Origin: Parcubacteria group bacterium Gr01-1014_31 | GTDB lineage: Bacteria; Patescibacteriota; Patescibacteriia; Buchananbacterales; GWA2-38-13 | Direction of reading: 5' to 3' | DNA: 64,000 nucleotides | Assembly: GCA_007376135.1 (NCBI GenBank) | Contig: VMFR01000001.1 | Location: 142,554 to 206,553, forward strand | In this document: in pieces, positions 1 through 64,000 of the stretch | How positions within the stretch are numbered: position 1 is the first letter of the stretch | Layout: each line of letters begins with the position of its first letter | The notes under the pieces: generated by a model | What the model saw: the letters and a program-made list of their open reading frames with translations, nothing else | The model's database searches: none | What the model was told of the DNA's origin: nothing | Made by a program: the position numbers and the translations under genes

Positions 1-216
1 GTCGCACGCCGTCACGCGCCGGGGAAAATCGGTCTGGGAAGTGCTCCTGCGGGCAGCTATTCGTCCCGCGGACTCGCATTTCCCGCCCGCACCGCTCTCC
101 CCGGCCGGAGTACCGTGGGCGCAACTGCTGTCAGAGGTTCCGTCGTCGTGGGTCGTCGATGTGGACCCCGAGGAGATCTGATGCGCCGAATTGTCCACAC
201 CCGGGTCATACCGCCA

Positions 217-245
217 TTGACGTACCCCGCATTTGCGTCTATACT
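217..245 (+). promoter_or_regulatory. sigma70-like promoter TTGACG-17-TATACT
   Basis: -35 TTGACG (217-222), 17-nt spacer, -10 TATACT (240-245). A GC hairpin CCCCTGCCCGGGGG followed by TTTT lies about 25 nt downstream. Confidence 0.35.
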
Positions 246-346
246 AGGACATCAGCCGTAGCTTGCAGTCCCCTGCCCGGGGGATTTTCGTTTCCCGCGG
301 GCGTCGTTTCGGCAATTGGTGCGGCGGTAAGTGGTCAATTGACAAT

Positions 347-496
347 ATGCCGCAGGGAAATTCTAAGCGGTCCTCTATCAGTCGGCTCAAAACCTACGTC
401 GCATTGCAACTCCAGGCATACTACAGCGGCGACTGGGAGGTGTACGACCGGCTGGAGCAGAAGATCCGCAGTCTCGAGGAAAAAATAATCCAGTAG
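347..496 (+). CDS. hypothetical small protein (49 aa, basic N-terminus, coiled-coil-like C-terminus)
   Basis: ATG at 347 within ORF 263..496, downstream of the promoter at 217-245. No convincing RBS and no recognisable family. Confidence 0.15.
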   Translation: MPQGNSKRSSISRLKTYVALQLQAYYSGDWEVYDRLEQKIRSLEEKIIQ

Positions 497-588
497 GCGG
501 ACGTTCGTAGCGCCGGTATCCTTTACTTGATCCAGCGGCAAATGAGGTTGGCTTCCAGCGTATCATATAGTATCGTATACGTATCTCT

Positions 589-1089
589 ATGGCAGCAATT
601 CCCCTGCGGTATTATCCGGCCAAGGTGCTGCGAACCGTTGCCGCACCGGTGAAGGCTTCGCGGGCTGCTGAGTTCCGGCAGCTCTTTTTCGACATGGCAG
701 AAACGATGGCCGGTGCTAACGGCATCGGACTGGCGGCCCCGCAGGTTGGCACGTTGAAGCGCGTAATCGTCGTGAGCACCAGCGATGGGCCACTGGGGCT
801 GCTCAACCCGGAAATTGCGGACGCTTCCACTCGGTGGGATTCCGGCGAGGAAGGTTGTTTGAGCATTCCCGGGGTGTTCGGACTGGTCAAGCGCGCACAT
901 CAGGTCAAGATCAAGGCGCTCTCCATTGACGGAGAACCTTTGGATTTTTCGGCCTCAGGGCTGTTCGCCCGCGTGTTGCAGCATGAGATCGACCATTTGA
1001 ACGGCATTCTCTTTATTGACCGGATGCATAAATTAACCAGCGGCGCGGACCGTTTGCGCGAGCTGTGGCGGGCCGGCACGGCCTTGTAG
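589..1089 (+). CDS. def: peptide deformylase
   Basis: Carries the three PDF motifs: GIGLAAPQVG, EGCLSIPG and QHEIDHLNG. Confidence 0.95.
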   Translation: MAAIPLRYYPAKVLRTVAAPVKASRAAEFRQLFFDMAETMAGANGIGLAAPQVGTLKRVIVVSTSDGPLGLLNPEIADASTRWDSGEEGCLSIPGVFGLVKRAHQVKIKALSIDGEPLDFSASGLFARVLQHEIDHLNGILFIDRMHKLTSGADRLRELWRAGTAL

Positions 1090-1090
1090 C

Positions 1091-2083
1091 ATGGATATAC
1101 CGCGAACAAAGCTGGTTTTTTTTGGCACACCGGCGTTCGCGGCGGGCACTCTTGAGGCGCTGGTCGGCGCTGGCTATCCGGTGGTGGCGGTGGTTACCGC
1201 CCCTGACCGCCCCCGTGGCAGAAGTGGGGCACCAGTCGCCCCGCCGGTGAAGTTGGCGGCCGAGCGTCTCGGCATCCCCGTACTGCAGCCTGGCAAACTG
1301 TCGACGCTGCCGGATCTCGTGCGTCCTCAGGAACCCTTGCTGGGGGTTCTTTTCGCCTACGGCCGGATCCTGCCGCCGCAGGTGCTCCAGATGTTCCCGC
1401 ACGGTATCCTCAATATTCACCCATCGCTTTTGCCTCGCCACCGCGGCCCGGCCCCGGTCGTGGGGGCGATCTTGGATGGGTCCGCGACGACCGGGGTCAC
1501 CATCATGATCCTGGATGACCAGATGGACCACGGGCCCATCCTTGGGCAGCAGCGCGTGACCATTGCACCCGAGGAAACGGCACAACAGCTGACGTCCCGA
1601 TTGGCTGAAGTTGGGACCACGCTGCTGCTCTCGCTGCTTCCCCGGTATGTGTCCGGCGCACTGCACCCGCACCCGCAACCCGCTGCCGGCGCGACCGTGA
1701 CGCGTGAATTGCGCCGGGAAGATGGAGCGATCGTCTGGGAACGAAGCGCCCGCGATTTATACAACCAGTACCGGGCGTGTGATCCGTGGCCCGGTTTTTA
1801 TACGTGGCTGGGCAGCCGCCGGTTGAAACTTTTAGACGTCGGACTTGACGATGCGGTATCGCCGGTCCGAAAGCCGGGGATTCTCCAGGCAGCAGACGGG
1901 AAAGTGGTTATTTCTGCCGCTGCAGGGGCTTTGGTCATCGGCCGTTTGCAACTTGAGGGTGGGGTACCGATCGAGGCGTCCGCATGGCTCCGCGGCCATC
2001 CTGACGCGCGAGGAGCGCGGCTGCGCACGCCCCAACCACCAGCACCCACCCGATCCCCAGCGGATGATTCAGGTACGGCGTGA
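1091..2083 (+). CDS. fmt: methionyl-tRNA formyltransferase
   Basis: Formyltransferase N-domain (LVFFGTPAFA, NIHPSLLPRHRGPAPV) and the Fmt C-terminal domain. Sits directly after def, the canonical def-fmt pair. Confidence 0.9.
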   Translation: MDIPRTKLVFFGTPAFAAGTLEALVGAGYPVVAVVTAPDRPRGRSGAPVAPPVKLAAERLGIPVLQPGKLSTLPDLVRPQEPLLGVLFAYGRILPPQVLQMFPHGILNIHPSLLPRHRGPAPVVGAILDGSATTGVTIMILDDQMDHGPILGQQRVTIAPEETAQQLTSRLAEVGTTLLLSLLPRYVSGALHPHPQPAAGATVTRELRREDGAIVWERSARDLYNQYRACDPWPGFYTWLGSRRLKLLDVGLDDAVSPVRKPGILQAADGKVVISAAAGALVIGRLQLEGGVPIEASAWLRGHPDARGARLRTPQPPAPTRSPADDSGTA

Positions 2084-3443
2084 AAATATTGGCGACGGCG
2101 ACGGCTGCCAGCGCCATCGCAAAGCTTTCTGAGATCCCGGCTATGCCGGGATCTCTTTTGCGGGCCAGGAAAGGTGTGAGTATCAGGGTCGTCAGCCATG
2201 CCGCGTAGATCAGAGCTCCGAGCATCCCCAGTTTAAGCGCGATATCAAGGTACCCCCACTCGAAGGCGAACGTCGTATACCACCCATCGGGCTGTTGGCG
2301 GAGAATGCGGGGGTCCTGCGTGCGGTAGGAAACGGTTCGGCCAAAACCGCTGCCCAGCAGCGGGTGTTGCCCAATGGCTGCGGTCAGGGGTGCCAGTTGG
2401 CTGCGCCGTGTCGACGCCGCTGGTTCCCGCTCTAGTCCGGAGATGCGCTGCAGCAGCACGCCGCTGCCGTAGTTGCCAGAAACCAGTGCAACCAGAGACT
2501 GCTGGGTGAATACGACAAAGGCGAGCAGGAACAAGATCAGCAGGGCGCGCCAACGCAAGGCGTAGTGGAAAGCAGCTACGGCGAGCACCAAGAGGGAACC
2601 GACCGCCGCGGCCACCCAGAAGCTGCGTGATTGACTCACCACGATCGTCGCTGCAGCAGTGTACCAAACCACGCCAGCCGTGATCGTATCGGTAATGCCG
2701 GCAAAAGCACGGCGGCACAGCAAGGCTAAGAAAACCATTGCGCCGGCCAGCGCGTAGAGGTGCGATTGGAAAAAAACTCTGACGAGCGTTCCGCTGACGG
2801 GTGTGATCTCGCCCATGCCGCTGTCGCGGATGAGCTGGTACCAGGGGCCAAGGATTGACGCGGGCAGGTGCCCGAATGCCCAGAGTGTCAGCAATGTCGC
2901 CGTGCCGAGGACCAGCGTTCCGGCCGCCAGCAGCTGCAATACCCGGTGGAAGTCTTTTGGCGTTGCCAGCGCTTTAATGACCGCCGGCAGCAGAAAAAAA
3001 TATAACCATGCGTTGGCGTCCAAAAAAACGTTATTGAACGGGTGATGGATCAGCCCGTTCAGTGCGGCGTACCCGGCGGCGACCGCCAGGAGCGCCGCCA
3101 GCCGATCCCGGATCCCACGAGGGGGTAAAATGCCCTTGCGTTCCCGTGCCCGGCGGGCGAACCATACCGCCATGACGATGATGAAGATGATCATGCGCAG
3201 CGGCAGGCGGTCGCTCCCGAGCGGTACACTGAACCAATACCCTTTGCCCGCGAGCAGCAGATCAGCGAACGCCGCATAGACTCCCCAGCGCAGGTCCCGC
3301 AGCGTCGCGATCAGTACGAGTGCAGCGATGGCCAGTGTGGCTAGTGTATGGAGTCCCGGGCGGAAAAAAGTGGCCGCAAATAATATCAGGGCCCCAAAGG
3401 AGCCCGTTAACGACCAGCCGAAGAATTTATCAACGAGACGCAT
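1935..3443 (-). CDS. O-antigen ligase/polymerase family membrane protein (Wzy_C-like)
   Basis: About 12 TM helices and the Wzy_C-type motifs SQSRSFWVAAAVG and HPLLGSGFG. Start moved to the internal ATG at 3443 (MRLVDKFFGW), which abuts the stop of the upstream GT2 gene. Confidence 0.6.
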   Translation of the reverse strand: MRLVDKFFGWSLTGSFGALILFAATFFRPGLHTLATLAIAALVLIATLRDLRWGVYAAFADLLLAGKGYWFSVPLGSDRLPLRMIIFIIVMAVWFARRARERKGILPPRGIRDRLAALLAVAAGYAALNGLIHHPFNNVFLDANAWLYFFLLPAVIKALATPKDFHRVLQLLAAGTLVLGTATLLTLWAFGHLPASILGPWYQLIRDSGMGEITPVSGTLVRVFFQSHLYALAGAMVFLALLCRRAFAGITDTITAGVVWYTAAATIVVSQSRSFWVAAAVGSLLVLAVAAFHYALRWRALLILFLLAFVVFTQQSLVALVSGNYGSGVLLQRISGLEREPAASTRRSQLAPLTAAIGQHPLLGSGFGRTVSYRTQDPRILRQQPDGWYTTFAFEWGYLDIALKLGMLGALIYAAWLTTLILTPFLARKRDPGIAGISESFAMALAAVAVANIFTPYLNHPLGIGWVLVVGACAAALLARQDGRGAMRTPRSVPHPQVANGR

Positions 3444-3448
3444 ATGTG

Positions 3449-4324
3449 CTAGCGTCGTTGACCCGGGTGCAATATTTGGCTGACCCCTGCTAAAAGCAGG
3501 CTGAGCGGGAAAAGAGCCACGGCACATCCTGCCGCAAGTATTCCGTGGTGTTTCCGCAGATAGCGCACCAGGGAACGGTTGAATATCCATTGCCGTCGCA
3601 CCGATCGGATCTGCCCGAAACTCTGCCCTCCATGGTGGTTGACGCCGGCTTTGGCGCAGTACCATACCGGCAGCCCCTGGTCGTGTGCGCGCTTGCACCA
3701 GTCCACTTCCTCGAACCAAACGTGGAAATGCCCGTCCATTGGTCCAAGTTGCTGGAACGCCTTGCGGGTGATGAGAAAACAGGACCCGGCGACCTGCGGC
3801 GCTGGCTGGGTGGCCGAGTAGTCGAAATCCGCGGCGAAATAACGGGTGAACGTCGGCAGGCGCGGCAGCACGTGGTGGATCTTTGCCAGCAAAAGCAGCA
3901 GCGCCGGAACGGTCGGCAGTCCGCGAACGGATGGTTGTGGTCTGCCATCCAAGTGGTAATGCCGGGCGCCGACGATCGCAGCGCCGTGTTCACCAGCGCA
4001 ATCAACGAGAGTCGAAATGGCGAGCGGTTTCAACACCGTATCCGGGTTCAGGAGCAGCAGGTAGTCGCCGCGCGCTTGCTCGAACGCCAAATTATTGGCC
4101 CTGGCAAAACCCAGATTGTCGCCGGCAGCGATGACCCGCAGGTCAGTGATCTCGGAACGCAGGCGGTTGGCTATTTGCAAACTGCCATCTCCCGACGCAT
4201 TATCGACCACGATGATCTGGTCGCGGCAGTGTCCCAGCGCGCCGTTGATCGAGCGCAAACAGGCCTCCAGCACGCCGGCGCTGTTCCAGCTGACAATGAC
4301 GATGGTGACCAGCGGCCGTTCCAT
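3449..4324 (-). CDS. glycosyltransferase family 2
   Basis: N-terminal GT-A motif VTIVIVSWNSAGVLEACL...VVDNASGDGS. Start placed at MERPLVTIV. Confidence 0.8.
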   Translation of the reverse strand: MERPLVTIVIVSWNSAGVLEACLRSINGALGHCRDQIIVVDNASGDGSLQIANRLRSEITDLRVIAAGDNLGFARANNLAFEQARGDYLLLLNPDTVLKPLAISTLVDCAGEHGAAIVGARHYHLDGRPQPSVRGLPTVPALLLLLAKIHHVLPRLPTFTRYFAADFDYSATQPAPQVAGSCFLITRKAFQQLGPMDGHFHVWFEEVDWCKRAHDQGLPVWYCAKAGVNHHGGQSFGQIRSVRRQWIFNRSLVRYLRKHHGILAAGCAVALFPLSLLLAGVSQILHPGQRR

Positions 4325-4328
4325 AAGA

Positions 4329-5012
4329 CTAGACCGGAAAATCGTGCTTGCAGGCGATGATCTTTCGCGCCGTGCGATAGCGGCGGACTTCCGGAAGCCA
4401 CGGTAGCCACCGGTAGGCAAAACGTGGCAGCCAGACGCTCATGGTGCCGCCGGGACGGACCCGGAAGAGCGCTTCATCGATCCACACACCGATCTTGCCG
4501 CGTCCCGAAAGGGTGAGAAAGAGGTCCCAATCCTGAAAACGCCTCAGCGTTTCATCAAACCCGGGAAAATCGGCTCGTCGCAAGAGCGACGTCGTATGAA
4601 TGTAGGGTTCCTGGCGCAGGCGAGCAGGATCATATGGCCAAAGACGGAACAATTTATGGCCGAAAAAGAACGAAGAATACGCAAAGGCAGCGGATGGTGA
4701 AGCCGCGAGAGTTTGGTAAAAGGTTTCGATTGCGTTGGATTTAAGTTTTATATCAGCGTCGCAAAACAGAATATAGGGCGCACTCCCCTCCCATGCTCCC
4801 CTATTTCTAGCGGTTGACGCTCCTCTATTCTCCTGCCGGACTATTCGTATCGGCAGTCCAACGCCAATCGACGCATCAAGCGGAATCGACGAACCATCGT
4901 CAACGATGATGACTGAAAAATCGCCGAACGTTTGCTGACGCAGGCTTTGCAGGCACTCCGCGAGATCCTTGGCCTGGTCAAAAACCGGGATAATGACATC
5001 GATCTGCGGCAT
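4329..5012 (-). CDS. glycosyltransferase family 2
   Basis: IDVIIPVFDQAKDLAECLQSLRQQT...IIVDDGSS GT-A fold motifs. Confidence 0.8.
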   Translation of the reverse strand: MPQIDVIIPVFDQAKDLAECLQSLRQQTFGDFSVIIVDDGSSIPLDASIGVGLPIRIVRQENRGASTARNRGAWEGSAPYILFCDADIKLKSNAIETFYQTLAASPSAAFAYSSFFFGHKLFRLWPYDPARLRQEPYIHTTSLLRRADFPGFDETLRRFQDWDLFLTLSGRGKIGVWIDEALFRVRPGGTMSVWLPRFAYRWLPWLPEVRRYRTARKIIACKHDFPV

Positions 5013-5014
5013 GG

Positions 5015-6142
5015 TTACGAAAATATCTCACGAAATTGCGCCGTGCGGCTTTCCCACTGGAATTTTCGAGATACCAGGTCCTGGCCCTGGGTGCCGATGC
5101 GGTGGGCGAATGACGGGTCGCTCAGGTAGCGATGCAACGCCCGCGCCAACGCGTCAACATCATTCGGCGGAACGAGAACCCCGCTCACGTTGTGAATTAC
5201 GGCTTCCCGCACCCCTGGAATATCGCTGCCGATGACCGGCTTGCCGAAACTCGCCGCTTCCAGGTACACCATGCCAAAGCCCTCGCGATCGCCGTCCAGG
5301 TCAGCGAGGGGAGTAGAGACGACGAGATCGCACGCTTCATACCAAGCGGAAAGCTCTTGGTCGTCGACCTGCCCGGTAAAAACGACTCGGGGCGTTAGCT
5401 TCCGACGCTTGACTTCGCGTTCCAGCACCCCGCGTTCCGGACCGTCGCCAACAATGGCGTAACGTAGCGCCGGAATGACCGAAAAACGCTGGAGTAGCTC
5501 AAGCATTACCCGGTGATTCTTTCTCGGTACAATGCGCCCGACGGTAATTGCCAACTTGGCGTTGACGAGCCCGTAGCGCTGGCGTAATCGGTCGACGACG
5601 GTCTGGGGAACGCGATGCGGCGCAGACACACCCGGGGTAATGACTGATATCTGTTCCTTCGCCAGCCGGTAACGGGTTCGCGCGAACTCTTGCGTCGCGT
5701 GACTGTTGGCAACGATACGCTGTGCACCCCGGAGGATGCGCCCGGCGAGCCAACGGCGCCTTCCCCGAGGGATTGCAATGTCCATCCCATGAATACTCAC
5801 GACATAGGGTATCCTTTCTCGGCGCTGCAGGAGCCACGCCACCGTACCGTAGGGCAATACCTGTCCGACCCACAGCACCTCGGGTCGGACCGTCGGCATC
5901 AGATTTTTCAGTGTTTGCAGTGTTTTTTTCCAGCGCGGCCATTGCAACGTGCCCGTGGAAAGTAGCGGCTGACGAATGATGCGGTAACGTTGCTCGCGGT
6001 CGAACTCCGGAGCGTTCACCTGGGGTATGGTCAACACGGTCAGGGCATCCGCCGGAAGCCGGCGGCAAATCTCCCGGTAATACGAAGCGACGCCGCCGAC
6101 AGCGGGCGCAAAATCGTCCGAGATGAGGAGCGTACGTTTCAT
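5015..6142 (-). CDS. glycosyltransferase family 4 (GT-B)
   Basis: C-terminal EGFGMVYLEAASFGKPVIGSDIPGVREAV motif. Start at MKRTLLISDDFAP; its ATG overlaps the TGA of the flippase gene as ATGA. Confidence 0.8.
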   Translation of the reverse strand: MKRTLLISDDFAPAVGGVASYYREICRRLPADALTVLTIPQVNAPEFDREQRYRIIRQPLLSTGTLQWPRWKKTLQTLKNLMPTVRPEVLWVGQVLPYGTVAWLLQRRERIPYVVSIHGMDIAIPRGRRRWLAGRILRGAQRIVANSHATQEFARTRYRLAKEQISVITPGVSAPHRVPQTVVDRLRQRYGLVNAKLAITVGRIVPRKNHRVMLELLQRFSVIPALRYAIVGDGPERGVLEREVKRRKLTPRVVFTGQVDDQELSAWYEACDLVVSTPLADLDGDREGFGMVYLEAASFGKPVIGSDIPGVREAVIHNVSGVLVPPNDVDALARALHRYLSDPSFAHRIGTQGQDLVSRKFQWESRTAQFREIFS

Positions 6143-7560
6143 GTGCTGGCAGGTAGAGGACGCGGCAGGCGCCAAACCCGTAACAATGCGCAAATCCCCA
6201 GGTACGCCAGCCCGCCAAGTGTGGCGGTCGCAAAGACGCCAAAACGGACGCGCAACATGCCGATCGTCATAAGCATTCCGGCAGAAGCAACGATGATCTT
6301 GGCGGCGAGCGGCAAAAAGTCCTGCCATCGCACGTTCAGCACCTGACGCACGGCATACCAGTCCAGGCCCAAAAGCACCACGTTGGTCGCCGTGAACACT
6401 GCGGCGGATGCAAAATACCCGAACTGCGGTATCAGCATGATATTCCCGATCACCGCCAGCCCCATCACGATACCTCGATTTAAGGTCGTTTTCGCTTGCC
6501 GGTCGGTGGCGTTCAGCAGGTAACCGGAGGGGAAGGCCAGGAACATGAACGGCAGCGCGGCGGCCATCACGGCGAACGCCGGTGCAACTTCGCGGTACGA
6601 CGGCCATACCCGGTCGAGAATATCGGGCGCGAGTTTTGCCAGTCCCACCGCCATGGGAATACTGAGAATCGCCAGGTAGGCGCAGGCGCGGGTGAAGAGC
6701 TGCAACAAGCGCGGACCGCCGGCCCGGTACGCCTGGGCGAATACCGGGAACAGTACAGCGGCAAAGGTTGCTGGGATAACCTGCTGCAGCGATGTCACCA
6801 CCTTTGCGGGTATGGCGTAGTTCGCCACCGCCTCACTATCAGACAGATAGCCCAGCAGCACCGTGTCAACGACGTTATAGATCTTCACGAACAGTAATGA
6901 CAGCGCGAATGCAGGCACAAGTCGCAGCAGGGTGGCAACCGTGACCATATCCAACGATGGCAGCAGACGGAAGCCAAGAACCCGCCGTAACAAGACCAGC
7001 GCCAGCAAAAAATTCACCAAACTCGCGGCAACCAGCGTAAAGACAAGATGCAGGGTCGAGTGCGACGTTTGCACGACGATCGCGCCTCCGGCCAAAATGA
7101 CCAACTGCACCAGAACGGTCGCGATACTCTCGTAGCGAAAATTCCGCGCAGCTTTGAAGATACCCCAGAAACTCAGCGTGAAGGCGTCCAAAAAAACGAT
7201 ACCCAGCGCTGCGTACACCAAATACCGCACTTCCGGCGGACGTCCGGAAAGGCTGATTATGCCAGCTGCAACGGCGACGGTCAGCACGCTCAGCACGAGC
7301 TTCATGCTGACAATGGCGCGCAGGTACCGATTCCCCTCCTCCGGATGGCGCGCCGCTTCGCGGATCAGCACGGGCGTGATGCCCAGGTCAGTGGCGCTGC
7401 CGAACAGCGTGGCGAACGACAGGGCGAACAAATACGCTCCCAGGTCGGTTTTTGGAAGGTTTGCCGTCAGGTACCAAAAGTAGCCGAACGAGAGGATTTT
7501 CTGAACGACCGACGCGCCGGTCAGGAGTAATGTGTTGCTAGAGACGCTCAATGAGCGCAT
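6139..7560 (-). CDS. polysaccharide flippase (Wzx/MOP superfamily)
   Basis: A 473-aa protein with about 12-14 TM helices and a Wzx-like N-terminus (SNTLLLTGASVVQKILSFGYFWYLTANL). Confidence 0.75.
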   Translation of the reverse strand: MRSLSVSSNTLLLTGASVVQKILSFGYFWYLTANLPKTDLGAYLFALSFATLFGSATDLGITPVLIREAARHPEEGNRYLRAIVSMKLVLSVLTVAVAAGIISLSGRPPEVRYLVYAALGIVFLDAFTLSFWGIFKAARNFRYESIATVLVQLVILAGGAIVVQTSHSTLHLVFTLVAASLVNFLLALVLLRRVLGFRLLPSLDMVTVATLLRLVPAFALSLLFVKIYNVVDTVLLGYLSDSEAVANYAIPAKVVTSLQQVIPATFAAVLFPVFAQAYRAGGPRLLQLFTRACAYLAILSIPMAVGLAKLAPDILDRVWPSYREVAPAFAVMAAALPFMFLAFPSGYLLNATDRQAKTTLNRGIVMGLAVIGNIMLIPQFGYFASAAVFTATNVVLLGLDWYAVRQVLNVRWQDFLPLAAKIIVASAGMLMTIGMLRVRFGVFATATLGGLAYLGICALLRVWRLPRPLPAST

Positions 7561-7563
7561 ACC

Positions 7564-9690
7564 TCAACGCCCAAAACAATCAATTAAATCTTCGGTGCCG
7601 TCGTACCCGTTAATCGGCGGTGGAAGTGGTACTCCTCGCGGGTCGTAAAGAGACCGGATAGCGAACACGACATCGGCGATGTTGACACCACCATCGTCAT
7701 TCGTATCAGCAGCGTCGAGACAGGGAGGTCGAGCATCTGACAAGAAAAGGAATCTCAAGGTGAAGAGATAATCCGAACCGTCGAAATTGGAGTCGCCGTC
7801 GCTATCACCCCGAGTGAAGGGACCATTGCCTGCATAATAGTTGTTCATTATCGCGCGCAACTCCCCGGGGCGTGTTCGTGCAAAATCCTCGATACCCGAT
7901 GTTGAGACTCGCACGAAACCGTTCGCGTCAGACTCTTCGCGTATTTTCGTTTTCAGATTCTCAACCGCGAATATCACCCTTTCCGGTGCGAACGTCGTCG
8001 CAAGATGTTGTTCGAAAGCTGACATGAATCGGGAGCGAAACTCGTTGTTCTTGCTGAGATCAGTCCAAAAATCGAACTGCTCGAGAATCGAAATTGTATT
8101 CCACTCTCGAGCTCGTTCCTTATAGAAGCCCCAGTCGGAATCAAAAAGAACCCAGCGCCACTTACCGTCGGGGCGACCTCTCCAGATAGCAATGTTGTGC
8201 CTAAGCCAATCAATTCGATTGAGATATACATTCGTAATAACGTAATCCAGATAACTGTCCAGATCTATCCTGCTGGTTACATAGTTGTAATATTCCTCTT
8301 GCGACAAATCGTGCGTCGCGGCATAGTTGAGCAAAGTACGGTATTCTGCGTCGTCGCCATGTCGGACCTGCAGTTCATAATTTGACCACTCGAGCAAATC
8401 AATGTCTTCTAGGTTAAGATCATAGTGTGCTGCCAAAAAATGTTCATTCATCTTCTCGCGCAACCAATACGCACTAGTATTTATTGTCCCGTTAACGAGA
8501 TAGGCGCGGACTAGGAGATACGCCTGTGAATCAAAATCCATATTTGACGTCAGTTCGCGCGCGAGAGCATCCCGCAGGGGAAAATATATCGGCGTTTCCG
8601 ACCCGTAACGCAACAGCAACCCCTCGTATGAGGTGAACGGCTGGTCCGGAAAAACCTGATATAAAATTTCACCACTCCCATACCGCCTCCGTGCATATAG
8701 AGCGAGCGACGGGTGGTCGATATTGTGTCCATGCACCTCAACTCCGACATCTTGAGAAATAACATGGTTGCCATTAGGCAAGAAATAGTCGAGATGCGCT
8801 GGCAGCTCTTGGTACGGGGTTTGTGCATAGGACAAGGCAATCACCCCAGTACCGGTTTTTTCACGATCCAGAATGTAGGTAAATGTTTCAACCGGACTCG
8901 CAATCAGATTTGGTGCATATGTTCTCGCACGAACCATGACTGTTCCCCCAAGCTCCATCGGATTTGTGTACCCAGTCGACTGTCTGGTGGGTGTAGTGCC
9001 ATTGGTCGTGATGAAAATCGAGGCACCCTGGGTAGTGCTCATCAGAGTCAGCCTCTGTGGGCTTGGATAGAAACCACTAGGTATTGATGGCCCTGGCTTC
9101 CCTGCAACGCCATCGTACGCGGTCGAAATATTAGCGCCCCCAGGGGTTGGTACATCAAAAAAGCGCAAGGCGACCCAGCCATCAGGTTGACGGCCATAGC
9201 TTATGTCGTCTATTAGCTGCGGCACCTGAACCTCGTCAATCATCTCACGTTGCGGGGAAAATAACGAAATAGATTCGCCGTCGGCGTCAATACGAAAATT
9301 TGCGTGCAAGGCACCCGTACTTAGGCCGGTGCCGTCGGCGAATACGATTGCATACCCACGAGCCGGGATCTCAACCGACGGAAACGGCCATCTTGTTCGG
9401 CCCGAATCATCTGACAGGGAATATCCTCCTAGACCGACCGGAAACTGGTTTTGATTGTAAATTTCAATCCAATCGCTGCGATTATTTTCGTCGTCAAGCA
9501 AGCCATTCGCATTTCCCGAGACGACCTCATTAATACGCAACGGCAAAACCTCTGCGGGTCCGAGTGCAATTCGAACCGATACGTACACGATGCTCCCGGA
9601 GACTATTCCGGCCATTACGAACGTTCTCGCGAGTCGCTGGAAAGTGCGAATCTTGACCGCTGCAAGTTGTCTTTCTCCGTGTACTGCCAT
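7564..9690 (-). CDS. CotH-family kinase-like protein with N-terminal lamin-tail domain, CHB_HEX_C-like beta-sandwich and C-terminal dockerin repeat
   Basis: CotH core (YLVNGTINTSAYWLREKM...NVYLNRIDWLRHNIAIWRG...WRWVLFDSDWGFY). LTD motif (NEVVSGNANGLLDDENNRSDWIEIYN). Dockerin-like Ca-binding repeat DADTNDDGGVNIADVVFAI near the C-terminus. The gene is about 45-50% GC against about 65% for its flanks. Confidence 0.75.
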   Translation of the reverse strand: MAVHGERQLAAVKIRTFQRLARTFVMAGIVSGSIVYVSVRIALGPAEVLPLRINEVVSGNANGLLDDENNRSDWIEIYNQNQFPVGLGGYSLSDDSGRTRWPFPSVEIPARGYAIVFADGTGLSTGALHANFRIDADGESISLFSPQREMIDEVQVPQLIDDISYGRQPDGWVALRFFDVPTPGGANISTAYDGVAGKPGPSIPSGFYPSPQRLTLMSTTQGASIFITTNGTTPTRQSTGYTNPMELGGTVMVRARTYAPNLIASPVETFTYILDREKTGTGVIALSYAQTPYQELPAHLDYFLPNGNHVISQDVGVEVHGHNIDHPSLALYARRRYGSGEILYQVFPDQPFTSYEGLLLRYGSETPIYFPLRDALARELTSNMDFDSQAYLLVRAYLVNGTINTSAYWLREKMNEHFLAAHYDLNLEDIDLLEWSNYELQVRHGDDAEYRTLLNYAATHDLSQEEYYNYVTSRIDLDSYLDYVITNVYLNRIDWLRHNIAIWRGRPDGKWRWVLFDSDWGFYKERAREWNTISILEQFDFWTDLSKNNEFRSRFMSAFEQHLATTFAPERVIFAVENLKTKIREESDANGFVRVSTSGIEDFARTRPGELRAIMNNYYAGNGPFTRGDSDGDSNFDGSDYLFTLRFLFLSDARPPCLDAADTNDDGGVNIADVVFAIRSLYDPRGVPLPPPINGYDGTEDLIDCFGR

Positions 9691-9713
9691 GCCAACATTG
9701 TACCGTATTTCCG

Positions 9714-9745
9714 TAAAAAAAGAACGCCACCCGGGCGTTCTTTTC
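9714..9745 (-). terminator. rho-independent terminator after rpsI
   Basis: AGAACGCC-ACCC-GGGCGTTCT hairpin followed, on the minus strand, by a T7 run. Confidence 0.55.
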
Positions 9746-9763
9746 AGTGTAGGTAGTGATATT

Positions 9764-10267
9764 TTACCGCTTGCTCCACTGCGGAGCGCGGCGAGCGCGC
9801 TTGAGACCCGGCTTCTTGCGCTCTTTCATCCGGGAATCACGGGTCAGATAGCCATGGGGTTTCAACGTCGGGCGCAGTCCCGCATCCAGGAGCAACAAGC
9901 AGCGCGAAATGCCGTGGCGGACCGCTTCTGCTTGTCCGTGGTATCCGCCACCGCTGACCTTGACCGAACACCCGTGGTCGGCATCCTTACCGACCAGTTT
10001 CAGGGGCGCCATGATCAATTCCTGCAAGTCCGCCTGCGGGAAGTACTGCAGGAGCGGCTTGCCATTGACGGTGAACTCAATGGAACCTGGTATCAGTCGG
10101 ACCCGCGCTACCGCGGTCTTGCGCCGGCCGACCGCCGCCACATAGGTGTTTTTAGCGCGCGGCTTGGGGCTTACCGCCCTCACCGCGGTTTTGACGCGGG
10201 GGTGTGTTGCCTTGGCCGCTTTGGCGTGCGGCTTGGCTGCTGCTTTCTTTGTGGTCGTAGGGGTCAT
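9764..10267 (-). CDS. rpsI: 30S ribosomal protein S9, with a 50-aa K/A/P-rich N-terminal extension
   Basis: C-terminal GGGYHGQAEAVRHGISRCLL...RDSRMKERKKPGLKRARRAPQWSKR. Confidence 0.9.
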   Translation of the reverse strand: MTPTTTKKAAAKPHAKAAKATHPRVKTAVRAVSPKPRAKNTYVAAVGRRKTAVARVRLIPGSIEFTVNGKPLLQYFPQADLQELIMAPLKLVGKDADHGCSVKVSGGGYHGQAEAVRHGISRCLLLLDAGLRPTLKPHGYLTRDSRMKERKKPGLKRARRAPQWSKR

Positions 10268-10277
10268 GGCAGACAGT

Positions 10278-10652
10278 TTAGCGGGTGATGCGCAGGCGCT
10301 TCATCCGGGCGTTACGGAGGCGGTTTTTCGGCAGCATGTAATACACCGTGCGTCGCACCACTTCGCCGGGATTGCGCGGCAACATCTCGCTGATGCGCCG
10401 AGTACGGATACCGCCGGGGTAGCCGGACATGTCGTGGTACACATGCTGCTGAAGTTTTCTGCCGGTCAGGCGGATCTTATCCGCATGGGTGATCGTGACG
10501 AAGTCGCCGCAATCACGGCTCGGATCGAAACTTGGCTTGTGTTTCCCCATCAATAGGCGCGCCGCATTGGACGCCAAGCGACCCAGCGTCAACTCCCGGG
10601 CATCAAGCTCAAGATTGGCACGAACCACCGGTTGACGAACAGTCTTTGCCAT
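10278..10652 (-). CDS. rplM: 50S ribosomal protein L13
   Basis: Full-length L13 (124 aa; VTITHADKIRLTGRK...). Confidence 0.9.
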   Translation of the reverse strand: MAKTVRQPVVRANLELDARELTLGRLASNAARLLMGKHKPSFDPSRDCGDFVTITHADKIRLTGRKLQQHVYHDMSGYPGGIRTRRISEMLPRNPGEVVRRTVYYMLPKNRLRNARMKRLRITR

Positions 10653-10655
10653 ACC

Positions 10656-11009
10656 TTAGACGACAAATTCGATCTGGACCTCGGATGCGCCGTCGCCCGG
10701 CCGCTGGCCCAGCTTGGTTATGCGCAGATAACCGCCTTTACGGTCGCGGTAGCGCGGGCCCAGCACCTCGATGACCTTTTTGGTCGCATTTTTTACCGGC
10801 AGGTAGGCCAGCAGCCGCCGCCGGGTCGCCAGATCATTGGAACGCCCCAGCGTTACAAGCCGCTCGACGATCGGCCGGATCGCCCGTGCGCGGGCATCCG
10901 TGGTACGCACCTTCTCGTACAGGATCACGCTGACCGCAAGATTCCGCAGCAAGCTCCGCCGCCCAGCGGCGGTACGATCAAGGGTAACTTTACGTTTGCG
11001 GTGGCGCAT
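10656..11009 (-). CDS. rplQ: 50S ribosomal protein L17
   Basis: MRHRKRKVTLDRTAAGRRSLLRNLAVSVILYEKVRTT; 117 aa. Confidence 0.9.
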   Translation of the reverse strand: MRHRKRKVTLDRTAAGRRSLLRNLAVSVILYEKVRTTDARARAIRPIVERLVTLGRSNDLATRRRLLAYLPVKNATKKVIEVLGPRYRDRKGGYLRITKLGQRPGDGASEVQIEFVV

Positions 11010-11014
11010 ACGTT

Positions 11015-11848
11015 CTACTCAGACTTCTTGGATTTCTTCTTAGGCTTCTTTGGTTCACCGTCGGCAGCTGCTCCTTCGGAGCCCTCGGTTGCTTCAGCCA
11101 CCGGCTCCTCGGCCGTCTTTGTCTCTGCGGCCGCCTCGGTTTCCTGCAATGCCGCTTCGCCGACCTTATCAACGACAAAAGTGAAATGCTCGATCAGGTA
11201 TTTACCGGACTCAAGCAGGGCATCCTTGGGGGAAATAGTGCCGTCGGTCTCGATCTGTAGTACCAGCTTATCCCAGTTGGTCATCTGACCCACGCGAACG
11301 CTCTCGATCTGAAAACCGACCTTACGGACCGGACTAAACAGGGCATCTAGGGCGATCATGCCGACCTCCAGCTCCTCTTTTTCGCGAGCCTCGGTCGGCT
11401 CATAACCGCGTCCCTGCTTGGCGATGACTTCGATCTCCAGGCTCGCGCTCTTGTCCGTCAGCGTCGCGATAACCAAATCCTTATTGATAACTTCGGCCTC
11501 GCTGGTGCCGGTAATATCGCCTGCCGTGACCTTCATCTCGCCGTGAGCCGCTAACTTCAAACGCACCGGTTCTGCCGAATGTACTTTCAGGCGCACCTGC
11601 TTCAGATTCAAGGCAATCTCCACGAAGTCTTCCTTGATGCCGGGCAAGGCCGAGAATTCATGCTGTACGCCCTTCACGTTGAAGGAGGTGATGGCGGCAC
11701 CCGGCAAAGATGACAGAAGCACCCGCCGCAACGAGTTGCCGACCGTCGTTCCGTAGCCAGGGAAGAATGGTTCGATCGCGACGGTCGCCACGCGTTCGTT
11801 GTCGCCTGCAACGATGGTGACGGTCGTCGGCAGCGGGATGTGCTCCAT
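11015..11848 (-). CDS. rpoA: DNA-directed RNA polymerase alpha subunit, N-terminal domain only (no alpha-CTD)
   Basis: The alpha-NTD is recognisable (GYGTTVGNSLRRVLLSSLPGAAIT). The last 45 aa are an acidic then KKPKKKSKK tail in place of the helix-hairpin-helix CTD. Confidence 0.85.
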   Translation of the reverse strand: MEHIPLPTTVTIVAGDNERVATVAIEPFFPGYGTTVGNSLRRVLLSSLPGAAITSFNVKGVQHEFSALPGIKEDFVEIALNLKQVRLKVHSAEPVRLKLAAHGEMKVTAGDITGTSEAEVINKDLVIATLTDKSASLEIEVIAKQGRGYEPTEAREKEELEVGMIALDALFSPVRKVGFQIESVRVGQMTNWDKLVLQIETDGTISPKDALLESGKYLIEHFTFVVDKVGEAALQETEAAAETKTAEEPVAEATEGSEGAAADGEPKKPKKKSKKSE

Positions 11849-11890
11849 ACGGGTTGTAGTGATTTAAATACGGTGACGAAATTCGCTCGT

Positions 11891-12505
11891 TTAGCGCGAA
11901 TAGAGCTCAACGACGGCCTGAGCATTGAACAGCCCCTTGAGCAACTCGGGTTCAGGCTGGCCGATCACCTTGGCCTGGAAGCCATCGGTTTCAACGTTCA
12001 GCCACTCCGGAATGCCCTGCTTCTCGGCAGGCCGTCCCGCTTTGTCAGAAAAAAGTTTCTTCCCTCGTTTATTCTCTTTGATGGCGATGACGTCCTTGAG
12101 CCGTACCTGGTAGGACGGCACATCAACGCGCTTCCCGTTCACCTGCACGAAACCATGCCCGACGAGCTGCCGCGCTTGCGGCCTAGTCAGCGCCCAGTGG
12201 AGCCGGTACACGACATTGTCCAAGCGCATCTCCAGCATGCGGGCCAAATGTACGCCCGAGTCACCCTTCTCGCTGACGGCAGCGTGATAGTAATTGCTGA
12301 ATTGGCGCTCGGTCAGACCGTAGGTCCGCCGTGCGCGCTGTTTTTCGCGGAATTGCTGCCCATACGGCGTCAGGCGCACACGAGCATTGGGCCCATGCAT
12401 GCCCGGCGGATAGTTACGACGCATCAGCGGGCACTTAGCCGCATCACAAACCTTCACGCCTAGGCGGCGGCAGAGTTTATGTTTCGGACCCAAATAGCGG
12501 GACAT
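11891..12505 (-). CDS. rpsD: 30S ribosomal protein S4
   Basis: MSRYLGPKHKLCRRLG with CxxC...C zinc ligands and an S4 domain. Start moved to the internal ATG at 12505. Confidence 0.9.
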   Translation of the reverse strand: MSRYLGPKHKLCRRLGVKVCDAAKCPLMRRNYPPGMHGPNARVRLTPYGQQFREKQRARRTYGLTERQFSNYYHAAVSEKGDSGVHLARMLEMRLDNVVYRLHWALTRPQARQLVGHGFVQVNGKRVDVPSYQVRLKDVIAIKENKRGKKLFSDKAGRPAEKQGIPEWLNVETDGFQAKVIGQPEPELLKGLFNAQAVVELYSR

Positions 12506-12513
12506 AGGTATCG

Positions 12514-13005
12514 TTAAATGCGGCGCGGCTTCTTCGGCCGGCACCCGTTATGCGGCAACGGAGACACATCCTTGATGCTCAAGACATTGATGCCATTGGC
12601 GTTGATCGCGCGGATGGCCGCTTCACGTCCGGAACCAAAGCCCTTGACGAAGACCGAGACCTCGCGCAGGCCGTACTCATGGGCTTTCGTTGCCGCCTGG
12701 CGAACGATCATGCCCGCGGCGTACGGTGTCGACTTCTTCGGGCCGCGGAATCCGGTCCGGCCGGCCGAAGCCTGTCCGATCACATTTCCCTGAGGATCCG
12801 TAAAAGTCACGATGGTGTTGTTGTACGTCGCCTGAATGTAGGCACGGCCCGTCGGAACCTGGCGTTTGGCCTTTTTACCGCTGGCGGCACGCACCGGCTT
12901 GGATTCCGACGCCGCTTCGTTCGCGGCGATGAGAGCTTCCGGTGCAGCGATGGCCGGCGTTTCTGGCTTCGTTTGCGGTGTGGTGGTCTCCGGGATCATA
13001 GGCAA
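12514..13005 (-). CDS. rpsK: 30S ribosomal protein S11, with a 45-aa P/A/E-rich N-terminal extension
   Basis: Core [21 protein letters not shown]...[38 protein letters not shown]. Confidence 0.9.
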
Positions 13006-13395
13006 TTAGGTCTTCTGTGCGGTGGTCTTGCGTCCCGAACCCATCGTGCGACGAACGTTCCCGCGCACAGTGCGTGAGTTGGTTTTGGTCCGCTGGCCGC
13101 GCACCGGCAACCGTTTGAGGTGACGCACGCCGCGGTAGCAGCCGATCTCTTTCAGGCGCTTAACGTTCATCATAACCTCGCGGCGCAGTTCGCCCTCCAC
13201 CTGAAAACGCTTTTCAATGATCTCGCGCAGCGCGTTCACCTCGCGCTCGGAAAGATCCTTGACCCGCGTATTCGGGTTGACTTTGGCTTGCTGCAGGATC
13301 GAGATCGAACGGCTGCGGCCGATACCATACAGATACATCAGGCCGATCTCGACGCGCTTTTGCGGAGGCAGAGTAATGCCGCTGATGCGAGCCAT
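13006..13395 (-). CDS. rpsM: 30S ribosomal protein S13
   Basis: [30 protein letters not shown]. Confidence 0.9.
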
Positions 13396-13410
13396 AAGAA
13401 AATGAAGTGC

Positions 13411-13524
13411 CTAGCCTTGACGCTGGCGGTGCTTGGGCGTGATACAAATCACGTGCAGCCGCTTCTTGCGGCGCACCATCTTACAATCCTTACAAATCGC
13501 TTTGACCGATGCGCGAACCTTCAT
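13411..13524 (-). CDS. rpmJ: 50S ribosomal protein L36
   Basis: Not in the ORF track. The reverse complement of 13411-13524 translates to [37 protein letters not shown] followed by a stop. Confidence 0.85.
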
Positions 13525-13530
13525 GGTGAT

Positions 13531-13767
13531 CTAATAACGGAATACGATACGTCCCTTGGTTAGATCGTAAGGGCTGATCTGCACCTTGACCCGGTCACCG
13601 GGAAGGAGCTTGATGCGATTCATCCGCATCCGCCCCGACAAGTGCCCCAAAATCTCGGTCCCATTCTCCAGTTTGATCCGGAAATTCGCCGCCGGAAGAA
13701 GCTCAGTAACTTCCCCAACCGCCTCAAGAAAATCCTTGCTTGCTGAGGTGGGCGTCGATGTGGGCAT
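13531..13767 (-). CDS. infA: translation initiation factor IF-1
   Basis: S1-like fold; [42 protein letters not shown]. Confidence 0.9.
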
Positions 13768-13805
13768 GTGGTAAAGATTTTGGCAGTCTTTCTGGGCGAC
13801 GGAAA

Positions 13806-13836
13806 CTAAAAATTCGCAGTCCGCCTAAGGCGGACT
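13806..13836 (-). terminator. rho-independent terminator after alaS
   Basis: AGTCCGCC-TAA-GGCGGACT hairpin followed by GCGAATTTTT on the minus strand. Confidence 0.45.
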
Positions 13837-14046
13837 CGAATCACGTAGCCGCGGGCACTAACGTTTTGCCATTCATCCGCACGTGTATTTCAACTAGCGC
13901 TCGTTTGGCCGCGGAATGCCCAATTTCGCTTTCGTAAGCAAAATTTTGCCGCTTGTGAAGACTGGTTGAAAGGGTAGCCGAATTTAACGATTTTGTCAAA
14001 CCCACGCTGAAGATACATGGAATACTGATAATTTGGCTCCACCAAG

Positions 14047-15822
14047 CTACGTTTGCACTTCCTTTGCTGGCCGAACCACGGCCTTGATCCTGCGGATACC
14101 CGCTGAGGATGCCTCCTCTTTCAGTATGTGGAACGACCCCAATTCCGAGGTGTTGTGCACATGAGGTCCGGTGCAGATCTCTTTGCTGAAATCTCCCATT
14201 GTGTAGACCGAGATCTTGCCCGTATATTTGTGCCCAAAGAATCCCAGCGCGCCGTCCCGCGTTGCCTCAGCGGGCGACATTTCGTCGCGGCTCACCAGCA
14301 GCGCGCGCTTGATCTGCTCGTTGACCACATCCTCTACCCGCTTAAGCTCTTCGGCCGTCAATTTCGACTGGTACGAGAAGTCGAAACGCAGACGCTCCGG
14401 GGTGATATTACTTCCCTTCTGCTGGACATGCTCCCCCAGTACCTTCCGCAACGCGGCGTGTAAAAGATGGGTGGCCGTATGAAGCTTTGTGGTTTCCACC
14501 GACGTGTCTGCGAGCCCGGAGCGGAAACGACCGGCCGCTGCGGTCCTTGAGAGCTCCTGGTGCTGGCGGAATGCCGTAGTAAAACTCTCCCGTTCGACCG
14601 TCCAGCCGCGCTCCCGCAAAATCTCCTCGGTCAACTCGATCGGGAAGCCGTAGGTCTGCAGAAGATCGAACGCCTCGATTCCCGGCAAAACCTTGTCACC
14701 GCTGTTCTCCAGGCGTCGTTCAAGCTTTCTTGTCCCGCGCTCGATAGTCCCCGAGAAACGCTCTTCTTCGGCGCTGAACTGCTCGCGAATGAATCCAGCG
14801 TTTCTTTTCAGCCACGGATAGCGACCCTGGAACGTCGGAACGAACAATGCACCAACCTCGGCCGTGAACATCCCGGGAATGCCAAGTAAGCGACCGTAAC
14901 GAATGGCGCGGCGGATCAATCGGCGTACGACGTACCCGCGCTCGACGTTCGATGGTACCACGCCGGCCGGGTCACCCAGGATCATGGTGGCGGCGCGGAG
15001 ATGGTCAACGACGATGCGCAACGCCCGTTCGTCGCGCTTGGCTATCCGCGACTCCAGCAGTTCGAATGCCGGCACGAAGGTATCGGTCGAGTAGACGTTC
15101 GTCTGGCGGTTTAGGACGGCCACGGTGCGTTCCACCCCCATACCGGTGTCCACGTTTTGCTGGGTCAGTGGTTCAAAGCTGCCGGTTTCTGTTTTCCGGT
15201 ATTGCATGAACACGTCATTCCAGATCTCCACCCAGCGTTTGTCCGCCGGATCGAACACCTGCGGCGGTGCGCTTTGCCCTGTCCAGTAGAACATTTCGGT
15301 GTCGGGGCCGCACGGGCCGGTTTGTCCCGCCGGACCCCACCAATTGTCGGCTTTCGACAGTGCCCGAATGCGCTGTTCCGGGATACCCAATCTCCGCCAA
15401 GCCGCTTTTGATTCTTCGTCCAGGGCCGCGTCCTGGTCACCGGCAAAAACGCTGACTGAAATGAGCTCCCGAGGTATGGCTAGCCATTCCGGTGCGGTGA
15501 GAAATTCCCAGCTCCACTTGATCGCCTCGTCCTTGAAATAGTCGCCCAGCGACCAGTTACCGAGCATTTCAAAAAAGGTCAGGTGGGTATCGTCGCCGAC
15601 CTCATTGATGTCGCCGGTGCGCACGCACTGCTGCACGTCAGCCAGCCGGCGTCCTTGCGGATGCGGCTGCCCGAGCAGATGCGGCACCAACGGATGCATT
15701 CCCGCCGTGGTGAACAGCACCGACGGGTCATTGTCGGGCACGAGCGACGCCGACGGAATCACCGCATGCTGCCGCTGGCGGAAAAAGTTGAGGTATTTTT
15801 CGATGAGTTCCTGGGTGGTCAT
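14047..15822 (-). CDS. alaS: alanine--tRNA ligase, short form (catalytic, tRNA-recognition and editing domains; no C-Ala domain)
   Basis: N-terminal class II core (FTTAGMHPLVP, FFEMLGNWSLGDYFK) and editing-domain HxxxH/CxxxH motifs (HTATHLLHAALRKVLG...CTGPHVHNT). The protein is only 591 aa against roughly 870 for canonical AlaS. Confidence 0.85.
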   Translation of the reverse strand: MTTQELIEKYLNFFRQRQHAVIPSASLVPDNDPSVLFTTAGMHPLVPHLLGQPHPQGRRLADVQQCVRTGDINEVGDDTHLTFFEMLGNWSLGDYFKDEAIKWSWEFLTAPEWLAIPRELISVSVFAGDQDAALDEESKAAWRRLGIPEQRIRALSKADNWWGPAGQTGPCGPDTEMFYWTGQSAPPQVFDPADKRWVEIWNDVFMQYRKTETGSFEPLTQQNVDTGMGVERTVAVLNRQTNVYSTDTFVPAFELLESRIAKRDERALRIVVDHLRAATMILGDPAGVVPSNVERGYVVRRLIRRAIRYGRLLGIPGMFTAEVGALFVPTFQGRYPWLKRNAGFIREQFSAEEERFSGTIERGTRKLERRLENSGDKVLPGIEAFDLLQTYGFPIELTEEILRERGWTVERESFTTAFRQHQELSRTAAAGRFRSGLADTSVETTKLHTATHLLHAALRKVLGEHVQQKGSNITPERLRFDFSYQSKLTAEELKRVEDVVNEQIKRALLVSRDEMSPAEATRDGALGFFGHKYTGKISVYTMGDFSKEICTGPHVHNTSELGSFHILKEEASSAGIRRIKAVVRPAKEVQT

Positions 15823-15825
15823 AGA

Positions 15826-16899
15826 TCACGTCACAATAGTCCCGCCGCCAAGGACGTAGCTGCCGGAGTACAATACTGCGGACTGACCCGAGGTGACCGC
15901 GAATTGCGGGCGATCGAACACCAGGGTAACGCCGCGGGCAGATCGCGCCACGCTGCAGCGCTGCGAAGGCTGCTGGTAGCGCAGTTTTGCCGTGCACCGC
16001 AGCGGCAGGTCCGGGCGTCCATTGATCCAGTGCACGGACCTCACCTCGACGCGCTGTCGGTAGAGCGCGGGATGGCGCCGGCCGGCAGCCACAACCAGCG
16101 TATTGGTACGCACGTTCTTTTGTCCCACATACCAGGGCGTACCGCCGCCGATGCCGAGCCCATGCCGCTGGCCAATCGTATAATACCAGACTCCCGGGTG
16201 GCGACCAACCACGTTCCCGTCCGTATCCTTCACCTGCCCGGTCCGAGAACGAATGCGTTGCTGTAAAAAATCCCGCAAATCCACCTGCCCAACGAAGCAG
16301 ATGCCCTGCGAATCCTTCTTTTCCGCCGTCGGCAGATTCAGGCGACGCGCCGCCGCGCGGACATCCGTTTTTATCATCGCGCCGATCGGAAACAGTGTGT
16401 GCCCAAGCTGCGCGGCCGTCAACGCGTACAAGAAGTAGGATTGGTCTTTACGCGGGTCGACACCGCGGTACAGCCGGCCGTGCTTGGTGCGCGCGTAGTG
16501 TCCGGTCGCCATCATCGAACAACCCATGCTCTTCGCGTGCCGCCAGAAGAGATCGAATTTGATCTCGCGGTTGCATACCACGTCGGGATTGGGTGTGCGC
16601 CCTGCGCGGTACTCGCGGAAAAAATATCGAATGACCGAGCGCTCGTACTCGCGCTCAAAATTCACGCTCGAAAACGGGATACGCAGCTTCCGGCACACTG
16701 CTTGGGCGTCATGCTGGTCCTGCTCCCACGGACAGTCTTTGGCCAGCACCCCCGCCCAACCTTCAGAAGAAAAATTCTTCATAAAAATACCGACCACGTC
16801 AAATCCCTGCCGCACCAGCAGGGCAGCGGACAGCGAAGAGTCGACGCCGCCGGACATCGCCACGGCAATCCGCATTTTTTTTACCGGCATCGCGCGCAT
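15826..16899 (-). CDS. mnmA: tRNA-specific 2-thiouridylase
   Basis: PP-loop MRIAVAMSGGVDSS; full-length MnmA. Confidence 0.85.
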   Translation of the reverse strand: MRAMPVKKMRIAVAMSGGVDSSLSAALLVRQGFDVVGIFMKNFSSEGWAGVLAKDCPWEQDQHDAQAVCRKLRIPFSSVNFEREYERSVIRYFFREYRAGRTPNPDVVCNREIKFDLFWRHAKSMGCSMMATGHYARTKHGRLYRGVDPRKDQSYFLYALTAAQLGHTLFPIGAMIKTDVRAAARRLNLPTAEKKDSQGICFVGQVDLRDFLQQRIRSRTGQVKDTDGNVVGRHPGVWYYTIGQRHGLGIGGGTPWYVGQKNVRTNTLVVAAGRRHPALYRQRVEVRSVHWINGRPDLPLRCTAKLRYQQPSQRCSVARSARGVTLVFDRPQFAVTSGQSAVLYSGSYVLGGGTIVT

Positions 16900-16935
16900 A
16901 GGGTGCGCTCACCGTACGAAAATTCTCTTGAAACG

Positions 16936-16970
16936 TCAAACCGCGCAGCCGTTTCGCTGCGCGGTTTGAC
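16936..16970 (-). terminator. rho-independent terminator after clpB
   Basis: AAACCGCGCAGC-loop-GCTGCGCGGTTT hairpin with a T-rich tail on the minus strand. Confidence 0.45.
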
Positions 16971-16990
16971 AAGTTCGCAGACCGTGCGAA

Positions 16991-19600
16991 CTACTTTTTA
17001 ACGCCGATGATGACTTTCCCCTTTTGTTCGTCGATCGTGACGGTGTTGCCGGCCTTGACCTTGCCTGAGACGATCTCAAGCGCCAGCGGATCCAGTACCG
17101 CGCTCTGAAGCACGCGCTTCAGCGGGCGCGCCCCATACGTCGGGTCGTAGCCGCGCTTCGCCACCCAGGCCAGCGCCTTCTCGCTGAACTTCAGCCGGAT
17201 GCTCTGTTTGTCCAGACGCCGGATCGCGAGCTGTACCTGCAGATCAACGATCTTTCGGATATCCTGCGGCGAAAGCGAATGGAACGTGATGATGGCGTCC
17301 AGCCGGTTAAGAAACTCCGGTTTGAACGACTTGCGCAGCACTTCCTGAAGGCGTTCTTCCATGGCATGCTGATCGACCGCCTCGCTTCTGCGCTGAGTCG
17401 TGAACCCCAGGCTGTAATCGTGGATGATGTCCGAACCAAGGTTAGACGTCATGACGATGACCGTATTTTTAAAGTTCACCGTTCTTCCTTTGGCATCGGT
17501 GACGCGTCCCTCGTCAAGGATCTGCAGCAGCAGGTTGAAAACGTCGGGGTGCGCCTTTTCGACCTCATCGAGCAGCATCACGGCGTATGGGCGTCGGCGG
17601 ATGATCTCGGTCAATTGCCCGCCCTCTTCGTAGCCGACGTAGCCGGGCGGCGAACCGATGATCTTGGAAACGGAGTGGCGCTCCATGTACTCGGACATAT
17701 CCAATCGGACCAACGCGTGCTCATCATCGAACATGAACTCCGCCAGGGCCTTGGCCAGCTCGGTCTTCCCTACTCCGGTCGGACCAAGGAACAGAAAAGT
17801 CCCGATGGGGCGATGTTCCTCGCCGATGCCGGCCCGCGAACGCCGTACGGCATTGGCGACTGCGGTAATGGCCTGCAGCTGCCCGACCACCCTGCGGCCA
17901 AGCCCTTCCTCCATCCGCGCCAGCTTTGAGGATTCGCTCTCAAGCATCCGCGCCACCGGCACGCCGGTCCAGCGGGACACCACGCCGGCAATATCCTCCT
18001 CGCTCACGGTTTCCTTGATGATCTGACGGTCGCGCTGTAAACGATTGAGCTTGCTGGTCAGTTCCGTCATCTTCTTTTCCAGCGCCGGCATGGTCGCGTA
18101 TTTGATCTCCGCCACCCGCTGCAGTTCACCGCTGCGCTCAAAGCGCTCGGCTTGAAGCTTTAGCTTCTCGGTCTCCTCGCGGGCCTGCTTGATCTGATTG
18201 ATAAGGTCTTTTTCTCCGCGCCAGTGGATCTCTATCTCGTTGGCCACCTCCTCCGCGTCGGCAAGCTTTCGGTTCACCTCCTCCAGAGGTGAACCGGGGA
18301 TGCCCTCTTTCTTCAACGCCTCTTTTTCGACTTTCAGCTGCAGGATCTTGCGCTTCAGGACATCCAGCTCGTCAGGCATGGAATCGATCTCCATCCGCAA
18401 CCCGGAGGCGGCCTCGTCGATGAGATCGATGGCTTTGTCGGGCAAAAAACGATCGGTAATGTAGCGCTGCGAAAGATTGGCCGCCGCCACCAACGCCCCG
18501 TCCGTGATCTTAATGCCATGGTGCAGCTCGTACCGCTCCTTGATGCCGCGTAAAATGGCGATGGTGTCCTCCAACGACGGCTCGCCGATAAGTATCGGCT
18601 GAAAACGGCGCTCCAAGGCCGCATCCTTCTCCACATGCTTTTGATATTCCTTCAAGGTGGTAGCGCCGATCATCCGTAGCGTACCCCGCGCCAGTGCGGG
18701 CTTCAAAAGGTTGGCGGCATCGATGGCGCCCTCGGCGCCGCCTGCCCCCACAATGACGTGCAACTCGTCGACGAACAAAATGAAGCGGTCGGGCTCGTTC
18801 TCCAGTTCCTTCAGCACGGCCTTCAGGCGGTCCTCAAATTCACCGCGAAACTTCGAGCCGGCCAGCAACGCGCCCATGTCCAAGACCATCAGTTCTTTGT
18901 CCTTGAGGCTGTCGGGGACGTCGCCGTTGACGATCCGCTGCGCCAACCCTTCGACCACGGCCGTTTTCCCGGTACCGGGCTCGCCGATCAAGACGGGATT
19001 GTTCTTTTTCTTGCGCGAGAGAACCTGCATGACGCGCCGGATCTCGCGGTCACGGCCGACCACCGGATCCAGCTTGCCGCTGCGCGCCTGTTCGACCAGA
19101 TCGGCCGCGTACTTGCGCAAGGCCTGATATTTGCTCTCCGGCTCCTGGTCGACGACGCGCTGCGTGCCCCGCACCGATTTCAACACCGTCAGCACCTTAT
19201 CGTAGGTGATCCCAAGCTCTTCCAGGATGAATTTCGCTTCCGAGTTGACCTCGGTCAGCGCCAGCAGCAGATGTTCGGTGCTGACGTATTCGTCATGAAG
19301 TTGGTTGGCGATGCGTTCGCTGCGTGCCAAAACCACGTTAAACTCCGTCGTCAAGTGCGGCGCCACGACCAGTCCGGACACGACGGGAACTTTCTTTTCG
19401 ACCGCCGCGATGCGGGCGCGCAGCCGCGCGAGGTCGATTTCAAGTTTTTTGAATACCGAGAGTACCACGCTCTCCGGCTGCTCGATCAATGCCGAAAGCA
19501 GATGCGGCACCGTGATCTGCTGGTGCCCCAATTCCGCGGCATGTTGCACGGTCCGCTGCAACGCGTCTTGCGCTTTATAGGTGAATTTAGATGGGTCCAT
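16991..19600 (-). CDS. clpB: chaperone ClpB (Hsp100 disaggregase)
   Basis: 869 aa. Clp_N repeats, two canonical AAA+ modules ([13 protein letters not shown] and [18 protein letters not shown]) and a long coiled-coil M-domain. Confidence 0.95.
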
Positions 19601-19613
19601 GGTGAAAGATAAT

Positions 19614-19640
19614 TTAGCACTCAGTCGATATGAGTGCTAA
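19614..19640 (-). promoter_or_regulatory. CIRCE operator (HrcA binding site) TTAGCACTC-N9-GAGTGCTAA
   Basis: Perfect match to the CIRCE consensus, immediately upstream of the clpB start. Confidence 0.85.
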
Positions 19641-19641
19641 T

Positions 19642-19672
19642 ACCATACTATGCGCCGATCGTCCTGTCAATG
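19642..19672 (-). promoter_or_regulatory. sigma70 promoter for clpB (TTGACA-17-TATGGT)
   Basis: Read on the minus strand: -35 TTGACA (19672-19667), 17-nt spacer, -10 TATGGT (19647-19642), abutting the CIRCE repeat. Confidence 0.55.
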
Positions 19673-20815
19673 TCGCAGCCACTCCACGGTGAGGCTGCCC
19701 AATTCTGCCGCTATTCCTGCCGCCAGCAACGCCGGAAACAGGGCGTCCATGAATTTCGGAACAGCGGTAATTATCCGCGGTTGTCCGCGAAGGCGACGAT
19801 ACACGCGAAGGATCAAATAAGCGTCGACTCCGAGTGCCAGCGCACCCGTGAGCCCAATAACGGCAATGAACGCCGTCGGCGGGGCGAATATGAACACCGC
19901 GGGTACCGCGGCCACCGCGGCCAGCGCCATCCGCTTGGTCCGTTTCAGGTCGAACCAAAAGACTTTTTGCAGCAGAGCGCCAAGACTGATGAATGAGGTG
20001 AACGTCGTGATCAACCCAAAAGCATACAGCGCCGCCACGCCCGTCGAGGTAAGCCGTACGCGCAGTCCAGCGACGCTCTCGGGGGAGGTTTGCGCGCCGC
20101 TGACGCCCAGGACCACCGCCGTGAACAGGATATAGGTCAGAGCCGCCAGCACCGTACTGGCGGCAAGCACCCACGGCAGCCGGCGGCGGTAGCGGGCACC
20201 AACCTCATCGACGACATCCGGAACGATGGATACTCCCCAGATCGAGAATAATGCGACCCCATACGGAAGCAGCAGGCTCCCCCACCCCACCCCGCCCCAT
20301 TGCTCCCACCGCACGAAGGGGGAAAGACGCGCAACCAGCCAGGCCATGATCAAAAAGAATACCAGCAGCAACGCGACCTCCATGCCAACGACCGTCCGCT
20401 GTCCAGCCCAGATGACCGCCATACCGATCACGTAATATGCTCCGACGTAGAGCCAAGCCGGCCCGCCGAATACCGGCTGCAGCATCCCCGCGAGGAAATT
20501 CCCGCCCACCATCACGTACGCCGCCAGCGCGCCGAACAGTCCGACCGTATTCGAAAAGATCGCCAGCCTGCGCCAATGCGGCCCCAAACTGGCGCCGACA
20601 TACCCCGGCAGACGCATCCGCTGCGGGTAAGTGGCAACCACCTCGGCGTACATCGCGGCCGACAGGAATCCGACGCCGGACAGCACTAGGATGTGCATGA
20701 CCGTCGGCAAAAATCCGGCGCGGGCGGCAACGTAGGGCAATCCGAACAGCCCGACGCCGATAACGGTGCCGGTCATCAGGCACACGCCGTTAATGCTCCG
20801 CCGAATCCCCTCCAT
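19667..20815 (-). CDS. amino acid permease (APC superfamily)
   Basis: About 11 TM helices and an N-terminal GxGxFGLP motif (MTGTVIGVGLFGLPYVAARAGF). Start placed at MEGIRR (20815); the ORF-track start at 20983 would overlap ugd. Confidence 0.6.
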   Translation of the reverse strand: MEGIRRSINGVCLMTGTVIGVGLFGLPYVAARAGFLPTVMHILVLSGVGFLSAAMYAEVVATYPQRMRLPGYVGASLGPHWRRLAIFSNTVGLFGALAAYVMVGGNFLAGMLQPVFGGPAWLYVGAYYVIGMAVIWAGQRTVVGMEVALLLVFFLIMAWLVARLSPFVRWEQWGGVGWGSLLLPYGVALFSIWGVSIVPDVVDEVGARYRRRLPWVLAASTVLAALTYILFTAVVLGVSGAQTSPESVAGLRVRLTSTGVAALYAFGLITTFTSFISLGALLQKVFWFDLKRTKRMALAAVAAVPAVFIFAPPTAFIAVIGLTGALALGVDAYLILRVYRRLRGQPRIITAVPKFMDALFPALLAAGIAAELGSLTVEWLRH

Positions 20816-20823
20816 CGCGAAAC

Positions 20824-22173
20824 TTATTGAGTAGTCGCCCGGCCAACGCCGTAATACGTGAATCCTGCGCCCTGTGCCGCCGCGCGATCGATAATATTGC
20901 GTCCATCGAAAATGATCGGTGTGGCAACGGCTTTCCGTAGCCGCGCGAGATCCATGGTTGCGAATTCGTCCCATTCGGTGCATACCACCAGCGCCTCGGC
21001 GCCGTCCGCCGCCGCATACACGTCCGCACAGTACCGTACGTTCGGCAATACGCGCTTGGCCTTGCTCGTTGCCTGCGGATCGTACGCCGTCACGATCGCG
21101 CCGGATTTCCCGAGCGCAGCCATCAAGCGAATGGCGGGAGCATTCCGGATGTCGTCGGTATTCGCCTTGAAAGCGATGCCAAGGATCGCGATCCGTTTCC
21201 CATCAAGCACCCAGAGCTCGCGCTCAATGCGCTGCAAAAACCGCTGATAGGCGTGATCGTTGATGCGCTCCACCGCCGTGATAAGCGAAGCGTCGGCGCC
21301 CAATGTTTCCAGAGTATGCCGGAACGCCGCGATATCTTTCGGAAAACAACTGCCGCCGAATCCGATGCCCGGGCGCAGGAACTCGCGGCCGATTCGGCGG
21401 TCCAAACCGATGCCGTGCAGCACCTCATGGGCGTCGGCGCCGCCGGCTTCGCAGGCCTCCGCCATCAGGTTCGCGAACGAGATCTTGGTTGCCAGCAATG
21501 AATTGGCGCCGTGCTTGATGAGTTCGGCGCTGCGGATGGATACCTCGCACAGTTCCGCCGAAGTCCGCGACAGGATCGGGGCATAGACCCGACGCATCAG
21601 CGTGCGCGCACGGTCCGTGGAGGCGCCGACGACGATCCTCTCGGGATTCAGCGTGTCCTGGACCGCGGAGCCCTCGCGGAGGAATTCGGGGTTGGAAACC
21701 ACGTCGAATTCCTTTGCTCTGGGGTTGTAGCGGCGAATGGTATCGGCCACCTTCTCCGCCGTACGGACCGGCACCGTGCTTTTGTCGACAATGACCCGGT
21801 AATCCGCGGGTAGGGCGCGGGCGATCTCTTTTGCCACCTGCTCCACGTAGCGGAGGTCAGCCTGGCCATCGGCTTTGGGCGGCGTGTTCACGCAAATAAA
21901 AATAGCCTCGCTCTCGCGCACGGCCTCATCGATACGGTCGGTGAAACGCAGGGTGCCTGCCGCCAGATTGCGTTGCATCATCGCTTCCAGACCCGGCTCA
22001 AAAATCGTCGGGGTCCCGCGGCGCAGGAGCGCCAATTTTTCGGGATCGTTGTCCACGCAAATGACGCGATGGCCCAGCTCGCCCAAGCAGACGCCGGTCG
22101 TCAATCCAACGTAACCGGCGCCAATGATACCGACGGTAACGGGTTGCGGCGTGGAAGTGGTCATGGGGCGCAT
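20824..22173 (-). CDS. ugd: UDP-glucose 6-dehydrogenase
   Basis: N-terminal Rossmann GIIGAGYVGL and the catalytic GGSCFPKD motif. Confidence 0.85.
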   Translation of the reverse strand: MRPMTTSTPQPVTVGIIGAGYVGLTTGVCLGELGHRVICVDNDPEKLALLRRGTPTIFEPGLEAMMQRNLAAGTLRFTDRIDEAVRESEAIFICVNTPPKADGQADLRYVEQVAKEIARALPADYRVIVDKSTVPVRTAEKVADTIRRYNPRAKEFDVVSNPEFLREGSAVQDTLNPERIVVGASTDRARTLMRRVYAPILSRTSAELCEVSIRSAELIKHGANSLLATKISFANLMAEACEAGGADAHEVLHGIGLDRRIGREFLRPGIGFGGSCFPKDIAAFRHTLETLGADASLITAVERINDHAYQRFLQRIERELWVLDGKRIAILGIAFKANTDDIRNAPAIRLMAALGKSGAIVTAYDPQATSKAKRVLPNVRYCADVYAAADGAEALVVCTEWDEFATMDLARLRKAVATPIIFDGRNIIDRAAAQGAGFTYYGVGRATTQ

Positions 22174-22208
22174 TGTACGTTCGACGTTGCCATAGTGTCA
22201 AACCGACA

Positions 22209-24047
22209 TCAGCTGAAGCGGATCACGCGGCCAGGCGCCAGCGGCTGCGGTCCGCTGGTCGGCGGGGTGGGAGGTTGCGGACGGACCGGCACAGCCGGGG
22301 ACGGCTCGGTCGAAAGTACGCGCTTGGGCGACTCTGGGGTGGTTAACGGCCGCTCGTTGGCTTCCGGCTTGCGCCGGCGCCCGGAGAACGAAACGGGTTC
22401 GGCGCGCAGCGCTTCCGCCAAGCTGATCTCCTGGATGGGCTGCGGCACCACTTCCTGAGCCTCGCCGCTCTGGAGCGCGTTTTCGCGCTGAAGTTTGAAA
22501 CATTTCTTGCAATACACTGGGCGGATGCCGTCGGGTTTGAAACCGACCTCGACCGGAGTGCCGCATTCATAGCAATCCACCATGAAGCGCGGTTTTACCG
22601 GCACGGCGGGCGCAGCCGCAGGTTCGGTATTTACCCGCGGACGCGCCGTTGTCCGTTCGACGGGCGCCTCCGCCGAAACCGGAGTTCTGACGGCGCGGAT
22701 GACCGGGACAGCCGGGGCAGCCTCGACCCTCTCTCCCTCCTCGTCGTCCGCGACCATGCCGCTCCAACGCGCGATCTTGTCCTCGACGATCTCGCGCGGT
22801 TTACCGTACCGTTCTCGAGTGGCATGGATGATCTTATCGACGTTCCCGGCCTCCTTGGCCCAGTGTTCCAGTGGCGGCAAGGTGGTCGCGGAGAACGGAT
22901 TAGACGCGACCCCGTCGATCATGAGTTTCAGGTAAATGTCGTACTTAGCGAGGTTGACCAAATCCTCCTCATCGAAATAGGGAGCAAATTCCGTGGCCAT
23001 GAACTCCGCATCACCGGCGCCAACGCGGAACGACATGATCGTGCCGACGTTACCGAACACCGCCGCCTGGATCTCTTCCTCGACCTGCTCGACGTACTGG
23101 TGCGCAATGATGAGATTTAACCGGTATTTGCGCGCTTCGGACAAAATGTTCGCAAAACTTTCCGTAGCGAAATTTTGGAATTCGTCGACGTAGAGATAAA
23201 AATCCTTGCGTTCGCGTTCGGGAATGTCGATGCGGCTCATCGCCGCCAGCTGGATCTTGGTGATCATCATCGCCCCCATCAAAGCGGAGGCGTCTTCGCC
23301 CAGGCGGCCCTTGGAAAGGTTCATGATGAGGATCTTCTGGTTATCCATCACCTCGCGGATGTCAAAACTCGTGCGTACCTGCCCGACAATGTTGCGAATG
23401 AGTGCGGTCGACAAGAACTGCCCGACCTTGTTCTGAATGGGGGCAATGGCCTCGGCCTGGAAACGGTCAGGGTATTTAGAATACTCGTCGACCCAGAATG
23501 AGCGCACCACCGGGTCCTTGATCTTGGCGATGACCTTCTTGCGGTAATTCTTGTCTACCAGAATGCGCAGCACGCCCAGCAGCGTGCTGCCGGGGTAATC
23601 AAGGAGCGCCAGGATCGCGTTGCGCAGCACGTACTCGAGCCGCGGCCCCCAGGAGTCGGCCCACAATTTTTTGAACACACCAACCAGGCCAGAGGCGGTA
23701 AGATGTTTATGCTGTTCATTCGCTGACTCCATCACGTTCAGCGAGATGGGAAAATCCATGTCAGCGGGGTTGAAGTAAACGACATCGTTGATGCGGCTGG
23801 TCGGTATGTATTTGATGATCTTCTCCGCAAAATCACCGTGCGGATCCACCACTGCGACACCCTCCCCATTGATGATGTCCTGCACCACCATGTTCTCCAA
23901 TACCGTTGATTTCCCCATGCCGGTCTTTCCGATCAGGTACATATGCCGCCGGCGGTCGTCTTTCTTGATACCAAACTTCAACTTCTGGTTACGGAAGTTG
24001 GTCATCCCGAAGTACACGATACGCTGTTCAGATGGAAGGGGGTTCAT
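22209..24047 (-). CDS. soluble P-loop ATPase of the TraD/VirD4/HerA (FtsK-like) superfamily with a C-terminal zinc ribbon
   Basis: Walker A LIGKTGMGKST, Walker B FYLYVDEFQNF, then NLIIAHQYVEQ; no TM helices. A P/A/V-rich linker precedes a C-terminal CxxC...YCxxC motif (DCYECGTPVEVGFKPDGIRPVYCKKCF). The start overlaps the upstream gene's stop as ATGA. Confidence 0.6.
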   Translation of the reverse strand: MNPLPSEQRIVYFGMTNFRNQKLKFGIKKDDRRRHMYLIGKTGMGKSTVLENMVVQDIINGEGVAVVDPHGDFAEKIIKYIPTSRINDVVYFNPADMDFPISLNVMESANEQHKHLTASGLVGVFKKLWADSWGPRLEYVLRNAILALLDYPGSTLLGVLRILVDKNYRKKVIAKIKDPVVRSFWVDEYSKYPDRFQAEAIAPIQNKVGQFLSTALIRNIVGQVRTSFDIREVMDNQKILIMNLSKGRLGEDASALMGAMMITKIQLAAMSRIDIPERERKDFYLYVDEFQNFATESFANILSEARKYRLNLIIAHQYVEQVEEEIQAAVFGNVGTIMSFRVGAGDAEFMATEFAPYFDEEDLVNLAKYDIYLKLMIDGVASNPFSATTLPPLEHWAKEAGNVDKIIHATRERYGKPREIVEDKIARWSGMVADDEEGERVEAAPAVPVIRAVRTPVSAEAPVERTTARPRVNTEPAAAPAVPVKPRFMVDCYECGTPVEVGFKPDGIRPVYCKKCFKLQRENALQSGEAQEVVPQPIQEISLAEALRAEPVSFSGRRRKPEANERPLTTPESPKRVLSTEPSPAVPVRPQPPTPPTSGPQPLAPGRVIRFS

Positions 24048-25408
24048 ACCGTAGGCCCGGAAGGCGGGCCGGAGGGGGGTTCAAATGGCGCCACCGGTAA
24101 GCCTATCGGCGGTTCCGCACGCTTGGCCTCAGTGCGCTTGACCTGGGGAGTTTTGACGGTTATGGCTGGAAAGTGCCAAATGGTCGCGAGCTCCTCGGTA
24201 TTGAGGATCTCACCGTAGTAGCCTGGGGCATACTGACGAGCGCGTAGGCGATACCACCGCATCAGTTTATTCTTGCGCGCGTTTACCCGTTGGGTCTTAA
24301 ATAACCCATAGGCCTTGGTCATTTTTTTCTTATTAGGTTTGAAGCCGTTCATCTCGAGCGTGTTGAACTGCTTGATGGCCCCAAACAGGGCACTTCCCCG
24401 GGTGGCCTTACTGAAAGCGTATGTGCGGGCAATGTAGATCAGCCTGATTCGAGTATGAAAACCGATTTTACCTATCTTGTGCTCGATCGATTCTACGACG
24501 GAACGCTTTCCTGGTGGAAGATGAAGCATTTGGCTCGCCGGGATCAAGGTTTTTACCTTGCCGTCCGTTTGGCCACCTGTGCTTAACCCGCTAGCGACGG
24601 TACCGATGAGCTCCATGGGGAGGGTCAATAGTTTTTCCCACCACCGTTTGGGTGCTTCGTACCGAGCACCGATCAACTTGGCAACCAACGCCTGACCCGG
24701 ATGGCCCCAGTCGTTATTGGCTGGGGTAATGACAATTTGCAACCACGCCTGCTCATCAGGGTTAAGCTTGGCAAAAATTTCCAAAATGCTGGCCATGGGG
24801 TCCTTGAACTCACCGGAAACGGAGTCTTCGAACTCGCGATAGGTTCTGATCGGGTAGTACTGCTTATTTGTGAGTTTCAGTTCAGCCCCCCACATGTTGT
24901 AGCGGTCATTGGGAAACTTTATCCCACGCCAGCGCATCGCATAATCCTCAACCTCGGTAATCTCAGCTTCCGGGTATTGGGCGTAGACGGCCGCTTCGAC
25001 CAAATCGCGGAATTGTTCTGGCACGTGCATAAGGAATTGCACATACCCGCCGAAACTGACGATTTCCAACCCGATGGATTCTTCCATCTCACCAGCGATC
25101 CATTTATCCTCACGCTTTGGGTCGTTGTGCATGCCAGAAAAATGAGAAAAAATCTGCTCAACCGCCCGTGGTGTTTGCTCGGTGCTGCGAGGCACGTCGA
25201 ATGCCAACACGACATATTTCCTTTTGGCATCGTAGATGCCGCGCCGCCACTCGAGCCACATTGCCGCCCCGATGAACCCGGCCCAGGGCAACAGAAAAAC
25301 CCAGCCCCCATGGCCGAGCACCCACAGTGCCGCCGAGACTGGGTTTTCCGCCGCTGCGGCGGCAAACCCGGCAAAATCGATCGTGAAATTCATAGCCGGT
25401 GGCGGCAC
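24044..25408 (-). CDS. hypothetical membrane-anchored protein (one N-terminal TM, large soluble domain), partner of the ATPase
   Basis: 454 aa with TM helix WVLGHGGWVFLLPWAGFIGAAMWL and no recognisable family. The 4-nt overlap with the ATPase suggests translational coupling. Confidence 0.5.
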   Translation of the reverse strand: MPPPAMNFTIDFAGFAAAAAENPVSAALWVLGHGGWVFLLPWAGFIGAAMWLEWRRGIYDAKRKYVVLAFDVPRSTEQTPRAVEQIFSHFSGMHNDPKREDKWIAGEMEESIGLEIVSFGGYVQFLMHVPEQFRDLVEAAVYAQYPEAEITEVEDYAMRWRGIKFPNDRYNMWGAELKLTNKQYYPIRTYREFEDSVSGEFKDPMASILEIFAKLNPDEQAWLQIVITPANNDWGHPGQALVAKLIGARYEAPKRWWEKLLTLPMELIGTVASGLSTGGQTDGKVKTLIPASQMLHLPPGKRSVVESIEHKIGKIGFHTRIRLIYIARTYAFSKATRGSALFGAIKQFNTLEMNGFKPNKKKMTKAYGLFKTQRVNARKNKLMRWYRLRARQYAPGYYGEILNTEELATIWHFPAITVKTPQVKRTEAKRAEPPIGLPVAPFEPPSGPPSGPTV

Positions 25409-25464
25409 GCACGCCCACCCATGTTCGGCGGCGCGCCGACTTTTGCGTTTGTTTTTTATTACGG

Positions 25465-26628
25465 TTAGGCCTTGCCCGTTTTGAGCTGGTAGCGGTCGCC
25501 AACTTTGATGAAACGATCTTTGTTCGTCAATGCCAGATAAATCGTGCTTTTGCGCACCAAGCGACGCTTGCCGACCTCGCCGACGACCTCGTCGCGCGTC
25601 AGCGGGCGCTGGGCATCAGTGAGTACTTGGGCGACCACGTCGCTGACCGTGCCGGGCTGGTACCCCCACTCTTTGAGGGCGTAGATACCGCGGCCGACCA
25701 ATACGTACCGCTCATCCAGGATCAGCTCGTTGTGAATGGTCGCGGGGTACGCGACCTTATGGTCAAATTTCGCCTGATTGATCTGGTTGGTGATCTCGGT
25801 GAAATGCAGCGGCTTACCGCCCTGCTTGAGAATCAAGTAAATCTTATCACCCATTCGCCGCGGCCGCACGGTCGCCCAATGCGCAAGTCCCCATTCTCCC
25901 AGAAGGTTTTGCTCAATGCGGCGGCTGATGGTGAGGTAGGAATGCAAGATCCTATCCAGCGCCTCTTCCTCATCGTCGACGGCAACGGCTCCGACCGGCA
26001 AGAACCGCTGCCGGTTCTCCTTGAAAAAATCATGCTGCTTGAAAGAGGAGATCAACTCTTCCAGGCGGAAAACGCGCTGCTGCTCTTCAATAATGCGAGC
26101 GAATACCTCCAGGACTTGATGCACGAACTCGACATCAAGCAAGCGAAGCTTCCAGCCCGGGTACAAATGGTCGCTGGACCGGACGCGGTCGACGTGGTCG
26201 GTCAGCAGCTGGGACAAAACAAACCCCGTGGACTGCTGGTGCTGGCTGCCGTTCCCCAAATGCGACAAAAGTTCGTCGTACAGCTGCGAACCCTCGATGA
26301 TGCCTCCGTACTCGTGTAAAAGCCTGGTCACCGTATGCTGGAGGATGTCCAGTTTCTCTTTTGCCTGTGCCAGCGTGCGGATCTTGCGAACCGCAGCGCT
26401 CTGGATCTGACGGATACGCTCCCGGGTGATCTGAAAATTTTTGCCGATCTCTTCCAGTGTTTGAACCGGGGTGCCATCCAAACCGAACCGGCGCGAAACG
26501 ACTTCGCGCTCTTTGGGGCTCAACTCTTTGAGCAGCTCGGAAATGATCTCAGAAGGGTTGAAAAGGCTGGCCTCCTGAATATTCCGACTCTCGATGATTT
26601 GGTCCAGAATTGACTTTGGCGGGTTCAT
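25465..26628 (-). CDS. DNA-binding protein with N-terminal sigma-70 region-4 HTH and C-terminal HARE-HTH-like domain; not a bona fide sigma factor
   Basis: Residues about 25-85 (LSPKEREVVSRRFGLDGTPVQTLEEIGKNFQITRERIRQIQSAAVRKIR) match sigma-70 region 4. No region 2 is present. The C-terminal HWATVRPRRMGDKIYLILKQGGKPLHFTEITNQI...GIYALKEWGY resembles HARE-HTH. Confidence 0.55.
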   Translation of the reverse strand: MNPPKSILDQIIESRNIQEASLFNPSEIISELLKELSPKEREVVSRRFGLDGTPVQTLEEIGKNFQITRERIRQIQSAAVRKIRTLAQAKEKLDILQHTVTRLLHEYGGIIEGSQLYDELLSHLGNGSQHQQSTGFVLSQLLTDHVDRVRSSDHLYPGWKLRLLDVEFVHQVLEVFARIIEEQQRVFRLEELISSFKQHDFFKENRQRFLPVGAVAVDDEEEALDRILHSYLTISRRIEQNLLGEWGLAHWATVRPRRMGDKIYLILKQGGKPLHFTEITNQINQAKFDHKVAYPATIHNELILDERYVLVGRGIYALKEWGYQPGTVSDVVAQVLTDAQRPLTRDEVVGEVGKRRLVRKSTIYLALTNKDRFIKVGDRYQLKTGKA

Positions 26629-26682
26629 ACTAAAAATTGCTCTATCAAGCGAAAAATACTACTATAATGATTTTATGGTGTA

Positions 26683-26712
26683 AATATAGCATAAAGTTGA
26701 TTATTAGTCAAG
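26683..26712 (-). promoter_or_regulatory. strong sigma70 promoter TTGACT-18-TATATT for the sigma4/HARE-HTH operon
   Basis: Read on the minus strand: -35 TTGACT (26712-26707), -10 TATATT (26688-26683). Lies in a roughly 25% GC intergenic region; no terminator before the downstream membrane-protein and ATPase genes. Confidence 0.6.
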
Positions 26713-26725
26713 AAATCAGTTTAAA

Positions 26726-26757
26726 AAATCTTCCGGAATTTTTTTCCGGAAGATTTT
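26726..26757 (-). terminator. bidirectional rho-independent terminator after secF
   Basis: Perfect palindrome AAATCTTCCGG-AATTTTTTT-CCGGAAGATTT with T-runs on both sides. Confidence 0.6.
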
Positions 26758-26773
26758 TATTCAATGTTTGAAT

Positions 26774-27673
26774 TTAATGTTTGCGGTGATGCCGAAGACG
26801 CTGGGCTTCAACCAACAGCGGGCAGGCAACGAAGATCGACGAGTAGGTGCCAATGACAATCCCGATGATCAGGGCGAGGGCGAAATCGCGGATCGTTTCA
26901 CCGCCGAACGTGAGAATAACCAGCAGCGTCAGCAGCGTGGGCAGTGCCGTATTGGTCGAACGGACGATCGTCTGCCGAATGCTGGTTTCCACCAATTCGT
27001 CGAAATTCGCCGCCGGGTGATGCAGTAGATTGTCGCGTACGCGGTCAAAAACAACGATGGTGTCGTTTACCGAGTACCCAAACACCGTCAGCAGCGCCGC
27101 AACGAACGGAGCATTCACCTCAAGTCCGTAGAAGTAGCCAAGGGCTGCGAAAATGCCAATGGTGATGACGAGGTCGTGGACCAGGGCCAGAATTGCAATG
27201 GAGCCGTACTGCCATGATGGCACGGGGCGGTGGACTTTCCGGAACGCCAAACTGATGTAGGTGATCATACCGACGACCGCCAGCACGACGGCCCATAATG
27301 TTTTCCGCCGCAGTTCATCGCCGATCGTCGGACCGACCGCATCAAAACGCTGTTCCTCGGCTCCCGGGAAATCCTTGGCCAAACGATCGAAAAGCTGCTG
27401 GTGGACGGCTTGGGTGACGTGTGGGAAGCGCACCATTATCCCCTGTTCACCGATGGGCTGCACCGTCACGCTGACCTCGCCGGAGACCTCCTGCACGATC
27501 TGCCGCACATCCGCGACGCTCGGGCGCTGTGGAAAAGTGACTTCCAAAAGGCTGCCCCCGGTAAAGTCGATGCCAAGGCGCAGCTGCCATCTGAGGATGG
27601 CGGCGACGCTTAACCCGACCAGCAGGACCGAGAGAATGAACCAGGCTTTCCGTTTCGCGATAATGGCAAACAT
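26774..27673 (-). CDS. secF: protein translocase subunit SecF
   Basis: 299 aa, six TM helices, N-terminal IDFTGGSLLEV motif. Confidence 0.85.
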   Translation of the reverse strand: MFAIIAKRKAWFILSVLLVGLSVAAILRWQLRLGIDFTGGSLLEVTFPQRPSVADVRQIVQEVSGEVSVTVQPIGEQGIMVRFPHVTQAVHQQLFDRLAKDFPGAEEQRFDAVGPTIGDELRRKTLWAVVLAVVGMITYISLAFRKVHRPVPSWQYGSIAILALVHDLVITIGIFAALGYFYGLEVNAPFVAALLTVFGYSVNDTIVVFDRVRDNLLHHPAANFDELVETSIRQTIVRSTNTALPTLLTLLVILTFGGETIRDFALALIIGIVIGTYSSIFVACPLLVEAQRLRHHRKH

Positions 27674-27676
27674 ACA

Positions 27677-29413
27677 CTAGGCGTGAGGCAACGAGCGCGT
27701 GTTCACCCCATACAACCAAAAGAAACGGCGGGGGTTCCGACGCGGCTGGAACAACTGCAGCAGCACGTGAGATACGACCATCGCCGTGAAAATGTTCACA
27801 AAGATACCGAGCGCCAGGGTGATAGCGAAGCCCTTGACGATGCTGGTAGAGAACCACATCAGAATCAGGCTGGTCAGCAACGTGGAGGCGTTCGAGTCGC
27901 GAATCGACGGCCAGGCGCGGGAATACCCGATCGCAATGGCCTTCTCCAAAGCGTTGCCCGCGCGTAATTCTTCCTTGAGGCGCTCGAAAGTCAGGATGTT
28001 GGCATCCACCGCCATGCCCAGGCTCAGCACGAACCCGGCGATACCGGCCAAGGTCATCGTCACCGGGATAAATTTGAACAAGGCCAGAAGCAGCAGCCCG
28101 TATAACACCAGCGACAAGCTCGCCAACACGCCCGGCCAGCGATAGACCAGGACCAGGTAGACAATCACCAGCAATAAACCGAACGCGCCGGCGTTCAGGC
28201 TTTTAGTCACCGCCACCTGCCCAAGCGTCGCCCCGACCGCCTGCTGGGAAATAATGGTGATCGGCACCGGCAGCGCGCCGGCGTTCAGGCGCTCTTTCAG
28301 CTGTTTGGCCTCGGCGATCGTAAAATTACCGGAAATTACGGCACTCCCGGACGAAATGACGTCGCGTACGACCGGGCTGCTGATCTCCACTCCATCCAAG
28401 AAAATACCGACGGGGCGCCCAAGGTTCTTGCGGGTGATCTCGGCAAACAGTTTGCCGCCTTCGCTATTGAATTGCAACGACACCTGCGGTTCTCCCGTCT
28501 GCGGGTCAAAGGTGACCGTCGAACGCTGCAAGTGAGCTCCGCCCAGTTCAGTATTCACCCACGGCGTGCCCGAGGATGATGGCGCGGTCTGATACAAAAT
28601 GTGACTGCAGTGGGCTTCCAGCTGGTCCCCGCTGTCGCGGCGCTCGAGCACCTTGATGATGTGGTAGCCGAACTGCGACCGTACCAGCGTTGGATACACG
28701 GCGTTGACCTTTCCGGTCCGAAAACAAACATCCTCGAATTCCGGGACGAATACTCCCAGCTGCACCCAGCCCAGATCGCCGCCCTGCTCGGCGGAACCGT
28801 CGTCCGACTGTTCACGCGCCAGCGCGGCGAAATCCGCACCGGGCTTGATCGCCGCCGTCAAACCGGCGGTCGCGCGAGATTTCACCGTTTCATCCTCCGC
28901 CGCCGGGGTAGCCGTTGCGCTGCCCACCTCCTTAAATTCCAACCGAGGCGTTTCGTCGATCAGATCGATGGCGGCCGCTACATCCGTCACGCCCGGCAAT
29001 TCCACGATGACGCGCCACTCCTGGCCGCTGCGGGCAGTCTGCACGACCGCTTCGGAAACGCCAAAAATATTCACCCGCCGCTCGATCACGTCGCGCACAC
29101 CCTCCAGGGCACCGCTCGCCTCGCCGGCGGGCACCTTGGAAATGTCCGCGGTGTAGATCAGCTGCACGCCGCCCTGCAAGTCCAAGCCCAGGCGGTAGGG
29201 TTTCACCAGGCTTGCCGGGAGCGCGCGTCCACCCGGCAGTTGCGGAAAATCCAACAACGCCGCCAGGATCGCTAAAATAAAAATGCCCAGGCACCCCAGG
29301 CGAATTTTGGTTCGGCTGCTCATGCGCTTAACAGTGCTTCGTGAGTTAAAAATCAGCGCCGCATGACGCTCTCCATTGGTCGCTATGCTAGCAAGATGTG
29401 CGCAGTTTGACAA
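27677..29413 (-). CDS. secD: protein translocase subunit SecD with an inserted PpiC/parvulin-type PPIase domain
   Basis: SecD N-terminal TM, P1 head (LGLDLQGGVQLIY) and a C-terminal six-TM bundle. A parvulin signature (GGDLGWVQLGVFVPEFEDVCFRTGKVNAVYPTLVRSQFGYHIIKV) lies in the periplasmic domain at about aa 175-260. Confidence 0.8.
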   Translation of the reverse strand: MSNCAHLASIATNGERHAALIFNSRSTVKRMSSRTKIRLGCLGIFILAILAALLDFPQLPGGRALPASLVKPYRLGLDLQGGVQLIYTADISKVPAGEASGALEGVRDVIERRVNIFGVSEAVVQTARSGQEWRVIVELPGVTDVAAAIDLIDETPRLEFKEVGSATATPAAEDETVKSRATAGLTAAIKPGADFAALAREQSDDGSAEQGGDLGWVQLGVFVPEFEDVCFRTGKVNAVYPTLVRSQFGYHIIKVLERRDSGDQLEAHCSHILYQTAPSSSGTPWVNTELGGAHLQRSTVTFDPQTGEPQVSLQFNSEGGKLFAEITRKNLGRPVGIFLDGVEISSPVVRDVISSGSAVISGNFTIAEAKQLKERLNAGALPVPITIISQQAVGATLGQVAVTKSLNAGAFGLLLVIVYLVLVYRWPGVLASLSLVLYGLLLLALFKFIPVTMTLAGIAGFVLSLGMAVDANILTFERLKEELRAGNALEKAIAIGYSRAWPSIRDSNASTLLTSLILMWFSTSIVKGFAITLALGIFVNIFTAMVVSHVLLQLFQPRRNPRRFFWLYGVNTRSLPHA

Positions 29414-29422
29414 GCCCCCGCC

Positions 29423-31150
29423 TTACTCGCGGGTGCCGACCGTCCCCGGCGGCGGGAAATCCAATTCGCGATCCCAATTGACCCGCCAGATCTTGAGTAG
29501 CGGACGACCGTCCGCCGCCGCAACGATCTGTGGGAAAACGTTCTGCCGTTGCGCCAAAGCGGAAAAGAATAAGTGGGTCACGCGAGTTTGTTCGTCGAAT
29601 GCGCCCTTGCTGTCCATCGCGGCCGGACCGACCTCCACATACCAGAGGGGCCGGCCCTTTCTCGCTTCAAAGACATTTTGCCAATTCAAGTAGGCAAAAA
29701 TTCCGGCGTTCACGAATGTTGCCTGGTCGGCGTACCACCCGTAGCGAAAGAGATACCAGTTGATCGGGAACCAGCTGATGCGGTTATCCAGCACGACGAA
29801 TTCTTGTTCCGGATTGGCGGCGTCCGCGATCTGCCGCTGGAACCAACTGAGCAACGAAGGATAATGCCGCGGCGTCAACGTGGTTGGGATGCGCTGCTGC
29901 CGCCATGATTCCCAGGCGGAAAATCCGACCGGTGCCGCCCAGAACGTTTGCACCAGCTGCGGTATCGGCTTGACCGCGGAGAGCGTGGGAAAACAGGCGG
30001 CCGCGGCAATAGCGATCGCCAACCCGGCAAGCGGGAAAGAATACTTTTTTGGCAGTAGCGAGATTCCGGCCCCGAAAGCCAAAGCGTAGAATGGCAACAG
30101 TACCGCACTGCGTCCAAAATCGTTCAACGTCACCAGGGCAAGGACCGCCCCGACCACCCCGGTCCCGATGCTGAATACCACGACGGACTCATTGAGGTGT
30201 ACTCTTCGCAGCAGCGCATACAGCCAGCCCATCAGCGCGCCAACGCTTGCCACCACCGTCAACCCCCGGGCCTGATTTCCCGCGAACGTCAGAATCTGCC
30301 GCGCATCGCCCTGCCACAGCGCTTGATGGCTTGCCGGCCAATCCTTGGAAGTGTCCTGACCGAGCAGACGGGCTAATTGCAGGTCGAAATGTCCGCGGAG
30401 AAGATAGAGCTGCCAATTATAGTAGGCTAACGGCAGCAGCAGCGCGATCAGAGCTCCGGGAGCGAACCAAAAACCGCGGCGGCGAAAGCAGCGCTGGCGG
30501 ACGAACGTCCACGCCAGCGGCAGCAGAACCAACGCCGCGGAATATTTGGTCAGTAATCCGGCCGCGACCGCCGTTCCGACGGCCGCCCAGCGCAGTGTGC
30601 TGTACCGGTCATCCGCCGTTCGGACGGCGCGGTCCGCCAGGAACATGGCCAGGACGATCCAAAAAATGACGCCGGATTCTTGGATGGCCTGGCGGGAAAT
30701 GAAGATATGCCAAGGGAGTACCGACAGCAGCATCCCGGCGGCCAATGCCGCGCCGCGATAGCCCCAGCGGCGCAGTAAGAGCATCAGCAGCGCGACCGCT
30801 CCCGCGCCATAGAGCGCTGACGGCAGGCGTACGACCCACAGCTTGATACCCAGCGCCCGCACGGCCAGCCAAATGGTCGCAAAGTGCAGGGGCGGGTGGT
30901 CGTTGAAGCTCAATTGCGTCCAAGCCGGCAATCGTTCCTCATCCTGAAACCAGATCCATGGCGTCCCGAGCACCGTAGAGAACATAAAATCATTCCACCC
31001 GATCGCGCGGATGGCGTAGTTCCCTTCGTCGGTGCGGACCTCGTCGCGGTCCAAATACACCACCCGCAACGTCAGCGCCAACACCACAATGCCCGCGAAC
31101 GCGAGCAGCCACCGCCGATGAATAGCGGGACCTTGGGGTGCAGCAGGCAT
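29423..31150 (-). CDS. GT-C fold membrane glycosyltransferase (PMT/ArnT-like, GT39/GT83)
   Basis: 575 aa polytopic protein with an N-terminal DEG motif (RDEVRTDEGNYAIRA), typical of dolichyl/undecaprenyl-phosphate-sugar dependent transferases. Confidence 0.65.
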   Translation of the reverse strand: MPAAPQGPAIHRRWLLAFAGIVVLALTLRVVYLDRDEVRTDEGNYAIRAIGWNDFMFSTVLGTPWIWFQDEERLPAWTQLSFNDHPPLHFATIWLAVRALGIKLWVVRLPSALYGAGAVALLMLLLRRWGYRGAALAAGMLLSVLPWHIFISRQAIQESGVIFWIVLAMFLADRAVRTADDRYSTLRWAAVGTAVAAGLLTKYSAALVLLPLAWTFVRQRCFRRRGFWFAPGALIALLLPLAYYNWQLYLLRGHFDLQLARLLGQDTSKDWPASHQALWQGDARQILTFAGNQARGLTVVASVGALMGWLYALLRRVHLNESVVVFSIGTGVVGAVLALVTLNDFGRSAVLLPFYALAFGAGISLLPKKYSFPLAGLAIAIAAAACFPTLSAVKPIPQLVQTFWAAPVGFSAWESWRQQRIPTTLTPRHYPSLLSWFQRQIADAANPEQEFVVLDNRISWFPINWYLFRYGWYADQATFVNAGIFAYLNWQNVFEARKGRPLWYVEVGPAAMDSKGAFDEQTRVTHLFFSALAQRQNVFPQIVAAADGRPLLKIWRVNWDRELDFPPPGTVGTRE

Positions 31151-31214
31151 ACCATCATGATAGCACGCAAAAAACCGCCCGTATCCGCGGGCGGTTTTTC
31201 TTCAGCGCGGACGG

Positions 31215-31820
31215 CTATTCCTGCACGGTGACGGAGCGCAGCACGACGTCTTCCGTCGGTCGGTCATTCGCGTCCGTCGCCACCTTTTCAATGGCCGCAA
31301 CCACGTCCATTCCCTCCACGACCATTCCGAAGTTCGTGTGCTTGCCGTCCAACCAATCGGTCGCCGCCTTGGTCACAATGAAGAACTGACTGCCGTTGGT
31401 ATTCGGGCCGGCGTTCGCCATCGCCAGCGACCCGCGCACTAATTTATGCTCGTTGATCTCATCCTCGAAACGGTAGTCCGGTCCGCCGGTACCCCAGCGC
31501 GATTTGGCGGCCAGATCCTTGCTCAGCGGATCGCCGCCCTGGATCATAAAATCGCTAATGACGCGGTGAAACCGCGTGCCGTCGTAAAAGCCTTCCCGGG
31601 CCAGTTTGACGAAATTGTCGACGGTCTTTGGCGCGTCCGAGCGGTAGAGCTCGACCACGATCGTCCCCTTGCTGGTAACCAATGTTGCACGCATAGTTGT
31701 GGCAATTGGCGTCGGCGTCGGAGTGGGCGTCACCGCCACCCCGCCGGCCGGCAGATTAGAATTTTTTACGCAGCCGGCGATGAGGACGGCCGCAATGAGA
31801 AGAAATGATCGTGGTCGCAT
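31215..31820 (-). CDS. peptidyl-prolyl cis-trans isomerase, cyclophilin type, lipoprotein
   Basis: Lipobox LIAAVLIAGC. Cyclophilin motifs FHRVISDFMIQGGDP and SLAMANAGPNTNGSQFFI. Confidence 0.85.
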   Translation of the reverse strand: MRPRSFLLIAAVLIAGCVKNSNLPAGGVAVTPTPTPTPIATTMRATLVTSKGTIVVELYRSDAPKTVDNFVKLAREGFYDGTRFHRVISDFMIQGGDPLSKDLAAKSRWGTGGPDYRFEDEINEHKLVRGSLAMANAGPNTNGSQFFIVTKAATDWLDGKHTNFGMVVEGMDVVAAIEKVATDANDRPTEDVVLRSVTVQE

Positions 31821-31965
31821 AGTATTCTGTATTAACTATCCCCAAGCCATACACCGTTTCACCCTTGACGGGCCTCACCCTGCCCATCTCGCGTTTTTGA
31901 ACAGTGCAATATTGGGGATAAAGTAATAAACTGCCTTTTCTGACCGTCGATGCACGCGCTTTGTC

Positions 31966-31990
31966 CCGCTCCATCCTGGGGGGAAATCGA
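31966..31990 (-). pseudogene. tRNA-Gln 3'-fragment (T-arm and acceptor remnant)
   Basis: The minus strand reads ATGAAGGTTCGATTTCCCCCC. It matches the 3' part of the adjacent tRNA-Gln but carries a 3-nt deletion. Confidence 0.4.
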
Positions 31991-32007
31991 ACCTTCATAC
32001 TGGGCTC

Positions 32008-32103
32008 TCCCACACATTGCTGGGGGGGAAGGAATCGAACCTTCATTCGCAGCTCCAAAGGCTGCTGTCCTGCCATTAGACGACCCCCCAGCAATGTGTG
32101 GGA
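32008..32103 (-). repeat. 13-bp perfect inverted repeat (CCCACACATTGC.. / ..GCAATGTGTGGG) immediately flanking tRNA-Gln
   Basis: 32008-32020 is the exact reverse complement of 32091-32103; the two arms abut the tRNA ends. Confidence 0.7.
32020..32090 (-). tRNA. tRNA-Gln (anticodon UUG)
   Basis: Minus strand: TGGGGGG acceptor, D-arm, anticodon stem GCAGC/GCTGC with loop CTTTGGA, T-arm GAAGG-TTCGATT-CCTTC, CCCCCCA acceptor, discriminator G; CCA not encoded. Confidence 0.7.
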
Positions 32104-32199
32104 CCTTGCCCGACTCCGCGCCTGCCCCGTCGTATGACGGGGCCCTGTTTTACCCCACACCTTTCGACCTTAAATAGCAGAGCTACTTTGCTTGCCTAC

Positions 32200-32270
32200 C
32201 CGCGGGAGCAGAACTCGAATCTGGATTCACGGCTCCAAAGGCTGCTGTCCTGCCCTTAGACGATCCCGTA
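32200..32270 (-). pseudogene. degenerate tRNA-Gln(UUG) copy
   Basis: D-arm and anticodon arm are near-identical to tRNA-Gln. The acceptor, anticodon and T stems each carry one mismatch. No flanking inverted repeat. Confidence 0.4.
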
Positions 32271-32359
32271 GTTATGGAAGCGATAGTACTAAAGGTCAAA
32301 AGGTGTGGAGCGAGGACGACCCCCCCCAGGACGGGACGCAACGTCCACCGGTACCGGCA

Positions 32360-32587
32360 TCAACTGAACCGCACCGCGTTATAGATCTTCCTGGCAGCAA
32401 AGTACATGACGAAGGCGAAAAAGACTCCCAGATACCCGAAGGTGCCGACCTTGAGCGGCAGCGAAATGTGTTGGCCGACGATGAAGTTGACGACTTCAAG
32501 CACTAAGAGCACGCCCATCAGGATCATCACGATGAAGATGAGCATGACCACGGTCAGAATGGTTTCCAAAAGCCGGCCGGCGTGCAT
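32360..32587 (-). CDS. hypothetical small membrane protein (75 aa, two TM helices)
   Basis: Hydrophobic ORF in the gap between the tRNA locus and ftsX; no recognisable family. Confidence 0.3.
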   Translation of the reverse strand: MHAGRLLETILTVVMLIFIVMILMGVLLVLEVVNFIVGQHISLPLKVGTFGYLGVFFAFVMYFAARKIYNAVRFS

Positions 32588-32637
32588 AGGTACGAAGTGG
32601 TAGCGTAGCGGGCGGGGGGCGAAACGTCAATCCCGCC

Positions 32638-33561
32638 TCAAACTTTCAGGTAACGGCGCACGGCGAACACCGATCCCACCATATTTAGCGCCGACATTCC
32701 CAGCAGTTGCGAACCGAAGATGGCCACAAAGTTCTCGCGGAAATAGCCAGCCAGATCGAGCGGTACGCCGGTAAAGAAATCCTGAAGATACGGCTGCACC
32801 GCATTCAGCAACGGGAATGTGACCGCCACAGCGAGTCCGGTCGCGCACAGCGCGTACAGCACGCCCTCCAGCACGAACGGCGCGGTGATGAACGCGTTGG
32901 ACGCGCCGACCAGCTTCATAATGCCGATCTCGTCGCGGTGCGTATAGATCGCGACGCGGATGGTGTTGAACACGATCAGCGTGGCGATCAGGACGAACAG
33001 CGCCGATATCGCGATCCCCGCCTGGTTAATGCGGTCGGCGATCAGTCGGATCTCGTTGATCGTACGCTGGTGGTCCTTATAGTTCTCGTCGCTGACCAGA
33101 TCGCGGTACGGCGAATGGTTGAGCACCTGGATGATCTCCGGGTAGTCCGAGGGGTGTTGTGCGGTCACCACCAGCGTCGCTCCCAGCGGGTTGTCGCCCA
33201 GCTCCTCCAGAGTCTCCAGGATGGCAGCGTCACGGGCGTGCCGCTGGCGGAATTCTTTCATCGCATCGTCGGCGGTCACGAGCGTGATGGCGGTCACCTG
33301 TGAAAGCTTGCCCAAGTAGTCCTGCACCTCTTTGACCTTCGGCGTGTCCACCACCGGGTCAAAGTAAATGCTGACGTCGATCTTTTGCTCGAGGGAGGTA
33401 ACGGCGGAATCGGCGACGACATTGAGCGCCAGCAGCGCATTGACCGTCAACGACGCCAGCGCGATGATGCTGACGGTCACCAGCGACAGCCAGAAATTGC
33501 GCCAGAACCCTTGCCAGGCGAATTTAATGACGCGGTAGATGGTCACGAGCATATGCTTCAA
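32638..33561 (-). CDS. ftsX: cell division permease FtsX
   Basis: Four TM helices, a periplasmic domain and the FtsX C-terminal motif. Its start overlaps the ftsE stop. Confidence 0.85.
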   Translation of the reverse strand: MKHMLVTIYRVIKFAWQGFWRNFWLSLVTVSIIALASLTVNALLALNVVADSAVTSLEQKIDVSIYFDPVVDTPKVKEVQDYLGKLSQVTAITLVTADDAMKEFRQRHARDAAILETLEELGDNPLGATLVVTAQHPSDYPEIIQVLNHSPYRDLVSDENYKDHQRTINEIRLIADRINQAGIAISALFVLIATLIVFNTIRVAIYTHRDEIGIMKLVGASNAFITAPFVLEGVLYALCATGLAVAVTFPLLNAVQPYLQDFFTGVPLDLAGYFRENFVAIFGSQLLGMSALNMVGSVFAVRRYLKV

Positions 33562-34244
33562 CTCAACCGATAGCGCCCAACCGCCTCATCGGAGGTCAGT
33601 GTGCCCTGATCAAGTACCAGCACACGGCGCCGGATCTGATTAACCCTCCCCTCGTCATGGCTGACAAACAGCACGGTCGTACCGATCTGGTTGATCTTCA
33701 GCAATAACTCGATGATCTCTTGCGAGGTGGCCGTATCCAGGTTGCCGGTCGGCTCATCCGCCACCAGGATCTTGGGACCGTGGGCGAGCGCCCGTGCGAT
33801 CGCGACGCGCTGCTGCTCGCCGCCGGAAAGGTGGCGCGGGAAACGGTCGTGCTTATCGGCCAACCCGACGATCTTGAGCACCTCGGGGACGATCTTGCGG
33901 ATACGCGAGGGGCGCGCTCCGATCACCTGCATCGCGAATGCGACATTCTCAAAAACGGTCTTCTTTTGCAATAATTTGTAATCCTGGAAAACGACACCGA
34001 TCTGCCGCCGAAGGTAAGGCACTTCACGAGACCGGATGTGCGTAATGTCCCAACCGCCGACGACCACCTGCCCTTCGCTCGCCCGCTCTTCGGCGGTCAG
34101 GATCTTGACCAGCGTGGTTTTTCCGGTGCCGCTCTTGCCAACGATCGAGATGAATTCACCCGCCAAAACCTCGAAAGAAACGTTGGCCAAAGCGACCGTG
34201 CGCTCAGGGAAATAGATTTTGGATACGTTGCGGAAGATGATCAT
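33558..34244 (-). CDS. ftsE: cell division ATP-binding protein FtsE
   Basis: ABC ATPase: [37 protein letters not shown]. Confidence 0.9.
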
Positions 34245-34266
34245 GGGTTTTGAGGAACGCGCACGG

Positions 34267-34296
34267 CTTGAAATTTCTACCCCAGCGTGCGTATAC
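34267..34296 (+). promoter_or_regulatory. sigma70 promoter TTGAAA-18-TATACT for the tRNA Gly/Thr cluster
   Basis: -35 TTGAAA (34267-34272) and -10 TATACT (34291-34296); a second TATACT follows 2 nt later. Confidence 0.5.
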
Positions 34297-34357
34297 TGGT
34301 ATACTGCTGTCCCAACGGCATCGGGTCAAGGGATAAGTCTATTCCCGGCCGCCACGC

Positions 34358-34395
34358 GCGGGATTAGTACCATGGTAGTACGTCGGCTTCCCTCG
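34358..34395 (+). pseudogene. tRNA-Gly-like 5' half (acceptor, D-arm, anticodon stem-loop start)
   Basis: GCGGGATTAGTACCATGGTAGTACGTCGGCTTCCC parallels the intact tRNA-Gly 5' half and then loses similarity. Confidence 0.4.
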
Positions 34396-34511
34396 CCCCT
34401 CACCTTTACGATTGGCTCTCTGCGGGTGTAGTACAGTGGTAGTATGCTAGCTTCCCAAGCTAGAGATGGGAGTTCGATTCTCCTCACCCGCTCCAGGTAA
34501 AGGTGTGGGGG
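34396..34511 (+). repeat. imperfect 14-bp inverted repeat (CCCCTCACCTTTAC / GTAAAGGTGTGGGGG) enclosing tRNA-Gly
   Basis: 34396-34409 against the reverse complement of 34497-34511, one mismatch. The repeat brackets the intact tRNA-Gly. Confidence 0.6.
34423..34495 (+). tRNA. tRNA-Gly (anticodon CCC)
   Basis: GCGGGTG acceptor, anticodon stem CTAGC/GCTAG with loop TTCCCAA, T-arm GGGAG-TTCGATT-CTCCT, discriminator U, CCA encoded. Confidence 0.8.
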
Positions 34512-34522
34512 CAAGCAAAAGA

Positions 34523-34548
34523 CGCGAGTTCGATTCTCGTATCCCGCT
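34523..34548 (+). pseudogene. tRNA 3' half (T-arm plus acceptor 3' strand ATCCCGC) complementary to the upstream 5' half
   Basis: GCGAG-TTCGATT-CTCGT-ATCCCGC-T; the acceptor strand is the exact complement of GCGGGAT at 34358. Confidence 0.4.
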
Positions 34549-34599
34549 CGCTGCCGCGGTTCGGCAGGATATTCGCGCGGTTGCCTTAGGCCGAAGTAC

Positions 34600-34703
34600 T
34601 TTCACATCTTGCCTTGCCGGAGTAGCTCAGCCGGTAGAGCAGTGCTTTCGTAAAGCAAAGGTCGAGGGTTCGAGTCCCTCCTCCGGCTTGGCAAGATGTG
34701 AAA
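34600..34703 (+). repeat. perfect 14-bp inverted repeat (TTTCACATCTTGCC / GGCAAGATGTGAAA) enclosing tRNA-Thr
   Basis: 34600-34613 is the exact reverse complement of 34690-34703. The arms lie 2 nt and 1 nt from the tRNA ends. Confidence 0.7.
34616..34688 (+). tRNA. tRNA-Thr (anticodon CGU)
   Basis: GCCGGAG acceptor, D-arm GCTC/GAGC, anticodon stem GTGCT/AGCAA with loop TTCGTAA, T-arm GAGGG-TTCGAGT-CCCTC, CTCCGGC acceptor, discriminator U. Confidence 0.75.
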
Positions 34704-34884
34704 GATGCCGATCATTGTGGGTTTCCCGCCGTTCTCCTCTTTCGGTTATTGAAATATAGGGAGGAGGGACCCCGCCGACGGCGGTGGCGACTCCCACCTT
34801 CGGCTCCAGACAACTCCGTAAATAGGAAAGATCGGCGCCCGCAGCAGCCGATTTTTCATATCCGCTGCCCTCCGGAAACTGGAA

Positions 34885-36105
34885 CTACGGCGCGTACCGG
34901 TGGATGTTCATGCTGCGCAGGATCTCCCCCAGCCGTTGTTCAAAATAGTCGACCGGGGTCACGGTGATCACGCGTAGCCGCAGCCGCAGGTCGCTCCCCT
35001 CCCCGACCGATTCCTCGCGCAACAGCAGCACATACCCTTGGGCGGTGCGCATCGGCGGCGATACCTCCCCGTCCGAAATCTTTTCCGCCGCGGCAAAGAT
35101 CTGAACATCAAGGTCGTCGCGGCCGCGATACCCCAAATCTCCGCCAATTGCACGGCTATCATCGCGATTCACCTCGCTCGCGGTCGCCGCGAAACTGCTG
35201 GCGCCCTCCGCGAGCGACTGATGGATGGATTTGAGCCGTACGGCGGCCGCTTCCCAGGCCTGCGGGTCTTCCCAGAGCTTGGCGCGGACCGCGAGCTCCA
35301 GCAGGTAGGGCCTTACCAAGCGCTCGGAAAAATCATCCAACGACCAACCATAAAAATTCTCCCGCACGCTCTGCTCAAGCCGCTCCCTCGATCCGCTCTG
35401 CGCGATCAACTGCTGCAACTGCGCGTTCACGGCGGCTGCACCGACCTGCACCTGGTACTGTTCGGCCAGGCGGTCGATCGCCGCCTGCCCGACGAAACGA
35501 GTAAATGCCTGCCGCCGCAGTTCACCGTCGCCTTGCGGTCTGCCGGTCCGCACCGATGACCGCCGCAGCATTTCCACGTCGCGCAAATAATCATCCAGCC
35601 AGTATACCCGACCGTCGGCGTCCACGGCGGGGAGCGGCAGGACCCTCGCCAGCGCCGCCACGGCCCAGTTGCTCCAGCCGAATCGGTACGCGCCGACCAG
35701 AACTACGGCGAACAACATGGTTACGAGCGCAGCAAAAATCGACACGGCCAAAAGAGGAGTCCGCCGCCGTCTCTTGGCGGTTTGTGCCGGCCGCCGCGGC
35801 GGTCGGGTCGCTCTCCTTGCTCTTCCCGGCGGCAGCGCCAAAGGAAGCCTCGGGATGATCAACTTCAGCGCACGTGGAACCGACTTTTGCGGCGGAGCGG
35901 CCGCAGCCGCTGCGGTGGTAGTCGTTTTCTTTTTTGGACGCGTCGGGCGCTTGGGTACGCTCGCCTTGACCGCCGACGGCGCGGGCTTGCCGGCAACGAT
36001 CTTGGGGCGTTGCCGGTCCCGCTCGATCCACGCCAGCACCTCACGCCGCATCGCCGACAGTTCGTTTTCGGAAAATGTTTTTCCGTTCGAGGATAGATCG
36101 GGCAT
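34885..36105 (-). CDS. membrane-anchored PpiC/parvulin-type peptidyl-prolyl isomerase (PrsA/SurA-like)
   Basis: Basic, P/A-rich N-terminus, one TM (LLAVSIFAALVTMLFAVVLVGAY), and the parvulin signature GGDLGYRGRDDLDVQIFAAAEKISDGEVSPPMRTAQGYVLLL. Confidence 0.55.
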   Translation of the reverse strand: MPDLSSNGKTFSENELSAMRREVLAWIERDRQRPKIVAGKPAPSAVKASVPKRPTRPKKKTTTTAAAAAAPPQKSVPRALKLIIPRLPLALPPGRARRATRPPRRPAQTAKRRRRTPLLAVSIFAALVTMLFAVVLVGAYRFGWSNWAVAALARVLPLPAVDADGRVYWLDDYLRDVEMLRRSSVRTGRPQGDGELRRQAFTRFVGQAAIDRLAEQYQVQVGAAAVNAQLQQLIAQSGSRERLEQSVRENFYGWSLDDFSERLVRPYLLELAVRAKLWEDPQAWEAAAVRLKSIHQSLAEGASSFAATASEVNRDDSRAIGGDLGYRGRDDLDVQIFAAAEKISDGEVSPPMRTAQGYVLLLREESVGEGSDLRLRLRVITVTPVDYFEQRLGEILRSMNIHRYAP

Positions 36106-36111
36106 ATCACC

Positions 36112-36504
36112 TCACGGTACTTCGCGCTGGCGGCTAAAGAAATAGGACCACCAGGCGCGCCAGGGAGCCTTGTCCCGCGCATTGGCGGCCGGACTCGCCT
36201 CCGGGATGGGAGTATTGGTGGGCACGACGATCACTTTTTCGCCTGGTTTGGCGAGTCCCAACTCCAATCGGGCGCGGCTTTCGGCATACCCTTCAGAATC
36301 AAAGTATTTGATAAGTTCGCTCAACTCGACGTGCCGGGTTTGCAACGTACTGACCTCCTGACGCAAGGAAAGCAATTCGTCGTCCAGCGCCCGCGAGCGG
36401 CGATAATCCTTGACGTACGAAACCGCGACCACGCCGAGCAGCGTCAGCGAGATAAGCAGCACTGCCCAATATCCAAAACGCACGGAGAGATGTCGTGCCG
36501 GCAT
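36112..36504 (-). CDS. septum formation initiator family protein (FtsB/DivIC-like)
   Basis: 130 aa, one N-terminal TM then a coiled coil (DDELLSLRQEVSTLQTRHVELSELIKYF). Confidence 0.6.
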   Translation of the reverse strand: MPARHLSVRFGYWAVLLISLTLLGVVAVSYVKDYRRSRALDDELLSLRQEVSTLQTRHVELSELIKYFDSEGYAESRARLELGLAKPGEKVIVVPTNTPIPEASPAANARDKAPWRAWWSYFFSRQREVP

Positions 36505-36536
36505 AGGAGGAATGGCTCAACCAGTATACCGTTCAA

Positions 36537-39266
36537 TCAATGGTGCGGCGAGAGCACGTTTCGCTGGAAGATCCGACGCTGCCACAGCAGATACTTCATG
36601 ATCTCGATGACGCCCAGCACCGCGAGCGCTAAAACGCCGATCATCACCCAATCGGCGGGCAGCAGCGGAACCGTGCGAAAAACTTTCTGGAAATGGGGCT
36701 CGTACACGGCCAACATCTGCAGCGCCAGTCCGAATCCCACCGAACCCAATAGCCACAAATTTCCCAGCATCGTCTGCTGGAAGATCGAATGGCGCAGGCT
36801 GCGCAAGGAAAAAACATAGATCAGCGAAACGAGCGCCAGCTGCGTGAAGATCAGCGTCCGAAGGTAATCAATGGGAAGCCCGCGCCGGTGTAACACGAAC
36901 AGCAGCGCAAACAGCGGCACGGTGATAGCGACGCTGATGACCGCGATCATCGCTTTTGCCTCATGGCTGATGACCGGCTCGCGTTTATCGCGCGGCGGCT
37001 CGTCCAACACCTCTGGTTCGCCGGGTTCCAAGGTGAGCGCCATGGCCGGCAGGCTGTCGCAAATAAGATTGATCCACAAGATTTGCGCGGGCAGCAACGG
37101 CAGCGGCAACCCGGAAAGCATCGCTGCAGTTACCAGCAGCACTTCCGCCATGCTGTCCGAAAGCAAATAAAGGACGGCCTTGCGGATATTGTCGTAGATC
37201 ACTCGCCCTTGCCGCACGACCGCGACGATGGTATTAAAATTGTTCTCCAGCAAGATGAGGTCGGCGGTTTCTTTGGCCACATCGGTCCCCGAATTCAGGG
37301 CAATGCCGATGTCGGCAGCCTTGAGCGCCGGCGCGTCGTTCACCCCATCTCCGGTCATTGCGACGACCGCGCCTCGGCGCTGCCATGCCGTCACAATGCG
37401 CAGTTTATGCTTGGGCGTGACGCGCGCGAAAATATCGATGCTGCGGATGCGCCGCGTGAGCTGCTCATCGGTCATTCCGTCCAACGCCGAACCGTCGACG
37501 GCCCGATCGGCCGTCGCGGCCATGCCCATTTCTTTGGCGATGGCAACGGCCGTCAGCCGGTGGTCGCCGGTGATCATCACCGTCCGAATGCCGGCGCGTT
37601 GCGTGAGGGAAAACGCGTTCTTGGTCTCCTCGCGGAGCGGGTCCTTCAGGCCGATAAACCCGGTAAATATCAGCCCCGACGGCGGATCACTAAAGTCATC
37701 ATCGGCGCTCAGGCGCCGATACGCCAACCCCAACAATCGCAACCCGTGCCGACTGTGCTCTTCGTACGCTGCCGTCAGTCTCCGGCGCAGCGCCGCGTCC
37801 ATCGGTTTGACCTTGCCGGCCACTTCGGCGAACGACGAGAATTGCAGCACCCGCTCCGGGGATCCCTTGCAGTACATCATGCGCGCATTCTCCACCTGGT
37901 GCAGTGTGGCCATGTATTTAGTTTCCGAACGGAACGGGATCTCATCCAGACGCGGCTCGGCACGGTTCAGCTCGTCTGGGCGCGCACCGACCTGAGCGGC
38001 CGCCAAGAGCAGCGCCGTCTCGGTCGGATTCCCCAGCACCCGCCAATGGCGGAGCTCTTCGTCGGGATTTTCGACCACCGCGTCGTTGCACAACGCGGCT
38101 ATCTTCAGCACCAGTAAGCGTTCCGCCATGCGCGGGTCCTCGACGATCCGGTGAAAATCGTAGTGGTCGTCGGCGGTGATGACGCGTGATACGCGCATCA
38201 CGCCCTCGGTGATTGTCCCGGTCTTGTCCGTACAGATGATGGAGGTGCTCCCGAGGGTTTCCGTGGCCGCCAGACGGTGCACCAGCGCCCCCTGTTTCAA
38301 GATGGCGCGCATGCCGATCGCCAAAATGACGGTCACGATGACCAACAGCCCTTCAGGGATGGCCGAGACTGCCAACGCGACGGCCATATACAGCATGCTG
38401 TCCTCCGGATGGCCATCCGGAGAGAGGAACGGACGGCCCTGCAGCATGCCGATCAACGCCACGATCGCGGCAATGACGCAGACGACGACCGTGAGTTGCT
38501 TGCCGAGTTGCTCCAATTTCAACTGCAACGGGGTCGGCGGCTCACCGGTTTCTCGGACCAACATTGCGATCTGCCCCAATTCGGTTTCGGCGCCGGTGGC
38601 GCAGACGACCGCCGTACCCTCGCCCGAAGCGATCGTCGTGCCGAGGTACAGCATATTCTCGCGGTCGGGCAGCGACGCGCCGGGCGCTAACGTGGTGACC
38701 GTCTTGGGTGACGCCGCGGATTCCCCGGTCAACGGGGCTTCCACCACCGTCAGATCGATGGACTGCAAAAGGCGCGCATCAGCCGGAACGCGATCCCCGG
38801 CGCGCACCACAACGACGTCGCCGGGCACCAGTACATCCGTCGGTACCGCGATCTCGCGTCCGCTGCGCAACACGCGAGCCTTGAAGGTCACTAGCCGTCG
38901 TAATTGCTCGAACTCCTTGGTTGCCTTCCATTCCTGCAGGAAGCCGACGACGGTGTTGATCGCGATGACCGCGCCGATGACGAAAAAATCAAGCCAGTGC
39001 CGCAACACCAAGGTCAGCGCCAGCGCAAAAAGCAAAATGCCGATGACGGGGCTGCGCAGTTGACCGAGAAGAATGACCAGGCCGCCCAAACGCTTCTCCC
39101 GCGGCAGAACGTTGGGACCATGGCGGTGCAACCGGCGGCGTGCCTCCTCGGCGCCCAGTCCGCGGGCGGTGGTATGCAATTTCCGCAGGATCGCCGATTC
39201 CGCGGCGTGATGCCACATCGAAGAATTGGCGGCGGCTGTCGACATACGGACAGTATACCACACCAC
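36537..39266 (-). CDS. P-type cation-transporting ATPase (P2-type, Ca2+/Mg2+-like)
   Basis: DKTGTITEG phosphorylation motif, MITGDHRLTA, VAMTGDGVNDAPALKAADIGIA, and about 10 TM helices. Confidence 0.85.
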   Translation of the reverse strand: MVWYTVRMSTAAANSSMWHHAAESAILRKLHTTARGLGAEEARRRLHRHGPNVLPREKRLGGLVILLGQLRSPVIGILLFALALTLVLRHWLDFFVIGAVIAINTVVGFLQEWKATKEFEQLRRLVTFKARVLRSGREIAVPTDVLVPGDVVVVRAGDRVPADARLLQSIDLTVVEAPLTGESAASPKTVTTLAPGASLPDRENMLYLGTTIASGEGTAVVCATGAETELGQIAMLVRETGEPPTPLQLKLEQLGKQLTVVVCVIAAIVALIGMLQGRPFLSPDGHPEDSMLYMAVALAVSAIPEGLLVIVTVILAIGMRAILKQGALVHRLAATETLGSTSIICTDKTGTITEGVMRVSRVITADDHYDFHRIVEDPRMAERLLVLKIAALCNDAVVENPDEELRHWRVLGNPTETALLLAAAQVGARPDELNRAEPRLDEIPFRSETKYMATLHQVENARMMYCKGSPERVLQFSSFAEVAGKVKPMDAALRRRLTAAYEEHSRHGLRLLGLAYRRLSADDDFSDPPSGLIFTGFIGLKDPLREETKNAFSLTQRAGIRTVMITGDHRLTAVAIAKEMGMAATADRAVDGSALDGMTDEQLTRRIRSIDIFARVTPKHKLRIVTAWQRRGAVVAMTGDGVNDAPALKAADIGIALNSGTDVAKETADLILLENNFNTIVAVVRQGRVIYDNIRKAVLYLLSDSMAEVLLVTAAMLSGLPLPLLPAQILWINLICDSLPAMALTLEPGEPEVLDEPPRDKREPVISHEAKAMIAVISVAITVPLFALLFVLHRRGLPIDYLRTLIFTQLALVSLIYVFSLRSLRHSIFQQTMLGNLWLLGSVGFGLALQMLAVYEPHFQKVFRTVPLLPADWVMIGVLALAVLGVIEIMKYLLWQRRIFQRNVLSPHH

Positions 39267-39346
39267 AAATTTCAGCCTTGGGACAACTGCGTCGATTGCA
39301 AATTAGGCGAAAATATGCTATGCTCAACGCAATTACGTACCACCGA

Positions 39347-39422
39347 GGGTCCATAGCTCAGTTGGTAGAGCAGCTCCCTTTTAAGGAGACGGTCGCAGGT
39401 TCGATCCCTGCTGGACCCACCA
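39347..39422 (+). tRNA. tRNA-Lys (anticodon UUU)
   Basis: GGGTCCA acceptor, anticodon stem GCTCC/GGAGA with loop CTTTTAA, T-arm GCAGG-TTCGATC-CCTGC, discriminator A, CCA encoded. Confidence 0.8.
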
Positions 39423-39430
39423 CCAATTCT

Positions 39431-40237
39431 ATGTTCACGGCCATTTGGGACACCATCGTTTTCAAACCGCTGTTCAACTTCCTCATCTTCCTGTACCAGC
39501 GGTACACCGGCTACAACCTGGGAATTGCGGTGGTCTACATGACGCTGCTGTTGCGGATCGTTTTGCTGCCATTATCGGTCATGGCCGAACAGGGCAAAGA
39601 ATTCTACCGCCGCATTCACACCAAGATCTCGGAGGCTCAGCGCGATTTCGCCGATGACCCGGTCCGCCAGAAGCAGGCCATCCGCGAGCTCCTGAAGCGG
39701 CATAAGATCCGCCCTTGGACACGGGTGGTGGTGCTGTTGTTCCACATCCTTATTTTGATCGCCTTGTACCAGGTGTTCGTTGGTGGTCTGACCCGCCAAA
39801 AATTCGGTGCCCTCTACCCTTCGGTCGCTGCCCCGGACTTCATCAACACGAACCTGTTCTGCTTCGACTCGGTGCACAAGGTCGGCTGCCTGGATATCGC
39901 ACAGTCGAATTTGTGGTTCGCCGCGGTCGTGGCGATCGTCCTCTTCATCGAGATCACACTCTCCCAGCGCGGCTTGCGCAGCAAACTTTCCCAACCGGAG
40001 ATCGTCTACCGCTTCCTTTTTCCGGCGTTCACCTTCGTCGCGCTGGCGTTATTGCCCTCGGTGAAGTCGGTCTTCATTTTGACCTCGCTGCTGTTTTCTA
40101 TTATTATTAGTCTCGGGGGCACGGTATTTTTTTCCGCCGGACGCCGGCGCGAAGCGCAGGCGGAGATTAAAAAAACCGCGCCGCAAACCGCCGATGACCC
40201 GCTAGCGAACAACTACTATGGCCGACAGCCTCGATAA
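39431..40237 (+). CDS. yidC: membrane protein insertase YidC (short form)
   Basis: 268 aa, five TM helices, conserved YidC/Oxa1 core (LLPLSVMAEQGKEF...RELLKRHKIRPW). Start placed at ATG 39431; the ORF-track start lies inside tRNA-Lys. Confidence 0.8.
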   Translation: MFTAIWDTIVFKPLFNFLIFLYQRYTGYNLGIAVVYMTLLLRIVLLPLSVMAEQGKEFYRRIHTKISEAQRDFADDPVRQKQAIRELLKRHKIRPWTRVVVLLFHILILIALYQVFVGGLTRQKFGALYPSVAAPDFINTNLFCFDSVHKVGCLDIAQSNLWFAAVVAIVLFIEITLSQRGLRSKLSQPEIVYRFLFPAFTFVALALLPSVKSVFILTSLLFSIIISLGGTVFFSAGRRREAQAEIKKTAPQTADDPLANNYYGRQPR

Positions 40238-40793
40238 GATCATGTACTCGTTCGTGGTGGAGGACGTCCTAAAGGGCTTCTTCATCCATGTGCCGCCCGG
40301 CTACGTGGCGTGCGTGTACGACCTGGGCCGCGGGGTGCTGCGCAAAGTCTACGAGCCGGGCCTGCACTTGAAGATACCTTTCTGGCAGAAGGCCAAGCTC
40401 TTCAATACCCAAACCCTTGAATACAACATCAATCGCAACTTCGACCCCAACAAGCCGCGTTTAATGGGCGACCTTCCGATCATTTGCAAATCATCCGACG
40501 CCCGTAACGTGAAGGTCGAGGGGACCATCCTGCTGCGGCTGGACATCGATCGCATCCCGGAGATCTGGCAGAGTATCGGCGAGGAATTCGTGGAAAAGAT
40601 CGTCCGACCAACCGTCCGCAGCCGTATGCGCCTGGTCGCGGCCCGCCACCCCTCCTCCGACCTCATTACTTCCAAACGGGACTCGGTCGAGATCGAGGCC
40701 CAGCAGGAACTGGAGCGGGTGTTCTACCCGCGGGGAATCCTGGTGGAAAACGTGCTTTTCTCGGATATTGAAGAGGTTTTTAAGACCTCCTAG
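40218..40793 (+). CDS. SPFH/band-7 (prohibitin-like) domain protein, short
   Basis: SPFH-like core (GLHLKIPFWQKAKLFNTQTLEY...GTILLRLD); only 191 aa. Confidence 0.45.
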   Translation: MADSLDKIMYSFVVEDVLKGFFIHVPPGYVACVYDLGRGVLRKVYEPGLHLKIPFWQKAKLFNTQTLEYNINRNFDPNKPRLMGDLPIICKSSDARNVKVEGTILLRLDIDRIPEIWQSIGEEFVEKIVRPTVRSRMRLVAARHPSSDLITSKRDSVEIEAQQELERVFYPRGILVENVLFSDIEEVFKTS

Positions 40794-40814
40794 CGACCCC
40801 TGACGATCTCAAAA

Positions 40815-40838
40815 ACCCGCCTGCCTGGCGGGTTTTTT
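40815..40838 (+). terminator. rho-independent terminator
   Basis: CCCGCC-TGCCTG-GCGGG hairpin followed by TTTTTT. Confidence 0.6.
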
Positions 40839-40855
40839 CGGCTTTGTAATCGGGC

Positions 40856-40884
40856 TTGTCGGAGGCTGGGGCGACTGCTACAAT
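40856..40884 (+). promoter_or_regulatory. putative dnaB promoter TTGTCG-17-TACAAT
   Basis: -35 TTGTCG at 40856-40861 and -10 TACAAT at 40879-40884. Confidence 0.4.
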
Positions 40885-40905
40885 ACCCCCGCTTCTTCGG
40901 CACGT

Positions 40906-42285
40906 ATGACTACCCCTGAACCGCTGCTCGGACGCGTCCCACCGCAGAATCTTGAGGCTGAAGCGTCGCTCCTGGGGGCGCTCCTCATCGACCGCGATGC
41001 CATCATCAAGGTGTCTGATTTGCTGCACCCGGAGGATTTTTATAAAGACTCCCACCGCCACATCTTCGGTACGATGCTGGAGCTGTTCGAACGCCATGAG
41101 CCCATTGATCTGCTGAACCTGAGCAACCGTTTGGAGGAACGCAAGCAGTTGGAGGGCGTCGGCGGCCGCACCTACCTCACGAGCCTGACCAACCTCGTCC
41201 CCACCGCCAGCCACGTCGTTTCCTACGCTACCATCGTCCAGCGCAAGGCCACGTTGCGGCGGCTGCTGTCGGTGTCCGGCACGATGGCGGAGCTGGCGTT
41301 CCACGAAACCGACGATGTGGTGCGCCTGCTGGACGAAGCCGAGCAGCTCCTCTTTTCGGTCACGCAGCGATACCTGCGGCGGTCGTTCACCCCCATCCGT
41401 GAGGTTCTCACCGAGGCCTTCGATCGCATCGACGAACTGCACAAAGAGAGCGGCAAGCTGCGCGGCACGCCCACCGGTTTCCGCGATCTGGACAGCAAAC
41501 TGGCGGGCCTGCAGAACTCCGACCTTATTATCCTGGCGGCGCGGCCTTCCATGGGGAAAACTACGCTGGCGCTGGACATCGCGCGCCAGGTAGCAGTCAA
41601 GGGCAAAGTCCCGGTCGGCATCTTTTCGCTGGAAATGTCCAAGGAGCAGCTGGTGGACCGCCTGCTGTGCGCCGAAGCGGGCGTGAACCTGTGGAAAATG
41701 CGCACCGGCATGCTATCCGACCAGGGCGAGAACGACGACTTTACGCGCATCGGCCATGCCTTGGGCGTGTTATCCGAGGCACCCATTTTTATCGATGATT
41801 CCGCCAGCGCCAACATTATGGAGATCCGCACCAAGGCTCGCCGTTTGCAATCCGAACATGGGCTGGGCTTGATGGTCATTGACTATCTGCAGCTGATGGA
41901 AGGGCGCGGCGCGGAAAACCGCGTCCAGGAGGTCTCCGAGATCTCCCGCAGCCTGAAGGCCATCGCCCGCGAGCTTAACATCCCAGTCATTGCGCTGTCG
42001 CAGTTGTCCCGTTCCGTGGAAGCGCGCGAGACGCACGTGCCGCGCCTGGCCGACCTGCGCGAATCTGGCTCCATCGAGCAGGACGCGGATGTCGTGATGT
42101 TCATCTACCGCGAAGCCATGTACTCGCGCGACCTGCCGCCGGACCGCAAGAATATAGCCGAGGTGTATATTGCCAAGCACCGCAACGGTCCGACCGGCAA
42201 AGTGGCGCTCTTCTTCGACGAACAGCGCGTGACCTTCAAAACGGTGGAGAAACGGATCAACGACGACGCCGGACCTTCCTTTTAA
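40906..42285 (+). CDS. dnaB: replicative DNA helicase DnaB
   Basis: DnaB N-domain plus RecA-like core (RPSMGKTTLALDIA, Walker B LMVIDYLQLM, arginine finger region). Confidence 0.9.
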   Translation: MTTPEPLLGRVPPQNLEAEASLLGALLIDRDAIIKVSDLLHPEDFYKDSHRHIFGTMLELFERHEPIDLLNLSNRLEERKQLEGVGGRTYLTSLTNLVPTASHVVSYATIVQRKATLRRLLSVSGTMAELAFHETDDVVRLLDEAEQLLFSVTQRYLRRSFTPIREVLTEAFDRIDELHKESGKLRGTPTGFRDLDSKLAGLQNSDLIILAARPSMGKTTLALDIARQVAVKGKVPVGIFSLEMSKEQLVDRLLCAEAGVNLWKMRTGMLSDQGENDDFTRIGHALGVLSEAPIFIDDSASANIMEIRTKARRLQSEHGLGLMVIDYLQLMEGRGAENRVQEVSEISRSLKAIARELNIPVIALSQLSRSVEARETHVPRLADLRESGSIEQDADVVMFIYREAMYSRDLPPDRKNIAEVYIAKHRNGPTGKVALFFDEQRVTFKTVEKRINDDAGPSF

Positions 42286-42306
42286 CTCATTCTTTACACC
42301 CCGCAT

Positions 42307-42594
42307 ATGTTTCAAAAACTGAAACAGTTCAAGGAGTTGCGCTCGGCCGCGAAGACCTTGCAGCGCGAGCTTTCGGGAGAGCACATCACCATCGAACGCA
42401 ACGGCATCACACTGGAACTGGACGGAAACCTTGATGTCCAGCGCCTGACGCTGCCGCCCGGCATGAACCAGCAGGAGCTGGAGCGCCGTCTCCCCGAGGT
42501 CATCAACCAAGCGATCGACAAAGCGCAGCGGGTCGCAGCGGATAAGATCCGTGCCCGCGGCGGACTCGAGGGGCTCGGTTTGGGCAAGAGTTAA
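42307..42594 (+). CDS. YbaB/EbfC-like nucleoid-associated protein
   Basis: 95 aa protein upstream of recR, the conserved ybaB-recR synteny. Sequence similarity is weak. Confidence 0.45.
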   Translation: MFQKLKQFKELRSAAKTLQRELSGEHITIERNGITLELDGNLDVQRLTLPPGMNQQELERRLPEVINQAIDKAQRVAADKIRARGGLEGLGLGKS

Positions 42595-42615
42595 GTCAGG
42601 GACGCGCGCCGTCCG

Positions 42616-43242
42616 TTGTCTCTCGTTGCTGTGGGTTACTACCCCCGACCAATTTTGGAGCTGATCACCCAATTCAGCCGGTTGCCGGGCATCGGCCTGA
42701 AAACCGCTGAACGCTTGGTCGTGTTTTTGGCCGGACGCACAAAAACGGAAGTGGAGCAGTTCGGACGCGCCGTGCAGGCGCTGGCGGCGAGCCTGCAGAC
42801 CTGCGGTGAGTGCGGCAACTTTTCGGAAGGCAGCCCGTGCGCCATCTGCCGCAATACCTCCCGCGACCCGCAGCTCCTCTGCGTGGTGGCAAAACCGCAG
42901 GATCTGCTTGCGATCGAACGGACCGGCCAATTCACCGGGCGCTACCACATCCTCGGCGGCACAGTCGACCCGATCGTGGGCATGACCGTCGAACAGTTGC
43001 GCTTCGACGCCCTCTTGCGGCGTATCAAGCGCGATCAGGTGCGCGAGGTGATATTGGCATTCAACCCGGACGTCCCGGGCGAGGGAACGTCACTGACGGT
43101 CAAACATCTGCTGCAGCCGTTAGTGAAGGAGGGCGGTTTACGGGTGACCAAGCTTGCCCGCGGGCTCCCGCTGGGTTCGGATGTGGAATACGCGGATGAA
43201 GTGACGCTGTCCCATGCCTTAAGCAACCGGCGCGAGGCGTAA
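42616..43242 (+). CDS. recR: recombination protein RecR
   Basis: HhH (LPGIGLKTAERL), C4 zinc finger (CGECGNF...CAICRN) and a Toprim domain. Confidence 0.9.
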   Translation: MSLVAVGYYPRPILELITQFSRLPGIGLKTAERLVVFLAGRTKTEVEQFGRAVQALAASLQTCGECGNFSEGSPCAICRNTSRDPQLLCVVAKPQDLLAIERTGQFTGRYHILGGTVDPIVGMTVEQLRFDALLRRIKRDQVREVILAFNPDVPGEGTSLTVKHLLQPLVKEGGLRVTKLARGLPLGSDVEYADEVTLSHALSNRREA

Positions 43243-43256
43243 CTGCGTTGAAGGTA

Positions 43257-43286
43257 TAAAAAAGGCGGGTGCCCTAGGGCACCCGC
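43257..43286 (-). terminator. rho-independent terminator after purF (bidirectional)
   Basis: GCGGGTGCCC-TA-GGGCACCCGC hairpin with a T8 run on the minus strand. The purF stop codon lies in the loop. Confidence 0.55.
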
Positions 43287-44695
43287 TTGGCGGTATGTGT
43301 GGACGGTACGAACGGCGGGTAGTCCCCCGTCATGCACGCGTCGCAAACGTCGCGGCCTGGGAACAAACGTTCGCGGAACCCGGCGATGGAAAGATGCGCG
43401 TAGCAAGACTGAAAGCCCGAGATCGAAAGATGGCGCAGGCTGTCGGCGCCGATGTGCTGGCGGGTTCCCTCGATCGTCATGCGCGCGGCGATCAATTTGT
43501 CCGTGGTCGGTGTGGCGATGCCGTAGTAGCAGGGCCCAGTGATGCGTGGCGATGCCACCGCAACATGCACCGCGCCGGAACCGACCGCTTTCATCATTCG
43601 AACGACCACCCGAAGCGTATCGCTGCGGACGATGGAATCCTCAACCAGGAAAATGTCGCGACCCCGCAGCACCTCCTGGTTAGGCATGTGTTTCTGCGCC
43701 GCCAGTCGTAGACGGTCGTCTTCGCTGTGGCCTAAAAAGGCGCGTACATCGCGGCCAAGTCGCGTCCGGTTGATGCCACTCATGACCGGCAGCCCGAGGC
43801 GGTAGGCGAACGCGTTGGCCGCATCGCGGCCGGAATCCAGCATCGCTACGACCGCGCTCACTCCGACGGGGATACCCTCACCAGCGAGTACCTCTTCGGC
43901 CAGCACGGTACCGCACGCGGTGCGGAACGGGAAAACGCCGCTGCTGCCCGGGCTCATGAGGTACACCCGCTCGAAGCTGCAGCAGTAGAGCCGCGGCGCG
44001 ACGGGACGATACTGGATCGCCTGCGGTACGAGGTCGGGCCCGATGCGTACCATCTCACCCGGTCGGATCTCCCGCACCTTCGTCCAGTCCGGAGAAAATG
44101 CGCAATCCTCAGAGGCGACCGCGTAGCCGCCGTCGGCGCTGGCCAGCCAGAGTGGGCGGAAACCCCAGGGATCGCGCATGGCGATCAGTTGTGTGTCATC
44201 GATCAGCGCCACCAGGCTCCACGCGCCTTCCACATGCCGGAAGGCTTCCTGCAGGCGTTCGACCAGGGTGTTCCCTGGCGTCTGGGCAACCAAATGCAGG
44301 AGCGTTTCGGTGTCGGATCTGGCCCGGTAGACGGTCTGCATGGTTCGGCGGTATGCGTCGACCGACTTACCGTGGATGGCCACCGTATCGCCGTTGACGG
44401 CGATCGCGATCCGCCGACCGCCGATCTCGCCCACCAACGGTTGGGCGTCTTCCAGACTCCCGGCGGTGGCGTAACGGACGTGTCCGGCGGCGGCGCGGCC
44501 CTGGAACTGATCCAGCGGCAGCCGCTGCGCCAGATGGCTGGCAGAGCCGAGGCGATTCTGGTGCCGCAGCCCCTCCGCGGTCACCGCGGCGAGCCCCGCC
44601 GAATGCGGCCCACGGCCCTCGATCTCGACCATCATTCTGAGGACCGCCGCAGCCGCATCGGGCGTCGGTCCGATGTAACCGGAAACTCCACACAT
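43274..44695 (-). CDS. purF: amidophosphoribosyltransferase
   Basis: N-terminal MCGV class-II glutamine amidotransferase nucleophile, and a PRTase motif (DIFLVEDSIVRSDT). Confidence 0.8.
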   Translation of the reverse strand: MCGVSGYIGPTPDAAAAVLRMMVEIEGRGPHSAGLAAVTAEGLRHQNRLGSASHLAQRLPLDQFQGRAAAGHVRYATAGSLEDAQPLVGEIGGRRIAIAVNGDTVAIHGKSVDAYRRTMQTVYRARSDTETLLHLVAQTPGNTLVERLQEAFRHVEGAWSLVALIDDTQLIAMRDPWGFRPLWLASADGGYAVASEDCAFSPDWTKVREIRPGEMVRIGPDLVPQAIQYRPVAPRLYCCSFERVYLMSPGSSGVFPFRTACGTVLAEEVLAGEGIPVGVSAVVAMLDSGRDAANAFAYRLGLPVMSGINRTRLGRDVRAFLGHSEDDRLRLAAQKHMPNQEVLRGRDIFLVEDSIVRSDTLRVVVRMMKAVGSGAVHVAVASPRITGPCYYGIATPTTDKLIAARMTIEGTRQHIGADSLRHLSISGFQSCYAHLSIAGFRERLFPGRDVCDACMTGDYPPFVPSTHTAKRVP

Positions 44696-44787
44696 GAGAT
44701 ACCTCCCTTCAAGGTACGATTTGGCAAATTGACGAAGAACGAACGGCTCACCACTGTAGTCCTCCCGGACCCTGCGGTCAAGCGCGC

Positions 44788-44820
44788 AAAAAAACCGCCG
44801 TCCGAGGTGCGGACGGCGGC
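44788..44820 (-). terminator. rho-independent terminator after rplU
   Basis: CCGCCGTCCG-AGGTG-CGGACGGCGG hairpin followed by T7 on the minus strand. Confidence 0.6.
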
Positions 44821-44839
44821 TGAAGTTCGGATTTTTGGA

Positions 44840-45145
44840 CTAGATCGAAGTGATCTCGAGCGTAGTTGCCGGGTGGCGGTACCCGTGTTTCCGTCGGTAG
44901 CGCACCTTGCGCTTGAACTTGATGACCGTAATCTTTTTCGCGCGGCCCTGCGCGGCGATCTTGGCCTTCGCCGTACCGCTCAATTCCGGTTTACCGACCG
45001 CGACCTTGTCGTCCCCTTCAAAGGTAAGCAGCACGGGGAACTCGATCGTGGCGCCCACCTCTCCGGCCACATAGTCCACGGTCAAACGGCTCCCGACATG
45101 GACGAGGTATTGTTTTCCGATGCACGTGATGACTGCCTGTTTCAT
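44840..45145 (-). CDS. rplU: 50S ribosomal protein L21
   Basis: MKQAVITCIGKQYLVHVGSRL...KKITVIKFKRKVRYRRKHGYRHP. Start moved to the internal ATG at 45145. Confidence 0.85.
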   Translation of the reverse strand: MKQAVITCIGKQYLVHVGSRLTVDYVAGEVGATIEFPVLLTFEGDDKVAVGKPELSGTAKAKIAAQGRAKKITVIKFKRKVRYRRKHGYRHPATTLEITSI

Positions 45146-45194
45146 ATGCGGAGAATAAGGTATTGCTAGACTATAGCGGAAACCGGTCTCGCCG

Positions 45195-45674
45195 TCAAGG
45201 GATATTACCCTCTTGGACGAGGTCGCCGACGGCGAGGCCCGCGCGCTCCGCGAACCCGGCGGGCACCTCCAGGACGGCATCAACGTCCACGGCGGGACGG
45301 TACAGCGGCAACGGGCCGCTGCCGGACGGCGGCGGCACGTCGGCCGTGATCTGGACGATCTTGCCCCCGCGGATCCAAAGAAAATCCAGCGGCATGAGCA
45401 TATCTTTCATCCAAAATTGCGGACGTTGCGGCGGCACGAACGGAAAAAGCATGCCGCTCCCGTCCGCCAGGCGGGCGCGACCAGACAAACCCCGCGCCTT
45501 GCGTTCGATGGTATCGGCGATTTCCGCCTGTACCACGGCCCGCCCGATATTCAACGTGACCATAGATAATGGAGGGTCGGCCTGAGGACGCGCTCGCAGT
45601 GTGAGCCAGGCGAACGGCAGCAAAGCCACGAGCGCCGCTCCGGCGATTCCCATAGTGCGTCCCTGCATACGCAT
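45195..45674 (-). CDS. DUF192 domain protein (secreted)
   Basis: Signal peptide followed by the DUF192 signature (GMLFPFVPPQRPQFWMKDMLMPLDFLWIRGGKIV...AVLEVPAGFAERAGLAVGDLV). Confidence 0.6.
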   Translation of the reverse strand: MRMQGRTMGIAGAALVALLPFAWLTLRARPQADPPLSMVTLNIGRAVVQAEIADTIERKARGLSGRARLADGSGMLFPFVPPQRPQFWMKDMLMPLDFLWIRGGKIVQITADVPPPSGSGPLPLYRPAVDVDAVLEVPAGFAERAGLAVGDLVQEGNIP

Positions 45675-46705
45675 TAGGCGCTTCGGGGTTTCCTGCTCCA
45701 GCGCAACAGCCACGTTACGAGTACCACGAGCGCTGCCAGCGCGGCAAGCTTTCCTTTCGGCGAGGCCACCAGCGCCGCCATGCCAAATCCCGCCGAAAGG
45801 GAAGAAAGCAGGGCAACCACCTGGCGCGGCGACCACCCCCGTTCGATCAAGCGGAAATGCAAATGGCGCCGGTCGCCGCGGGCGATCTTGGCGCCGTGCC
45901 GGATACGTTCCACGATCACCCAGGCGGCATCGGCCACCGGCACGCCCATGACCAGCAACGCGGTCGTGATCTTGCTGCCAGAAACTATCGCCAGCAGCCC
46001 GAGCGTGAAGCCGGTAAAGACGCTCCCCCCTTCACCCAGGAACAATCGCGCGGGACTCAAGTTATGGGGCAAAAAGCCGATACAGCTGCCCGCGAACGCC
46101 AACGCCAATACGCCGGTGGCGGCTGACGGCGCGTCCCAGGCTAGACTCACTCCAAAAATAATCAACCCCCCGACCGCGCTGATGCTGGAAACCAGCCCGT
46201 CGAGTCCGTCCAGAAGCTTGGTCGTGTACATCATCCCGACCAGCCAGACGAACGTGAGCCAACCGGAGATCCACCACGGCACAGAGAAAACTCCGCCCAA
46301 GGGGTTGGTGACCAACTCGATGCGTACGCCGCCAGCGAGCACGACCGAGGCGGCAACCAGCGGCCCGAGCAATTGCGCCGCCGGCGGTAGGCGAAAACGG
46401 TCGTCAATGAATCCGACCGCCATCAGCACGGCGCTGCCGAGTCCGGCGGCGATCAACACGCCGGCGGTACTGTGCTCGTCCGGCAGCCAGCCCGCATTCC
46501 ATAAGAATATGGCGGCGCCCAGTACGCTGCCCCACAGCGCCAATCCGCCCAGCAAGGGAACCGGCCGGGCGTGCTGTTTCCTTCCGGCATCGGGCTGGTC
46601 CACCGCGCCGACCCGCCGCGCCAATGCGCTGACAAAAAATGAAAGCGCCCACGAGGTGAGCGCCGCGCCACCGAGTACCGCCAGATAGAACCACCAACGG
46701 GACAT
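45674..46705 (-). CDS. glycosyltransferase family 4 polyprenyl-phosphate N-acetylhexosamine-1-phosphate transferase (MraY/WecA-like)
   Basis: Ten-TM protein with VDQPDAGRKQHARPVPLLGG, typical of WecA/MraY cytoplasmic loop 1. Confidence 0.65.
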   Translation of the reverse strand: MSRWWFYLAVLGGAALTSWALSFFVSALARRVGAVDQPDAGRKQHARPVPLLGGLALWGSVLGAAIFLWNAGWLPDEHSTAGVLIAAGLGSAVLMAVGFIDDRFRLPPAAQLLGPLVAASVVLAGGVRIELVTNPLGGVFSVPWWISGWLTFVWLVGMMYTTKLLDGLDGLVSSISAVGGLIIFGVSLAWDAPSAATGVLALAFAGSCIGFLPHNLSPARLFLGEGGSVFTGFTLGLLAIVSGSKITTALLVMGVPVADAAWVIVERIRHGAKIARGDRRHLHFRLIERGWSPRQVVALLSSLSAGFGMAALVASPKGKLAALAALVVLVTWLLRWSRKPRSA

Positions 46706-46715
46706 AGCATCCGCG

Positions 46716-49499
46716 CTAGAGTACAGCCGGTTTTTTGACCGTCACTGAACCCCCGACGTCAAGGACGATCGTATCGCGCCGCTGTAGTTCGCCGCGGAGG
46801 ATCTTGGTAGCGATCACGTCGTCTACCCGCTCCTGGATGACGCGCCGCAGCGGTCGGGCGCCGTACTGCGGGTCGAATCCCGCGGCAGCCAGCTCATCGA
46901 TCGCCGCCTCGGTTGGCTGCAGCGCGATACCCTTGGCTTCCAAATGTTCCCCGACCTCTGCCAGCATCAAACGGGTGATCTGCCGCACTTCCTTGCGGCC
47001 CAGCGGTTTGAATACGACCACGCTGTCGAAGCGATTCAAAAATTCAGGTCGAAAGTGCTGCTGCAGCTCGCCGCCCATCAGCTGCTCCTTGATCTCGGGC
47101 ACCGCTACCCCCGCACCGACCAAACGCTGGATCGTCGGCGTGCAGGCGTTCGACGTCGCAATTAAAATGACGTTGGTAAAATCGATCGTGCGGCCGACCG
47201 CGTCGGTCAAGCGCCCGTCATCCATAACTTGCAAAAAGAGGTTCAATATCTCGGGGTGGGCCTTTTCGATCTCATCCAACAGCACGAGGGCGAACGGCCG
47301 CCGCCGTACCGCCTCGGTCAGGTATCCCCCGCTCCCAGCGCCGGAAAACCCGGGCGGGGCGCCGAGCAAGCGGTTCACCGAGGACTGCTCCTGGTACTCG
47401 GACATATCCAGGCGGATCATCTCACTCCCCCGGCCGAAGTACACCGCCGCCACGGTCTTGGCCAGCTCGGTCTTCCCTACCCCGGTCGGACCGAGAAACA
47501 GCAGGTTGACGATCGGGCGCCGGGTATCCCGCAATTCGGCGCGTGCGCGGCGGATGGCTGCGGACACGACGGTCACCGCCTCCTCCTGGTCCACCACGCG
47601 CTGATGGATATCGTCTTCCAGACGAAGCAGTTTCTCGCTTTCCTGCTGGGTTACGTCGGTCAGCGGGATATTGGTTTTCTCCGAAACCGTGCGGGCGACA
47701 TCCTGCCCGCCGACGTTCGCCTGCCTCCCCTTTTCGTTCAAGACGCGTACCGCCGTCTCATCCAAAATTTCTATCGCTTTTTCCGGTAGGAACCGGTCGT
47801 GCAGGTAGCGGCTACTCAAGGCAACGGCCTGTGCCAGCGCATCATAAGTAAAGAATACCTGGTAGCGCGCCTCCAACGGCCCGGCCTTGGCCTCCAGGAT
47901 CTGGATGGCGGCGTTCGCTTCCGGTTCTTCGATGTCCACCTTCTCCATCACCTGCCCGAGCGCGTGATTCTCCAGATATCGGGCGTAGTCCGCCGGCAAG
48001 GCAGTGGCAATGACCTGCAGGCCAGTCTGCGTCATAGCTTGGGCCAGCGCCCCGGCCAGGTCGAGCGCCGCCCCCCCGCCGGAGGTAATGCCAACCATCT
48101 TGGTGATGTCGTTGAAGAAAACGATGATGTTGCCGGAACGCTGCGCTTCCGACAAACAGTGCAGCAAGCGCTCCTGGGCCTCGCTCGGGCTGACCCCGCT
48201 GATCAGGCGCGCGACGCTGATGGAAACCAGCCGTTTGTCCTGCAGCATCGGCGGCACCTCTTCGGCGACCATGCGGCGCGCGATGCCATTGATAATGGCT
48301 CGCTTGCCGATGCCGGGATTACCCACCAGCAGCACATTCTGGCGCGCACCGGCGGCCAGGACGCGGAACATCTCGGCCACCTCGCGCTCGCGATCCTGGC
48401 ACGGTTCCAGGAATCCGACTTTCGCCAGTTGGGTCAGGTCCTGGCTGAAGTGGTCCAAGAACGGCGTTGCTACCGCGGTCATCGTCCGGTTGACCCCGGT
48501 GTGTTTGGAGCGATACGCGGCCTTGCGGCTGAACTGTTGCCCATGCTCCCGCTGTTCGCGCCGTACGCGCAGCCATACCGTAACGTTGGCGATCTTGTCG
48601 CCGTCGACGTTCAGATCGTAGAGCAGTTCGCGAACCAACTCGGAGGTCTTCACGCAGGCCTCCAGCAGTTCCGGCAAGTCGACCTTCTTCTGGCGTCCGA
48701 TGAACGCCTGGGCGTAGGCGGCCAGCAGCACCTCCCGCAATTCCGCCGACATGGATAAACGATTCCCCGTCGGCACCGCGTACCGGGGAAGGAGTTTAAT
48801 GATGCGCCGCCGCAGCTGGTCGAAGGAAACCCCCAGGCGGACGAACATCTCCGCAGTGGCCGGGAAGGTTAGGATGGAGACCAGTAAGTGTAGCGGCGCG
48901 ACGACCTGATGATTTCCGCGGCGGGCCAGCAGCCACGCCTTTTCGACCGCCGCGACCGCCGGTGCGCTGTAAAACTGGGCCAAGTCGAACTGCCGTACGC
49001 GGGGCACCTTCACGGCCGCTTCCCAGCGGTCCGGCAACGGCGATGGCTCGGCCTCGCGCGCGGCGCGACGCGGCAGATGCCGGATCTTGGACAGCTCCAT
49101 CGCAAAGTGAAAGACCAGGTAGCTGTCCGACAACACCGACATCCAGAACGTCAGCATCCCGACGCTCTCGCGGCGGTAAAACTGCCACAGCGGGTAACCC
49201 GCCTGGTTCAGGCGGGAAAGCTCCCACAGCAGGCTCCCCGCCCCCAGCGCCGCGAAACACAACAGCAGCGTCAAGACCGCATGCTCCGCGATCGTGAATA
49301 CCTGGCGCTGCCGCAAGTGCCAATCATCGATAGCGCGGCCCCAATACAACAGCCAGTCTCCCTGGCGCCCGACCACGGCGCGTCCGCGGCAAGTAGAACA
49401 CCACGACTCACCGGTCACCCCCGCGCCCTCGCAGGTCGGGCAGCGGTACGCGGTCACCAGCGGCGGGTCTTTCGGCCTAGGTGCCATACGGGGCAACAA
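46716..49499 (-). CDS. membrane-anchored Clp/Hsp100-family AAA+ protein with N-terminal C4 zinc ribbon and degenerate D1 ATPase module
   Basis: N-terminus CPTCEGAG..CSTCRG, then two predicted TM helices. Clp_N repeat region follows. D1 reads GNPGIGKRAI with Walker B FFNDITKM in place of GxPGxGKT/DE. D2 is canonical ([24 protein letters not shown]). No long ClpB-type M-domain. Confidence 0.65.
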   Translation of the reverse strand: MLPRMAPRPKDPPLVTAYRCPTCEGAGVTGESWCSTCRGRAVVGRQGDWLLYWGRAIDDWHLRQRQVFTIAEHAVLTLLLCFAALGAGSLLWELSRLNQAGYPLWQFYRRESVGMLTFWMSVLSDSYLVFHFAMELSKIRHLPRRAAREAEPSPLPDRWEAAVKVPRVRQFDLAQFYSAPAVAAVEKAWLLARRGNHQVVAPLHLLVSILTFPATAEMFVRLGVSFDQLRRRIIKLLPRYAVPTGNRLSMSAELREVLLAAYAQAFIGRQKKVDLPELLEACVKTSELVRELLYDLNVDGDKIANVTVWLRVRREQREHGQQFSRKAAYRSKHTGVNRTMTAVATPFLDHFSQDLTQLAKVGFLEPCQDREREVAEMFRVLAAGARQNVLLVGNPGIGKRAIINGIARRMVAEEVPPMLQDKRLVSISVARLISGVSPSEAQERLLHCLSEAQRSGNIIVFFNDITKMVGITSGGGAALDLAGALAQAMTQTGLQVIATALPADYARYLENHALGQVMEKVDIEEPEANAAIQILEAKAGPLEARYQVFFTYDALAQAVALSSRYLHDRFLPEKAIEILDETAVRVLNEKGRQANVGGQDVARTVSEKTNIPLTDVTQQESEKLLRLEDDIHQRVVDQEEAVTVVSAAIRRARAELRDTRRPIVNLLFLGPTGVGKTELAKTVAAVYFGRGSEMIRLDMSEYQEQSSVNRLLGAPPGFSGAGSGGYLTEAVRRRPFALVLLDEIEKAHPEILNLFLQVMDDGRLTDAVGRTIDFTNVILIATSNACTPTIQRLVGAGVAVPEIKEQLMGGELQQHFRPEFLNRFDSVVVFKPLGRKEVRQITRLMLAEVGEHLEAKGIALQPTEAAIDELAAAGFDPQYGARPLRRVIQERVDDVIATKILRGELQRRDTIVLDVGGSVTVKKPAVL

Positions 49500-49938
49500 G
49501 CCAGGGAATCGTCACGAAATAGGCGAAATTACGCCAGATGAAATAGCCGGCGGCGATCGGGGCGGCGATCCACACGGCGGCAACTGCCAACACGATCAGC
49601 AGCCACAACACCAAAAGCAGCGTGCGTCCCGCACCAACGAACAACCGCATGACGAAACTGATGATCCTCCCCTCCCAGTCGTACTGGCCGTACATCGGTA
49701 CAAAGAGGTTGCGCCACCAGAGGCCGACCCCCAAGCGGTGTTCCTCCTCCAGGATGACCGAAGCGAGGCTCGTCACCAACTGCCGCAAGCCGAAGCTGTA
49801 CCACCACAGCGGCCAAAAGAGCACTCGCCCGACCAGGTCCACGGCGAATATTTTTAGCGATGAAAGCGCGACGCTGTGGCTCATACCTTTCTGATTATAC
49901 CACAAAACTATCCCTCCCGGATGGCCCCTATGCGTCAC
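49477..49938 (-). CDS. hypothetical small membrane protein (153 aa)
   Basis: About four TM helices. Its 3' end overlaps the Clp-like gene start by 23 nt and it starts 12 nt after the tgt stop. Confidence 0.4.
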   Translation of the reverse strand: MTHRGHPGGIVLWYNQKGMSHSVALSSLKIFAVDLVGRVLFWPLWWYSFGLRQLVTSLASVILEEEHRLGVGLWWRNLFVPMYGQYDWEGRIISFVMRLFVGAGRTLLLVLWLLIVLAVAAVWIAAPIAAGYFIWRNFAYFVTIPWLVAPYGT

Positions 49939-49950
49939 AAATGCCGATAC

Positions 49951-51054
49951 CTACAGCGCGCCCGTCCGTATTGCCCGACGCAACCGTTCCATCAGATCGA
50001 GGTAGAACCGCAGATTGTGCAGCGTCGCCAACCGCGCCCCAAGCGGCTCACCCACCTTATACAAATGGTGGAGATATGCCAGCGTGTAGCGTCGGCACAG
50101 CAGGCAGGAGCAGCGCCGGTCAGGCGGGGCGAATCGCCGCCGGTTTCCCGCGTTCTTGATCGCCACCGTCCGGTAAAATCCTTTGGCGCGGAATGTCGGA
50201 ACGCCGCCCGACCACACGTAGAGGCGCCCGTGACGTGCCTCGCGGGTCGGTATCACGCAGTCGAACATATCCACGCCGAGCCGGACGGCAGCGACGATCT
50301 CCTCGGGCCGACCCACGCCCATCAGGTAGCGCGGCAGGCTTTCGGGCAGGAGCGGGAGCACGTTCCGCAACGTCGAGAGCATCTGCGACCGCTGCTCCCC
50401 CACCGCTAGTCCGCCGATCGCGAATCCGTCAAAAGGTAAAGCCGTGAGCTCTGCCGCAGACCGGCGGCGCAGCTCCGGATACACTCCGCCCTGCACGATA
50501 CCGAACATCAGTGGCCGCCGTTGCCCTATCGGCCGATACCGTACGGACTGGCGCGCCCACCGCGTGGTGCGGTCCACCGCAGCCGCCACTTGCTGCCGCG
50601 TTGCGCCATAGCCGACGCACTCGTCCAATACCATAATAATGTCGGCTCCCAGCTTGCGCTGGATGGAGATCGCGCGTCGGGGGGACAGCATCGAAACCGC
50701 GCCGCTGAGGGGGTCGCGGAAACGGACGCCCCGGTCGGTGATCTGCCGATAGCGCGCCAAAGAGAAGACCTGGAATCCCCCGGAATCGGTCAAAATGGGC
50801 TTCCGCCAGCCCATCATCTTGTGCAACCCGCCCGCCGCGGCAACGATCGCTTCGCCGGGACGCTGGGACAGGTGGTAGGTATTCGCCAGCACCGCATCCG
50901 CACCCATTTCTCCGACCTCCGCGGCCGTCAAGTGTTTGACGGCCCCGCGCGTGGCGATCGGCATAAAAAAAGGCCCCGGGATGGTGCCATGCGGGGTTGA
51001 CAAGCGCGTCAACCGTGCGCCAGAAATCTTAGAAACCTTCAGCAGTTTGAACAT
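49951..51054 (-). CDS. tgt: queuine tRNA-ribosyltransferase
   Basis: LTDSGGFQVFSL catalytic Asp motif and a C-terminal zinc site (CSCLLCRRYTLAYLHHL). Confidence 0.9.
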   Translation of the reverse strand: MFKLLKVSKISGARLTRLSTPHGTIPGPFFMPIATRGAVKHLTAAEVGEMGADAVLANTYHLSQRPGEAIVAAAGGLHKMMGWRKPILTDSGGFQVFSLARYRQITDRGVRFRDPLSGAVSMLSPRRAISIQRKLGADIIMVLDECVGYGATRQQVAAAVDRTTRWARQSVRYRPIGQRRPLMFGIVQGGVYPELRRRSAAELTALPFDGFAIGGLAVGEQRSQMLSTLRNVLPLLPESLPRYLMGVGRPEEIVAAVRLGVDMFDCVIPTREARHGRLYVWSGGVPTFRAKGFYRTVAIKNAGNRRRFAPPDRRCSCLLCRRYTLAYLHHLYKVGEPLGARLATLHNLRFYLDLMERLRRAIRTGAL

Positions 51055-51063
51055 CGGAACTCG

Positions 51064-53037
51064 TCATTGCCCGATCTCCACCACCAGGCCGCGCCCACCG
51101 CCGAACGGGTCATCCTCCAGATTGGAGGTAATGCTGCGCTTCAGGCCCACCACCGTGGAGTCCGTGACGGCGTCGTTCGCCGTCAGGCTGGTCTCGCTCG
51201 TCAGCAGTAAAAGTTTGCCTACCTGTTCTTGGGTGGGGGTCACGGCCATATCGAACCAGGCATTGACATCTTCGGCGGTCTGCTTGGCGGTGATGATGGG
51301 TATGGTCCAGGTGATACGCCGCTCCTTGGCATCGTAAGTCAGTTGGCCGGTCGTCGCCAAGAATTTCCCTTCCCAGACCACGTCCGCCGCCAATACTGTA
51401 CTGACCGTCACTTCCTTGACATCATGCAGGCTATTGCCCAGCGACCAATAGATGCGAAAACTTGTTCTCTCCCCCACCACCGGCGGTAGCGGACCGGACC
51501 CGACCGCAATGTTGTCGTCGTTAAAGTACCGACCCTCGGCTTTTAGCTCCAGCGCCGTATTCACGGAATTCGTGATGGTGCCGCTGCTCACTTCCTGTCC
51601 GGCGGAAAGACCGTTGATCGCGCCGATGACCACGCGCGCCGTGCTCACCGTCGCCAGGTCCCGCGTTTCGTCATCGATCGTTTCCGGCGCGACCAGCTGA
51701 AGACTGAAATCCAGCGTTCCTTCGGCCAGAGGTCCGAGCGCGGCCAATTCAGGTATCACATCCTTTGCCCAACGGATGGTATTATCGCTGACGGTACCGA
51801 GGTTTTTGTCGACGATGGTTTTGAGATCGACCACCGATGAATCAATGGAAGCCTCGATCAGCACATCCTCCAGGGTTTCCTGGCCCAAATTCTTATAGAC
51901 GATGCGGTAATTGAGGGTATCGCCGAGGTTGACCGGCTGGTCCGCGGACTGCCCATTGATAATGAGGTTGACCTGCAGCGACGGGCGCACCAACACGGTG
52001 GTCAGGCGCTGCTCCTGCTGCAGCGAAAACCCGCCGGTCTCATCGATCAGGCCGATGTGGGCGGTTAATACTTGTTCAGTGAAAGCCGCGTCCCCGGTCG
52101 CACCGCCGAACCCGCCCGTGATCTTGATAACGCCCTGGGCTTTGGCGCCCAGGGTCGTAAAATACCAACGGCTGTTCGGGTCCTTGCCGGTCAGACCGCT
52201 GAAATTAGCCACACTCGCCGGTGGCGATTTTGGCGCCGGCTCAGAGGTCCTGAAGATGAAGCCCGGCGGGTAATCCACCTGGATCAGCACGCCTTCGTAT
52301 GGTTTTTCCGCCGTATTTTCATAACTGATCTCGTAGCTGGACTCGCGGTCGGGCACCGCGCGTTCCGGCCCGTTGACCGACAGGTTCAGGATCGACGATG
52401 TGATCTGGAACGTTTTGGAAAAATCATCCTTGAACGTCGAACTGAAATTCTGCGGCCGGTAGTTCACGGTTCCCGCCAGCGTCTTCAGCCCCCCGACCGG
52501 ACCGACCACTTTCGCCGTCAGCTTGATCTCGCCGCCGTCGCCGGGCGCGAGCGCATTGATGCGCCAGCTGTTCGTATACTGATTGACCGGCGCGGGAACT
52601 GCGGACACGAACGTGAACCCTTCGGGGTAGCGTAGCGTCAGTTCGACCGAAGAGACCGCCACGCGGTCGGCGTTCCGATACTTCACGGTGTAGGCGACCT
52701 CTTCGCCGGAAGCGAGCTCCTTGGGCGCGACGATCTCCACGCGCACGCTGGACGGGTTCTCGCCGGCCCCAGCGCCGTCCCGGACGGTGCCGACCAGCCA
52801 TATCGAAGTAGCCGCCGTTGCCGCCACCAGCAGCGCCCAAGCCAGCAAACGCTTGGTCCAATTGATGTGGTAGATCTGCAGCCGCGACACATCGGGCACC
52901 TGCCCGTTGCCGTCGCGATAGATCTTCAGCAACTCCGGGTCGAGCCCGTCGCGCCGATTGAAGTGTTTCAAGCGTCGTCGCTCCATAGCTGTAATGCGGT
53001 TACGGCGCGACCGTGATGGTGGTACCCCAGAATGCAT
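51064..53037 (-). CDS. DUF11 (conserved repeat domain) cell-surface protein with N-terminal TM anchor
   Basis: TM helix LLAWALLVAATAATSIWLV followed by repeated beta-sandwich modules (e.g. YTVKYRNADRVAVSSVELTLRYPEGFTFVSAVP). Confidence 0.5.
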   Translation of the reverse strand: MHSGVPPSRSRRNRITAMERRRLKHFNRRDGLDPELLKIYRDGNGQVPDVSRLQIYHINWTKRLLAWALLVAATAATSIWLVGTVRDGAGAGENPSSVRVEIVAPKELASGEEVAYTVKYRNADRVAVSSVELTLRYPEGFTFVSAVPAPVNQYTNSWRINALAPGDGGEIKLTAKVVGPVGGLKTLAGTVNYRPQNFSSTFKDDFSKTFQITSSILNLSVNGPERAVPDRESSYEISYENTAEKPYEGVLIQVDYPPGFIFRTSEPAPKSPPASVANFSGLTGKDPNSRWYFTTLGAKAQGVIKITGGFGGATGDAAFTEQVLTAHIGLIDETGGFSLQQEQRLTTVLVRPSLQVNLIINGQSADQPVNLGDTLNYRIVYKNLGQETLEDVLIEASIDSSVVDLKTIVDKNLGTVSDNTIRWAKDVIPELAALGPLAEGTLDFSLQLVAPETIDDETRDLATVSTARVVIGAINGLSAGQEVSSGTITNSVNTALELKAEGRYFNDDNIAVGSGPLPPVVGERTSFRIYWSLGNSLHDVKEVTVSTVLAADVVWEGKFLATTGQLTYDAKERRITWTIPIITAKQTAEDVNAWFDMAVTPTQEQVGKLLLLTSETSLTANDAVTDSTVVGLKRSITSNLEDDPFGGGRGLVVEIGQ

Positions 53038-55753
53038 CGGTCACCAAGCGGTCGTGGTACTGCAGTACCGAGCCCTGCTGGCTCAGCTGTTCGCCGGCCG
53101 CCGGGTACGTCGTGCGTACGGTTTGGGCTCCGCCAAGGCGCAGGATCGAGAGCAGCTCGTCGCCCAACGTCCCGGGCTGCTTCTGTGCCAGCAGCGTGTA
53201 GGCATAATTGGCTTGGGCCAGCGTGAACGGCAGCCGATACACCAGCGTCGCGGATCTTTGCTCCCCTGGTTTCACCGCCAGCCAATGGGCAAAGACCGTT
53301 TTGCCCATTTCTTCATACGTCTCAACACCGGACAACGGGTCGCGCCGATGGGAACTCTCCACCGCCAAAAGGTCGGCGTCCTGAGAAAAACCAGGCTCGT
53401 CGGGCTCAAAAACGGCTCCCTCCGGCACCGCGAATCCTTCGGCGGTCAAGAGTTCGCTGCCGCGCGGGACGTACACGCGCACCCAGCTGTTGTTCTGCAC
53501 GCCGCTGAACGGATCGCTGCGGCTCCCTTGGTGCGTACGGGTAACGGTCAGCGTCACCACGAGCTGGCCGTCGGCGCCGACCATGACATCGTGGCGCAGG
53601 CTGGTCTGCACCACCCGGTCGGTCTTGCCTCCGGCGATATTGGTATTCACGACCATCAGGTAATCGCTCAGCCCCGAGGGCACCAACCGGCCGGTCCACC
53701 CCAGGTCGTCCATGATCTGCTGGGCCTGCTCATCGGTGCTATACACCATCAGATGACGTTCCTTGACGGCCGCATACATGACCGTCAGGAGGCGCTGCCG
53801 CTGCTCCGCGGTCAATTGCTGCATGCGCTCCAGGATCTTTGGCGCCAGTTGGCCGACGAACAGTTTCGGTTGATTCAGCGTCCGGTCGTACTCGACCTCG
53901 ACGATCTGCTGTGTCTCGGCGGTGAAATTCTCCGACGTGATGGTGCGGCCGTACTCCGGCATCGGGATCGGGCCGACAACCTCCAGAATGCGCTCCAAGA
54001 CGGTGTTCGTCACGCCGATCACGCCATCAACGCTGCCGCCCCGGGACTGCTCGATGAACCACGCCGCCTTGCGCGCGCTGGTCGGAAAATCCGGCCACCA
54101 GTTAGCGTCGTGAAATTCCCAGCGCGGATTGATGAGGTGCAGCGGTTCGGGCGACCGCACCAGCGCCAGCAGCTGTCCCTGCAGATCGTAGGTACCGCCG
54201 CCCGGAATCTCCAGGTTGGTGATGCGACCGTCCTCGACGTCCATCAGCGCGAAGCTGCCGACAAACCCGCCGGTGGCGCGCAGCTCCGTGTTGTTCTGAA
54301 AGAGCAGCAGATACCGCTGCCACTGGTCGCTCCCCAGCAACCGCAACACGGAACGGGTAATGGCCGCGGTGTCCAGCAGCGTGGATTCCAGTTCCGGCAG
54401 CGCCCGTACCGCGCGTAAAAATTCATCACGGGTGCCAAGCCCAAGCGTTTGGACCCCGACGTCATCCAGCACGCTCCGCGCCTGGGCAACGGCCGGCAAG
54501 GCCACGGCAAGATTCGTGTTCAGGTCGACGATCGCATCCAATGCCGACGGCCAGTCGGACCACCCGTCGCGCTGGTCAACCGCGGCCATACTGGAAGAAA
54601 AACGCTGTCCGACCTGGGCGAGCTGCTCCCCGGCGGAAAGTAACGAAAGCCCTGCGGTGAGCGTCCGCCGGCCCTGGGGGACGATCTGCAGCAGCGCGCG
54701 AGTAAAGAAATCAAGCCCCTCGTACTCGCCTCGGGCCGACTGGAATTCACGCTCTGCGCGCTGAAAGGCATCGGCTGCGGCCGCCAGGCGGAATTCTCGC
54801 AAGTGCTCCTTGCCGGACCATAGCGCGCTCAGCGCGGAAGCGGAATATCCCATCAGCCGGTCCCGCACGTCCGACACCTCCTGGTAGTAGACCCCGATCT
54901 GGATCGGCAGCAGCATGATTACGCAGGCCGTAATGAACTGCAGCGACCAACGCGCCAATCCGGAATGCGGCAACGGGTCGCTCGTCGGCAGCCCAACGGA
55001 TGGGGCCTCGCCCGGCCGAAACACGGCCTCCGTCGGCCGCTGGTTGTAGCGCGATTGCAGCACGCGCTGCTGGCGCTTCAGCGTCCGAAGACGGAATGGC
55101 CAGTAGAGCGCGCGGATCGGCCACGTCGCGGTACGCACCACCCCGGTCACGGACAACGCATTGACCCGAGCCAGGCGCTGCGTGCCGACGGATGGCGGCA
55201 AGGGAGCTTCCGCAGGAATTTCCTCGTGGGTTGCCATTGCGGGTTGGGCAGGGATATCCTGGGCCAGGATTCGAAGCTCTGGTCGCGGCGGCAGCCGGAG
55301 ATTCCCGGCCGCATCGAACAGGTCGGCCGTCTCCACTTGGGCCGCAACGGGTATTTCAAATGTTGCGGGCAGCCCGGGCAATTCAGCCTCCGCGGGGGAT
55401 CGAACGGCCTCAACCTCCTCGTTCACGGACGGCAACGCCTGCGGCGTCTCCCTATGAACGGCCGCTGGCGGAACGGCGCCAACCTCATTCACCCATACCG
55501 CAATTGCCGGGGTGGGCGGTCCCGACGGCGCCGCCGATACTGCACCGCTGACCGCCGCCGGCGGATTGTCTCCCCGGCGTTCAACAGCAGCGGCCGCAAC
55601 CACGGCTACCGTTGCCGGTTGCAAGGACGCGGCTACGCTCTTTTTCGGCAGCATACGTTTTTTCGAAAAAACACGGCCCCGCCGAATCGCAACCTTTCGA
55701 CGGGTTGCGCGGGCCGAACGTATCGCTTTTTTTATTTTTTTTACTCGCTTCAT
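53000..55753 (-). CDS. DUF4012 domain membrane protein
   Basis: K/R-rich and P/A-rich N-terminus, one TM, and the DUF4012 signature (LFQNNTELRATGGFVGSFALMDVEDGRITNLEIPGGGTYDLQG). Start placed at MKRVKK (55753), overlapping the upstream GT4 stop as ATGA. Confidence 0.6.
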   Translation of the reverse strand: MKRVKKIKKAIRSARATRRKVAIRRGRVFSKKRMLPKKSVAASLQPATVAVVAAAAVERRGDNPPAAVSGAVSAAPSGPPTPAIAVWVNEVGAVPPAAVHRETPQALPSVNEEVEAVRSPAEAELPGLPATFEIPVAAQVETADLFDAAGNLRLPPRPELRILAQDIPAQPAMATHEEIPAEAPLPPSVGTQRLARVNALSVTGVVRTATWPIRALYWPFRLRTLKRQQRVLQSRYNQRPTEAVFRPGEAPSVGLPTSDPLPHSGLARWSLQFITACVIMLLPIQIGVYYQEVSDVRDRLMGYSASALSALWSGKEHLREFRLAAAADAFQRAEREFQSARGEYEGLDFFTRALLQIVPQGRRTLTAGLSLLSAGEQLAQVGQRFSSSMAAVDQRDGWSDWPSALDAIVDLNTNLAVALPAVAQARSVLDDVGVQTLGLGTRDEFLRAVRALPELESTLLDTAAITRSVLRLLGSDQWQRYLLLFQNNTELRATGGFVGSFALMDVEDGRITNLEIPGGGTYDLQGQLLALVRSPEPLHLINPRWEFHDANWWPDFPTSARKAAWFIEQSRGGSVDGVIGVTNTVLERILEVVGPIPMPEYGRTITSENFTAETQQIVEVEYDRTLNQPKLFVGQLAPKILERMQQLTAEQRQRLLTVMYAAVKERHLMVYSTDEQAQQIMDDLGWTGRLVPSGLSDYLMVVNTNIAGGKTDRVVQTSLRHDVMVGADGQLVVTLTVTRTHQGSRSDPFSGVQNNSWVRVYVPRGSELLTAEGFAVPEGAVFEPDEPGFSQDADLLAVESSHRRDPLSGVETYEEMGKTVFAHWLAVKPGEQRSATLVYRLPFTLAQANYAYTLLAQKQPGTLGDELLSILRLGGAQTVRTTYPAAGEQLSQQGSVLQYHDRLVTDAFWGTTITVAP

Positions 55754-56883
55754 TTGAAAGTCATCAGGGCTTCTCGATAGATGTCCCACGTTTTCTGCGC
55801 CGTAACGTCCCACCGGTAACGGGAAACCACCGAGGACGAAATCGTTCGTACTTTCGCTCGTTCATTCTCGTCCAGCAGCAGCCGCATCACCTTGGCCATC
55901 TCCACCGGCTGGTCGGGGGGGAAGTATCGGCCCGCATCGCCGATGATCTCCGGCACGCTGGTGGTCTGCGATGCGGCAACCGGCGTTCCGCAGGCGAGCG
56001 ACTCAACGGCGATCAGCCCGAACCCCTCGGAAAATGACGGCACAACCGTCATGACCGCCCCCTGGAACAACGCGGGCAGGTCGGCATCCGGAATGAACCC
56101 CGGCGTCACGATCGATCCGGTCTCATCGTGCGCCAATGCCGCGGCGATCTTTTCGTCCTCTCCCTGGCGCGCACCGCCTAATACCAGTTGGCCGCGAAAA
56201 CCGAATGTTTTCCGCAGTTCGCCAAAGGCCGCGATCAACCCGGGCAGATTCTTGTGGTCGCGCCAGACCCCGGTGTAAAAAAGGTACGGCTGAGCGATGT
56301 GATACCGCTCCAGCGTGGCTTTGATTATACCATAATCCCTGGCCGGCTGGAACGAGGGCGCAACTCCGGGGTAGACTACCCGGATATTGGGCGCGCCGCG
56401 CGGCCAGCGCTGCGCCAGCGCCATGGCGGTAGAGCGGGAAACCGCGATCACCCGGACGGCCCGCCGGATGGCGGAACTCATGACCTGCCGGTAGGCCGCG
56501 CGGCGCCACCACCACCGCCGCTGGTTGGGGCCCGGAAAATCGAACGGCGTAAGGTCGTGGACGGTAACTACGAATTTTCCGCGAAAACGCAAAGGAATAT
56601 TGAAATTCGGAAAATGCCAGAGGTCGCACCGCTGGGCGGAAAGTATGGACGGAAGCTGCAGTTGTTCGCGCCAGCTGTACCAGGGGATATCCGACGTCAC
56701 CACTTTCACCATGTCGTGGCGCGGCAGCCGTGCCGCATCAGGCTCGCGCACCAGCACCACCAGCTCATCATTGCCGATGCTCGCCGCCAGCGCCTGCACC
56801 AGCTGTTGGACGTAGATGCCAATACCGGTCACCCCGCTGCCGAACATTCTGGCGTCAATGCCGATACGCATACTCAAACACAC
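55750..56883 (-). CDS. glycosyltransferase family 4
   Basis: EGFGLIAVESLACGTPVAASQTTSVPEI. Confidence 0.8.
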   Translation of the reverse strand: MCLSMRIGIDARMFGSGVTGIGIYVQQLVQALAASIGNDELVVLVREPDAARLPRHDMVKVVTSDIPWYSWREQLQLPSILSAQRCDLWHFPNFNIPLRFRGKFVVTVHDLTPFDFPGPNQRRWWWRRAAYRQVMSSAIRRAVRVIAVSRSTAMALAQRWPRGAPNIRVVYPGVAPSFQPARDYGIIKATLERYHIAQPYLFYTGVWRDHKNLPGLIAAFGELRKTFGFRGQLVLGGARQGEDEKIAAALAHDETGSIVTPGFIPDADLPALFQGAVMTVVPSFSEGFGLIAVESLACGTPVAASQTTSVPEIIGDAGRYFPPDQPVEMAKVMRLLLDENERAKVRTISSSVVSRYRWDVTAQKTWDIYREALMTFK

Positions 56884-58040
56884 AGCCGCGCGATAACCGG
56901 CGCCGTTTTACGCGCGGTTTCATCCCAAGAAAAATCCTGCGCCCGCAAACGTCCGGCCGCCGACAACCGGCGGGCGAAGCCGTCATCGCCAAGAACCGCA
57001 TCTAATCCTTCCGCGATCGACGAAATGTCATACGGATCAACCAGCACCCCGGCCGAGCCGACCACCTCCGGCAGGGAGGTTGCGCTGGATGCGATCACCG
57101 GCGTCCCGGCCGCCATCGCCTCCAGCGCCGGCAACCCGAACCCTTCATAGTACGAAGGATAGGCCAGGCACGCCGCCATCTGGTACAGCGCCGGCCGGTC
57201 CTCTCGCGCGACATACCCGAGGAAATGGATGCGTGCCGGTCGCCGTGATCCCGCCGCTTGGCGATAGAGAGTTTCGGCGCGCCAAACCGGGCGCCCGACG
57301 ATGACCAGGTCGGCGTCGGGCTGCAATCGGTCATAGGCCCGGATCAGGCTGCCAAGATTCTTCCGGGGTTCGAGATTGCCGACCGCCAGCACGAACCGGC
57401 CCGGCAAGCGGTAGCGTTGCGCGATCTCCCGCCGCCGTGGAGATGGCACCTCTTGAGCGCATGCCGGGTCATACCCGAGGTACGCCACCGTGATGCGATC
57501 TGCCGGCACGCGGTAACGGTCCTCCAGCTCGCGCCGGGTGTGCTCGGAGTTCACGACGATCTGAGACGCGCGTTGGCAAAGCCAGCGCGGATCGATGATG
57601 GCATGCCAGAACCTGGCCTTGGGTGAAAAGAACTCTGGATAACGCTCGAAGGATAGGTCCGCGATGCTGATCCCCAGCGGCGTTGCGGGACGCAGCGCCA
57701 CCGATTGGAGGCTGGGGAGAAAAACGGCGCGCGCGTTGGCCATGATGTCCAACCGCGGACGATGCAGGAACCGCACCGCCGCATTGAGCGCTTTACTGGG
57801 CGCGTTGATCTCAAAAATATCGGCGTTCGGCGCGGCCAACTCGGGCAGCCGCACCGGCCGCCGGCTGGTCCAGCACCACCGGTAGTGCAGCCGCGGCGTC
57901 AGTCGGGGCAGACGCATCAAAAGATGGTAGACATACTCGCCCACCCCCGAACGATACGACTCGGCTAAACACCGCGCATCCACGGCGACCACCGGCGCTC
58001 TACTTGACCCTGGCGTCGTTGCGCGACTAGAATGACCCAT
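56874..58040 (-). CDS. glycosyltransferase family 4
   Basis: YYEGFGLPALEAMAAGTPVIASSATSLPEVVG. Confidence 0.8.
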   Translation of the reverse strand: MGHSSRATTPGSSRAPVVAVDARCLAESYRSGVGEYVYHLLMRLPRLTPRLHYRWCWTSRRPVRLPELAAPNADIFEINAPSKALNAAVRFLHRPRLDIMANARAVFLPSLQSVALRPATPLGISIADLSFERYPEFFSPKARFWHAIIDPRWLCQRASQIVVNSEHTRRELEDRYRVPADRITVAYLGYDPACAQEVPSPRRREIAQRYRLPGRFVLAVGNLEPRKNLGSLIRAYDRLQPDADLVIVGRPVWRAETLYRQAAGSRRPARIHFLGYVAREDRPALYQMAACLAYPSYYEGFGLPALEAMAAGTPVIASSATSLPEVVGSAGVLVDPYDISSIAEGLDAVLGDDGFARRLSAAGRLRAQDFSWDETARKTAPVIARLCV

Positions 58041-58195
58041 ACCCGGGAGTACAACGGTCGTGCATATCTTCGTTCCGATTACTTCCTAAAATTGCCCTTG
58101 GTAGCATTTCGTTGCCCGCTGGCTCGTTGTACGACTGGGCATAGCTGTTTGAAAATTCACCCAACCTTTTTCTCTTTCCCTGAAAGGAGGCTACC

Positions 58196-58810
58196 GTGCC
58201 GTACCGCATCATCCCGAACGGGCTCACGCTCTCGCGGATCATCCTCGCCCTGCCCTTCTTCTTGGTGGCCTACGCTTCGGCCGACCGCCCCTGGTGCCAT
58301 ACGCTGGCCCTTTTCCTCTTTGCCTTCATCATCCTGACCGATTTTCTGGACGGTCGACTGGCGCGGCGCTGGAACGCCGTCTCCCTGATGGGCAAGGAGC
58401 TCGATCCCATCGCCGACAAGGCAGTCGTTGCGGCGGCGTACATCGTGCTCGCTTCCTTGCACAGCAATAACTGGCTGTTGCCGGTCCTCGCCTTCGTGCT
58501 CATCTTCCGTGACTTCCTTGTCAGCCTCCTGCGCGGGTTCGCTGCCCGCTGCCAAACCGTCATTGCTGCCCGTCAAAGCGGCAAACTCCGCACCGCCCTC
58601 TCCCTCAGCCTCGCTTTTCTCCTCCTCGCCCGCATTCCCTACCGCACGACGCAGCCGCCCTGGCTGCTCCAACTCCCGAACGCCATTCCCGGGGTCATCA
58701 TTGACGCCGGACTGTGGGTTCTCCTGCTGTGGACCGTCTATTCGCTCTTCGATTACTGGCGCGCCAACCGCAACGTCGTCTGGCAAGTTCTCAATGCACC
58801 CCAAGGGTAA
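58196..58810 (+). CDS. CDP-alcohol phosphatidyltransferase (PgsA-like)
   Basis: DGRLARRWNAVSLMGKELDPIADK matches the D-G-x2-A-R...G-x3-D-x3-D signature. GTG start after GAAAGGAGG. Confidence 0.75.
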   Translation: MPYRIIPNGLTLSRIILALPFFLVAYASADRPWCHTLALFLFAFIILTDFLDGRLARRWNAVSLMGKELDPIADKAVVAAAYIVLASLHSNNWLLPVLAFVLIFRDFLVSLLRGFAARCQTVIAARQSGKLRTALSLSLAFLLLARIPYRTTQPPWLLQLPNAIPGVIIDAGLWVLLLWTVYSLFDYWRANRNVVWQVLNAPQG

Positions 58811-58842
58811 CTCCCGGTACCTTCCTGCCCAGGGCTGCCACG

Positions 58843-60045
58843 TCAGCCCTGGCTCTTTTTTTTACTCTCCGCGACGGTTCCGGAGGCCGGGGCAATGACC
58901 GCACGGCCCTCGCGCAGCGCGTCGCTCACCTGATGCACGTGCGAACGCCGTTCCAGCAGCCGTTGCGCTTCCCGCTCGATGACCGCTTTGATGCGATCCC
59001 GGAAGTGCGCCGCACTGAACTGCTCGGCGTGTTTCCGGATGACGGCAGAGGAATACCGCGCGGGCTCAAAACGCATCACCGCGTCGGCCAACGACTCCCA
59101 AGACTGCTCATCGAACAGCATCCCCGTCCTGCCGGCAATGACCGTTTCCATGGAACCGCCCGCGGCAAAGGCAATGACGGGTCGGCCGGCGGCCATCGCC
59201 TCTATTGCCGTGATGCCGAAATCCTCCACCTGGGGCTGAATGAACGCCAAACACCGCGCGTAGCGGTCGGCCAGTTCCTCGTGCGGCAGCCGGCCCAGGA
59301 ACGTCACATTGGGTTTGGACATCGCGCGTAATTTCTCCGATTCCGGACCGTCGCCAAAGACCTGGAGCGGCATGCCCAGCCGGTTGAACGCGGAAACGAC
59401 CAGGTCGAACCGTTTATACGGCACCAGGCGTCCGCCCGTCAAAAAATAGCGGTCCGGCTGCGCCGCCATGTGGAATCGATCCACCTCCACGGGCGGATAG
59501 ATGACTTCCGACTCGCGCCGGTAGTACTTGGCGATGCGCTCGGCGACGTTGCGCGAATTAGCGATAAATACGTCCACGCGGTTGGCCGCGAGCTGGTCCC
59601 AGAGACGGAGGCGCGTCAGGATGCGGCGGATCTCCCACTTCACGAATCGCGGGTACGGCAGATCGTTGACGTACTGATGCGTGTCCGACCACAGATAGCG
59701 GGTTGGCGTATGGCAGTAGCACACGTGTACGGTGTTGGAACGGGTAATGACGCCCTTGGCCAGCGCCGAACATGAGGATAACACCACGTCGTACGCGCGC
59801 AGGTCATAGCTCTCGGTCGCGGTCGGCATCAACGGCAGATACCACTGCGGATGTCTCCGGGCCCAGGGAAAATGCTGGAGAAAGGAAGGGATGATGCGGT
59901 GGCCGGCAAACAGGTGACGAAGCCGCTCTTCGTTATACACCAAAGTGTAGGTCGGGGCCTGGGGCCAGATCTGCTGAAATACCTGCAGCACGCGTTCGGC
60001 GCCGCCTTCCTGCGTCAGGTGGTCGTGGACAAGCGCGAGTTTCAT
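58843..60045 (-). CDS. glycosyltransferase family 4
   Basis: GITAIEAMAAGRPVIAFAAGGSMETV. Start placed at MKLALVHD (60045), overlapping the upstream stop as ATGA. Confidence 0.75.
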   Translation of the reverse strand: MKLALVHDHLTQEGGAERVLQVFQQIWPQAPTYTLVYNEERLRHLFAGHRIIPSFLQHFPWARRHPQWYLPLMPTATESYDLRAYDVVLSSCSALAKGVITRSNTVHVCYCHTPTRYLWSDTHQYVNDLPYPRFVKWEIRRILTRLRLWDQLAANRVDVFIANSRNVAERIAKYYRRESEVIYPPVEVDRFHMAAQPDRYFLTGGRLVPYKRFDLVVSAFNRLGMPLQVFGDGPESEKLRAMSKPNVTFLGRLPHEELADRYARCLAFIQPQVEDFGITAIEAMAAGRPVIAFAAGGSMETVIAGRTGMLFDEQSWESLADAVMRFEPARYSSAVIRKHAEQFSAAHFRDRIKAVIEREAQRLLERRSHVHQVSDALREGRAVIAPASGTVAESKKKSQG

Positions 60046-61451
60046 ACATTGGGCATTCGGCGGCGGCGGACGATCGCCCATGGGGTCTTGAGCAGCGTCT
60101 GCAGGTCCAGCCATGGCGACCAGTTCTGGATGTAATAGCTGTCGAGCTTGACCTCCTCGCCGAAATCCAAAGGCCAGCGGCCGCTGACCTGCGCGAGGCC
60201 CGTGATGCCCGGCCGCACGTCCAAAAGCTGCCGTTGCACCCGGCTGTAGCGGGCAACCTCCTCCAATTCGTGCGGACGCGGCCCGACCAGGCTCATGGTG
60301 CCGCGGAGCACCAAAAATAGTTGCGGTAATTCGTCCATGCTCCACCGCCGGATGAGGCGTCCGACGCGCGTCACCCGCGGGTCGTTGGCGAATTTGATCA
60401 TTGGGGTGCCCTCGCGCAAATTTTTCTGCTGCGCGGCGAACGCGGGATCATAGCGCAACTGGTGCGCGTTGTGAACCATGGAACGGAATTTAATGAAACG
60501 GAAGCGGCGGCCGCGTTCCCCCACCCGGTCGTAGCTGAAGAGCGCGGGAAGCCCGGAGTCCAGCACGACCGCCACGGCAATGACGGCCATCAGCGGCAGC
60601 AGCAGGACGATCAATGCGGCCGCAACAATGATATCGAAACCCCGTTTCCAAATTTTCCCCCACCCGTCCAGCGGCGTGCGCTTCACTTCCACCATCGGCA
60701 CGCCGGCCTGGATGATGACCTGGAAATTCGCGACCTTGGTCCCGAGCAGGTCGGCCGTATAAGTATAATCCAAATGGTGCTCCTGGGTCAGCGCCAGCAG
60801 CTCCAGCGTTTGCTGCTGGTTCAGGTTGGGACCGGCCTGCACCACTTCGTCGATCTTGTCCTCGCGCGCCAGTCCGGTGATCTCCTGCGCGACGGACGGC
60901 GCGAAATCCGGGAACTGCGCGACGATGCGGTACCCCAGCGTGGGCCGCCTGGTGAATTCGCGCCGCAGGTCGGCGGCCACGCCGTTGCCGCCGATCAGCA
61001 CGAGCCGGTGCACGCCGATCCCCCACTGGTACAACACCCGCTGCAGCGAGCGGATCGCCACCCGCACCAAAAAGACGAACAGGACCGATAGCACCCACGC
61101 GCCCAGTAAAATGAAACGCGAGTCAAAAAGATAACGGGTGAAGAACATCACCGCCATCACTCCCGCCAAACACGTCGAACAGCCGAGCGCTATCTTTGCC
61201 AGTTCGTCGAACAGCCGGCGGTTGGGCGTAATGCGGTACAGGCCGGCGATCGCGAACACCAGTATCCCCGCAGCGCTGGCCAGCGCCGCCCACGGCAAAT
61301 ACGCGCCAAGCGGCAAACTGAAAATGACCGGGCGGATGACGCGCACCTGCGGCAGAAAACGGATCTGGTACGCGACCGCAGTTGCCGCCAGCAGCGCCAG
61401 ATAATCCAGCGGAACTGCCGCCGCGGAGAAAAATAGTTCGGAACGTTTCAT
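60042..61451 (-). CDS. polyprenyl-phosphate glycosyl-1-phosphate transferase (bacterial sugar transferase, WbaP/CpsE family)
   Basis: Five N-terminal TM helices and a C-terminal catalytic domain (LRGTMSLVGPRPHELEE; DGLPQL-type motif). Confidence 0.8.
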   Translation of the reverse strand: MKRSELFFSAAAVPLDYLALLAATAVAYQIRFLPQVRVIRPVIFSLPLGAYLPWAALASAAGILVFAIAGLYRITPNRRLFDELAKIALGCSTCLAGVMAVMFFTRYLFDSRFILLGAWVLSVLFVFLVRVAIRSLQRVLYQWGIGVHRLVLIGGNGVAADLRREFTRRPTLGYRIVAQFPDFAPSVAQEITGLAREDKIDEVVQAGPNLNQQQTLELLALTQEHHLDYTYTADLLGTKVANFQVIIQAGVPMVEVKRTPLDGWGKIWKRGFDIIVAAALIVLLLPLMAVIAVAVVLDSGLPALFSYDRVGERGRRFRFIKFRSMVHNAHQLRYDPAFAAQQKNLREGTPMIKFANDPRVTRVGRLIRRWSMDELPQLFLVLRGTMSLVGPRPHELEEVARYSRVQRQLLDVRPGITGLAQVSGRWPLDFGEEVKLDSYYIQNWSPWLDLQTLLKTPWAIVRRRRMPNV

Positions 61452-61555
61452 GGTCCTTGGTCAGTTGTATGTAAAATCGCCCAAAAACGGTCGGAAATCC
61501 GTTGTGATTCTATCAAAATTGTTGGCTAAAAGCAACCACTTTTCTTGATTTTTCC

Positions 61556-61584
61556 TTGACAAGATTTCCCGCGCGTGGTATAAT
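61556..61584 (+). promoter_or_regulatory. consensus sigma70 promoter TTGACA-17-TATAAT driving rnpB
   Basis: -35 TTGACA (61556-61561) and -10 TATAAT (61579-61584); the P1 helix of RNase P RNA starts about 12 nt downstream. Confidence 0.7.
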
Positions 61585-61595
61585 TTTTCCGCTGT

Positions 61596-62030
61596 GGATA
61601 GCCAGGCGGTCGCTCCGATACACAATCGGAGAGGAAAGTCCGAACACCCTGGTTGTCAATTGACAATCTGTCGCGGTAGTGGGTAACGCCCACCCGGGCC
61701 GCAGCAATGCGGCTTGAGGACCAGTTCCACAGAGACCATACTAACCCCGAAGGGGTTATCCCGAGCGACGCCCGCAAGGGCGGAGTCGAGGGATCTCCCA
61801 TTCAGGGCAAAACGTGAAAAGTGTGGCGAGGTCATTGGCTACAAGTGGGAATTCCCGGTAGCTGACGGCTACGCTACTCCGCGCCCAGCGATGGGACGCG
61901 CGTGGTAAACTCTACCTGGTGCAATGCCAAGTTTGGTCGGCAGCATGAGGCCGCCAGCAATGACGGTCCCAGAGAGATGATCGCCACCCGCCTTCGGCGG
62001 GGACAGAATTCGGCTTACCGGCTATCTGCA
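61596..62030 (+). ncRNA. rnpB: RNase P RNA (bacterial type A)
   Basis: P4 hallmark GAGGAAAGTCCG, the 3' ACAGAATTCGGCTTA element, P1 pairing GGATAGCCAGG/CCGGCTATC, and GGTAACGCC (P6/P7 region). Confidence 0.8.
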
Positions 62031-62035
62031 GCAAT

Positions 62036-62068
62036 AAAAAACCCCGCCTCAGCGGGATTTTTTATTGC
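62036..62068 (+). terminator. rho-independent terminator after rnpB (extended palindrome)
   Basis: GCAATAAAAAA-CCCGC-CTCA-GCGGG-ATTTTTTATTGC. Confidence 0.65.
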
Positions 62069-62215
62069 CTAAAGCGTTTGCGTCCTGGTCTTTTTTCTGT
62101 CATTCGCCGTAACGGGTCGCGACCGCGATCACATCTTTGTCATAAGCGGCACGCTCGCAATCTGCGGCGTCGCGCTCATCCTGGGCTCCCGGCCCTAGTC
62201 TGCCCGTGGCAACGA

Positions 62216-62247
62216 AAAATCGCCCCTCCCGGGACGATTTTTTTGAC
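62216..62247 (-). terminator. putative terminator after rnhA
   Basis: Imperfect hairpin ATCGCCCC-TCCC-GGGACGAT with T-runs on both strands. Confidence 0.35.
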
Positions 62248-62261
62248 CGAAGGCAGAAAAA

Positions 62262-62657
62262 TCACGCGCCTGAGTCGATGGCCTCGTTCACCAGGCGGTC
62301 CGCTTCCTTGTTGCGCTCGCGCGGCACGTGGGCAAATTTCAAAAGTTTGAACTTCGACCGCAGATTCCATATTTTCACGAACAGCCGGCCCAGCTCCGCA
62401 TCCTTTATCTTATATTCCTGGTTCAATTGCCGCACGACGAGTTCCGAGTCAAGATAGAATTGCAATTCCTGCAGCCTGAGTTTTTCCGCTTCTTCCAGGG
62501 CCAACAGCACTGCCAGGTACTCGGCCTGGTTATTGGTCGCATGCCCGATGAATTTTTTAAAATGATGCGTCTTTCCCCCGACTTCAATAACGACGCCAAC
62601 TCCTGCGGGGCCGGGATTACCTCTCGCACCACCATCGGTGTGGATGATTGCCTGCAT
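62262..62657 (-). CDS. rnhA: ribonuclease HI
   Basis: DEDD catalytic residues in TDGGARGNPGPAG...NNQAEYLAVLLALE...RERNKEADRL. Confidence 0.85.
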   Translation of the reverse strand: MQAIIHTDGGARGNPGPAGVGVVIEVGGKTHHFKKFIGHATNNQAEYLAVLLALEEAEKLRLQELQFYLDSELVVRQLNQEYKIKDAELGRLFVKIWNLRSKFKLLKFAHVPRERNKEADRLVNEAIDSGA

Positions 62658-62659
62658 GT

Positions 62660-62760
62660 AGGTTCTATGTACTATGTTCTAAGTGCTAAGTGCGAACGAT
62701 TCACGACGGATTGATAACCGTACTTAGAACTTAGTACTTAGCACGTAGTACTTATACTCA
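62660..62760. repeat. AT-rich inverted arrays of heptamer repeats ((TNCTAWG)x4 ... (ACTTAGN)x5) in the recJ-rnhA intergenic region
   Basis: TTCTATG-TACTATG-TTCTAAG-TGCTAAG, then a 33-nt spacer, then ACTTAGA-ACTTAGT-ACTTAGC-ACGTAGT-ACTTATA. About 35% GC in a 65% GC genome. Confidence 0.6.
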
Positions 62761-64000
62761 ATTCACCTTTTGCACATCAACTATTTTCAGTTGCAGCTCG
62801 CGGTTGCCGTTCCATTGGTTGATGTCTACTTCGAACACCACGTCAATAACGTCGCCGGTTTTCAGTGCCGGGATGCGGTCGACGATGGAAAATCCTATCA
62901 GTTTGACCACCGGACTGCCGCCGTGCTGCGTTACCATTAAGCGCAGGTGGCGGCCGGTATTGCCCACCGGCGTGACCGACTGCACCTGCAGTGCGCGCGA
63001 CACGAATCTCGGTTTAGGATTACCGGTGCCGAACGGCTCCAGTCGCTGCAGCTCCTCCTGCAGCTGAAAGGTAACTTGCGCCAGATCCAGCTCCGCGTCA
63101 ATGGGGAGTATTGCCGCCACTTCGTCATCCGTCAAGGCGGCGGCGGCCAAGTGTTCCAGGTGTTCGCGGAACGGCTTGAGCGACGCCTCATCCTTGAGCG
63201 TGAAACCGCAGGCGAAATAGTGTCCGCCGAACCGGCTGAGGTACTCGCGGCACTCGGAAAGTGCCTCGGTGATGTTGAATCCGTGGACCGAGCGGCCCGA
63301 ACCGACCCAGTTCCCCTCGCCGGTGCGGCCGACCACCACCGCGGGACGCCCGAATTCGTCCGCGATCCGCCCGGCCACCAGCCCGACCAACCCGGGCGAC
63401 CAATCCTTGCCGTGGGCGAAGAGCAGCTTGCGCTCCCCTGCCGGGATCACCTGGCCGCGCGCGGATTGCCTCATCTGCTCGGTCAGCTGCTGGCGCTTGC
63501 GGTTTTGCTCATCCAGTTCCTCCGCCAGGCGTTCCACCTCGGTCGGGTCGGTCTTGACCAGCAAGTGGTAGGCCGACGAAGCATGGTTCATTCTTCCGGC
63601 GGCGTTGAGCCGCGGCGCCAGACCGAAACCGATGGCCTGCGTGTCCACGGACTCCGGCGCGACCTTGGCGACGTCCATCAGCGCGCGCAGCCCCAGCCGT
63701 CTGGTTTTCCGCAGCACGGTCAGTCCATAATGGACCAACGTCCGATTCTCTCCGACCAGCTCGCACATATCCGCCACCGTACTGACGGCGACCAAATCAA
63801 GCAGCCACTTCTCGTAGCCGACGGGCGGGAATTTTAACTTGGGGTGCTTCGCGCGCGTCGCATCCGCCAGCAACGCCTGTACCAGCTTGAACGCCATGCC
63901 GGTGCCCGACAGGTGCGGGTACGGATACGTTTCCCCGGGGAGCTTGGGATCCAGCAGCGTGAAAGCTTGCGGGAGAACGTCGGGCGGATTATGGTGGTCG
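62758..64000 (-). CDS. recJ: single-stranded-DNA-specific exonuclease RecJ (5' end beyond window)
   Basis: DHHA1 motif GGHYFACG and a C-terminal OB fold. The frame stays open past the listed ATG to the window edge (…DHHNPPDVLP…GTGMAFKLVQALL), so the DHH domain lies upstream. Confidence 0.8.
   Translation of the reverse strand, partial: DHHNPPDVLPQAFTLLDPKLPGETYPYPHLSGTGMAFKLVQALLADATRAKHPKLKFPPVGYEKWLLDLVAVSTVADMCELVGENRTLVHYGLTVLRKTRRLGLRALMDVAKVAPESVDTQAIGFGLAPRLNAAGRMNHASSAYHLLVKTDPTEVERLAEELDEQNRKRQQLTEQMRQSARGQVIPAGERKLLFAHGKDWSPGLVGLVAGRIADEFGRPAVVVGRTGEGNWVGSGRSVHGFNITEALSECREYLSRFGGHYFACGFTLKDEASLKPFREHLEHLAAAALTDDEVAAILPIDAELDLAQVTFQLQEELQRLEPFGTGNPKPRFVSRALQVQSVTPVGNTGRHLRLMVTQHGGSPVVKLIGFSIVDRIPALKTGDVIDVVFEVDINQWNGNRELQLKIVDVQKVN

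Follow-up and report, generated by a model that had tools for sequence, protein, structure and literature searches.

The tRNA-Gly(CCC) gene upstream of ftsE in the window (the whole stretch of DNA analysed, 64,000 nucleotides) is interrupted directly after its anticodon by an insert that is bounded by inverted repeats (IRs) and carries a second, complete tRNA-Gly(CCC). The host belongs to the Patescibacteria and lies near Ca. Uhrbacteria. The arrangement is probably the product of a mobile cassette that disrupted a tRNA gene and brought a replacement with it, and not a spliced or split functional tRNA.

Layout of the interrupted tRNA-Gly(CCC) locus

All parts of the locus lie on the + strand. 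The 5′ half of the outer, resident gene (tRNA positions 1-36; 34358-34392) comprises GCGGGAT, the D arm, the 5′ strand TCGGC of the anticodon stem, the loop bases TT, and the anticodon CCC, at which it ends. Three junction bases, TCG (34393-34395), lead into the left IR arm CCCCTCACCTTTAC (34396-34409), the cassette terminus, which fits the family motif CCCC[A/G]CACCTTT with 1 mismatch. A 12-nt leader (34410-34421) separates this arm from the inner tRNA-Gly(CCC) (34422-34495), an intact gene with a GCGGGTG acceptor and an encoded CCA that is called as tRNA-Gly(CCC) by ARAGORN and scores 69.9 bits against Rfam RF00005 (gathering threshold, 29). The right IR arm GTAAAGGTGTGGGG follows at 34497-34510, and the outer 3′ half occupies 34513-34548. 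The earlier note had described two tRNA-like halves with a complete tRNA-Gly between them, and every element was recovered at, or a few bases from, its reported place; the 14-bp inverted repeat around the inner gene is likewise present (14 nt, 93% complementary). The outer 3′ half exists as described and is longer than the 34523-34548 first assigned to it, because A37 and A38, GCAAA, and the variable region AGAC precede the T arm, which is followed by ATCCCGC and the discriminator T.

The insert between the outer halves (34393-34512) measures about 120 nt, 74 of which are tRNA, and only about 45 nt are non-tRNA sequence. No ORF is possible in these ∼120 bp, and the integrase gene of an integrative element is absent from them. 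Nor do the ends carry direct repeats made by a partial tRNA copy; instead, inverted terminal repeats enclose a complete tRNA. With terminal inverted repeats of at least 10 bp and a short ORF-less insert, the cassette is MITE-like, and its flanks, CTCG and GCAA, do not form a target-site duplication.

Both outer halves repeat the inner tRNA-Gly in direct orientation, at about 74 to 82% identity (77% over positions 1-35 and 82% over positions 35-72). Left in place, the outer gene is not called by ARAGORN with introns allowed, and only spurious low-score calls are returned. After in silico deletion of 34393-34512, the joined halves are called as tRNA-Gly(CCC); its anticodon stem contains two mismatches, GCAAA facing TCGGC in this strain. 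At the level of DNA, the earlier proposal of a split outer tRNA with another tRNA inserted in it holds, in that one resident gene is interrupted after its anticodon. The predicted pairing of the halves was also borne out by folding. At -74.6 kcal/mol (z = -3.2), the minimum free energy structure of 34358-34549 is the nested one, which combines the acceptor, D, and T arms of the outer gene with the IR helix and the inner cloverleaf. Of 200 shuffled sequences, none folded as well.

Signals of an intron or a split tRNA were sought at the junctions and in the wider locus. Manual pairing of the outer/insert junctions in both registers, in the window and in related locus L002, gave no bulge-helix-bulge (BHB); the anticodon stem is joined to the IR helix by a 7 × 2 internal loop, and hand inspection found no K-turn at the junctions. 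An Rfam search of 34300-34850 (gathering threshold, and E values up to 5) returned neither a group I intron nor another Rfam family, and permissive E values applied to the locus and a plain family member yielded chance microRNA-type matches only and no ribozyme, intron, or sRNA.

Sequence types and divergence of the two genes

Comparison with the tRNA-Gly genes at the same site upstream of ftsE in loci L006, L012, and L007 placed the outer gene closest to the relatives. The working gene of L006, the sister lineage, is 96% identical to it, that of L012 89%, and that of L007 81%, and the inner tRNA-Gly is only 69 to 85% identical to the tRNA-Gly of relatives. The outer 5′ half matches the 5′ part of the outer copy in L006 at 35 of 35 positions and the working gene there at 34 of 35. 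Judged by these identities, the outer halves are the original, resident tRNA-Gly(CCC) gene of this lineage, and the inner tRNA-Gly appears to be of a foreign sequence type and is presumed to be the working gene.

About 30 related loci have one tRNA-Gly(CCC) adjoining tRNA-Thr(CGT) near ftsE, and empty sites are seen as a plain tRNA-Gly in L012 and a plain tRNA-Thr in L006. Simple tandem tRNA-Gly pairs, which the earlier note had named as the observation that would speak against the nested reading, were not seen; relatives show the same nesting, a shifted nesting, or one plain gene. The layout of the window recurs in five further assemblies, L001-L005, which were made independently in different projects. 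In L002-L005 the left IR arm reads CCCCACACCTTTAC and the outer cloverleaf is perfect; the 3′ strand of the anticodon stem is GCCGA in L002-L004, giving a perfect stem, and removal of the insert from L002 or L005 leaves outer halves that join perfectly. In these two loci the inner tRNA-Gly is 74/74 identical. A structurally perfect outer gene in L002-L005 is predicted by a recent insertion, and also by function.

Divergence from L005 was unevenly distributed over the locus. ftsE is identical at 263/300 positions, the promoter region and flanking non-coding DNA at 102/113, the outer halves at 66/71 (32/36 in the 3′ half), and the inner tRNA-Gly and tRNA-Thr together at 147/147. The outer-versus-inner difference has a one-sided Fisher P value of about 0.003, computed from these L005 counts with their five substitutions. 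In this comparison the outer halves appear to have accumulated differences at a rate close to that of the adjacent non-coding DNA, and the inner tRNAs are invariant. The numbers are small, and they indicate that constraint on the outer halves is relaxed, purifying selection on them not being comparable to that on other tRNAs. In L005 the right IR arm is also split by an insertion of ∼100 nt and the inner tRNA is unchanged; therefore, pairing of the arms is probably not essential for expression.

A different arrangement was found in L006, where the outer tRNA-Gly consists of positions 1-53 and 63-73, the T loop being lost with 9 nt. The cassette there has the same 12-nt spacing between left arm and tRNA, and its inner and outer tRNA-Gly are of the same type and nearly identical, a finding easier to reconcile with in situ origin or gene conversion than with a foreign cassette. 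The position of the insert is not conserved: it lies after position 36 in the window and at 53/63 in L006, and is absent from L012 and most Uhrbacteria. The outer halves are most likely non-functional because the breakpoint varies, the halves drift at about the non-coding rate, two substitutions break the anticodon stem, and neither a BHB nor a group I signal is present.

Further nested tRNA genes and the inverted-repeat family

The same window holds a tRNA-Thr (about 34590-34809) and a tRNA-Gln (31975-32328) that are nested like the tRNA-Gly. Alignment with the intact tRNA-Thr of L006 identified the resident tRNA-Thr(CGT) as positions 1-9, GCCGAAGTA (34590-34598, + strand), preceded by the conserved leader GCCTTAG, and its last 22 nt, CGACTCCCACCTTCGGCTCCAG (34788-34809, + strand), which are identical to the L006 gene. 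Between these remnants lies a second cassette (34599-34704, + strand) with 15-bp IR arms at 34599-34613 and 34690-34704, inside which an intact tRNA-Thr(CGT) (34616-34688, + strand) is 73/73 identical in L002 and L005. The tRNA-Gln locus is on the - strand and contains, in order, a resident 5′ fragment (32328-32315), a degenerate Gln′ bounded by IR arms (32310-32299 and 32164-32153), an intact tRNA-Gln (32090-32019) bounded by IR arms (32102-32091 and 32020-32009), and a resident 3′ fragment (31998-31975). Most of the tRNA body is gone from both the resident Thr and the resident Gln gene. The left junction CTCG|C(C/T)CC is common to the Gly and Gln′ cassettes, leader-trailer repeats occur at 3 of the 4 tRNAs of the window, some abutting the mature ends exactly, and within the window the IR motif is restricted to tRNA flanks.

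Nesting is not confined to this window. The tRNA-Thr of L043 is broken after position 21, and further nested cases were found in L051, L023, L125, L093, L095, L122, and L172; in L036 a disrupted copy is followed by an intact one and the two are not strictly nested. Among 184 tRNAs, cognate fragments were present in the flanks of 22 of the 46 with a flanking IR of at least 9 and of 13 of the 138 without. Upstream fragments in this set are nearly all 5′ parts and downstream fragments nearly all 3′ parts. About half of the IR-flanked tRNAs have no recognizable outer fragments, and most related genomes have plain tRNAs without leader-trailer stems.

The repeat belongs to a family with the pattern CCCCRCACCTTT-N70-100-AAAGGTGYGGGG, found at 120 or more metagenome loci. 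Among the matches listed, the arms covary in 114 of 121 copies (G-C in 96, A-T in 18) and are mismatched in 7. Exact 4-bp direct repeats flank 39 of these 121 listed copies (TCAA, 15; TTGA, 11; TAAA, 6), compared with 6 on average and 14 at most in shuffled pairings, and at the level of the family these represent target-site duplications. The same repeat bounds ∼108 non-tRNA inserts among the matches listed, and copies are also found in 16S rRNA genes and on -35 boxes. Members that carry a tRNA lie mostly inside fragments of the cognate tRNA gene, with breaks mostly in the D, anticodon, and T loops, and they share the asymmetric junctions CYYG|CCCC...GGGG|TGAAR or the reverse complement. The other tRNA-bearing copies are also without target-site duplications; therefore, such copies may move by a reaction other than that of the plain copies. 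The idea that the CYYG/TGAAR junctions reflect a T-loop target, TTCAAG, of which 2 bp were duplicated was rejected, as the D-loop and anticodon-loop cases do not fit it.

In 1.45 Mb of loci, no two terminal repeats lay 300 to 4,000 bp apart with an ORF between them, and no transposase or other enzyme with such ends was found. The one candidate, of 971 bp, for an autonomous element in L104 proved to be a chance match inside a membrane-protein gene. The scan of viral contigs for the family pattern gave 0 matches.

The cassette model, its alternatives, and known systems

We propose that the IR-bounded insert of ∼120 bp (34393-34512) entered the anticodon loop of the resident gene directly after the anticodon. 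Insertion would kill the resident gene and the cargo tRNA-Gly(CCC) would take over, so that the cell would remain viable and the cassette could no longer be lost. The repeat matches the terminal repeat of the short, palindrome-ended mobile elements that are widespread in CPR bacteria. The match between cargo and target may have two components: the elements would prefer the hairpin loops of tRNA and rRNA as insertion sites, and only those insertions in which the cargo replaces the target would survive and become fixed. Homologous recombination was rejected as the insertion route, the inner and outer genes being only 77 to 82% identical and the junction lying 5 nt from the last type-specific difference. 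The observed topology could not be derived from in situ DNA schemes (long staggered cuts, hairpin-loop capture, and unequal exchange between element copies).

A single promoter-like site, TTGAAA-18-TATACT (34268-34297, + strand; 10/12 matches), lies upstream of the outer 5′ half. The scan gave no other such site before 34688, and therefore none between the outer half and the inner tRNA, and no terminator-like site in 34200-34900. The cassette, with no promoter of its own, would be read from the resident promoter in a transcript that also spans the dead halves and, downstream, the tRNA-Thr cassette. Within this transcript, the repeat would pair the leader with the trailer and close the inner tRNA into its own folding domain, from which RNase P and 3′ trimming would release the tRNA, possibly after RNase III had cut the stem. 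The structured polycistronic precursor suggested in the earlier note is probably real as a consequence of the single upstream promoter-like site; it does not supply the reason for the arrangement.

Four other explanations were weighed against the cassette. An artefact of assembly or a chimera in the contig would be conceivable in a metagenome, where repeats may mislead assemblers, and its probability is practically negligible because the layout is identical or nearly so in six independent assemblies (the window and L001-L005). It is very improbable that the outer tRNA is functional, either with the insert as an intron and the halves ligated, or as a two-piece tRNA paired through the repeat, as in Nanoarchaeum. 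The insert does adjoin the canonical intron position in the anticodon loop, the cloverleaf of L002-L005 is perfect after its removal, and the fold holds the halves together; moreover, the repeat, placed after the 5′ half and before the 3′ half, is reminiscent of the complementary leaders known from split tRNAs of archaea. However, an internal loop of 7 × 2 occupies the place of a BHB, Rfam gave no group I intron or other family, and the intron mode of ARAGORN makes no call. The breakpoint also varies and essential parts are gone elsewhere (the T loop in L006, and the bodies of Thr and Gln in the window), the halves evolve like non-coding DNA with a broken anticodon stem in this strain, the right arm of L005 carries the extra 100-nt insertion, and the insert holds a redundant tRNA with the same anticodon.

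Two further readings are both unlikely. One is local origin by tandem triplication or in situ duplication, in which deletions would have reduced the first copy to its 5′ half and the last to its 3′ half; the middle copy would then have the repeat as its native leader-trailer stem. The halves are indeed direct repeats of the inner gene, the near-identical copies of L006 look like the outcome of recent local duplication, and L036 has a disrupted copy followed by an intact one. Duplication and deletion, which the earlier note had offered as a possibility, nevertheless does not fit an inner gene of another sequence type and an IR family at no fewer than 120 unrelated loci. Local origin predicts the reverse of what was found, since the decaying outer gene matches the working gene of relatives and the conserved inner gene diverges; it also requires two independent deletions to end at one nucleotide of the anticodon loop, and the topology recurs at Thr, at Gln, and in distant genomes, with the shared repeat bounding non-tRNA inserts that have target duplications. 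The other reading takes the repeats as ordinary RNase III-type leader-trailer processing stems and the fragments as debris of horizontal transfer or illegitimate recombination at tRNA genes. It draws on the leader-trailer repeats at 3/4 of the window tRNAs (some abutting mature ends), the covarying arms, the IR-flanked tRNAs that have no surrounding fragments, and the tRNA-bearing copies that have no target duplications. However, the tRNAs of most related genomes are plain and have no such stems, and the repeat at ∼108 non-tRNA inserts, on -35 boxes, and in 16S rRNA, with 4-bp duplications, has the features of mobile-element DNA. Intact pairing has moreover been lost in L005 and the inner tRNA is unchanged, and the fragments are strongly associated with the repeats, in a topology that is nearly always nested.

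As a rule, mobile DNA either stays out of essential single-copy genes or avoids harming them by self-splicing. The cassettes appear to use a third solution, in which a working copy is supplied for the gene that is broken. The cassette model would account for the replacement of genes by foreign tRNA versions in streamlined CPR genomes, and it describes a ratchet that would make a tiny element indispensable. The cassette may also be a natural example of a promoter-less, self-insulating unit of tRNA expression. Nested loci would yield tRNA fragments and odd precursors, and these will be miscalled by annotation pipelines. The cassettes would tie together rRNA-gene insertions, palindromic repeats, and tRNA gene turnover, which have so far been separate subjects in CPR biology. 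It is a doubtful extension of the cassette model that these are selfish elements of a kind not described before, actively homing to a replaceable gene, with the cargo tRNA or its DNA guiding insertion into cognate loops. If it were true, single-copy CPR tRNA genes would be subject to serial guided replacement, and a unit of ∼120 bp would constitute a natural nucleic-acid-guided gene-replacement system that requires only host or trans-acting factors.

Our literature search for IR-bounded tRNA cassettes or nested bacterial tRNAs found no description, and several known systems share part of the pattern. The Correia/NEMIS elements of Neisseria, the Rickettsia palindromic elements, and the rRNA intervening sequences (IVS), which are processed by RNase III, are short palindromic elements found within transcribed genes or genes for structural RNAs. 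The family resembles MITEs and palindromic elements in its length (∼100 to 125 bp), terminal inverted repeats, lack of an ORF, and many copies, and its plain members resemble them in short target duplications, in location in promoters and at rRNA helix tips, and in a long transcript hairpin. Unlike MITEs, the tRNA-bearing copies have no target duplications and no partner transposase was found in the 1.45 Mb of loci. To our knowledge, no Correia/NEMIS, Rickettsia palindromic, or IVS element carries a complete tRNA gene or lies inside a cognate tRNA gene. In CPR bacteria, the 23S rRNA contains short IVS-type inserts that are probably cleaved by RNase III (PMC11270868).

Like the phages, integrative and conjugative elements (ICEs), and islands that integrate at tRNA genes, the cassette hits a tRNA gene and function would be preserved by a sequence borne on the element. 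Such integrating elements extend over kilobases and encode an integrase; they repair the gene with a partial 3′ copy, which leaves a direct repeat at the far end. In contrast, the cassette is ∼120 bp long, has no ORF, and holds a whole tRNA, and the resident gene is left as two apparently dead halves. Group I introns occur in the anticodon loops of bacterial tRNAs (tRNA-Leu, fMet, Arg, and Ile), and the location is the same here; unlike them, the insert gave no core in the Rfam search, has ∼45 nt of non-tRNA sequence, and varies in position among relatives.

Archaeal disrupted tRNAs include BHB introns at many positions, intron transposition in Thermoproteales, and the split tRNAs of Nanoarchaeum (PMC4390854). 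The likeness lies in D, anticodon, and T loops broken by related short hairpin inserts and in complementary sequences adjoining the halves; the differences are a bacterial host (RNase P type A, FtsEX), no BHB, halves that appear to decay instead of being spliced, and a redundant full tRNA in the insert. The eukaryotic DNA transposons named Dada also insert sequence specifically, inside genes for tRNAs and other small RNAs (Kojima and Jurka 2013, PMC3706591). They are autonomous, with a DDE transposase, and make target duplications of 6 to 7 bp, and they carry no replacement and are tolerated because their targets are multicopy (PMC3706591). The cassettes share with Dada the insertion inside tRNA genes and, unlike the targets of Dada, the CPR tRNA genes that they enter appear to be single-copy at these loci.

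The nested tRNA-Gly locus and its relatives

Reading of the stretch 34340-34560, together with ARAGORN, Rfam and a repeat finder, confirmed the earlier note's observation of a tRNA-Gly(CCC) nested between the halves of a second tRNA-Gly and bracketed by an inverted repeat. The order read on the plus strand is an outer 5' half (34358-34392; GCGGGAT-TA-GTAC-CATGGTA-GTAC-G-TCGGC-TT-CCC), TCG, the left repeat arm CCCCTCACCTTTAC (34396-34409), a 12-nt leader, a complete inner tRNA-Gly(CCC) with encoded CCA (34422-34495; ARAGORN, and Rfam at 69.9 bits), a single G, the right arm GTAAAGGTGTGGGG (34497-34510), GC, and an outer 3' half (34513-34548; AA-GCAAA-AGAC-GCGAG-TTCGATT-CTCGT-ATCCCGC-T). The 3' half had been placed at 34523; it is present, but its true start makes it slightly longer. 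The repeat is 14 nt long and 93% complementary. Each outer piece repeats the inner tRNA in direct orientation (positions 1-35, 77%; positions 35-72, 82%), so the two together make up one tRNA-Gly(CCC) gene, which is cut directly 3' of the anticodon. In-silico folding, suggested in the same note, returned the nested structure as the MFE fold of 34358-34549 (z = -3.2). A single promoter-like site, at 34268-34297, precedes the outer 5' half, and between the parts of the locus no terminator was found.

After in-silico removal of the insert, ARAGORN called the joined halves as tRNA-Gly(CCC), with two of the five anticodon-stem pairs mismatched in the window strain; its intron mode gave no call for the outer gene in place. 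At the DNA level the proposal of a split tRNA carrying an inserted tRNA is thus correct, but the outer tRNA-Gly is most likely a relic and not a functional split gene. A group I intron was ruled out, as Rfam found no core at the locus.

The flanking FtsE protein is present on four further metagenome contigs, and the window copy is 98% identical to that of the metagenome-assembled genome L005, 83% to that of the Patescibacteria genome L006 and ~65% to those of many Ca. Uhrbacteria. A single tRNA-Gly(CCC) adjoining a single tRNA-Thr(CGT) is the usual state upstream of ftsE across the loci, and the tRNA-Gly gene is plain and uninterrupted in the related locus L012 and in Uhrbacteria. Three near-identical contigs (L002-L004) are nested as in the window, with a repeat differing at three positions and a perfect outer anticodon stem (GCCGA vs GCAAA in the window). 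L005 (3890-3490, minus strand) agrees with the window in its 5' half, left arm and inner tRNA; its right arm is interrupted by ~100 nt of additional DNA, and further upstream lies another tRNA-Gly 5' half, which is degenerate, both stacked 5' halves ending directly after the anticodon CCC. A tRNA-Thr D-arm fragment is fused upstream in the same region. L006 is nested differently: positions 1-53 of the outer tRNA-Gly copy are followed by the related arm CCCCACACCATTC and, after a 12-nt leader, by a complete tRNA-Gly and the second arm; of the outer 3' end just CGTATCCCGCT is left, so that the T loop is missing.

Resident and incoming tRNA genes

The joined outer gene (L002 version) is 96% identical to the working tRNA-Gly of L006, 89% to that of L012 and 81% to that of the related locus L007, and has the GCGGGAT acceptor in common with all three. 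The inner tRNA-Gly, with a GCGGGTG acceptor and a CTAGC anticodon stem, is 74 to 77% identical to these genes and to the outer gene, and its best identity to any tRNA-Gly in the compared set is 85%. Judged by these comparisons, the outer tRNA-Gly is the resident gene and the inner tRNA-Gly the newcomer. Comparison of the window with L005 also supports the assignment: 263 of 300 positions are identical in ftsE, 102 of 113 in the promoter region and 66 of 71 in the outer halves, while the inner Gly and inner Thr genes are identical at 147/147 (outer versus inner, one-sided Fisher p ~0.003), which suggests that the outer halves drift at roughly the non-coding rate. In the window the inner gene is of a foreign type, which contradicts an origin of the nesting by in-situ duplication; such an origin would fit L006, where the inner and outer tRNA-Gly are of one type. 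Homologous recombination is an unlikely insertion route, as only 5 nt separate the junction from the last type-specific difference. What the locus displays is an interrupted resident gene, whose halves are decaying, and as cargo an intact tRNA that has the resident gene's anticodon.

Nesting affects three of the window's four tRNA genes, and the motif CCCACACNTT occurs there exclusively in tRNA flanks (4 matches vs 0.42 expected). The tRNA-Thr(CGT) gene (34616-34688) is bounded by a 15-bp repeat in a locus (34590-34809) nested like tRNA-Gly. Directly upstream of its cassette stand GCCTTAG and GCCGAAGTA, the leader and first nine bases (positions 1-9) of the tRNA-Thr that is intact in L006, and the 22 bases at 34788-34809 are identical to the 3' end of that gene; the cassette tRNA-Thr differs in type from these resident remnants. 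Just upstream of the 3' remnant, L002-L004 contain a 36-nt GC-rich palindromic segment (alignment columns 532-567) that is missing from the window at ~34770. At the tRNA-Gln locus (31975-32328, minus strand), the 5' and 3' fragments of one tRNA-Gln enclose two further units: an intact tRNA-Gln (32090-32019) bounded by CCCACACATTGC/GCAATGTGTGGG and, beside it, a degenerate Gln-like gene bounded by CTCCACACCTTT/AAAGGTGTGGGG. These two side-by-side units suggest serial replacement.

A family of palindrome-ended elements

The repeats belong to a family of short elements with inverted ends CCCC(A/G)CACCTTT. In a distant Parcubacteria genome (L043), a complete tRNA-Thr between CCCCGCACCTTTT and AAAAGGTGCGGGG separates positions 1-21 of the old tRNA-Thr from the remainder of its anticodon loop. 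The pattern CCCCRCACCTTT-N70-100-AAAGGTGYGGGG was found at no fewer than 120 metagenome loci and had no match in the viral contigs scanned. Among the matches listed, the variable base covaries between arms in 114 of 121 copies, exact 4-bp direct repeats (TCAA, TTGA, TAAA) surround 39 of 121 (6 expected), and only 13 of 121 carry a tRNA (Val, Arg, Ile, Glu, Thr, Ser), the remainder holding unrelated sequence. Two of these matches lie inside 16S rRNA genes (L203, 2695-2804; L121, 1992-2101), where, judged by the flanks ACTG...AGGAAGG and by comparison with the E. coli sequence, a ~110-nt long hairpin presumably replaces the helix-40 hairpin. The position of many copies coincides exactly with a TTGACA -35 box. 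By its signature, this is a short non-autonomous DNA transposon family; no enzyme for it was found at the loci examined.

Plain copies on -35 boxes (L098, L111, L119, L123, L125 and others) have a 4-bp TTGA or TCAA duplication, and an intact -35/-10 pair remains on the downstream side. A 12-mer, CAAGCCGAAGAC, is common to the right Gly-cassette junction of L002-L004 and the flank of a plain member in L143 (3278-3379) and L156 (7637-7738). In L109 (~3980-4105), bare 36-nt hairpin units GTAAACCCCCACACCTTTTAAAAAAGGTGTCTAGG that lack internal cargo are arrayed in tandem. A subfamily motif, GGCGAAGCCGCCTAxCGGCTC, lies inside the elements of L086, L089, L091, L104, L111 and L121; it has no Rfam match, and its GCGAAGC-type mini-hairpin is closed by a pair that covaries.

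The tRNA-bearing copies are likewise nested in cognate tRNA fragments, and the match extends to the anticodon where this is readable (L095 Val-GAC, L122 Val-TAC, L172 Arg-TCG, L125 Met). Of 184 tRNAs surveyed, 46 were repeat-flanked and 22 of these had cognate fragments beside them, vs 13 of the 138 others; the upstream fragments were nearly all 5' parts and the downstream ones nearly all 3' parts. For roughly half of the repeat-flanked tRNAs no outer fragment was recognisable, which would fit older events or insertion at other sites. Breakpoints fall mostly within the D, anticodon and T loops. Target duplications are absent from the tRNA-bearing copies, and their junctions are asymmetric (CYYG|CCCC...GGGG|TGAAR or the reverse complement) in whichever loop, so their insertion reaction may differ from the movement of plain copies.

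Other repeat families behave alike, for example CCTGCCCGCC in L051 and L023. A second family, CCTGCC(C/T)GCC / GGC(G/A)GGCAGG, brackets nested tRNA-Thr in Kerfeldbacteria and other CPR (with flanks, L051 686-760, L023 2823-2896 and L036 2959-3034); in L036, a bare 20-nt hairpin interrupts the D loop of the old tRNA-Thr, and an intact copy lies ~60 nt downstream. Outer remnants in L095 (~2760, Val) and L088 (~6170, Lys) have a further family insertion in the T loop, with junctions GCAGGTT|TACCCCGCC... and CAGGTTTGT|CCCCGCACC... Dead outer tRNA copies apparently keep collecting elements.

Working model and comparison with known systems

Our working model is loop-targeted insertion with survival of cognate hits only. 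The cassette would be expressed from the resident promoter, and RNase P together with 3' trimming would free the inner tRNA, perhaps following a cut by RNase III. The repeat helix may isolate the inner tRNA from the 77 to 82% similar outer halves and so allow it to fold, and is not strictly required, since L005 disrupts it with the inner tRNA unchanged. The cell would survive because the cargo takes over from the broken gene, after which the cassette could no longer be lost. The window encodes a bacterial type A RNase P RNA (Rfam); its match (61594-62033) covers 440 nt and scores only 145 bits with a model of 367 positions, and thus contains sizeable insertions.

The locus is one case of a recurrent strategy in which a small palindrome-ended cassette breaks a tRNA gene and carries the replacement. 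In a limited sample of the literature, no account was found of tRNA cassettes that are bounded by repeats and lie inside a cognate bacterial tRNA gene; the strategy is apparently undescribed and is related to known kinds of element. Archaeal disrupted tRNAs share the loop positions and hairpin inserts and are spliced via BHB motifs (PMC4390854), which are absent at the tRNA-Gly locus. Dada transposons, which are eukaryotic, target tRNA genes and depend on multicopy targets (PMC3706591). Phages and genomic islands likewise insert in a tRNA gene while keeping its function, but do so with an integrase and a partial 3' copy. The plain family copies behave like bacterial MITEs, palindromic elements and rRNA intervening sequences, and short inserts of the intervening-sequence type are contained in CPR rRNA (PMC11270868).

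What the first reader, a model, noticed from the sequence alone, without database searches (positions are those of the whole stretch)
34600..34703. tRNA-Thr(CGU) enclosed by a perfect 14-bp inverted repeat abutting the acceptor stem
TTTCACATCTTGCC lies 2 nt before the tRNA 5' end and GGCAAGATGTGAAA lies 1 nt after the discriminator. Together with the acceptor stem this would give a co-axial precursor helix of about 21 bp. This is the third tRNA in the window with such a design, which argues for a dedicated processing pathway (RNase III-like cleavage followed by RNase P/Z) or a regulatory precursor structure.
Basis: seen in the sequence. Interest (0 to 1): 0.55.

Follow-up and report, generated by a model that had tools for sequence, protein, structure and literature searches.

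The report
Hairpin-bounded replacement tRNA gene cassette
The inverted repeat around this tRNA-Thr gene is real; it marks the two ends of a small hairpin-forming insertion that carried a new tRNA-Thr gene into the bacterium's older tRNA-Thr gene and so replaced it, a recurrent way of turning over tRNA genes in Patescibacteria that I could not find described.

Summary
tRNA-Thr(CGU), 34616-34688, has no encoded CCA. It is enclosed by a perfect 14-bp repeat (15 bp with C34599/G34704), 2 nt and 1 nt from the tRNA ends.

The repeat is not an ancestral processing design. The window comes from a Patescibacteria (CPR) chromosome. A relative (L006) has an intact tRNA-Thr with CCA and no repeat at the orthologous site. 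In the window that older gene survives as three pieces (34590-98, 34715-23, 34788-808) around the repeat-bounded gene.

tRNA-Gly, tRNA-Gln and a dead tRNA-Gln copy in the window show the same nesting. So do about 25 tRNAs in other Patescibacteria genomes and metagenomes.

The stems form one covarying family, consensus (CTTGY)CCCNCACCTTT. Its members also occur with non-tRNA content between genes, and one sits as an intervening sequence in helix 25 of a 23S rRNA gene.

Best reading: this is an IVS/MITE-like palindromic cassette that destroys a resident tRNA gene and supplies its replacement. Its stem probably serves as an RNase III-type processing helix, but that is inferred, not shown. How the cassette moves and how it finds the cognate gene are unknown.

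The parts
34268..34297 (+). Promoter-like site (TTGAAA-18-TATACT). It is the only one upstream of the tRNA-Gly/tRNA-Thr cluster.
   Evidence: 10 of 12 matches, and none between the two cassettes. The site is conserved in the relatives. Function is inferred.
34358..34392 (+). 5' half (positions 1-36) of an older tRNA-Gly(CCC) gene, interrupted after the anticodon.
   Evidence: Joining it to 34513-34548 in silico gives a cloverleaf tRNA-Gly(CCC). The cloverleaf is perfect in L005/L086; in the window two anticodon-stem pairs are broken.
34396..34409 (+). 5' arm of the repeat around tRNA-Gly (CCCCTCACCTTTAC).
   Evidence: I3: 14 nt, 93%; family motif.
34422..34495 (+). Functional inner tRNA-Gly(CCC), with encoded CCA.
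   Evidence: 69.9 bits. It is only 77% identical to the gene it interrupts.
34497..34510 (+). 3' arm of the repeat around tRNA-Gly (GTAAAGGTGTGGGG).
   Evidence: I3.
34513..34548 (+). 3' half (positions 37-73) of the older tRNA-Gly(CCC) gene.
34590..34598 (+). Piece 1 (positions 1-9, GCCGAAGTA) of the older tRNA-Thr(CGU) gene. The leader before it is homologous to the leader of the intact L006 gene.
   Evidence: window CGCGGTTGCCTTAG+GCCGAAGTA versus L006 CGCGGCTGCCTTAA+GCCGAAGTA.
34599..34613 (+). 5' arm of the repeat in the finding (C+TTTCACATCTTGCC); left terminus of the inserted cassette.
   Evidence: It aligns without gaps to the family consensus, and every difference is compensated in the 3' arm.
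34616..34688 (+). Functional inner tRNA-Thr(CGU), no encoded CCA.
   Evidence: 68.3 bits. It is 86% identical to the older gene type, with compensatory differences in the acceptor and T stems.
34690..34704 (+). 3' arm of the repeat in the finding (GGCAAGATGTGAAA+G); right terminus of the cassette.
34715..34723 (+). Piece 2 of the older tRNA-Thr (TTGTGGGTT: end of the variable region, T stem and T54-T55).
   Evidence: by comparison with L006 GGTTGTGGGTTCGACTCC. Short, so weaker on its own.
34724..34787 (+). Hairpin-rich insertion in the T loop (55/56) of the older tRNA-Thr. Relatives carry a further 36-nt hairpin inside it.
   Evidence: presence/absence of TCACCGCATCCTGCGGGATCCCGCCAGCGGCGGTGA between 34776 and 34777.
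34788..34808 (+). Piece 3 of the older tRNA-Thr (CGACTCCCACCTTCGGCTCCA: T loop to 3' end, including CCA).
   Evidence: 21 of 21 identical to the 3' end of the intact L006 tRNA-Thr.
32008..32103 (-). tRNA-Gln(UUG) cassette: 13-nt arms (32091-32103 and 32008-32020) continuous with the acceptor stem, giving a perfect 20-bp helix.
   Evidence: I1: 20 nt, 100%.
32153..32310 (-). Older, dead cassette: a tRNA-Gln(UUG) pseudogene (32200-32270) between arms CTCCACACCTTTT... and ...AAAGGTGTGGGG.
   Evidence: 28.8 bits, just under the cut-off; I4: 22 nt, 86%.
32315..32328 (-). Outermost tRNA-Gln 5' fragment (TGGGGGGGGTCGTC).
   Evidence: It pairs with the 3' fragment at 31975-31996.
31975..31996 (-). Outermost tRNA-Gln 3' fragment (GAAGGTTCGATTTCCCCCCAGG).
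39347..39422 (+). tRNA-Lys(UUU) with CCA and without a repeat: the internal control. The relative L005 has a half-cassette here.
61594..62033 (+). RNase P RNA (bacterial class A): the 5'-maturation enzyme is present.
   Evidence: 145 bits.

Best explanation
The two repeat arms are the terminal inverted repeats of a small, non-coding, hairpin-forming insertion of about 105 nt: arm, tRNA-Thr, arm.

The insertion landed in the resident tRNA-Thr(CGU) gene of a Patescibacteria chromosome. It destroyed that gene and supplied the replacement copy.

It belongs to a family of IVS/MITE-like palindromic elements (stem consensus CCCNCACCTTT / AAAGGTGNGGG, with covarying variants). These elements interrupt structural-RNA genes. 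When they interrupt a tRNA gene they are seen only with a complete tRNA of the same anticodon in their loop.

Shown:
- insertion into an older gene, with empty and filled sites in relatives;
- family membership of the stem;
- recurrence at many tRNA types and in many lineages;
- ongoing turnover.

Inferred:
- The cassette has no promoter of its own. It is transcribed from the old operon promoter (34268-34297) within one precursor that also contains the old gene pieces.
- The 15-bp stem, stacked on the acceptor stem, makes the new tRNA an independent folding unit. It is cut by RNase III as IVS stems are.
- RNase P then trims the 5' end, a 3' nuclease trims the 3' end, and the CCA-adding enzyme finishes the tRNA.
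- Only insertions that carry a substitute for the gene they break, in the sense orientation, survive in a genome with single-copy tRNA genes. That would explain why the nesting is always cognate.

The moving enzyme, the intermediate (DNA or RNA) and any active targeting are unknown.
For: 1. Empty versus filled site. L006 (FtsE 83% identical, same gene order) has an intact tRNA-Thr with CCA and no repeat. The window has that gene's leader plus positions 1-9 immediately before the 5' arm, and its last 21 nt including CCA 84 nt after the 3' arm.

2. Same nesting elsewhere.
- tRNA-Gly: removing the insert in silico restores a perfect cloverleaf in L005/L086. The same holds for tRNA-Thr in L051 and L032.
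- tRNA-Gln: two successive cassettes sit inside an outermost gene.
- Metagenome contigs: Ala, Pro, Met, Trp, Val, Arg, Ile and Cys.

3. Rapid turnover. L165 and L310 (UvrB 86% identical) share 7 syntenic tRNAs. Pro and Phe are plain in L165 and nested in L310. Val and Ala are nested in both, with different inner genes.

4. One stem family.
- The Thr arm differs from the Gly arm at 6 of 14 positions, and all six are compensated.
- Across 11 stems not chosen by pattern, 93.7% of cells pair, 9 of 13 pairs change on both sides, and 0 of 500 shuffles reach this.
- The N position is complementary in 37 of 40 metagenome copies, with all four pair types (my tally of the sequences printed).

5. The motif is tied to tRNA loci: 22 of 25 hits lie within 300 nt of a tRNA, which is 7.5% of the bases.

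6. The same termini enclose non-tRNA hairpins between genes and an insertion in the helix 25 loop of a 23S rRNA gene.

7. No symmetric copy appeared among 100 viral-contig matches, against about 40 of 120 metagenome matches.

8. The junctions are identical in five independent assemblies.

9. There is one promoter-like site upstream and none inside the cluster. The stems persist in the 466-nt fold.

10. The repeat arms diverge more slowly than adjacent spacer between L005 and L086: 2 of 33 versus 21 of 113.
Against: - No transposase, integrase or reverse transcriptase lies in the 64-kb window, and no autonomous partner element was found.
- There is no consistent target-site duplication: 7 nt in L032, none in L051, and target deletions elsewhere.
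- Insertion only into the cognate gene is explained by a selection argument, not by evidence.
- A tRNA-sized target is tiny, so some form of targeting is needed and is unexplained.
- In some cases the inner and outer genes are identical (L165 Ile, L006 Gly). That fits local duplication or gene conversion as well as it fits import.
- The outer tRNA-Gly halves are more conserved than neighbouring debris (3 of 71 versus about 19%), which is unexpected for dead DNA.
- RNase III cleavage, co-transcription and the processing order are untested.
- The stem in L005 tRNA-Gly is split by a 115-nt insertion, so the helix is not indispensable everywhere.
Confidence: 0.7

Rival explanations
1. Native processing design: the leader and trailer evolved in place to pair. 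The lineage would mature its tRNAs through a dedicated double-strand-specific cut, or use the helix to regulate precursor fate. The old-gene pieces would be unrelated debris.
For: - The helix abuts the acceptor stem within 0-3 nt in most cases.
- There is strong covariation.
- The arms evolve more slowly than the spacer.
- Several tRNAs on one contig carry the helix (L165, L193).
- CPR retain rnc (PMC12641178).
Against: - The helix is absent from the orthologous gene in L006 and from 39 of 43 orthologous tRNA-Thr genes. Overall 10 of 122 tRNAs have it.
- tRNA-Lys in the same window lacks it.
- The arms coincide exactly with the insertion boundaries inside an older gene.
- The same stem sequence occurs around non-tRNA hairpins and in 23S helix 25.
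- The helix is broken in L005 tRNA-Gly.
Confidence: 0.1
2. Intron-like or split-gene reading: the interrupted outer tRNA is still functional. The repeat helix brings its halves together, the inner tRNA is cut out by RNase P/Z, and the halves are trimmed and ligated or work as a two-piece tRNA. One locus would then yield two tRNAs.
For: - Outer genes restore perfect cloverleaves after in-silico removal of the insert (L051 with CCA, L032, L005/L086 Gly).
- The outer Gly halves are conserved: 3 of 71 versus about 19% in adjacent debris, with substitutions only in loops.
- Insertions cluster in the D, anticodon and T loops, as archaeal introns do.
Against: - Many outer genes are plainly dead. The window's old tRNA-Thr lacks positions 10-46, L006 Gly lacks the T loop, L310 Ile and Pro have decayed 5' pieces, and the window Gly has two broken anticodon-stem pairs.
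- Every interrupted gene seen is accompanied by an intact cognate copy.
- No bulge-helix-bulge geometry appears at the junctions (by inspection).
- No bacterial enzyme set for this reaction is known.
- ARAGORN with introns allowed found no tRNA present only in interrupted form (a weak test).
Confidence: 0.07
3. Scars of integrase-mediated islands or of homologous or illegitimate recombination with imported DNA. On this view the fragments are att-type duplications and the complementarity of the flanks is incidental.
For: - 3' tRNA fragments downstream of intact tRNAs, including tandem arrays (L012 Met x3, L012 Lys, L052 Gln), resemble att-site duplications.
- The L005 tRNA-Lys half-cassette has one seamless junction inside the tRNA.
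- The inner genes differ from the outer ones, as imported DNA would.
Against: - 5' fragments and complete inner genes are not what tyrosine-integrase integration produces.
- The inserts are 100-250 nt, with no integrase nearby.
- The conserved, covarying terminal repeat family cannot be incidental.
Confidence: 0.08
4. Assembly artefact: a chimeric join of strain variants at a repetitive tRNA locus.
For: Contig ends fall inside this locus in two assemblies (L085, L088). Metagenome assemblers do break at variable tRNA loci.
Against: - The junctions are identical in the window, three ENA assemblies, a Logan assembly and a GenBank MAG of a species only about 87% identical.
- The same architecture occurs in dozens of unrelated contigs.
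- The old pieces show graded decay.
Confidence: 0.01

Closest known systems
Intervening sequences (IVS) of bacterial 23S rRNA genes (helix 25 and helix 45; Salmonella, Leptospira, Campylobacter, Coxiella and others)
   Same: - A short insertion in a structural-RNA gene whose ends pair into an extended stem.
- Sporadic distribution, thought to be horizontally spread.
- Excised by RNase III (established knowledge; summarised in PMC11270868).
- One member of this stem family sits exactly in the helix 25 loop of a 23S gene (L123).
   Different: - Known IVSs carry at most a small ORF, not an RNA gene.
- They fragment an rRNA that still works in pieces.
- Here the host tRNA gene is killed, and the loop of the element carries a complete replacement tRNA.
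MITEs and REPIN-type palindromic repeats (non-autonomous elements bounded by terminal inverted repeats)
   Same: - Small and non-coding, with terminal inverted repeats.
- Many related copies.
- Presence/absence polymorphism between close relatives.
- Nested insertions.
   Different: - No partner transposase was found, and there is no fixed target-site duplication.
- The arms vary within one genome with compensating changes. That points to pairing, rather than a protein-binding sequence, as the conserved property.
- The cargo is an essential gene identical in function to the target.
tRNA-targeting genomic islands and prophages (tyrosine integrases; the element restores the 3' part of the tRNA gene)
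   Same: The element inserts into a tRNA gene and carries the sequence needed to keep a functional copy, leaving a tRNA fragment behind.
   Different: - Those elements are kilobases long and encode an integrase.
- They duplicate only the 3' segment and recombine at a fixed sublocation.
- Here a whole tRNA gene is carried, both 5' and 3' fragments of the old gene remain, the positions vary, and the element is about 100 nt.
RNase III processing stems around 16S and 23S rRNA in bacterial rRNA operons
   Same: The leader and trailer of a stable RNA pair into a helix of 20 bp or more, and that helix is the first cleavage site.
   Different: Those stems are ancestral and conserved at orthologous loci. 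This one is absent from orthologues and arrived with an insertion.
Archaeal disrupted tRNA genes (introns at non-canonical positions, split and permuted tRNAs; intron transposition in Thermoproteales)
   Same: tRNA genes are interrupted at many positions, largely in loops. Helices formed by the flanking sequences bring the halves together, and related insertions spread among tRNA genes.
   Different: - Archaeal cases depend on bulge-helix-bulge motifs and the splicing endonuclease, and the interrupted gene is the functional one.
- Here the host is a bacterium, no such motif is seen, and the functional gene is the one inside the insertion.
Rickettsia palindromic elements
   Same: Palindromic selfish repeats that insert inside functional genes, including RNA genes, in reduced genomes.
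   Different: They are tolerated inside the host gene product and carry no replacement gene.

Membership tests
Leader-trailer RNase III processing stem (rRNA-operon type) | The 5' and 3' flanks of the stable RNA pair into a duplex of about two helical turns. | tested here: met
   15 bp, plus a 2x2 loop, plus the 7-bp acceptor stem for Thr; a continuous 20 bp for Gln.
Leader-trailer RNase III processing stem (rRNA-operon type) | Inherited and conserved at the orthologous gene in related genomes. | tested here: not met
   Absent in L006. Only 4 of 43 orthologous tRNA-Thr(CGU) genes have it.
Leader-trailer RNase III processing stem (rRNA-operon type) | Cleaved by RNase III, and rnc is present in the genome. 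| not testable with these tools
   No rnc in the window. CPR are reported to retain rnc (PMC12641178). Cleavage needs an experiment.
rRNA-type intervening sequence (IVS) | An insertion within a structural-RNA gene, typically at the tip of a helix. | tested here: met
   A family member sits in the helix 25 loop of 23S. The tRNA cases lie inside older tRNA genes, mostly in loops. The Thr cassette itself follows position 9 of the old gene.
rRNA-type intervening sequence (IVS) | The ends pair into an extended stem that is excised without religation. | tested here: inconclusive
   The stem is shown. Excision was not tested.
MITE (TIR-bounded non-autonomous transposon) | Terminal inverted repeats, small size, no coding capacity. 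| tested here: met
MITE (TIR-bounded non-autonomous transposon) | Multiple related copies, and empty versus filled sites. | tested here: met
   Four copies in the window and about 40 in metagenomes. Empty/filled sites appear in L006 versus the window and in L165 versus L310. A 36-nt hairpin differs between strains.
MITE (TIR-bounded non-autonomous transposon) | A target-site duplication of fixed length. | tested here: not met
   7 nt in L032, none in L051, and deletions of target sequence in the window Thr, L006 Gly and L191.
MITE (TIR-bounded non-autonomous transposon) | A related autonomous element or transposase in the genome. | not tested
   None in the window. The rest of the genome is not available.
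tRNA-targeting integrative island | An adjacent integrase gene, and a direct repeat of only the tRNA 3' segment at the far end of a kb-sized island. | tested here: not met
   No integrase. The insert is 100-250 nt, 5' fragments are present, and the inner gene is complete.
Archaeal-type bulge-helix-bulge intron or split tRNA | A bulge-helix-bulge motif at the exon/insert junctions. | tested here: not met
   By inspection of the junction sequences: the stems are continuous for 11-15 bp, with no 3-4-3 geometry. No dedicated search tool was run.
Archaeal-type bulge-helix-bulge intron or split tRNA | The interrupted gene is the functional, often the only, copy. | tested here: not met
   An intact cognate gene lies inside every interrupted one seen, and several outer genes are decayed. 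Whole-genome tRNA sets were not available.
Group I intron in a tRNA gene (reported for Patescibacteria; cited in PMC12641178) | A catalytic core recognisable by the Rfam Intron_gpI model; more than 200 nt. | tested here: not met
   No hit at E up to 10 in 31800-35000. The same model did find introns in the L123 23S gene.
Intrinsic terminator | A G+C-rich hairpin followed by a U tract. | tested here: not met
   No terminator-like site at the repeat. The 3' arm is followed by GATGCCG.

The most novel reading that the evidence does not exclude
These cassettes are a previously unrecognised class of selfish element that works by 'destroy and replace'. A hairpin element targets the loops of folded stable RNAs or of their genes. 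It kills a single-copy essential tRNA gene and makes itself indispensable by carrying the substitute. It then spreads and is serially replaced across Patescibacteria. This would be a natural counterpart of engineered cleave-and-rescue drives.

It may have an RNA-level life cycle. Three observations hint at this: RNA-stable C(UUCG)G tetraloops in the accompanying hairpins, G.U-compatible extensions of the stems, and a preference for tRNA and rRNA loops.

A still bolder variant, not excluded, is that some interrupted outer genes are still used, as processing handles or as joined two-piece tRNAs. That would explain why the outer tRNA-Gly halves are conserved.
Probability: 0.3. Interest if true: 0.9.

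Novelty: new variant of a known kind. Interest (0 to 1): 0.78.

Why it matters
If correct, this gives a concrete mechanism for the rapid turnover and horizontal replacement of tRNA genes in the largest uncultured bacterial radiation.

It also shows a way for a tiny non-coding element to become unlosable: by swapping itself for an essential gene.

It links rRNA intervening sequences, which have no known origin, to a family that also moves tRNA genes.

There are practical consequences:
- tRNA halves, pseudo-tRNAs and contig breaks at tRNA loci in CPR genomes are expected products of this process. They will mislead tRNA counts and genome-completeness estimates.
- The stems are predicted RNase III substrates. 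They could be used to map processing in organisms that cannot be grown.

Tried and rejected
- **Brute-force in-silico splicing** (delete every interval around each tRNA and rerun ARAGORN). It was far too permissive, producing hundreds of chimeric 'tRNAs'. I replaced it with explicit joins at the boundaries seen in alignments.
- **Look-up of the neighbouring PPIase gene**. It failed because I gave minus-strand coordinates shifted by a codon; one search corrected this.
- **First metagenome pattern**. The accepted pattern was loose, so only matches symmetric on both strands were treated as real. The viral scan served as the chance control.
- **Literature searches** for nested or repeat-flanked tRNA genes in CPR. 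They found nothing on this. The cited preprint on group I introns in Patescibacteria tRNA genes is not held.
- **Link between repeats and missing CCA.** 7 of 10 repeat-flanked versus 42 of 112 other tRNAs lack CCA. The trend is not significant (p = 0.09).
- **G.U versus A.C mismatches** in the stems as a test of RNA-level selection. 9 versus 4 is suggestive, not significant.
- **ARAGORN with introns**. It gave only false positives.
- **Ideas considered and dropped:** integron attC sites (no R'/R'' consensus), DGR retrohoming (differences between inner and outer genes are not adenine-specific), fold-back repair palindromes (the arms are unrelated to adjacent tRNA sequence), similarity to the IS5 terminal repeat (wrong orientation), and a retron.
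- **Mechanical ORFs** 34466-34759 and 34698-34967, which overlap the tRNAs, are treated as spurious.
Full report
**1. The observation**

ARAGORN and Rfam place tRNA-Thr(CGU) at 34616-34688 on the plus strand. It ends at the discriminator and has no encoded CCA. TTTCACATCTTGCC occupies 34600-34613, two T's before the tRNA. GGCAAGATGTGAAA occupies 34690-34703, one T after the discriminator. C34599/G34704 adds a 15th pair.

The region folds into the 15-bp stem, a 2x2 U/U internal loop and the acceptor stem: -61 kcal/mol, z = -6.5. The stem survives when the whole 466-nt putative co-transcript is folded.

When trailers are permuted among 132 tRNAs, perfect leader/trailer runs of 12 or more occur in about one pairing per thousand. 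The Thr and Gln repeats are the two best short-range inverted repeats in the 64-kb window.

The other tRNAs in the window:
- tRNA-Gln (32020-32090, minus strand) has 13-nt arms continuous with its acceptor stem, a perfect 20-bp helix.
- tRNA-Gly (34422-34495, with CCA) has a 14-nt repeat with a 12-nt spacer on the 5' side.
- tRNA-Lys (39347-39422, with CCA) has none.
- A decayed tRNA-Gln(UUG) at 32200-32270 (28.8 bits) is also bracketed by a 22-nt repeat.

**2. The organism**

The window is a bacterial chromosome of about 60% G+C. It carries housekeeping genes and a class A RNase P RNA.

Relatives of its FtsE are Patescibacteria, mostly Candidatus Uhrbacteria. Its DnaB occurs verbatim in anammox-reactor metagenomes.

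The order FtsE, tRNA-Gly(CCC), tRNA-Thr(CGU), with tRNA-Gln(UUG) nearby, is conserved across dozens of these genomes. This gave orthologous loci for comparison.

**3. The repeat bounds an insertion**

In L006 (FtsE 83% identical) the orthologous tRNA-Thr is intact, has CCA and has no flanking repeat.

In the window, the sequence just upstream of the 5' arm is CGCGGTTGCCTTAG + GCCGAAGTA. This is the L006 leader (CGCGGCTGCCTTAA) plus positions 1-9 of the L006 tRNA.

Downstream of the 3' arm lie TTGTGGGTT (34715-34723) and then CGACTCCCACCTTCGGCTCCA (34788-34808). The latter matches the last 21 nt of the L006 gene, CCA included, at 21 of 21 positions.

Between those two pieces, in what was the T loop, sits a 64-nt hairpin-rich insertion. 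In sister strains it carries a further 36-nt hairpin.

So the old gene survives as three pieces, and the repeat arms are the outer ends of what was inserted. The new tRNA-Thr is 86% identical to the old type. It differs by compensating changes in the acceptor and T stems, so both had evolved as working tRNAs.

**4. The same holds for the other tRNAs in the window**

Around tRNA-Gly lie the two halves of another tRNA-Gly(CCC), split after the anticodon: 34358-34392 and 34513-34548. Joining them in silico gives a cloverleaf. It is perfect in the relatives L005 and L086; in the window two anticodon-stem pairs are broken. The inner gene is only 77% identical to this outer one. The outer one is 96% identical to the tRNA-Gly of L006.

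At the Gln locus an outermost 5' fragment (32328-32315) and 3' fragment (31996-31975) enclose two successive cassettes. The older cassette is dead.

The junctions are the same in five independent assemblies. That rules out a chimera.

**5. It recurs widely**

In the Patescibacteria loci fetched through FtsE, nested cognate tRNAs occur in several lineages:
- L051: the outer tRNA-Thr is intact with CCA and interrupted at 23/24.
- L032: the outer halves overlap by 7 nt.
- L043, L023 and L006.

tRNA fragments are common next to tRNAs there. 15 of 128 tRNAs score 13 or more against their own flanks, against 0 of 400 random comparisons. Fragments are commoner beside repeat-flanked tRNAs: 5 of 16 versus 10 of 112, p = 0.02. 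This count is conservative, because foreign inner genes align poorly to the remnants.

A metagenome scan for the Gly-type stem found about 40 symmetric copies of CCCNCACCTTT...AAAGGTGNGGG. No symmetric copy appeared among 100 chance matches in viral contigs.

The contents of the symmetric copies fall into two groups:
- A tRNA: Ala, Gly, Pro x3, Arg, Val x2, Trp, and Met with a near-symmetric stem. Most are visibly nested in remnants of a tRNA with the same anticodon.
- A non-tRNA sequence of about 85 nt that folds into a long hairpin and lies between genes.

On those contigs, further tRNAs not selected by the pattern carry variant stems:
- L165 Ile: ATGGTACAGC
- L165 Ala: CCCGCACTTTC
- L193 Cys: CCCCGCCCTTTT

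L165 is Patescibacteria by its UvrB.

**6. Turnover is fast**

L165 and L310 (UvrB 86% identical) share seven syntenic tRNAs:
- Pro(UGG) and Phe(GAA) are plain genes in L165. In L310 they are cassettes nested in remnants that match the L165 genes.
- Val(UAC) and Ala(UGC) are nested in both genomes but with different inner tRNAs. In L310 the Ala locus is a cassette inside a cassette.
- Ile is nested in both, and the outer 5' piece is decaying in L310.

L005, about 87% identical to the window in DNA, has two further differences:
- a half-cassette at tRNA-Lys: a 13-nt 5' fragment, then GGCTTGCCCCACACCTTTTGG..., then the gene; the window lacks this;
- a 115-nt insertion splitting the 3' arm at tRNA-Gly.

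**7. One stem family, conserved as a pairing**

The Thr arm (TTTCACATCTTGCC) aligns without gaps to the Gly arm (CCCCACACCTTTAC). The six differences are all matched by complementary differences in the 3' arms.

For 11 stems that were not chosen by pattern:
- 93.7% of cells pair, against 78% in shuffles;
- 9 of 13 pairs change on both sides, in 26 cells;
- no shuffle of 500 and no slid register comes close.

There is a caveat. The stems were recognised because they pair, so the percentage paired is partly built in. The shared register and the double changes are not built in.

Three different variants coexist in one window. That argues that pairing, rather than one protein-binding sequence, is what is conserved.

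The motif is tied to tRNA loci: 22 of 25 hits lie within 300 nt of a tRNA, which is 7.5% of the bases. Many of these hits come from strains of one species.

**8. Link to rRNA intervening sequences**

In L123 a member of the family (CCCTCACCTTT...AAAGGTGAGGG, about 100 nt) lies inside a 23S rRNA gene. It sits exactly in the loop of helix 25 (model positions 583/584) and extends the native CCCC/GGGG helix.

This is one of the two classical IVS sites. Elsewhere, IVSs there are removed by RNase III without religation (established knowledge). Short non-intron insertions at these sites have been noted in CPR (PMC11270868). CPR are reported to keep rnc (PMC12641178).

This is the basis for inferring that the tRNA-flanking stems are RNase III substrates. 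It remains an inference.

**9. How it probably works**

One promoter-like site (34268-34297) precedes the outer tRNA-Gly, and none lies between the cassettes. By eye, a hairpin with a T run follows the old tRNA-Thr 3' end at about 34833-34859; the scan did not call it.

The likely product is a single precursor containing, in order:
- old Gly 5' half;
- stem, tRNA-Gly, stem;
- old Gly 3' half;
- old Thr piece 1;
- stem, tRNA-Thr, stem;
- debris;
- old Thr 3' end.

In such an RNA the old halves are near-copies of parts of the new tRNAs and could mispair with them. The stems make each new tRNA a closed folding unit.

A cut in the stem would free short, meltable flanks. RNase P (its RNA gene is at 61594-62033) would then trim the 5' end, and a 3' nuclease the 3' end. 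CCA addition would follow, which Thr and Gln need.

All inner genes seen have the orientation of the outer gene. That fits a cassette with no promoter of its own.

**10. Why always the cognate gene?**

I can offer only an argument. These genomes are thought to carry mostly single-copy tRNA genes (general knowledge of reduced CPR genomes, not checked here). An insertion into a tRNA gene would then be lethal unless the insert supplies the same tRNA in the sense orientation.

Cargo-less hairpins are indeed seen only in already dead copies, between genes, or in 23S helix 25, where fragmentation is tolerated.

A 75-bp target is too small for random insertion, however. Some targeting to tRNA and rRNA genes, or to their RNAs, is needed.

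Insertion points cluster in the D, anticodon and T loops. Many of the small hairpins carry C(UUCG)G tetraloops. This hints at recognition of folded RNA or extruded DNA hairpins, and possibly at an RNA intermediate.

No transposase, integrase or reverse transcriptase lies in the window.

**11. What does not fit**

Between L005 and L086:

| Segment | Differences |
|---|---|
| Spacer plus debris | 21 of 113 |
| Outer tRNA-Gly halves | 3 of 71 (P = 0.004 against 15%) |
| Thr arms plus junction nucleotides | 2 of 33 |

All three substitutions in the outer Gly halves are in loops.

Slow change in the arms fits a functional stem. Slow change in a supposedly dead gene does not fit. It could mean any of the following:
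- The outer shell still serves as an RNase P/Z handle.
- The outer gene is still used.
- Gene conversion keeps it similar.
- The whole nested allele spread recently between lineages. The variants are mosaic, which favours gene flow.

I could not decide between these.

**12. Verdict**

The finding is real and more than chance.

The stem is the signature of a mobile, IVS/MITE-like cassette that replaces tRNA genes. I found no description of this in the searchable literature. Absence from that library is not proof of novelty.

Noticed in passing
window 32200-32270 (minus strand), with arms at 32287-32310 and 32153-32176: A decayed tRNA-Gln(UUG) pseudogene (28.8 bits, just under Rfam's cut-off) with its own 22-nt inverted repeat of the CCCCACACCTTT type. 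It lies 110 nt upstream of the functional tRNA-Gln.
   Followed up: yes
window between 34776 and 34777; L086, L087, L089 and L005 in alignment A2: A 36-nt hairpin (TCACCGCATCCTGCGGGATCCCGCCAGCGGCGGTGA) is present in sister strains and in L005. It is absent from the window and from L085. This is a recent insertion or deletion inside the debris of the old tRNA-Thr.
   Followed up: partly
L005 1916-1960 (upstream of tRNA-Lys c1840-1915), compared with window 39330-39347: L005 has a 45-nt insertion the window lacks: a 13-nt copy of the tRNA-Lys 5' end followed by GGCTTGCCCCACACCTTTTGGACCTCAAAGCC. It carries the left arm of the cassette family, and no right arm follows the tRNA. It looks like a cassette reduced by recombination between inner and outer copies.
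   Followed up: partly
L005 about 6837-6950 (minus strand), within the 3' arm of the tRNA-Gly repeat: An A+T-rich insertion of about 115 nt splits the 3' arm of the tRNA-Gly stem in L005. The stem is therefore not intact in every lineage that keeps the cassette.
   Followed up: no
L140 6486-6596, L152 4010-4118, L135 4591-4698, L096 3335-3444, L146 2225-2331, L186 2632-2738, L123 4620-4728: Elements with the same termini but no tRNA share a conserved core, about AAGGCGAAGCCGCCTWWCGGCTCCG, in either orientation. They fold into long hairpins, and three (L096, L143, L152) are flanked by direct GTCAAC repeats. No Rfam family matches the core. What it is remains unknown.
   Followed up: partly
L310 near 12034-12460 and 13660-13760; L154 about 530-600; window 34724-34787; L052 18000-18220; L012 2480-2690 and 8700-8760: Small hairpin modules are inserted in the T loops (positions 55-58) of dead tRNA copies, and they fall into recurring types. 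One type is two tandem hairpins with UUCG and GUAG loops (TCTCCCTTCGGGAGATCTCCCGTAGGGAGA). Another is CGNCCGGTCGAATGACCGGNCG. A third is CCTGCCCGCC...GGCGGG. The CCTGCC[CT]GCC motif is enriched near tRNAs (10 of 19 hits).
   Followed up: partly
L012 2760-2985 (downstream of tRNA-Met c2983-3057) and L052 17900-18220 (downstream of tRNA-Gln): There are tandem arrays of partial tRNA copies. L012 has three 67-nt units, each ending in the last 27 nt of tRNA-Met including CCA. L052 has repeated copies of tRNA-Gln positions 19-76, riddled with hairpin insertions.
   Followed up: no
L123 1379-5470 (minus strand): This 23S rRNA gene carries two group I introns (Rfam 80 and 52 bits) in addition to the helix 25 insertion. 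That is typical of CPR rRNA genes.
   Followed up: no
window 61594-62068: The class A RNase P RNA gene is followed immediately by a 17-nt, 94% inverted repeat with flanking A and T runs (62031-62068). It looks like a bidirectional terminator.
   Followed up: no
window 39140-40237 and 39347-39422: The mechanical ORF for the YidC homologue runs across tRNA-Lys. The real start is probably the ATG about 10 nt after the tRNA's CCA, so tRNA-Lys sits directly in front of yidC.
   Followed up: no
window 34358-34392 and 34513-34548, compared with L005 and L086: The halves of the interrupted tRNA-Gly differ at 3 of 71 positions between L005 and L086, all in loops. Adjacent spacer and debris differ at about 19%. 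This is unexplained conservation of a supposedly dead gene.
   Followed up: partly
window 22209-24047 and 7564-9690: There is a TrwB-like coupling-protein/HerA-type ATPase with a treble-clef zinc finger. There is also a large CotH-kinase protein with lamin-tail and chitobiase domains. G+C dips to 0.51 at 8-10 kb.
   Followed up: no

Follow-up and report, generated by a model that had tools for sequence, protein, structure and literature searches.

A predicted membrane-anchored Hsp100/Clp paralogue with one degenerate ring and a small co-encoded partner in Patescibacteria

Hsp100/Clp ATPases are, to our knowledge, soluble proteins, with work at the membrane carried out by FtsH or through partners. 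A locus in the genome of Parcubacteria group bacterium Gr01-1014_31, lying in the 64,000 nt stretch of DNA that was analysed (the window), raises the question of what a Clp-like protein that appears to carry its own membrane anchor would do. A sequence-only reading had proposed a membrane-tethered relative of ClpC/ClpA with an inactive first ring, encoded next to a four-TM protein; no published description of this pair was found in the literature searched.

Both open reading frames lie where they had been reported. The larger (46716-49499, minus strand) encodes a class-I Hsp100/Clp paralogue, here called mClp, that is 927 aa long when read from TTG 49499 and is 100% identical to P0001 ([quoted passage not shown]). 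Whilst the 927 aa frame exists as described, the ATG that matches M5 (49487) is the start in 96 of 121 family members, P0001 is likewise 923 aa long, and the alignment makes it likely that this ATG is the true start. From this start the two genes overlap by 11 nt and not by the 23 nt first given. The frame is unbroken over these 923 aa, with a homologue coverage of 98-100%; residue numbers below are those of the 927 aa version from TTG 49499.

46716..49487, minus strand: mClp, predicted membrane-anchored Hsp100/Clp paralogue, 923 aa from ATG 49487
49477..49884, minus strand: small partner protein, 135 aa from ATG 49884
49894..49902, minus strand: extended -10 element TGgTATAAT, 9 nt upstream of the small gene ATG

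Public annotations disagree on the starts of both genes. For the small gene the mechanical ORF from GTG 49938 gives 153 aa and the public annotation 142 aa, however the most likely start is ATG 49884, which agrees with the family. The GTG and TTG codons 5' of this ATG fall within the extended -10 element, and the public entry, labelled hypothetical only, probably has a start that reads promoter as codons.

The layout of mClp is a CxxCxGxG...CxxCxG zinc ribbon, a predicted two-helix membrane hairpin, Clp_N, D1 and D2, and the features ahead of the two rings are as follows.

49338..49454, minus strand: zinc ribbon and beta-hairpin, aa 16-54, CPTCEGAG...CSTCRG then LLYWG
49101..49292, minus strand: predicted membrane hairpin of TM1, short outer loop and TM2, from hydropathy of query and family
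49215-49292, minus strand: TM1, aa 70-95
49101-49163, minus strand: TM2, aa 113-133
48519..48983, minus strand: Clp_N double-repeat N-domain, aa 173-327, AlphaFold2 pLDDT ~90
48384..48512, minus strand: family-specific linker between N-domain and D1, aa 330-372, [DN]R[AS][MY]TA[VI]ATP.L[DN].FS.DLT

The zinc ribbon cysteines (C20, C23, C34 and C37) are kept in 105 of 121 sequences, and the region gives a weak match to DnaJ_CXXCXGXG (E 3.8e-4, under the Pfam cutoff) and is modelled by AlphaFold2 as beta strands with a pLDDT of ~89. Hydrophobic stretches at about 70-95 and 113-133 are shared across the family, AlphaFold2 places helices at 59-100 and 113-137, and F118, W119, Y130, R131 and W159 are kept in over 100 orthologues, W119 without exception. 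Lysine and arginine are richer in the flanks of the hairpin (4.2 and 5.2) than in its loop (1.6), which argues for an N-in/C-in orientation. The transmembrane calls are based on hydropathy, the positive-inside rule and the AlphaFold2 helices, and they support an N-in/C-in hairpin and with it the tethering of mClp to the membrane, which had been proposed from the cysteine motif and the two hydrophobic helices. It had been allowed that the N-terminal 140 aa might be an annotation artefact; since the cysteines and hydrophobic segments are conserved in orthologues, this extension is taken to be real coding sequence.

The Clp_N domain is weak by Pfam (E 0.0026), and in Foldseek it matches the N-domains of HSP101, ClpC1, ClpB and ClpA with TM scores of 0.75-0.85 (E ~1e-5). 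The linker that follows is the best-conserved region of mClp outside D2 (mean column conservation 0.68), and its motif was used as a diagnostic pattern in a genome scan which found the family in at least 586 species genomes. Pfam, AlphaFold2 and Foldseek bear out the order of Clp_N, D1 and D2 that had been read from the sequence.

47625..48383, minus strand: D1 pseudo-ATPase module, aa 373-625, without M-domain
48297-48323, minus strand: D1 Walker A GNPGIGKR
48108-48125, minus strand: D1 Walker B position FFND

The first ring module contains a Pfam AAA_lid_9 domain (aa 529-623, E 8.6e-16). When aligned to B. subtilis ClpC, GNPGIGKRAI (aa 393-402) replaces GEPGVGKTAI and IVFFND (aa 459-464) stands for ILFIDE. 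Among 120 homologues the Walker A Thr position is occupied by Met in 37, Arg in 24, Thr in 19 and Asn in 16, and the Walker B Glu position by Asn in 66, Asp in 47 and Glu in only 2. The case for an inactive D1 is in fact stronger than when it was first made, as the Arg-finger motif ALERRF has become LG[NQ]V[LF] in the family with the loss of both Arg fingers, and the Tyr of KYRG is lost, with a pore-loop aromatic in none of the 120 homologues. Column conservation in D1 is still 0.61-0.63, and judged by these motifs D1 is dead as an ATPase yet under selection across the family. Sequencing error had been suggested as something that might hide canonical D1 motifs, and this explanation fails as the same degeneracy is common to the 120 homologues. 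At the position of the M-domain mClp has 9-13 residues, compared to ~130 in the ClpB encoded in the same window.

46755..47624, minus strand: D2 AAA+ module and D2-small domain, aa 626-915
47469-47492, minus strand: D2 Walker A GPTGVGKT
47325-47363, minus strand: D2 pore loop GAPPGFSGAGSGG
47271-47288, minus strand: D2 Walker B LVLLDE

Pfam recognises AAA_2 (aa 661-826, E 1.4e-55) and ClpB_D2-small (aa 833-912, E 1.4e-23) in the second module, in which R823 serves as Arg finger and GARPLRR forms sensor 2. These two elements are unchanged in 121 of 121 sequences, as are Walker A, Walker B and sensor 1, and the pore-loop-2 region is also invariant. The catalytic motifs of D2 are fully canonical and it is predicted to be an active ring.

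The small protein is modelled by AlphaFold2 as two long helices, H1 (5-51) and H2 (70-125), with a pLDDT of 92.9. It had been described as a four-TM protein, a description that does not hold up against two modelled helices of which only one segment is strongly hydrophobic: hydropathy is 2.79 for the C-terminal part of H2 and 1.40 for H1, a weakly hydrophobic helix with a conserved acidic pair. The loop that joins the helices is conserved (W..N.F.PM[YF]GQYDW.GR), and P25, W27, W28, Y29, G32, P63, M64, G66, Q67, S76, R80 and R87 are invariant. The stalk and tip are rich in Lys and Arg and are therefore probably cytoplasmic. The family consists of 601 clusters at 50% identity, nearly all of 105-160 aa; the protein has no match in Pfam, NCBIfam or PADLOC, and a Foldseek search of its model against the PDB gave nothing significant.

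In 72 of 73 loci mClp is immediately preceded by the small gene on the same strand, the gap being mostly between -20 and +10 nt, and the pair appears to have a promoter of its own. The -10 element, for which no matching -35 element was found, is 9 nt from the ATG, which would predict an mRNA with no leader or almost none. In 38 of 72 loci a TGnTAnAAT is found no more than 80 nt upstream of the orthologous small gene, compared to 1.2% of random 80 nt windows (binomial p about 1e-53), and in 17 of those 38 it is 6-12 nt from the ATG. Given this signal, co-transcription of the pair with the genes upstream is not demonstrable. The gene downstream is probably co-transcribed with mClp:

45674..46705, minus strand: WecA/MraY-family polyprenyl-phosphate sugar-phosphate transferase (Glycos_transf_4), 10 nt after the mClp stop

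This protein matches PF00953 (E 5e-28) and scores 98.6 bits as WecA and 59.9 bits as MraY in NCBIfam, both under the cutoff; 57 of 75 loci have a gene of this family on the same strand, at a median distance of 36 nt downstream. In the window the neighbours of the pair are genes for DUF4012, DUF11, Tgt and the Glycos_transf_4 protein, just as noted in the sequence-only reading. That the pair sits inside a cell-envelope operon can only partly be upheld, however, in view of its own promoter signal and of a DUF4012-DUF11-tgt context upstream in only 15-17 of 75 related loci. In 36-37 of the 75 the genes that open the dcw cluster, mraZ-rsmH-ftsL, precede the pair instead, and DUF192 and L21 are other conserved neighbours. 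A link to envelope genes by synteny may, however, persist in small streamlined genomes without a functional tie. All 80 loci examined belong to Patescibacteria.

With its Clp_N fold and tandem AAA+ modules (AAA_lid_9, then AAA_2 with ClpB_D2-small) mClp is a class-I Hsp100/Clp protein, but competent motifs are not present in both rings, D1 having GKR and ND, no RR fingers and no KYRG Tyr. ClpA has the same order of N-domain, D1 and D2, is likewise without an M-domain, and aligns in one continuous stretch (mClp 184-911 to positions 8-730 of the 734 in the model); it differs in having an IGL/IGF loop, and in lacking the dead D1, zinc ribbon and two TM helices of mClp, which scores 521 bits against a TIGR02639 cutoff of 993 and has no conserved docking loop. 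The best PDB sequence matches are B. subtilis ClpC (3j3t) and T. thermophilus ClpB (1qvr), at 480 and 470 bits. Both share the Clp_N fold, but in them a coiled-coil M-domain, absent in mClp, binds MecA or DnaK, and they retain the Walker B, Arg fingers and KYRG of D1 that have been lost in what appears to be a membrane-integrated protein. An assignment to ClpB/Hsp104 fails on score (596 bits against a TIGR03346 cutoff of 1232) and on the missing long M-domain, and one to ClpC on the absence, relative to 3j3t, of the M-domain that forms the MecA/McsB site and on the replacement of VGF by a non-conserved VGA. ClpV/TssH is also rejected (471 bits, TIGR03345 cutoff 885; no T6SS genes among the conserved neighbours). 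A near-canonical ClpB is encoded at 16991-19600 of the window, with a D2 43% identical to that of mClp, and mClp is therefore an extra, specialised paralogue, which bears out the suggestion that it does not serve as this organism's cytosolic Clp.

ClpE carries an N-terminal CxxC...CxxC zinc module ahead of a two-ring Clp ATPase, and by this general description resembles mClp. The mClp motif is of the DnaJ type (CxxCxGxG), the PDB ClpE chain 29hb matched only through D2, and ClpE, a soluble protein, has a ClpP loop, active rings and an M-domain-like linker, whereas mClp has no ClpP loop and a predicted membrane anchor. FtsH, an AAA+ hexamer tethered to the cytoplasmic face by an N-terminal two-helix hairpin, resembles what is predicted for mClp, but consists of a single classic-clade AAA module and an M41 peptidase where mClp has two Hsp100-clade modules; identity with FtsH is rejected as Pfam finds no M41 or other peptidase domain. 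A part in the quality control of membrane proteins, which the first reading suggested as an alternative to one linked to secretion, would be plausible by this likeness.

The reading that we favour, although we would put no more than even confidence in it, is that mClp is a remodelling ATPase tethered to the membrane and independent of ClpP, with D2 as its only motor and a dedicated partner at its side, and that its role lies in envelope or division biology. It would be a lineage-specific class-I Hsp100/Clp paralogue that has been turned into an integral membrane machine, by homology a double-ring hexamer at the cytoplasmic face of the membrane, anchored by twelve N-terminal transmembrane helices, with the zinc ribbons and Clp_N domains between the rings and the membrane. 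The upper D1 ring would act as a scaffold only, possibly still binding nucleotide, and as it is stripped of catalytic and substrate-gripping elements all work would come from the intact D2. The absence of an M-domain argues against ClpB-type coupling to DnaK and the absence of an IGF/VGF loop against canonical ClpP docking, and the two together point to a stand-alone remodeller. The small helical-hairpin protein, presumed to be co-translated with mClp, would be its working partner, and its conserved Arg-rich cytoplasmic tip is the likely contact with the ATPase, as an adaptor or as a tethered substrate platform. The most likely task of the machine would be to use ATP to extract or unfold membrane or envelope proteins, or to control their assembly, in envelope synthesis or division.

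The D2 pore loop bears on how such a machine would handle its substrate, and it is here that the word unfoldase, used in the first reading, has to be qualified. In mClp the aromatic is retained (GFSG), so that threading of a polypeptide is possible in this protein, and PPG[YF] is kept in mClp and its nearest relatives (10 of 18 class-A loci). The aromatic is present in no more than 21 of 120 homologues, however, and in the other 99, some 80% of the family, the loop is shortened and non-aromatic; in the dcw-linked clade 0 of 36 members have the aromatic and the loop is a conserved QPGQQGT. As the D1 aromatic is present in no member and that of D2 is lost in ~80%, conventional threading is doubtful for most of the family and unfolding cannot be assumed family-wide.

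These losses speak for an alternative, rather unlikely in our judgement, in which mClp is a non-threading ATP switch or regulator, by analogy to Torsin with LAP1/LULL1: cycling of D2 would alter the conformation or oligomeric state of the small partner, the WecA/MraY-family enzyme or divisome proteins, and no polypeptide would pass through the pore. Torsin is an Hsp100-clade ATPase which works at a membrane with dedicated partners and, like most of the mClp family, is without aromatic pore loops, and a dedicated membrane partner is also co-encoded here. Torsin however has one ring and borrows an Arg finger, having none of its own, whereas R823 of mClp is invariant and, together with sensor 2 and the pore-loop-2 region, fits a working hexameric motor; the PPG[YF] loops of mClp and its nearest relatives also count against a pure switch. 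A further reading, also rather unlikely, is that the pair forms a Patescibacteria-specific envelope or division machine at the head of dcw, with a pore that in most lineages has been rebuilt around QPGQQGT, lacks aromatics in both rings and would act in a non-classical way. It might then serve as an ATP-driven switch or extractor for components of the divisome or of lipid-linked glycan synthesis, or handle a non-classical substrate.

It would seem improbable that mClp is a membrane unfoldase which passes substrates to FtsH, Lon or ClpP by way of a non-canonical interface and so serves the degradation of membrane proteins. Among solved structures its nearest relatives are the ClpC proteins of ClpCP, its predicted location is like that of FtsH, and relatives are annotated as "ATP-dependent Clp protease ATP-binding subunit", but these database names are automatic and for mClp relatives misleading. 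The search for a ClpP-binding tripeptide confirmed what had been noticed for the single protein, with no IGF/VGF/IGL loop or conserved hydrophobic tripeptide at that place among the 60 family members listed; the VGA that aligns with the VGF of ClpC is seen in this one protein, at a position not conserved in the family. Among the conserved neighbours, furthermore, none was seen to encode a protease.

We would also give little weight to a reading in which mClp, like HSP101 in the Plasmodium PTEX translocon, drives translocation or secretion, with cargo, for example DUF11/DUF4012 surface proteins, being unfolded and fed for export into a channel made of the mClp hairpins and the small protein. 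A ring anchored by 12 helices plus those of the partner, the acidic pair inside the weakly hydrophobic H1, and the large surface-protein genes upstream in class-A loci, this window included, are all consistent with such a channel. The DUF11/DUF4012 linkage is nevertheless confined to the 15-17 loci given above, most of the family lacks pore-loop aromatics, and the N-domain matches HSP101 no better than ClpC1 or ClpB. HSP101, like Torsin an Hsp100-clade ATPase with dedicated membrane partners, is a ClpB-like motor on a membrane channel, with two active rings and an M-domain; both come from eukaryotes, and neither has an anchor of its own like the TM hairpin predicted for mClp. That mClp is an artefact of a mis-called start or sequencing errors, or a decaying gene, could be entertained from the TTG start of the mechanical ORF, the overlap and the differing public starts, but is refuted by the family alignment, in which the N-terminal residues and D1 substitutions recur, by the conservation of D1 and by the intact frame, and is very improbable indeed.

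If the remodelling reading is true, a bacterial Hsp100 integrated in the membrane, with one live ring, no canonical ClpP docking and a small partner on which it depends, would add a new solution to a much-studied family. The clade with aromatic loops and the larger clade with polar loops provide a natural experiment on what a pore loop is for, and the pair is a candidate core component of Patescibacteria, whose envelope and division are almost unknown. The anti-phage proteins Dodola DolB and PDC-M37B were also considered and rejected, with D2-local matches only (102-119 bits), none for the small protein, and a housekeeping context. Across the 80 Patescibacteria loci examined, the pair occupies a fixed housekeeping position.

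The analysis shows mClp to be an Hsp100 paralogue made up of a membrane hairpin, a zinc ribbon, a Clp_N domain, a dead first AAA+ ring (D1) and a live second ring (D2), with neither the M-domain, the coiled-coil insert of ClpB and ClpC, nor a ClpP loop; it also shows that a small membrane protein is obligately co-encoded with mClp, and that the neighbourhood of the pair is one of envelope and division genes. On the minus strand the order is DUF4012, DUF11, tgt, small gene, mClp, Glycos_transf_4, DUF192 and ribosomal protein L21, with the following features:

53000-55813, minus strand: DUF4012 protein, 937 aa
51064-53037, minus strand: DUF11 protein, 657 aa
49951-51054, minus strand: tgt
49477-49938, minus strand: small gene as a mechanical ORF, 153 aa, GTG start
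49902-49894, minus strand: extended -10 box TGgTATAAT, 9 nt before the small-gene ATG at 49884
46716-49499, minus strand: mClp as a mechanical ORF, 927 aa, TTG start
45674-46705, minus strand: Glycos_transf_4 gene (WecA 98.6 bits, MraY 59.9 bits, both under cutoff)
44793-44821: strong terminator-like hairpin after L21

Class was assigned from NCBIfam scores, PDB matches and tests of motif and architecture, on which mClp clearly belongs to the class-I Hsp100 superfamily and fails defining tests of ClpA, ClpB, ClpC and ClpV. Its Pfam matches are AAA_lid_9 (residues 529-623), AAA_2 (661-826) and ClpB_D2-small (833-912), together with a weak Clp_N, and the NCBIfam models score 596 bits for ClpB (cutoff 1232), 521 for ClpA (993) and 471 for ClpV (885); the ClpG/K model also matches, at a score far under its curated cutoff. 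Among solved structures the best matches are ClpC of B. subtilis (480 bits), whose M-domain is missing from mClp in the alignment of the two, and ClpB of T. thermophilus (470 bits). ClpA is nearest in architecture, ClpC and ClpB in sequence and ClpE in the zinc module, whilst the likeness to FtsH is one of placement. AlphaFold2 applied to residues 1-392 gives Clp_N as eight helices (173-327, pLDDT ~90), for which Foldseek returns the N-domains of HSP101, ClpC1, ClpB, ClpA and Hsp104 (TM 0.75-0.85, E ~1e-5). The linker between Clp_N and D1 (residues 330-372; 48384-48512, minus strand) carries a motif that is specific to the family and very strongly conserved, [DN]R[AS][MY]TA[VI]ATP.L[DN].FS.DLT, and its conservation exceeds that of D1, where the mean column conservation is 0.61-0.63 in the family.

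A search of 5.8 billion proteins gave 291 matches at E <= 1e-30, and the best 120 of these 291 are all ~880-945 aa long, cover 95-100% of the query and, where named, belong to Parcubacteria, Buchananbacteria, Magasanikbacteria, Nomurabacteria or the 'Patescibacteria group'. The identical public record, of 923 aa, is from Parcubacteria group bacterium Gr01-1014_31, and a genome scan found the family in at least 586 genomes. The literature searched, including papers on CPR protein families, dcw (division/cell-wall cluster) evolution and Patescibacteria transcriptomics, gave no account of either the family or its partner, though one may still be published. In the alignment of the best 120 homologues, 96 members start at a Met equivalent to M5 (ATG 49487), both hydrophobic segments (~70-95 and 113-133) are conserved and so are F118, W119, Y130, R131 and W159. 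The N-terminal extension noticed in the sequence-only reading recurs in orthologues, all four zinc-ribbon cysteines being present, with the CxxCxGxG glycines, in 105 of 121 family sequences; a permissive Pfam scan of the ribbon matched DnaJ_CXXCXGXG alone, below threshold. The model of residues 1-392 has a small beta zinc ribbon and helices at 59-100 and 113-137. Since the hairpin flanks average 4.2 and 5.2 Lys/Arg against 1.6 for the connecting loop, a cytoplasmic location is predicted for the zinc ribbon as well as for the ATPase body. The membrane tethering proposed earlier is still predicted, from the conserved two-segment hairpin, hydropathy, charge bias and the AlphaFold2 helices. Family-wide conservation of the start, the cysteines, the hydrophobic segments and the D1 substitutions excludes an annotation or sequencing artefact.

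Orthologous loci were taken from species-representative genomes (80 loci, 73 with sufficient upstream DNA), and in 72 of the 73 a homologue of the small gene lies directly upstream of mClp on the same strand, mostly at a gap of -20 to +10 nt. The family alignment of the small protein starts at a Met that is residue 19 of the 153-aa ORF (ATG 49884, 135 aa). Neither Pfam, a permissive scan included, nor NCBIfam or PADLOC gave a match; the homologues are 105-160 aa long, are called 'hypothetical' and, where named, are from Patescibacteria only. A word-indexed search counted 85 of them and an exhaustive profile search 601 clusters at 50% identity. Fusions were sought by a profile search of 1.84 billion representatives, in which essentially all members stand alone; the one longer match, P0279 (414 aa), in which the small protein seems joined to an mClp-like N-terminus lacking the zinc ribbon, is most likely a frameshift or a gene-calling run-on into the neighbouring ATPase and not a natural fusion.

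The upstream ORF had been described as a four-TM protein, a description that does not hold, as AlphaFold2 gives a pair of very long helices (5-51, 70-125; pLDDT 92.9). The segment joining them is the most conserved part of the protein (W56..N59.F61.P63-M64-[YF]-G66-Q67-Y-D69-W.G72-R73). Helix 2 is strongly hydrophobic in its C-terminal part (mean best hydropathy 2.79, ~30 uncharged residues); helix 1 is only weakly so in its N-terminal part (1.40), where positions 16 and 20 form a conserved acidic pair. Stalk and tip average 6.9 Lys/Arg and are therefore probably cytoplasmic, on the ATPase side. Foldseek against the PDB found nothing significant, and the best match, to PspA/Vipp1 hairpins at E 1.9, was taken as generic long-hairpin likeness rather than a relation to ESCRT-III.

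The core shared across 75 loci consists of the small gene, mClp, Glycos_transf_4 (57 loci, at a median gap of 36 nt), DUF192 (44) and L21 (52). The DUF4012, DUF11, tgt and Glycos_transf_4 neighbours named in the sequence-only reading are confirmed for the window, the DUF11 and DUF4012 products probably being surface or envelope proteins, but the trio upstream of the pair is found in only 15-17 of the 75 loci. In 36-37 of the 75 the pair instead lies downstream of mraZ-rsmH-ftsL-like, the head of the division/cell-wall cluster, at the position normally occupied by ftsI, murE and murF (L022, L024, L025, L028, L031-L034, L040-L044 and others, ~37/75); the Magasanikbacteria-type order is (uvrC), mraZ, rsmH, ftsL-like, small gene, mClp, WecA/MraY-family, DUF192, L21. 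The upstream genes of these loci match MraZ (E 6e-41) and RsmH/MraW (E 2e-96), and the FtsL/DivIC-like gene matches FtsL_Actino at E 3e-8, under cutoff. By eye, several of them have a hairpin and T-run directly before the promoter box, so the ftsL adjacency is no proof of co-transcription.

In 38 of 72 loci the 80 nt before the orthologous small gene contain the box motif TGnTAnAAT, as against 1.2% of random windows (p ~1e-53), and in 17 loci it is 6-12 nt from the ATG. The pair therefore probably has its own promoter and, given how near the box is to the ATG, the mRNA is probably leaderless or near-leaderless, as is suggested for the related Patescibacteria with the box too. The promoter signal is significant solely in the comparison across orthologous loci; a general scan of 43-57 kb of the window for promoters and terminators gave counts not above chance. 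The longer starts (153 aa mechanical, 142 aa public) probably translate the promoter, which suggests that public gene calls carry the small ORF back across it, and what looks like a conserved 'LWYN' in some loci is the TGGTATAAT box in translation. In this GC-rich genome the TTG preceded by GGGAGG is a less likely, though conceivable, start of the small gene.

The prediction that D1 is inactive is supported across the family by a degenerate Walker B and Arg finger and by a pore loop that has no aromatic. The Walker A had been read correctly as GNPGIGKRAI, at the position of ClpC GEPGVGKTAI, as had the Walker B FFND, within IVFFND at the position of ClpC ILFIDE. The P-loop glycines are kept throughout and the lysine is kept (Lys in 109, Arg in 12); the Ser/Thr position that follows has Met (37), Arg (24), Thr (19) or Asn (16), the Walker-B Asp position Asn (34), Lys (17), Asp (13) or Glu (12), and the catalytic Glu position Asn (66), Asp (47) or Glu (2). 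The Arg-finger motif ALERRF becomes LG[NQ]V[LF][AE]K, and the pore loop, SGVSPSEAQE in mClp for AGTKYRGEFE of B. subtilis ClpC, has an aromatic in 0 of 120. As far as these motifs tell, D1 is a pseudo-ATPase retained for a structural or regulatory role.

In D2 all 121 sequences agree at the Walker A (GPTGVGKT), at the Walker-B Asp-Glu pair (D742, E743) and sensor-1 Asn, at R823 within FRPEFLNR, and in the GARPLRR core (G880, R882, R886) and pore-loop-2 region. The D2 pore loop in mClp is GAPPGFSGAGSGG, still aromatic when compared with the canonical ClpB loop, and with GFSG retained it is plausible that the window's protein threads its substrate. Only 21 of 120 homologues keep the aromatic, and in most the loop is 3-6 residues shorter. 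When the 75 related loci were sorted by gene context, PPG[YF] was kept in 10 of 18 loci of the window-context clade, and the aromatic in 0 of 36 of the mraZ-rsmH-ftsL-linked clade, which has a conserved QPGQQG[TS] instead. These orthologues (e.g. L024, L031, L032, L056, L063) share the shorter GQPGQQG[TS]G with the remaining D2 active site invariant, so the loop has been replaced and not merely decayed. A non-classical mode must on these sequences be considered for most of the family. A Torsin-like switch, on the analogy of Torsin with LAP1, is favoured by the altered loops of most homologues and disfavoured by the retained one of the window's protein, and would seem to us unlikely.

In the mClp family the stretch that docks ClpP in ClpA, ClpC and ClpX forms a short helix-turn with no conserved hydrophobic tripeptide, in agreement with the earlier failure to see an IGF/VGF loop; the 'VGA' of mClp aligns with ClpC VGF at a position that varies among relatives. 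Coupling to a protease would have to use a non-canonical interface and is quite improbable, and an export motor of the PTEX type, argued from analogy with HSP101, would have an equally slight chance. A defence role was rejected on gene context, the PADLOC matches being to a generic D2 domain only.

The reading we prefer is of an mClp hexamer that would sit at the cytoplasmic side of the membrane, with D1 as scaffold and D2 as sole motor, and would work alone, not as a protease subunit. The conserved cytoplasmic tip of the small protein would touch it, and its clients may be membrane or envelope proteins.

The window also encodes a second Hsp100 protein:

16991-19600, minus strand: near-canonical ClpB, 869 aa (TIGR03346 1219.5 bits, just below the cutoff of 1232)

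This ClpB has intact motifs in both rings and an M-domain of ~130 residues where mClp has 9-13; the organism thus has a standard disaggregase besides mClp, which is therefore an additional, divergent paralogue. Elsewhere, at 32638-34244 (minus strand), adjacent ORFs of 228 and 307 aa look, from their N-terminal sequence alone, like an FtsE/FtsX-type ABC pair.
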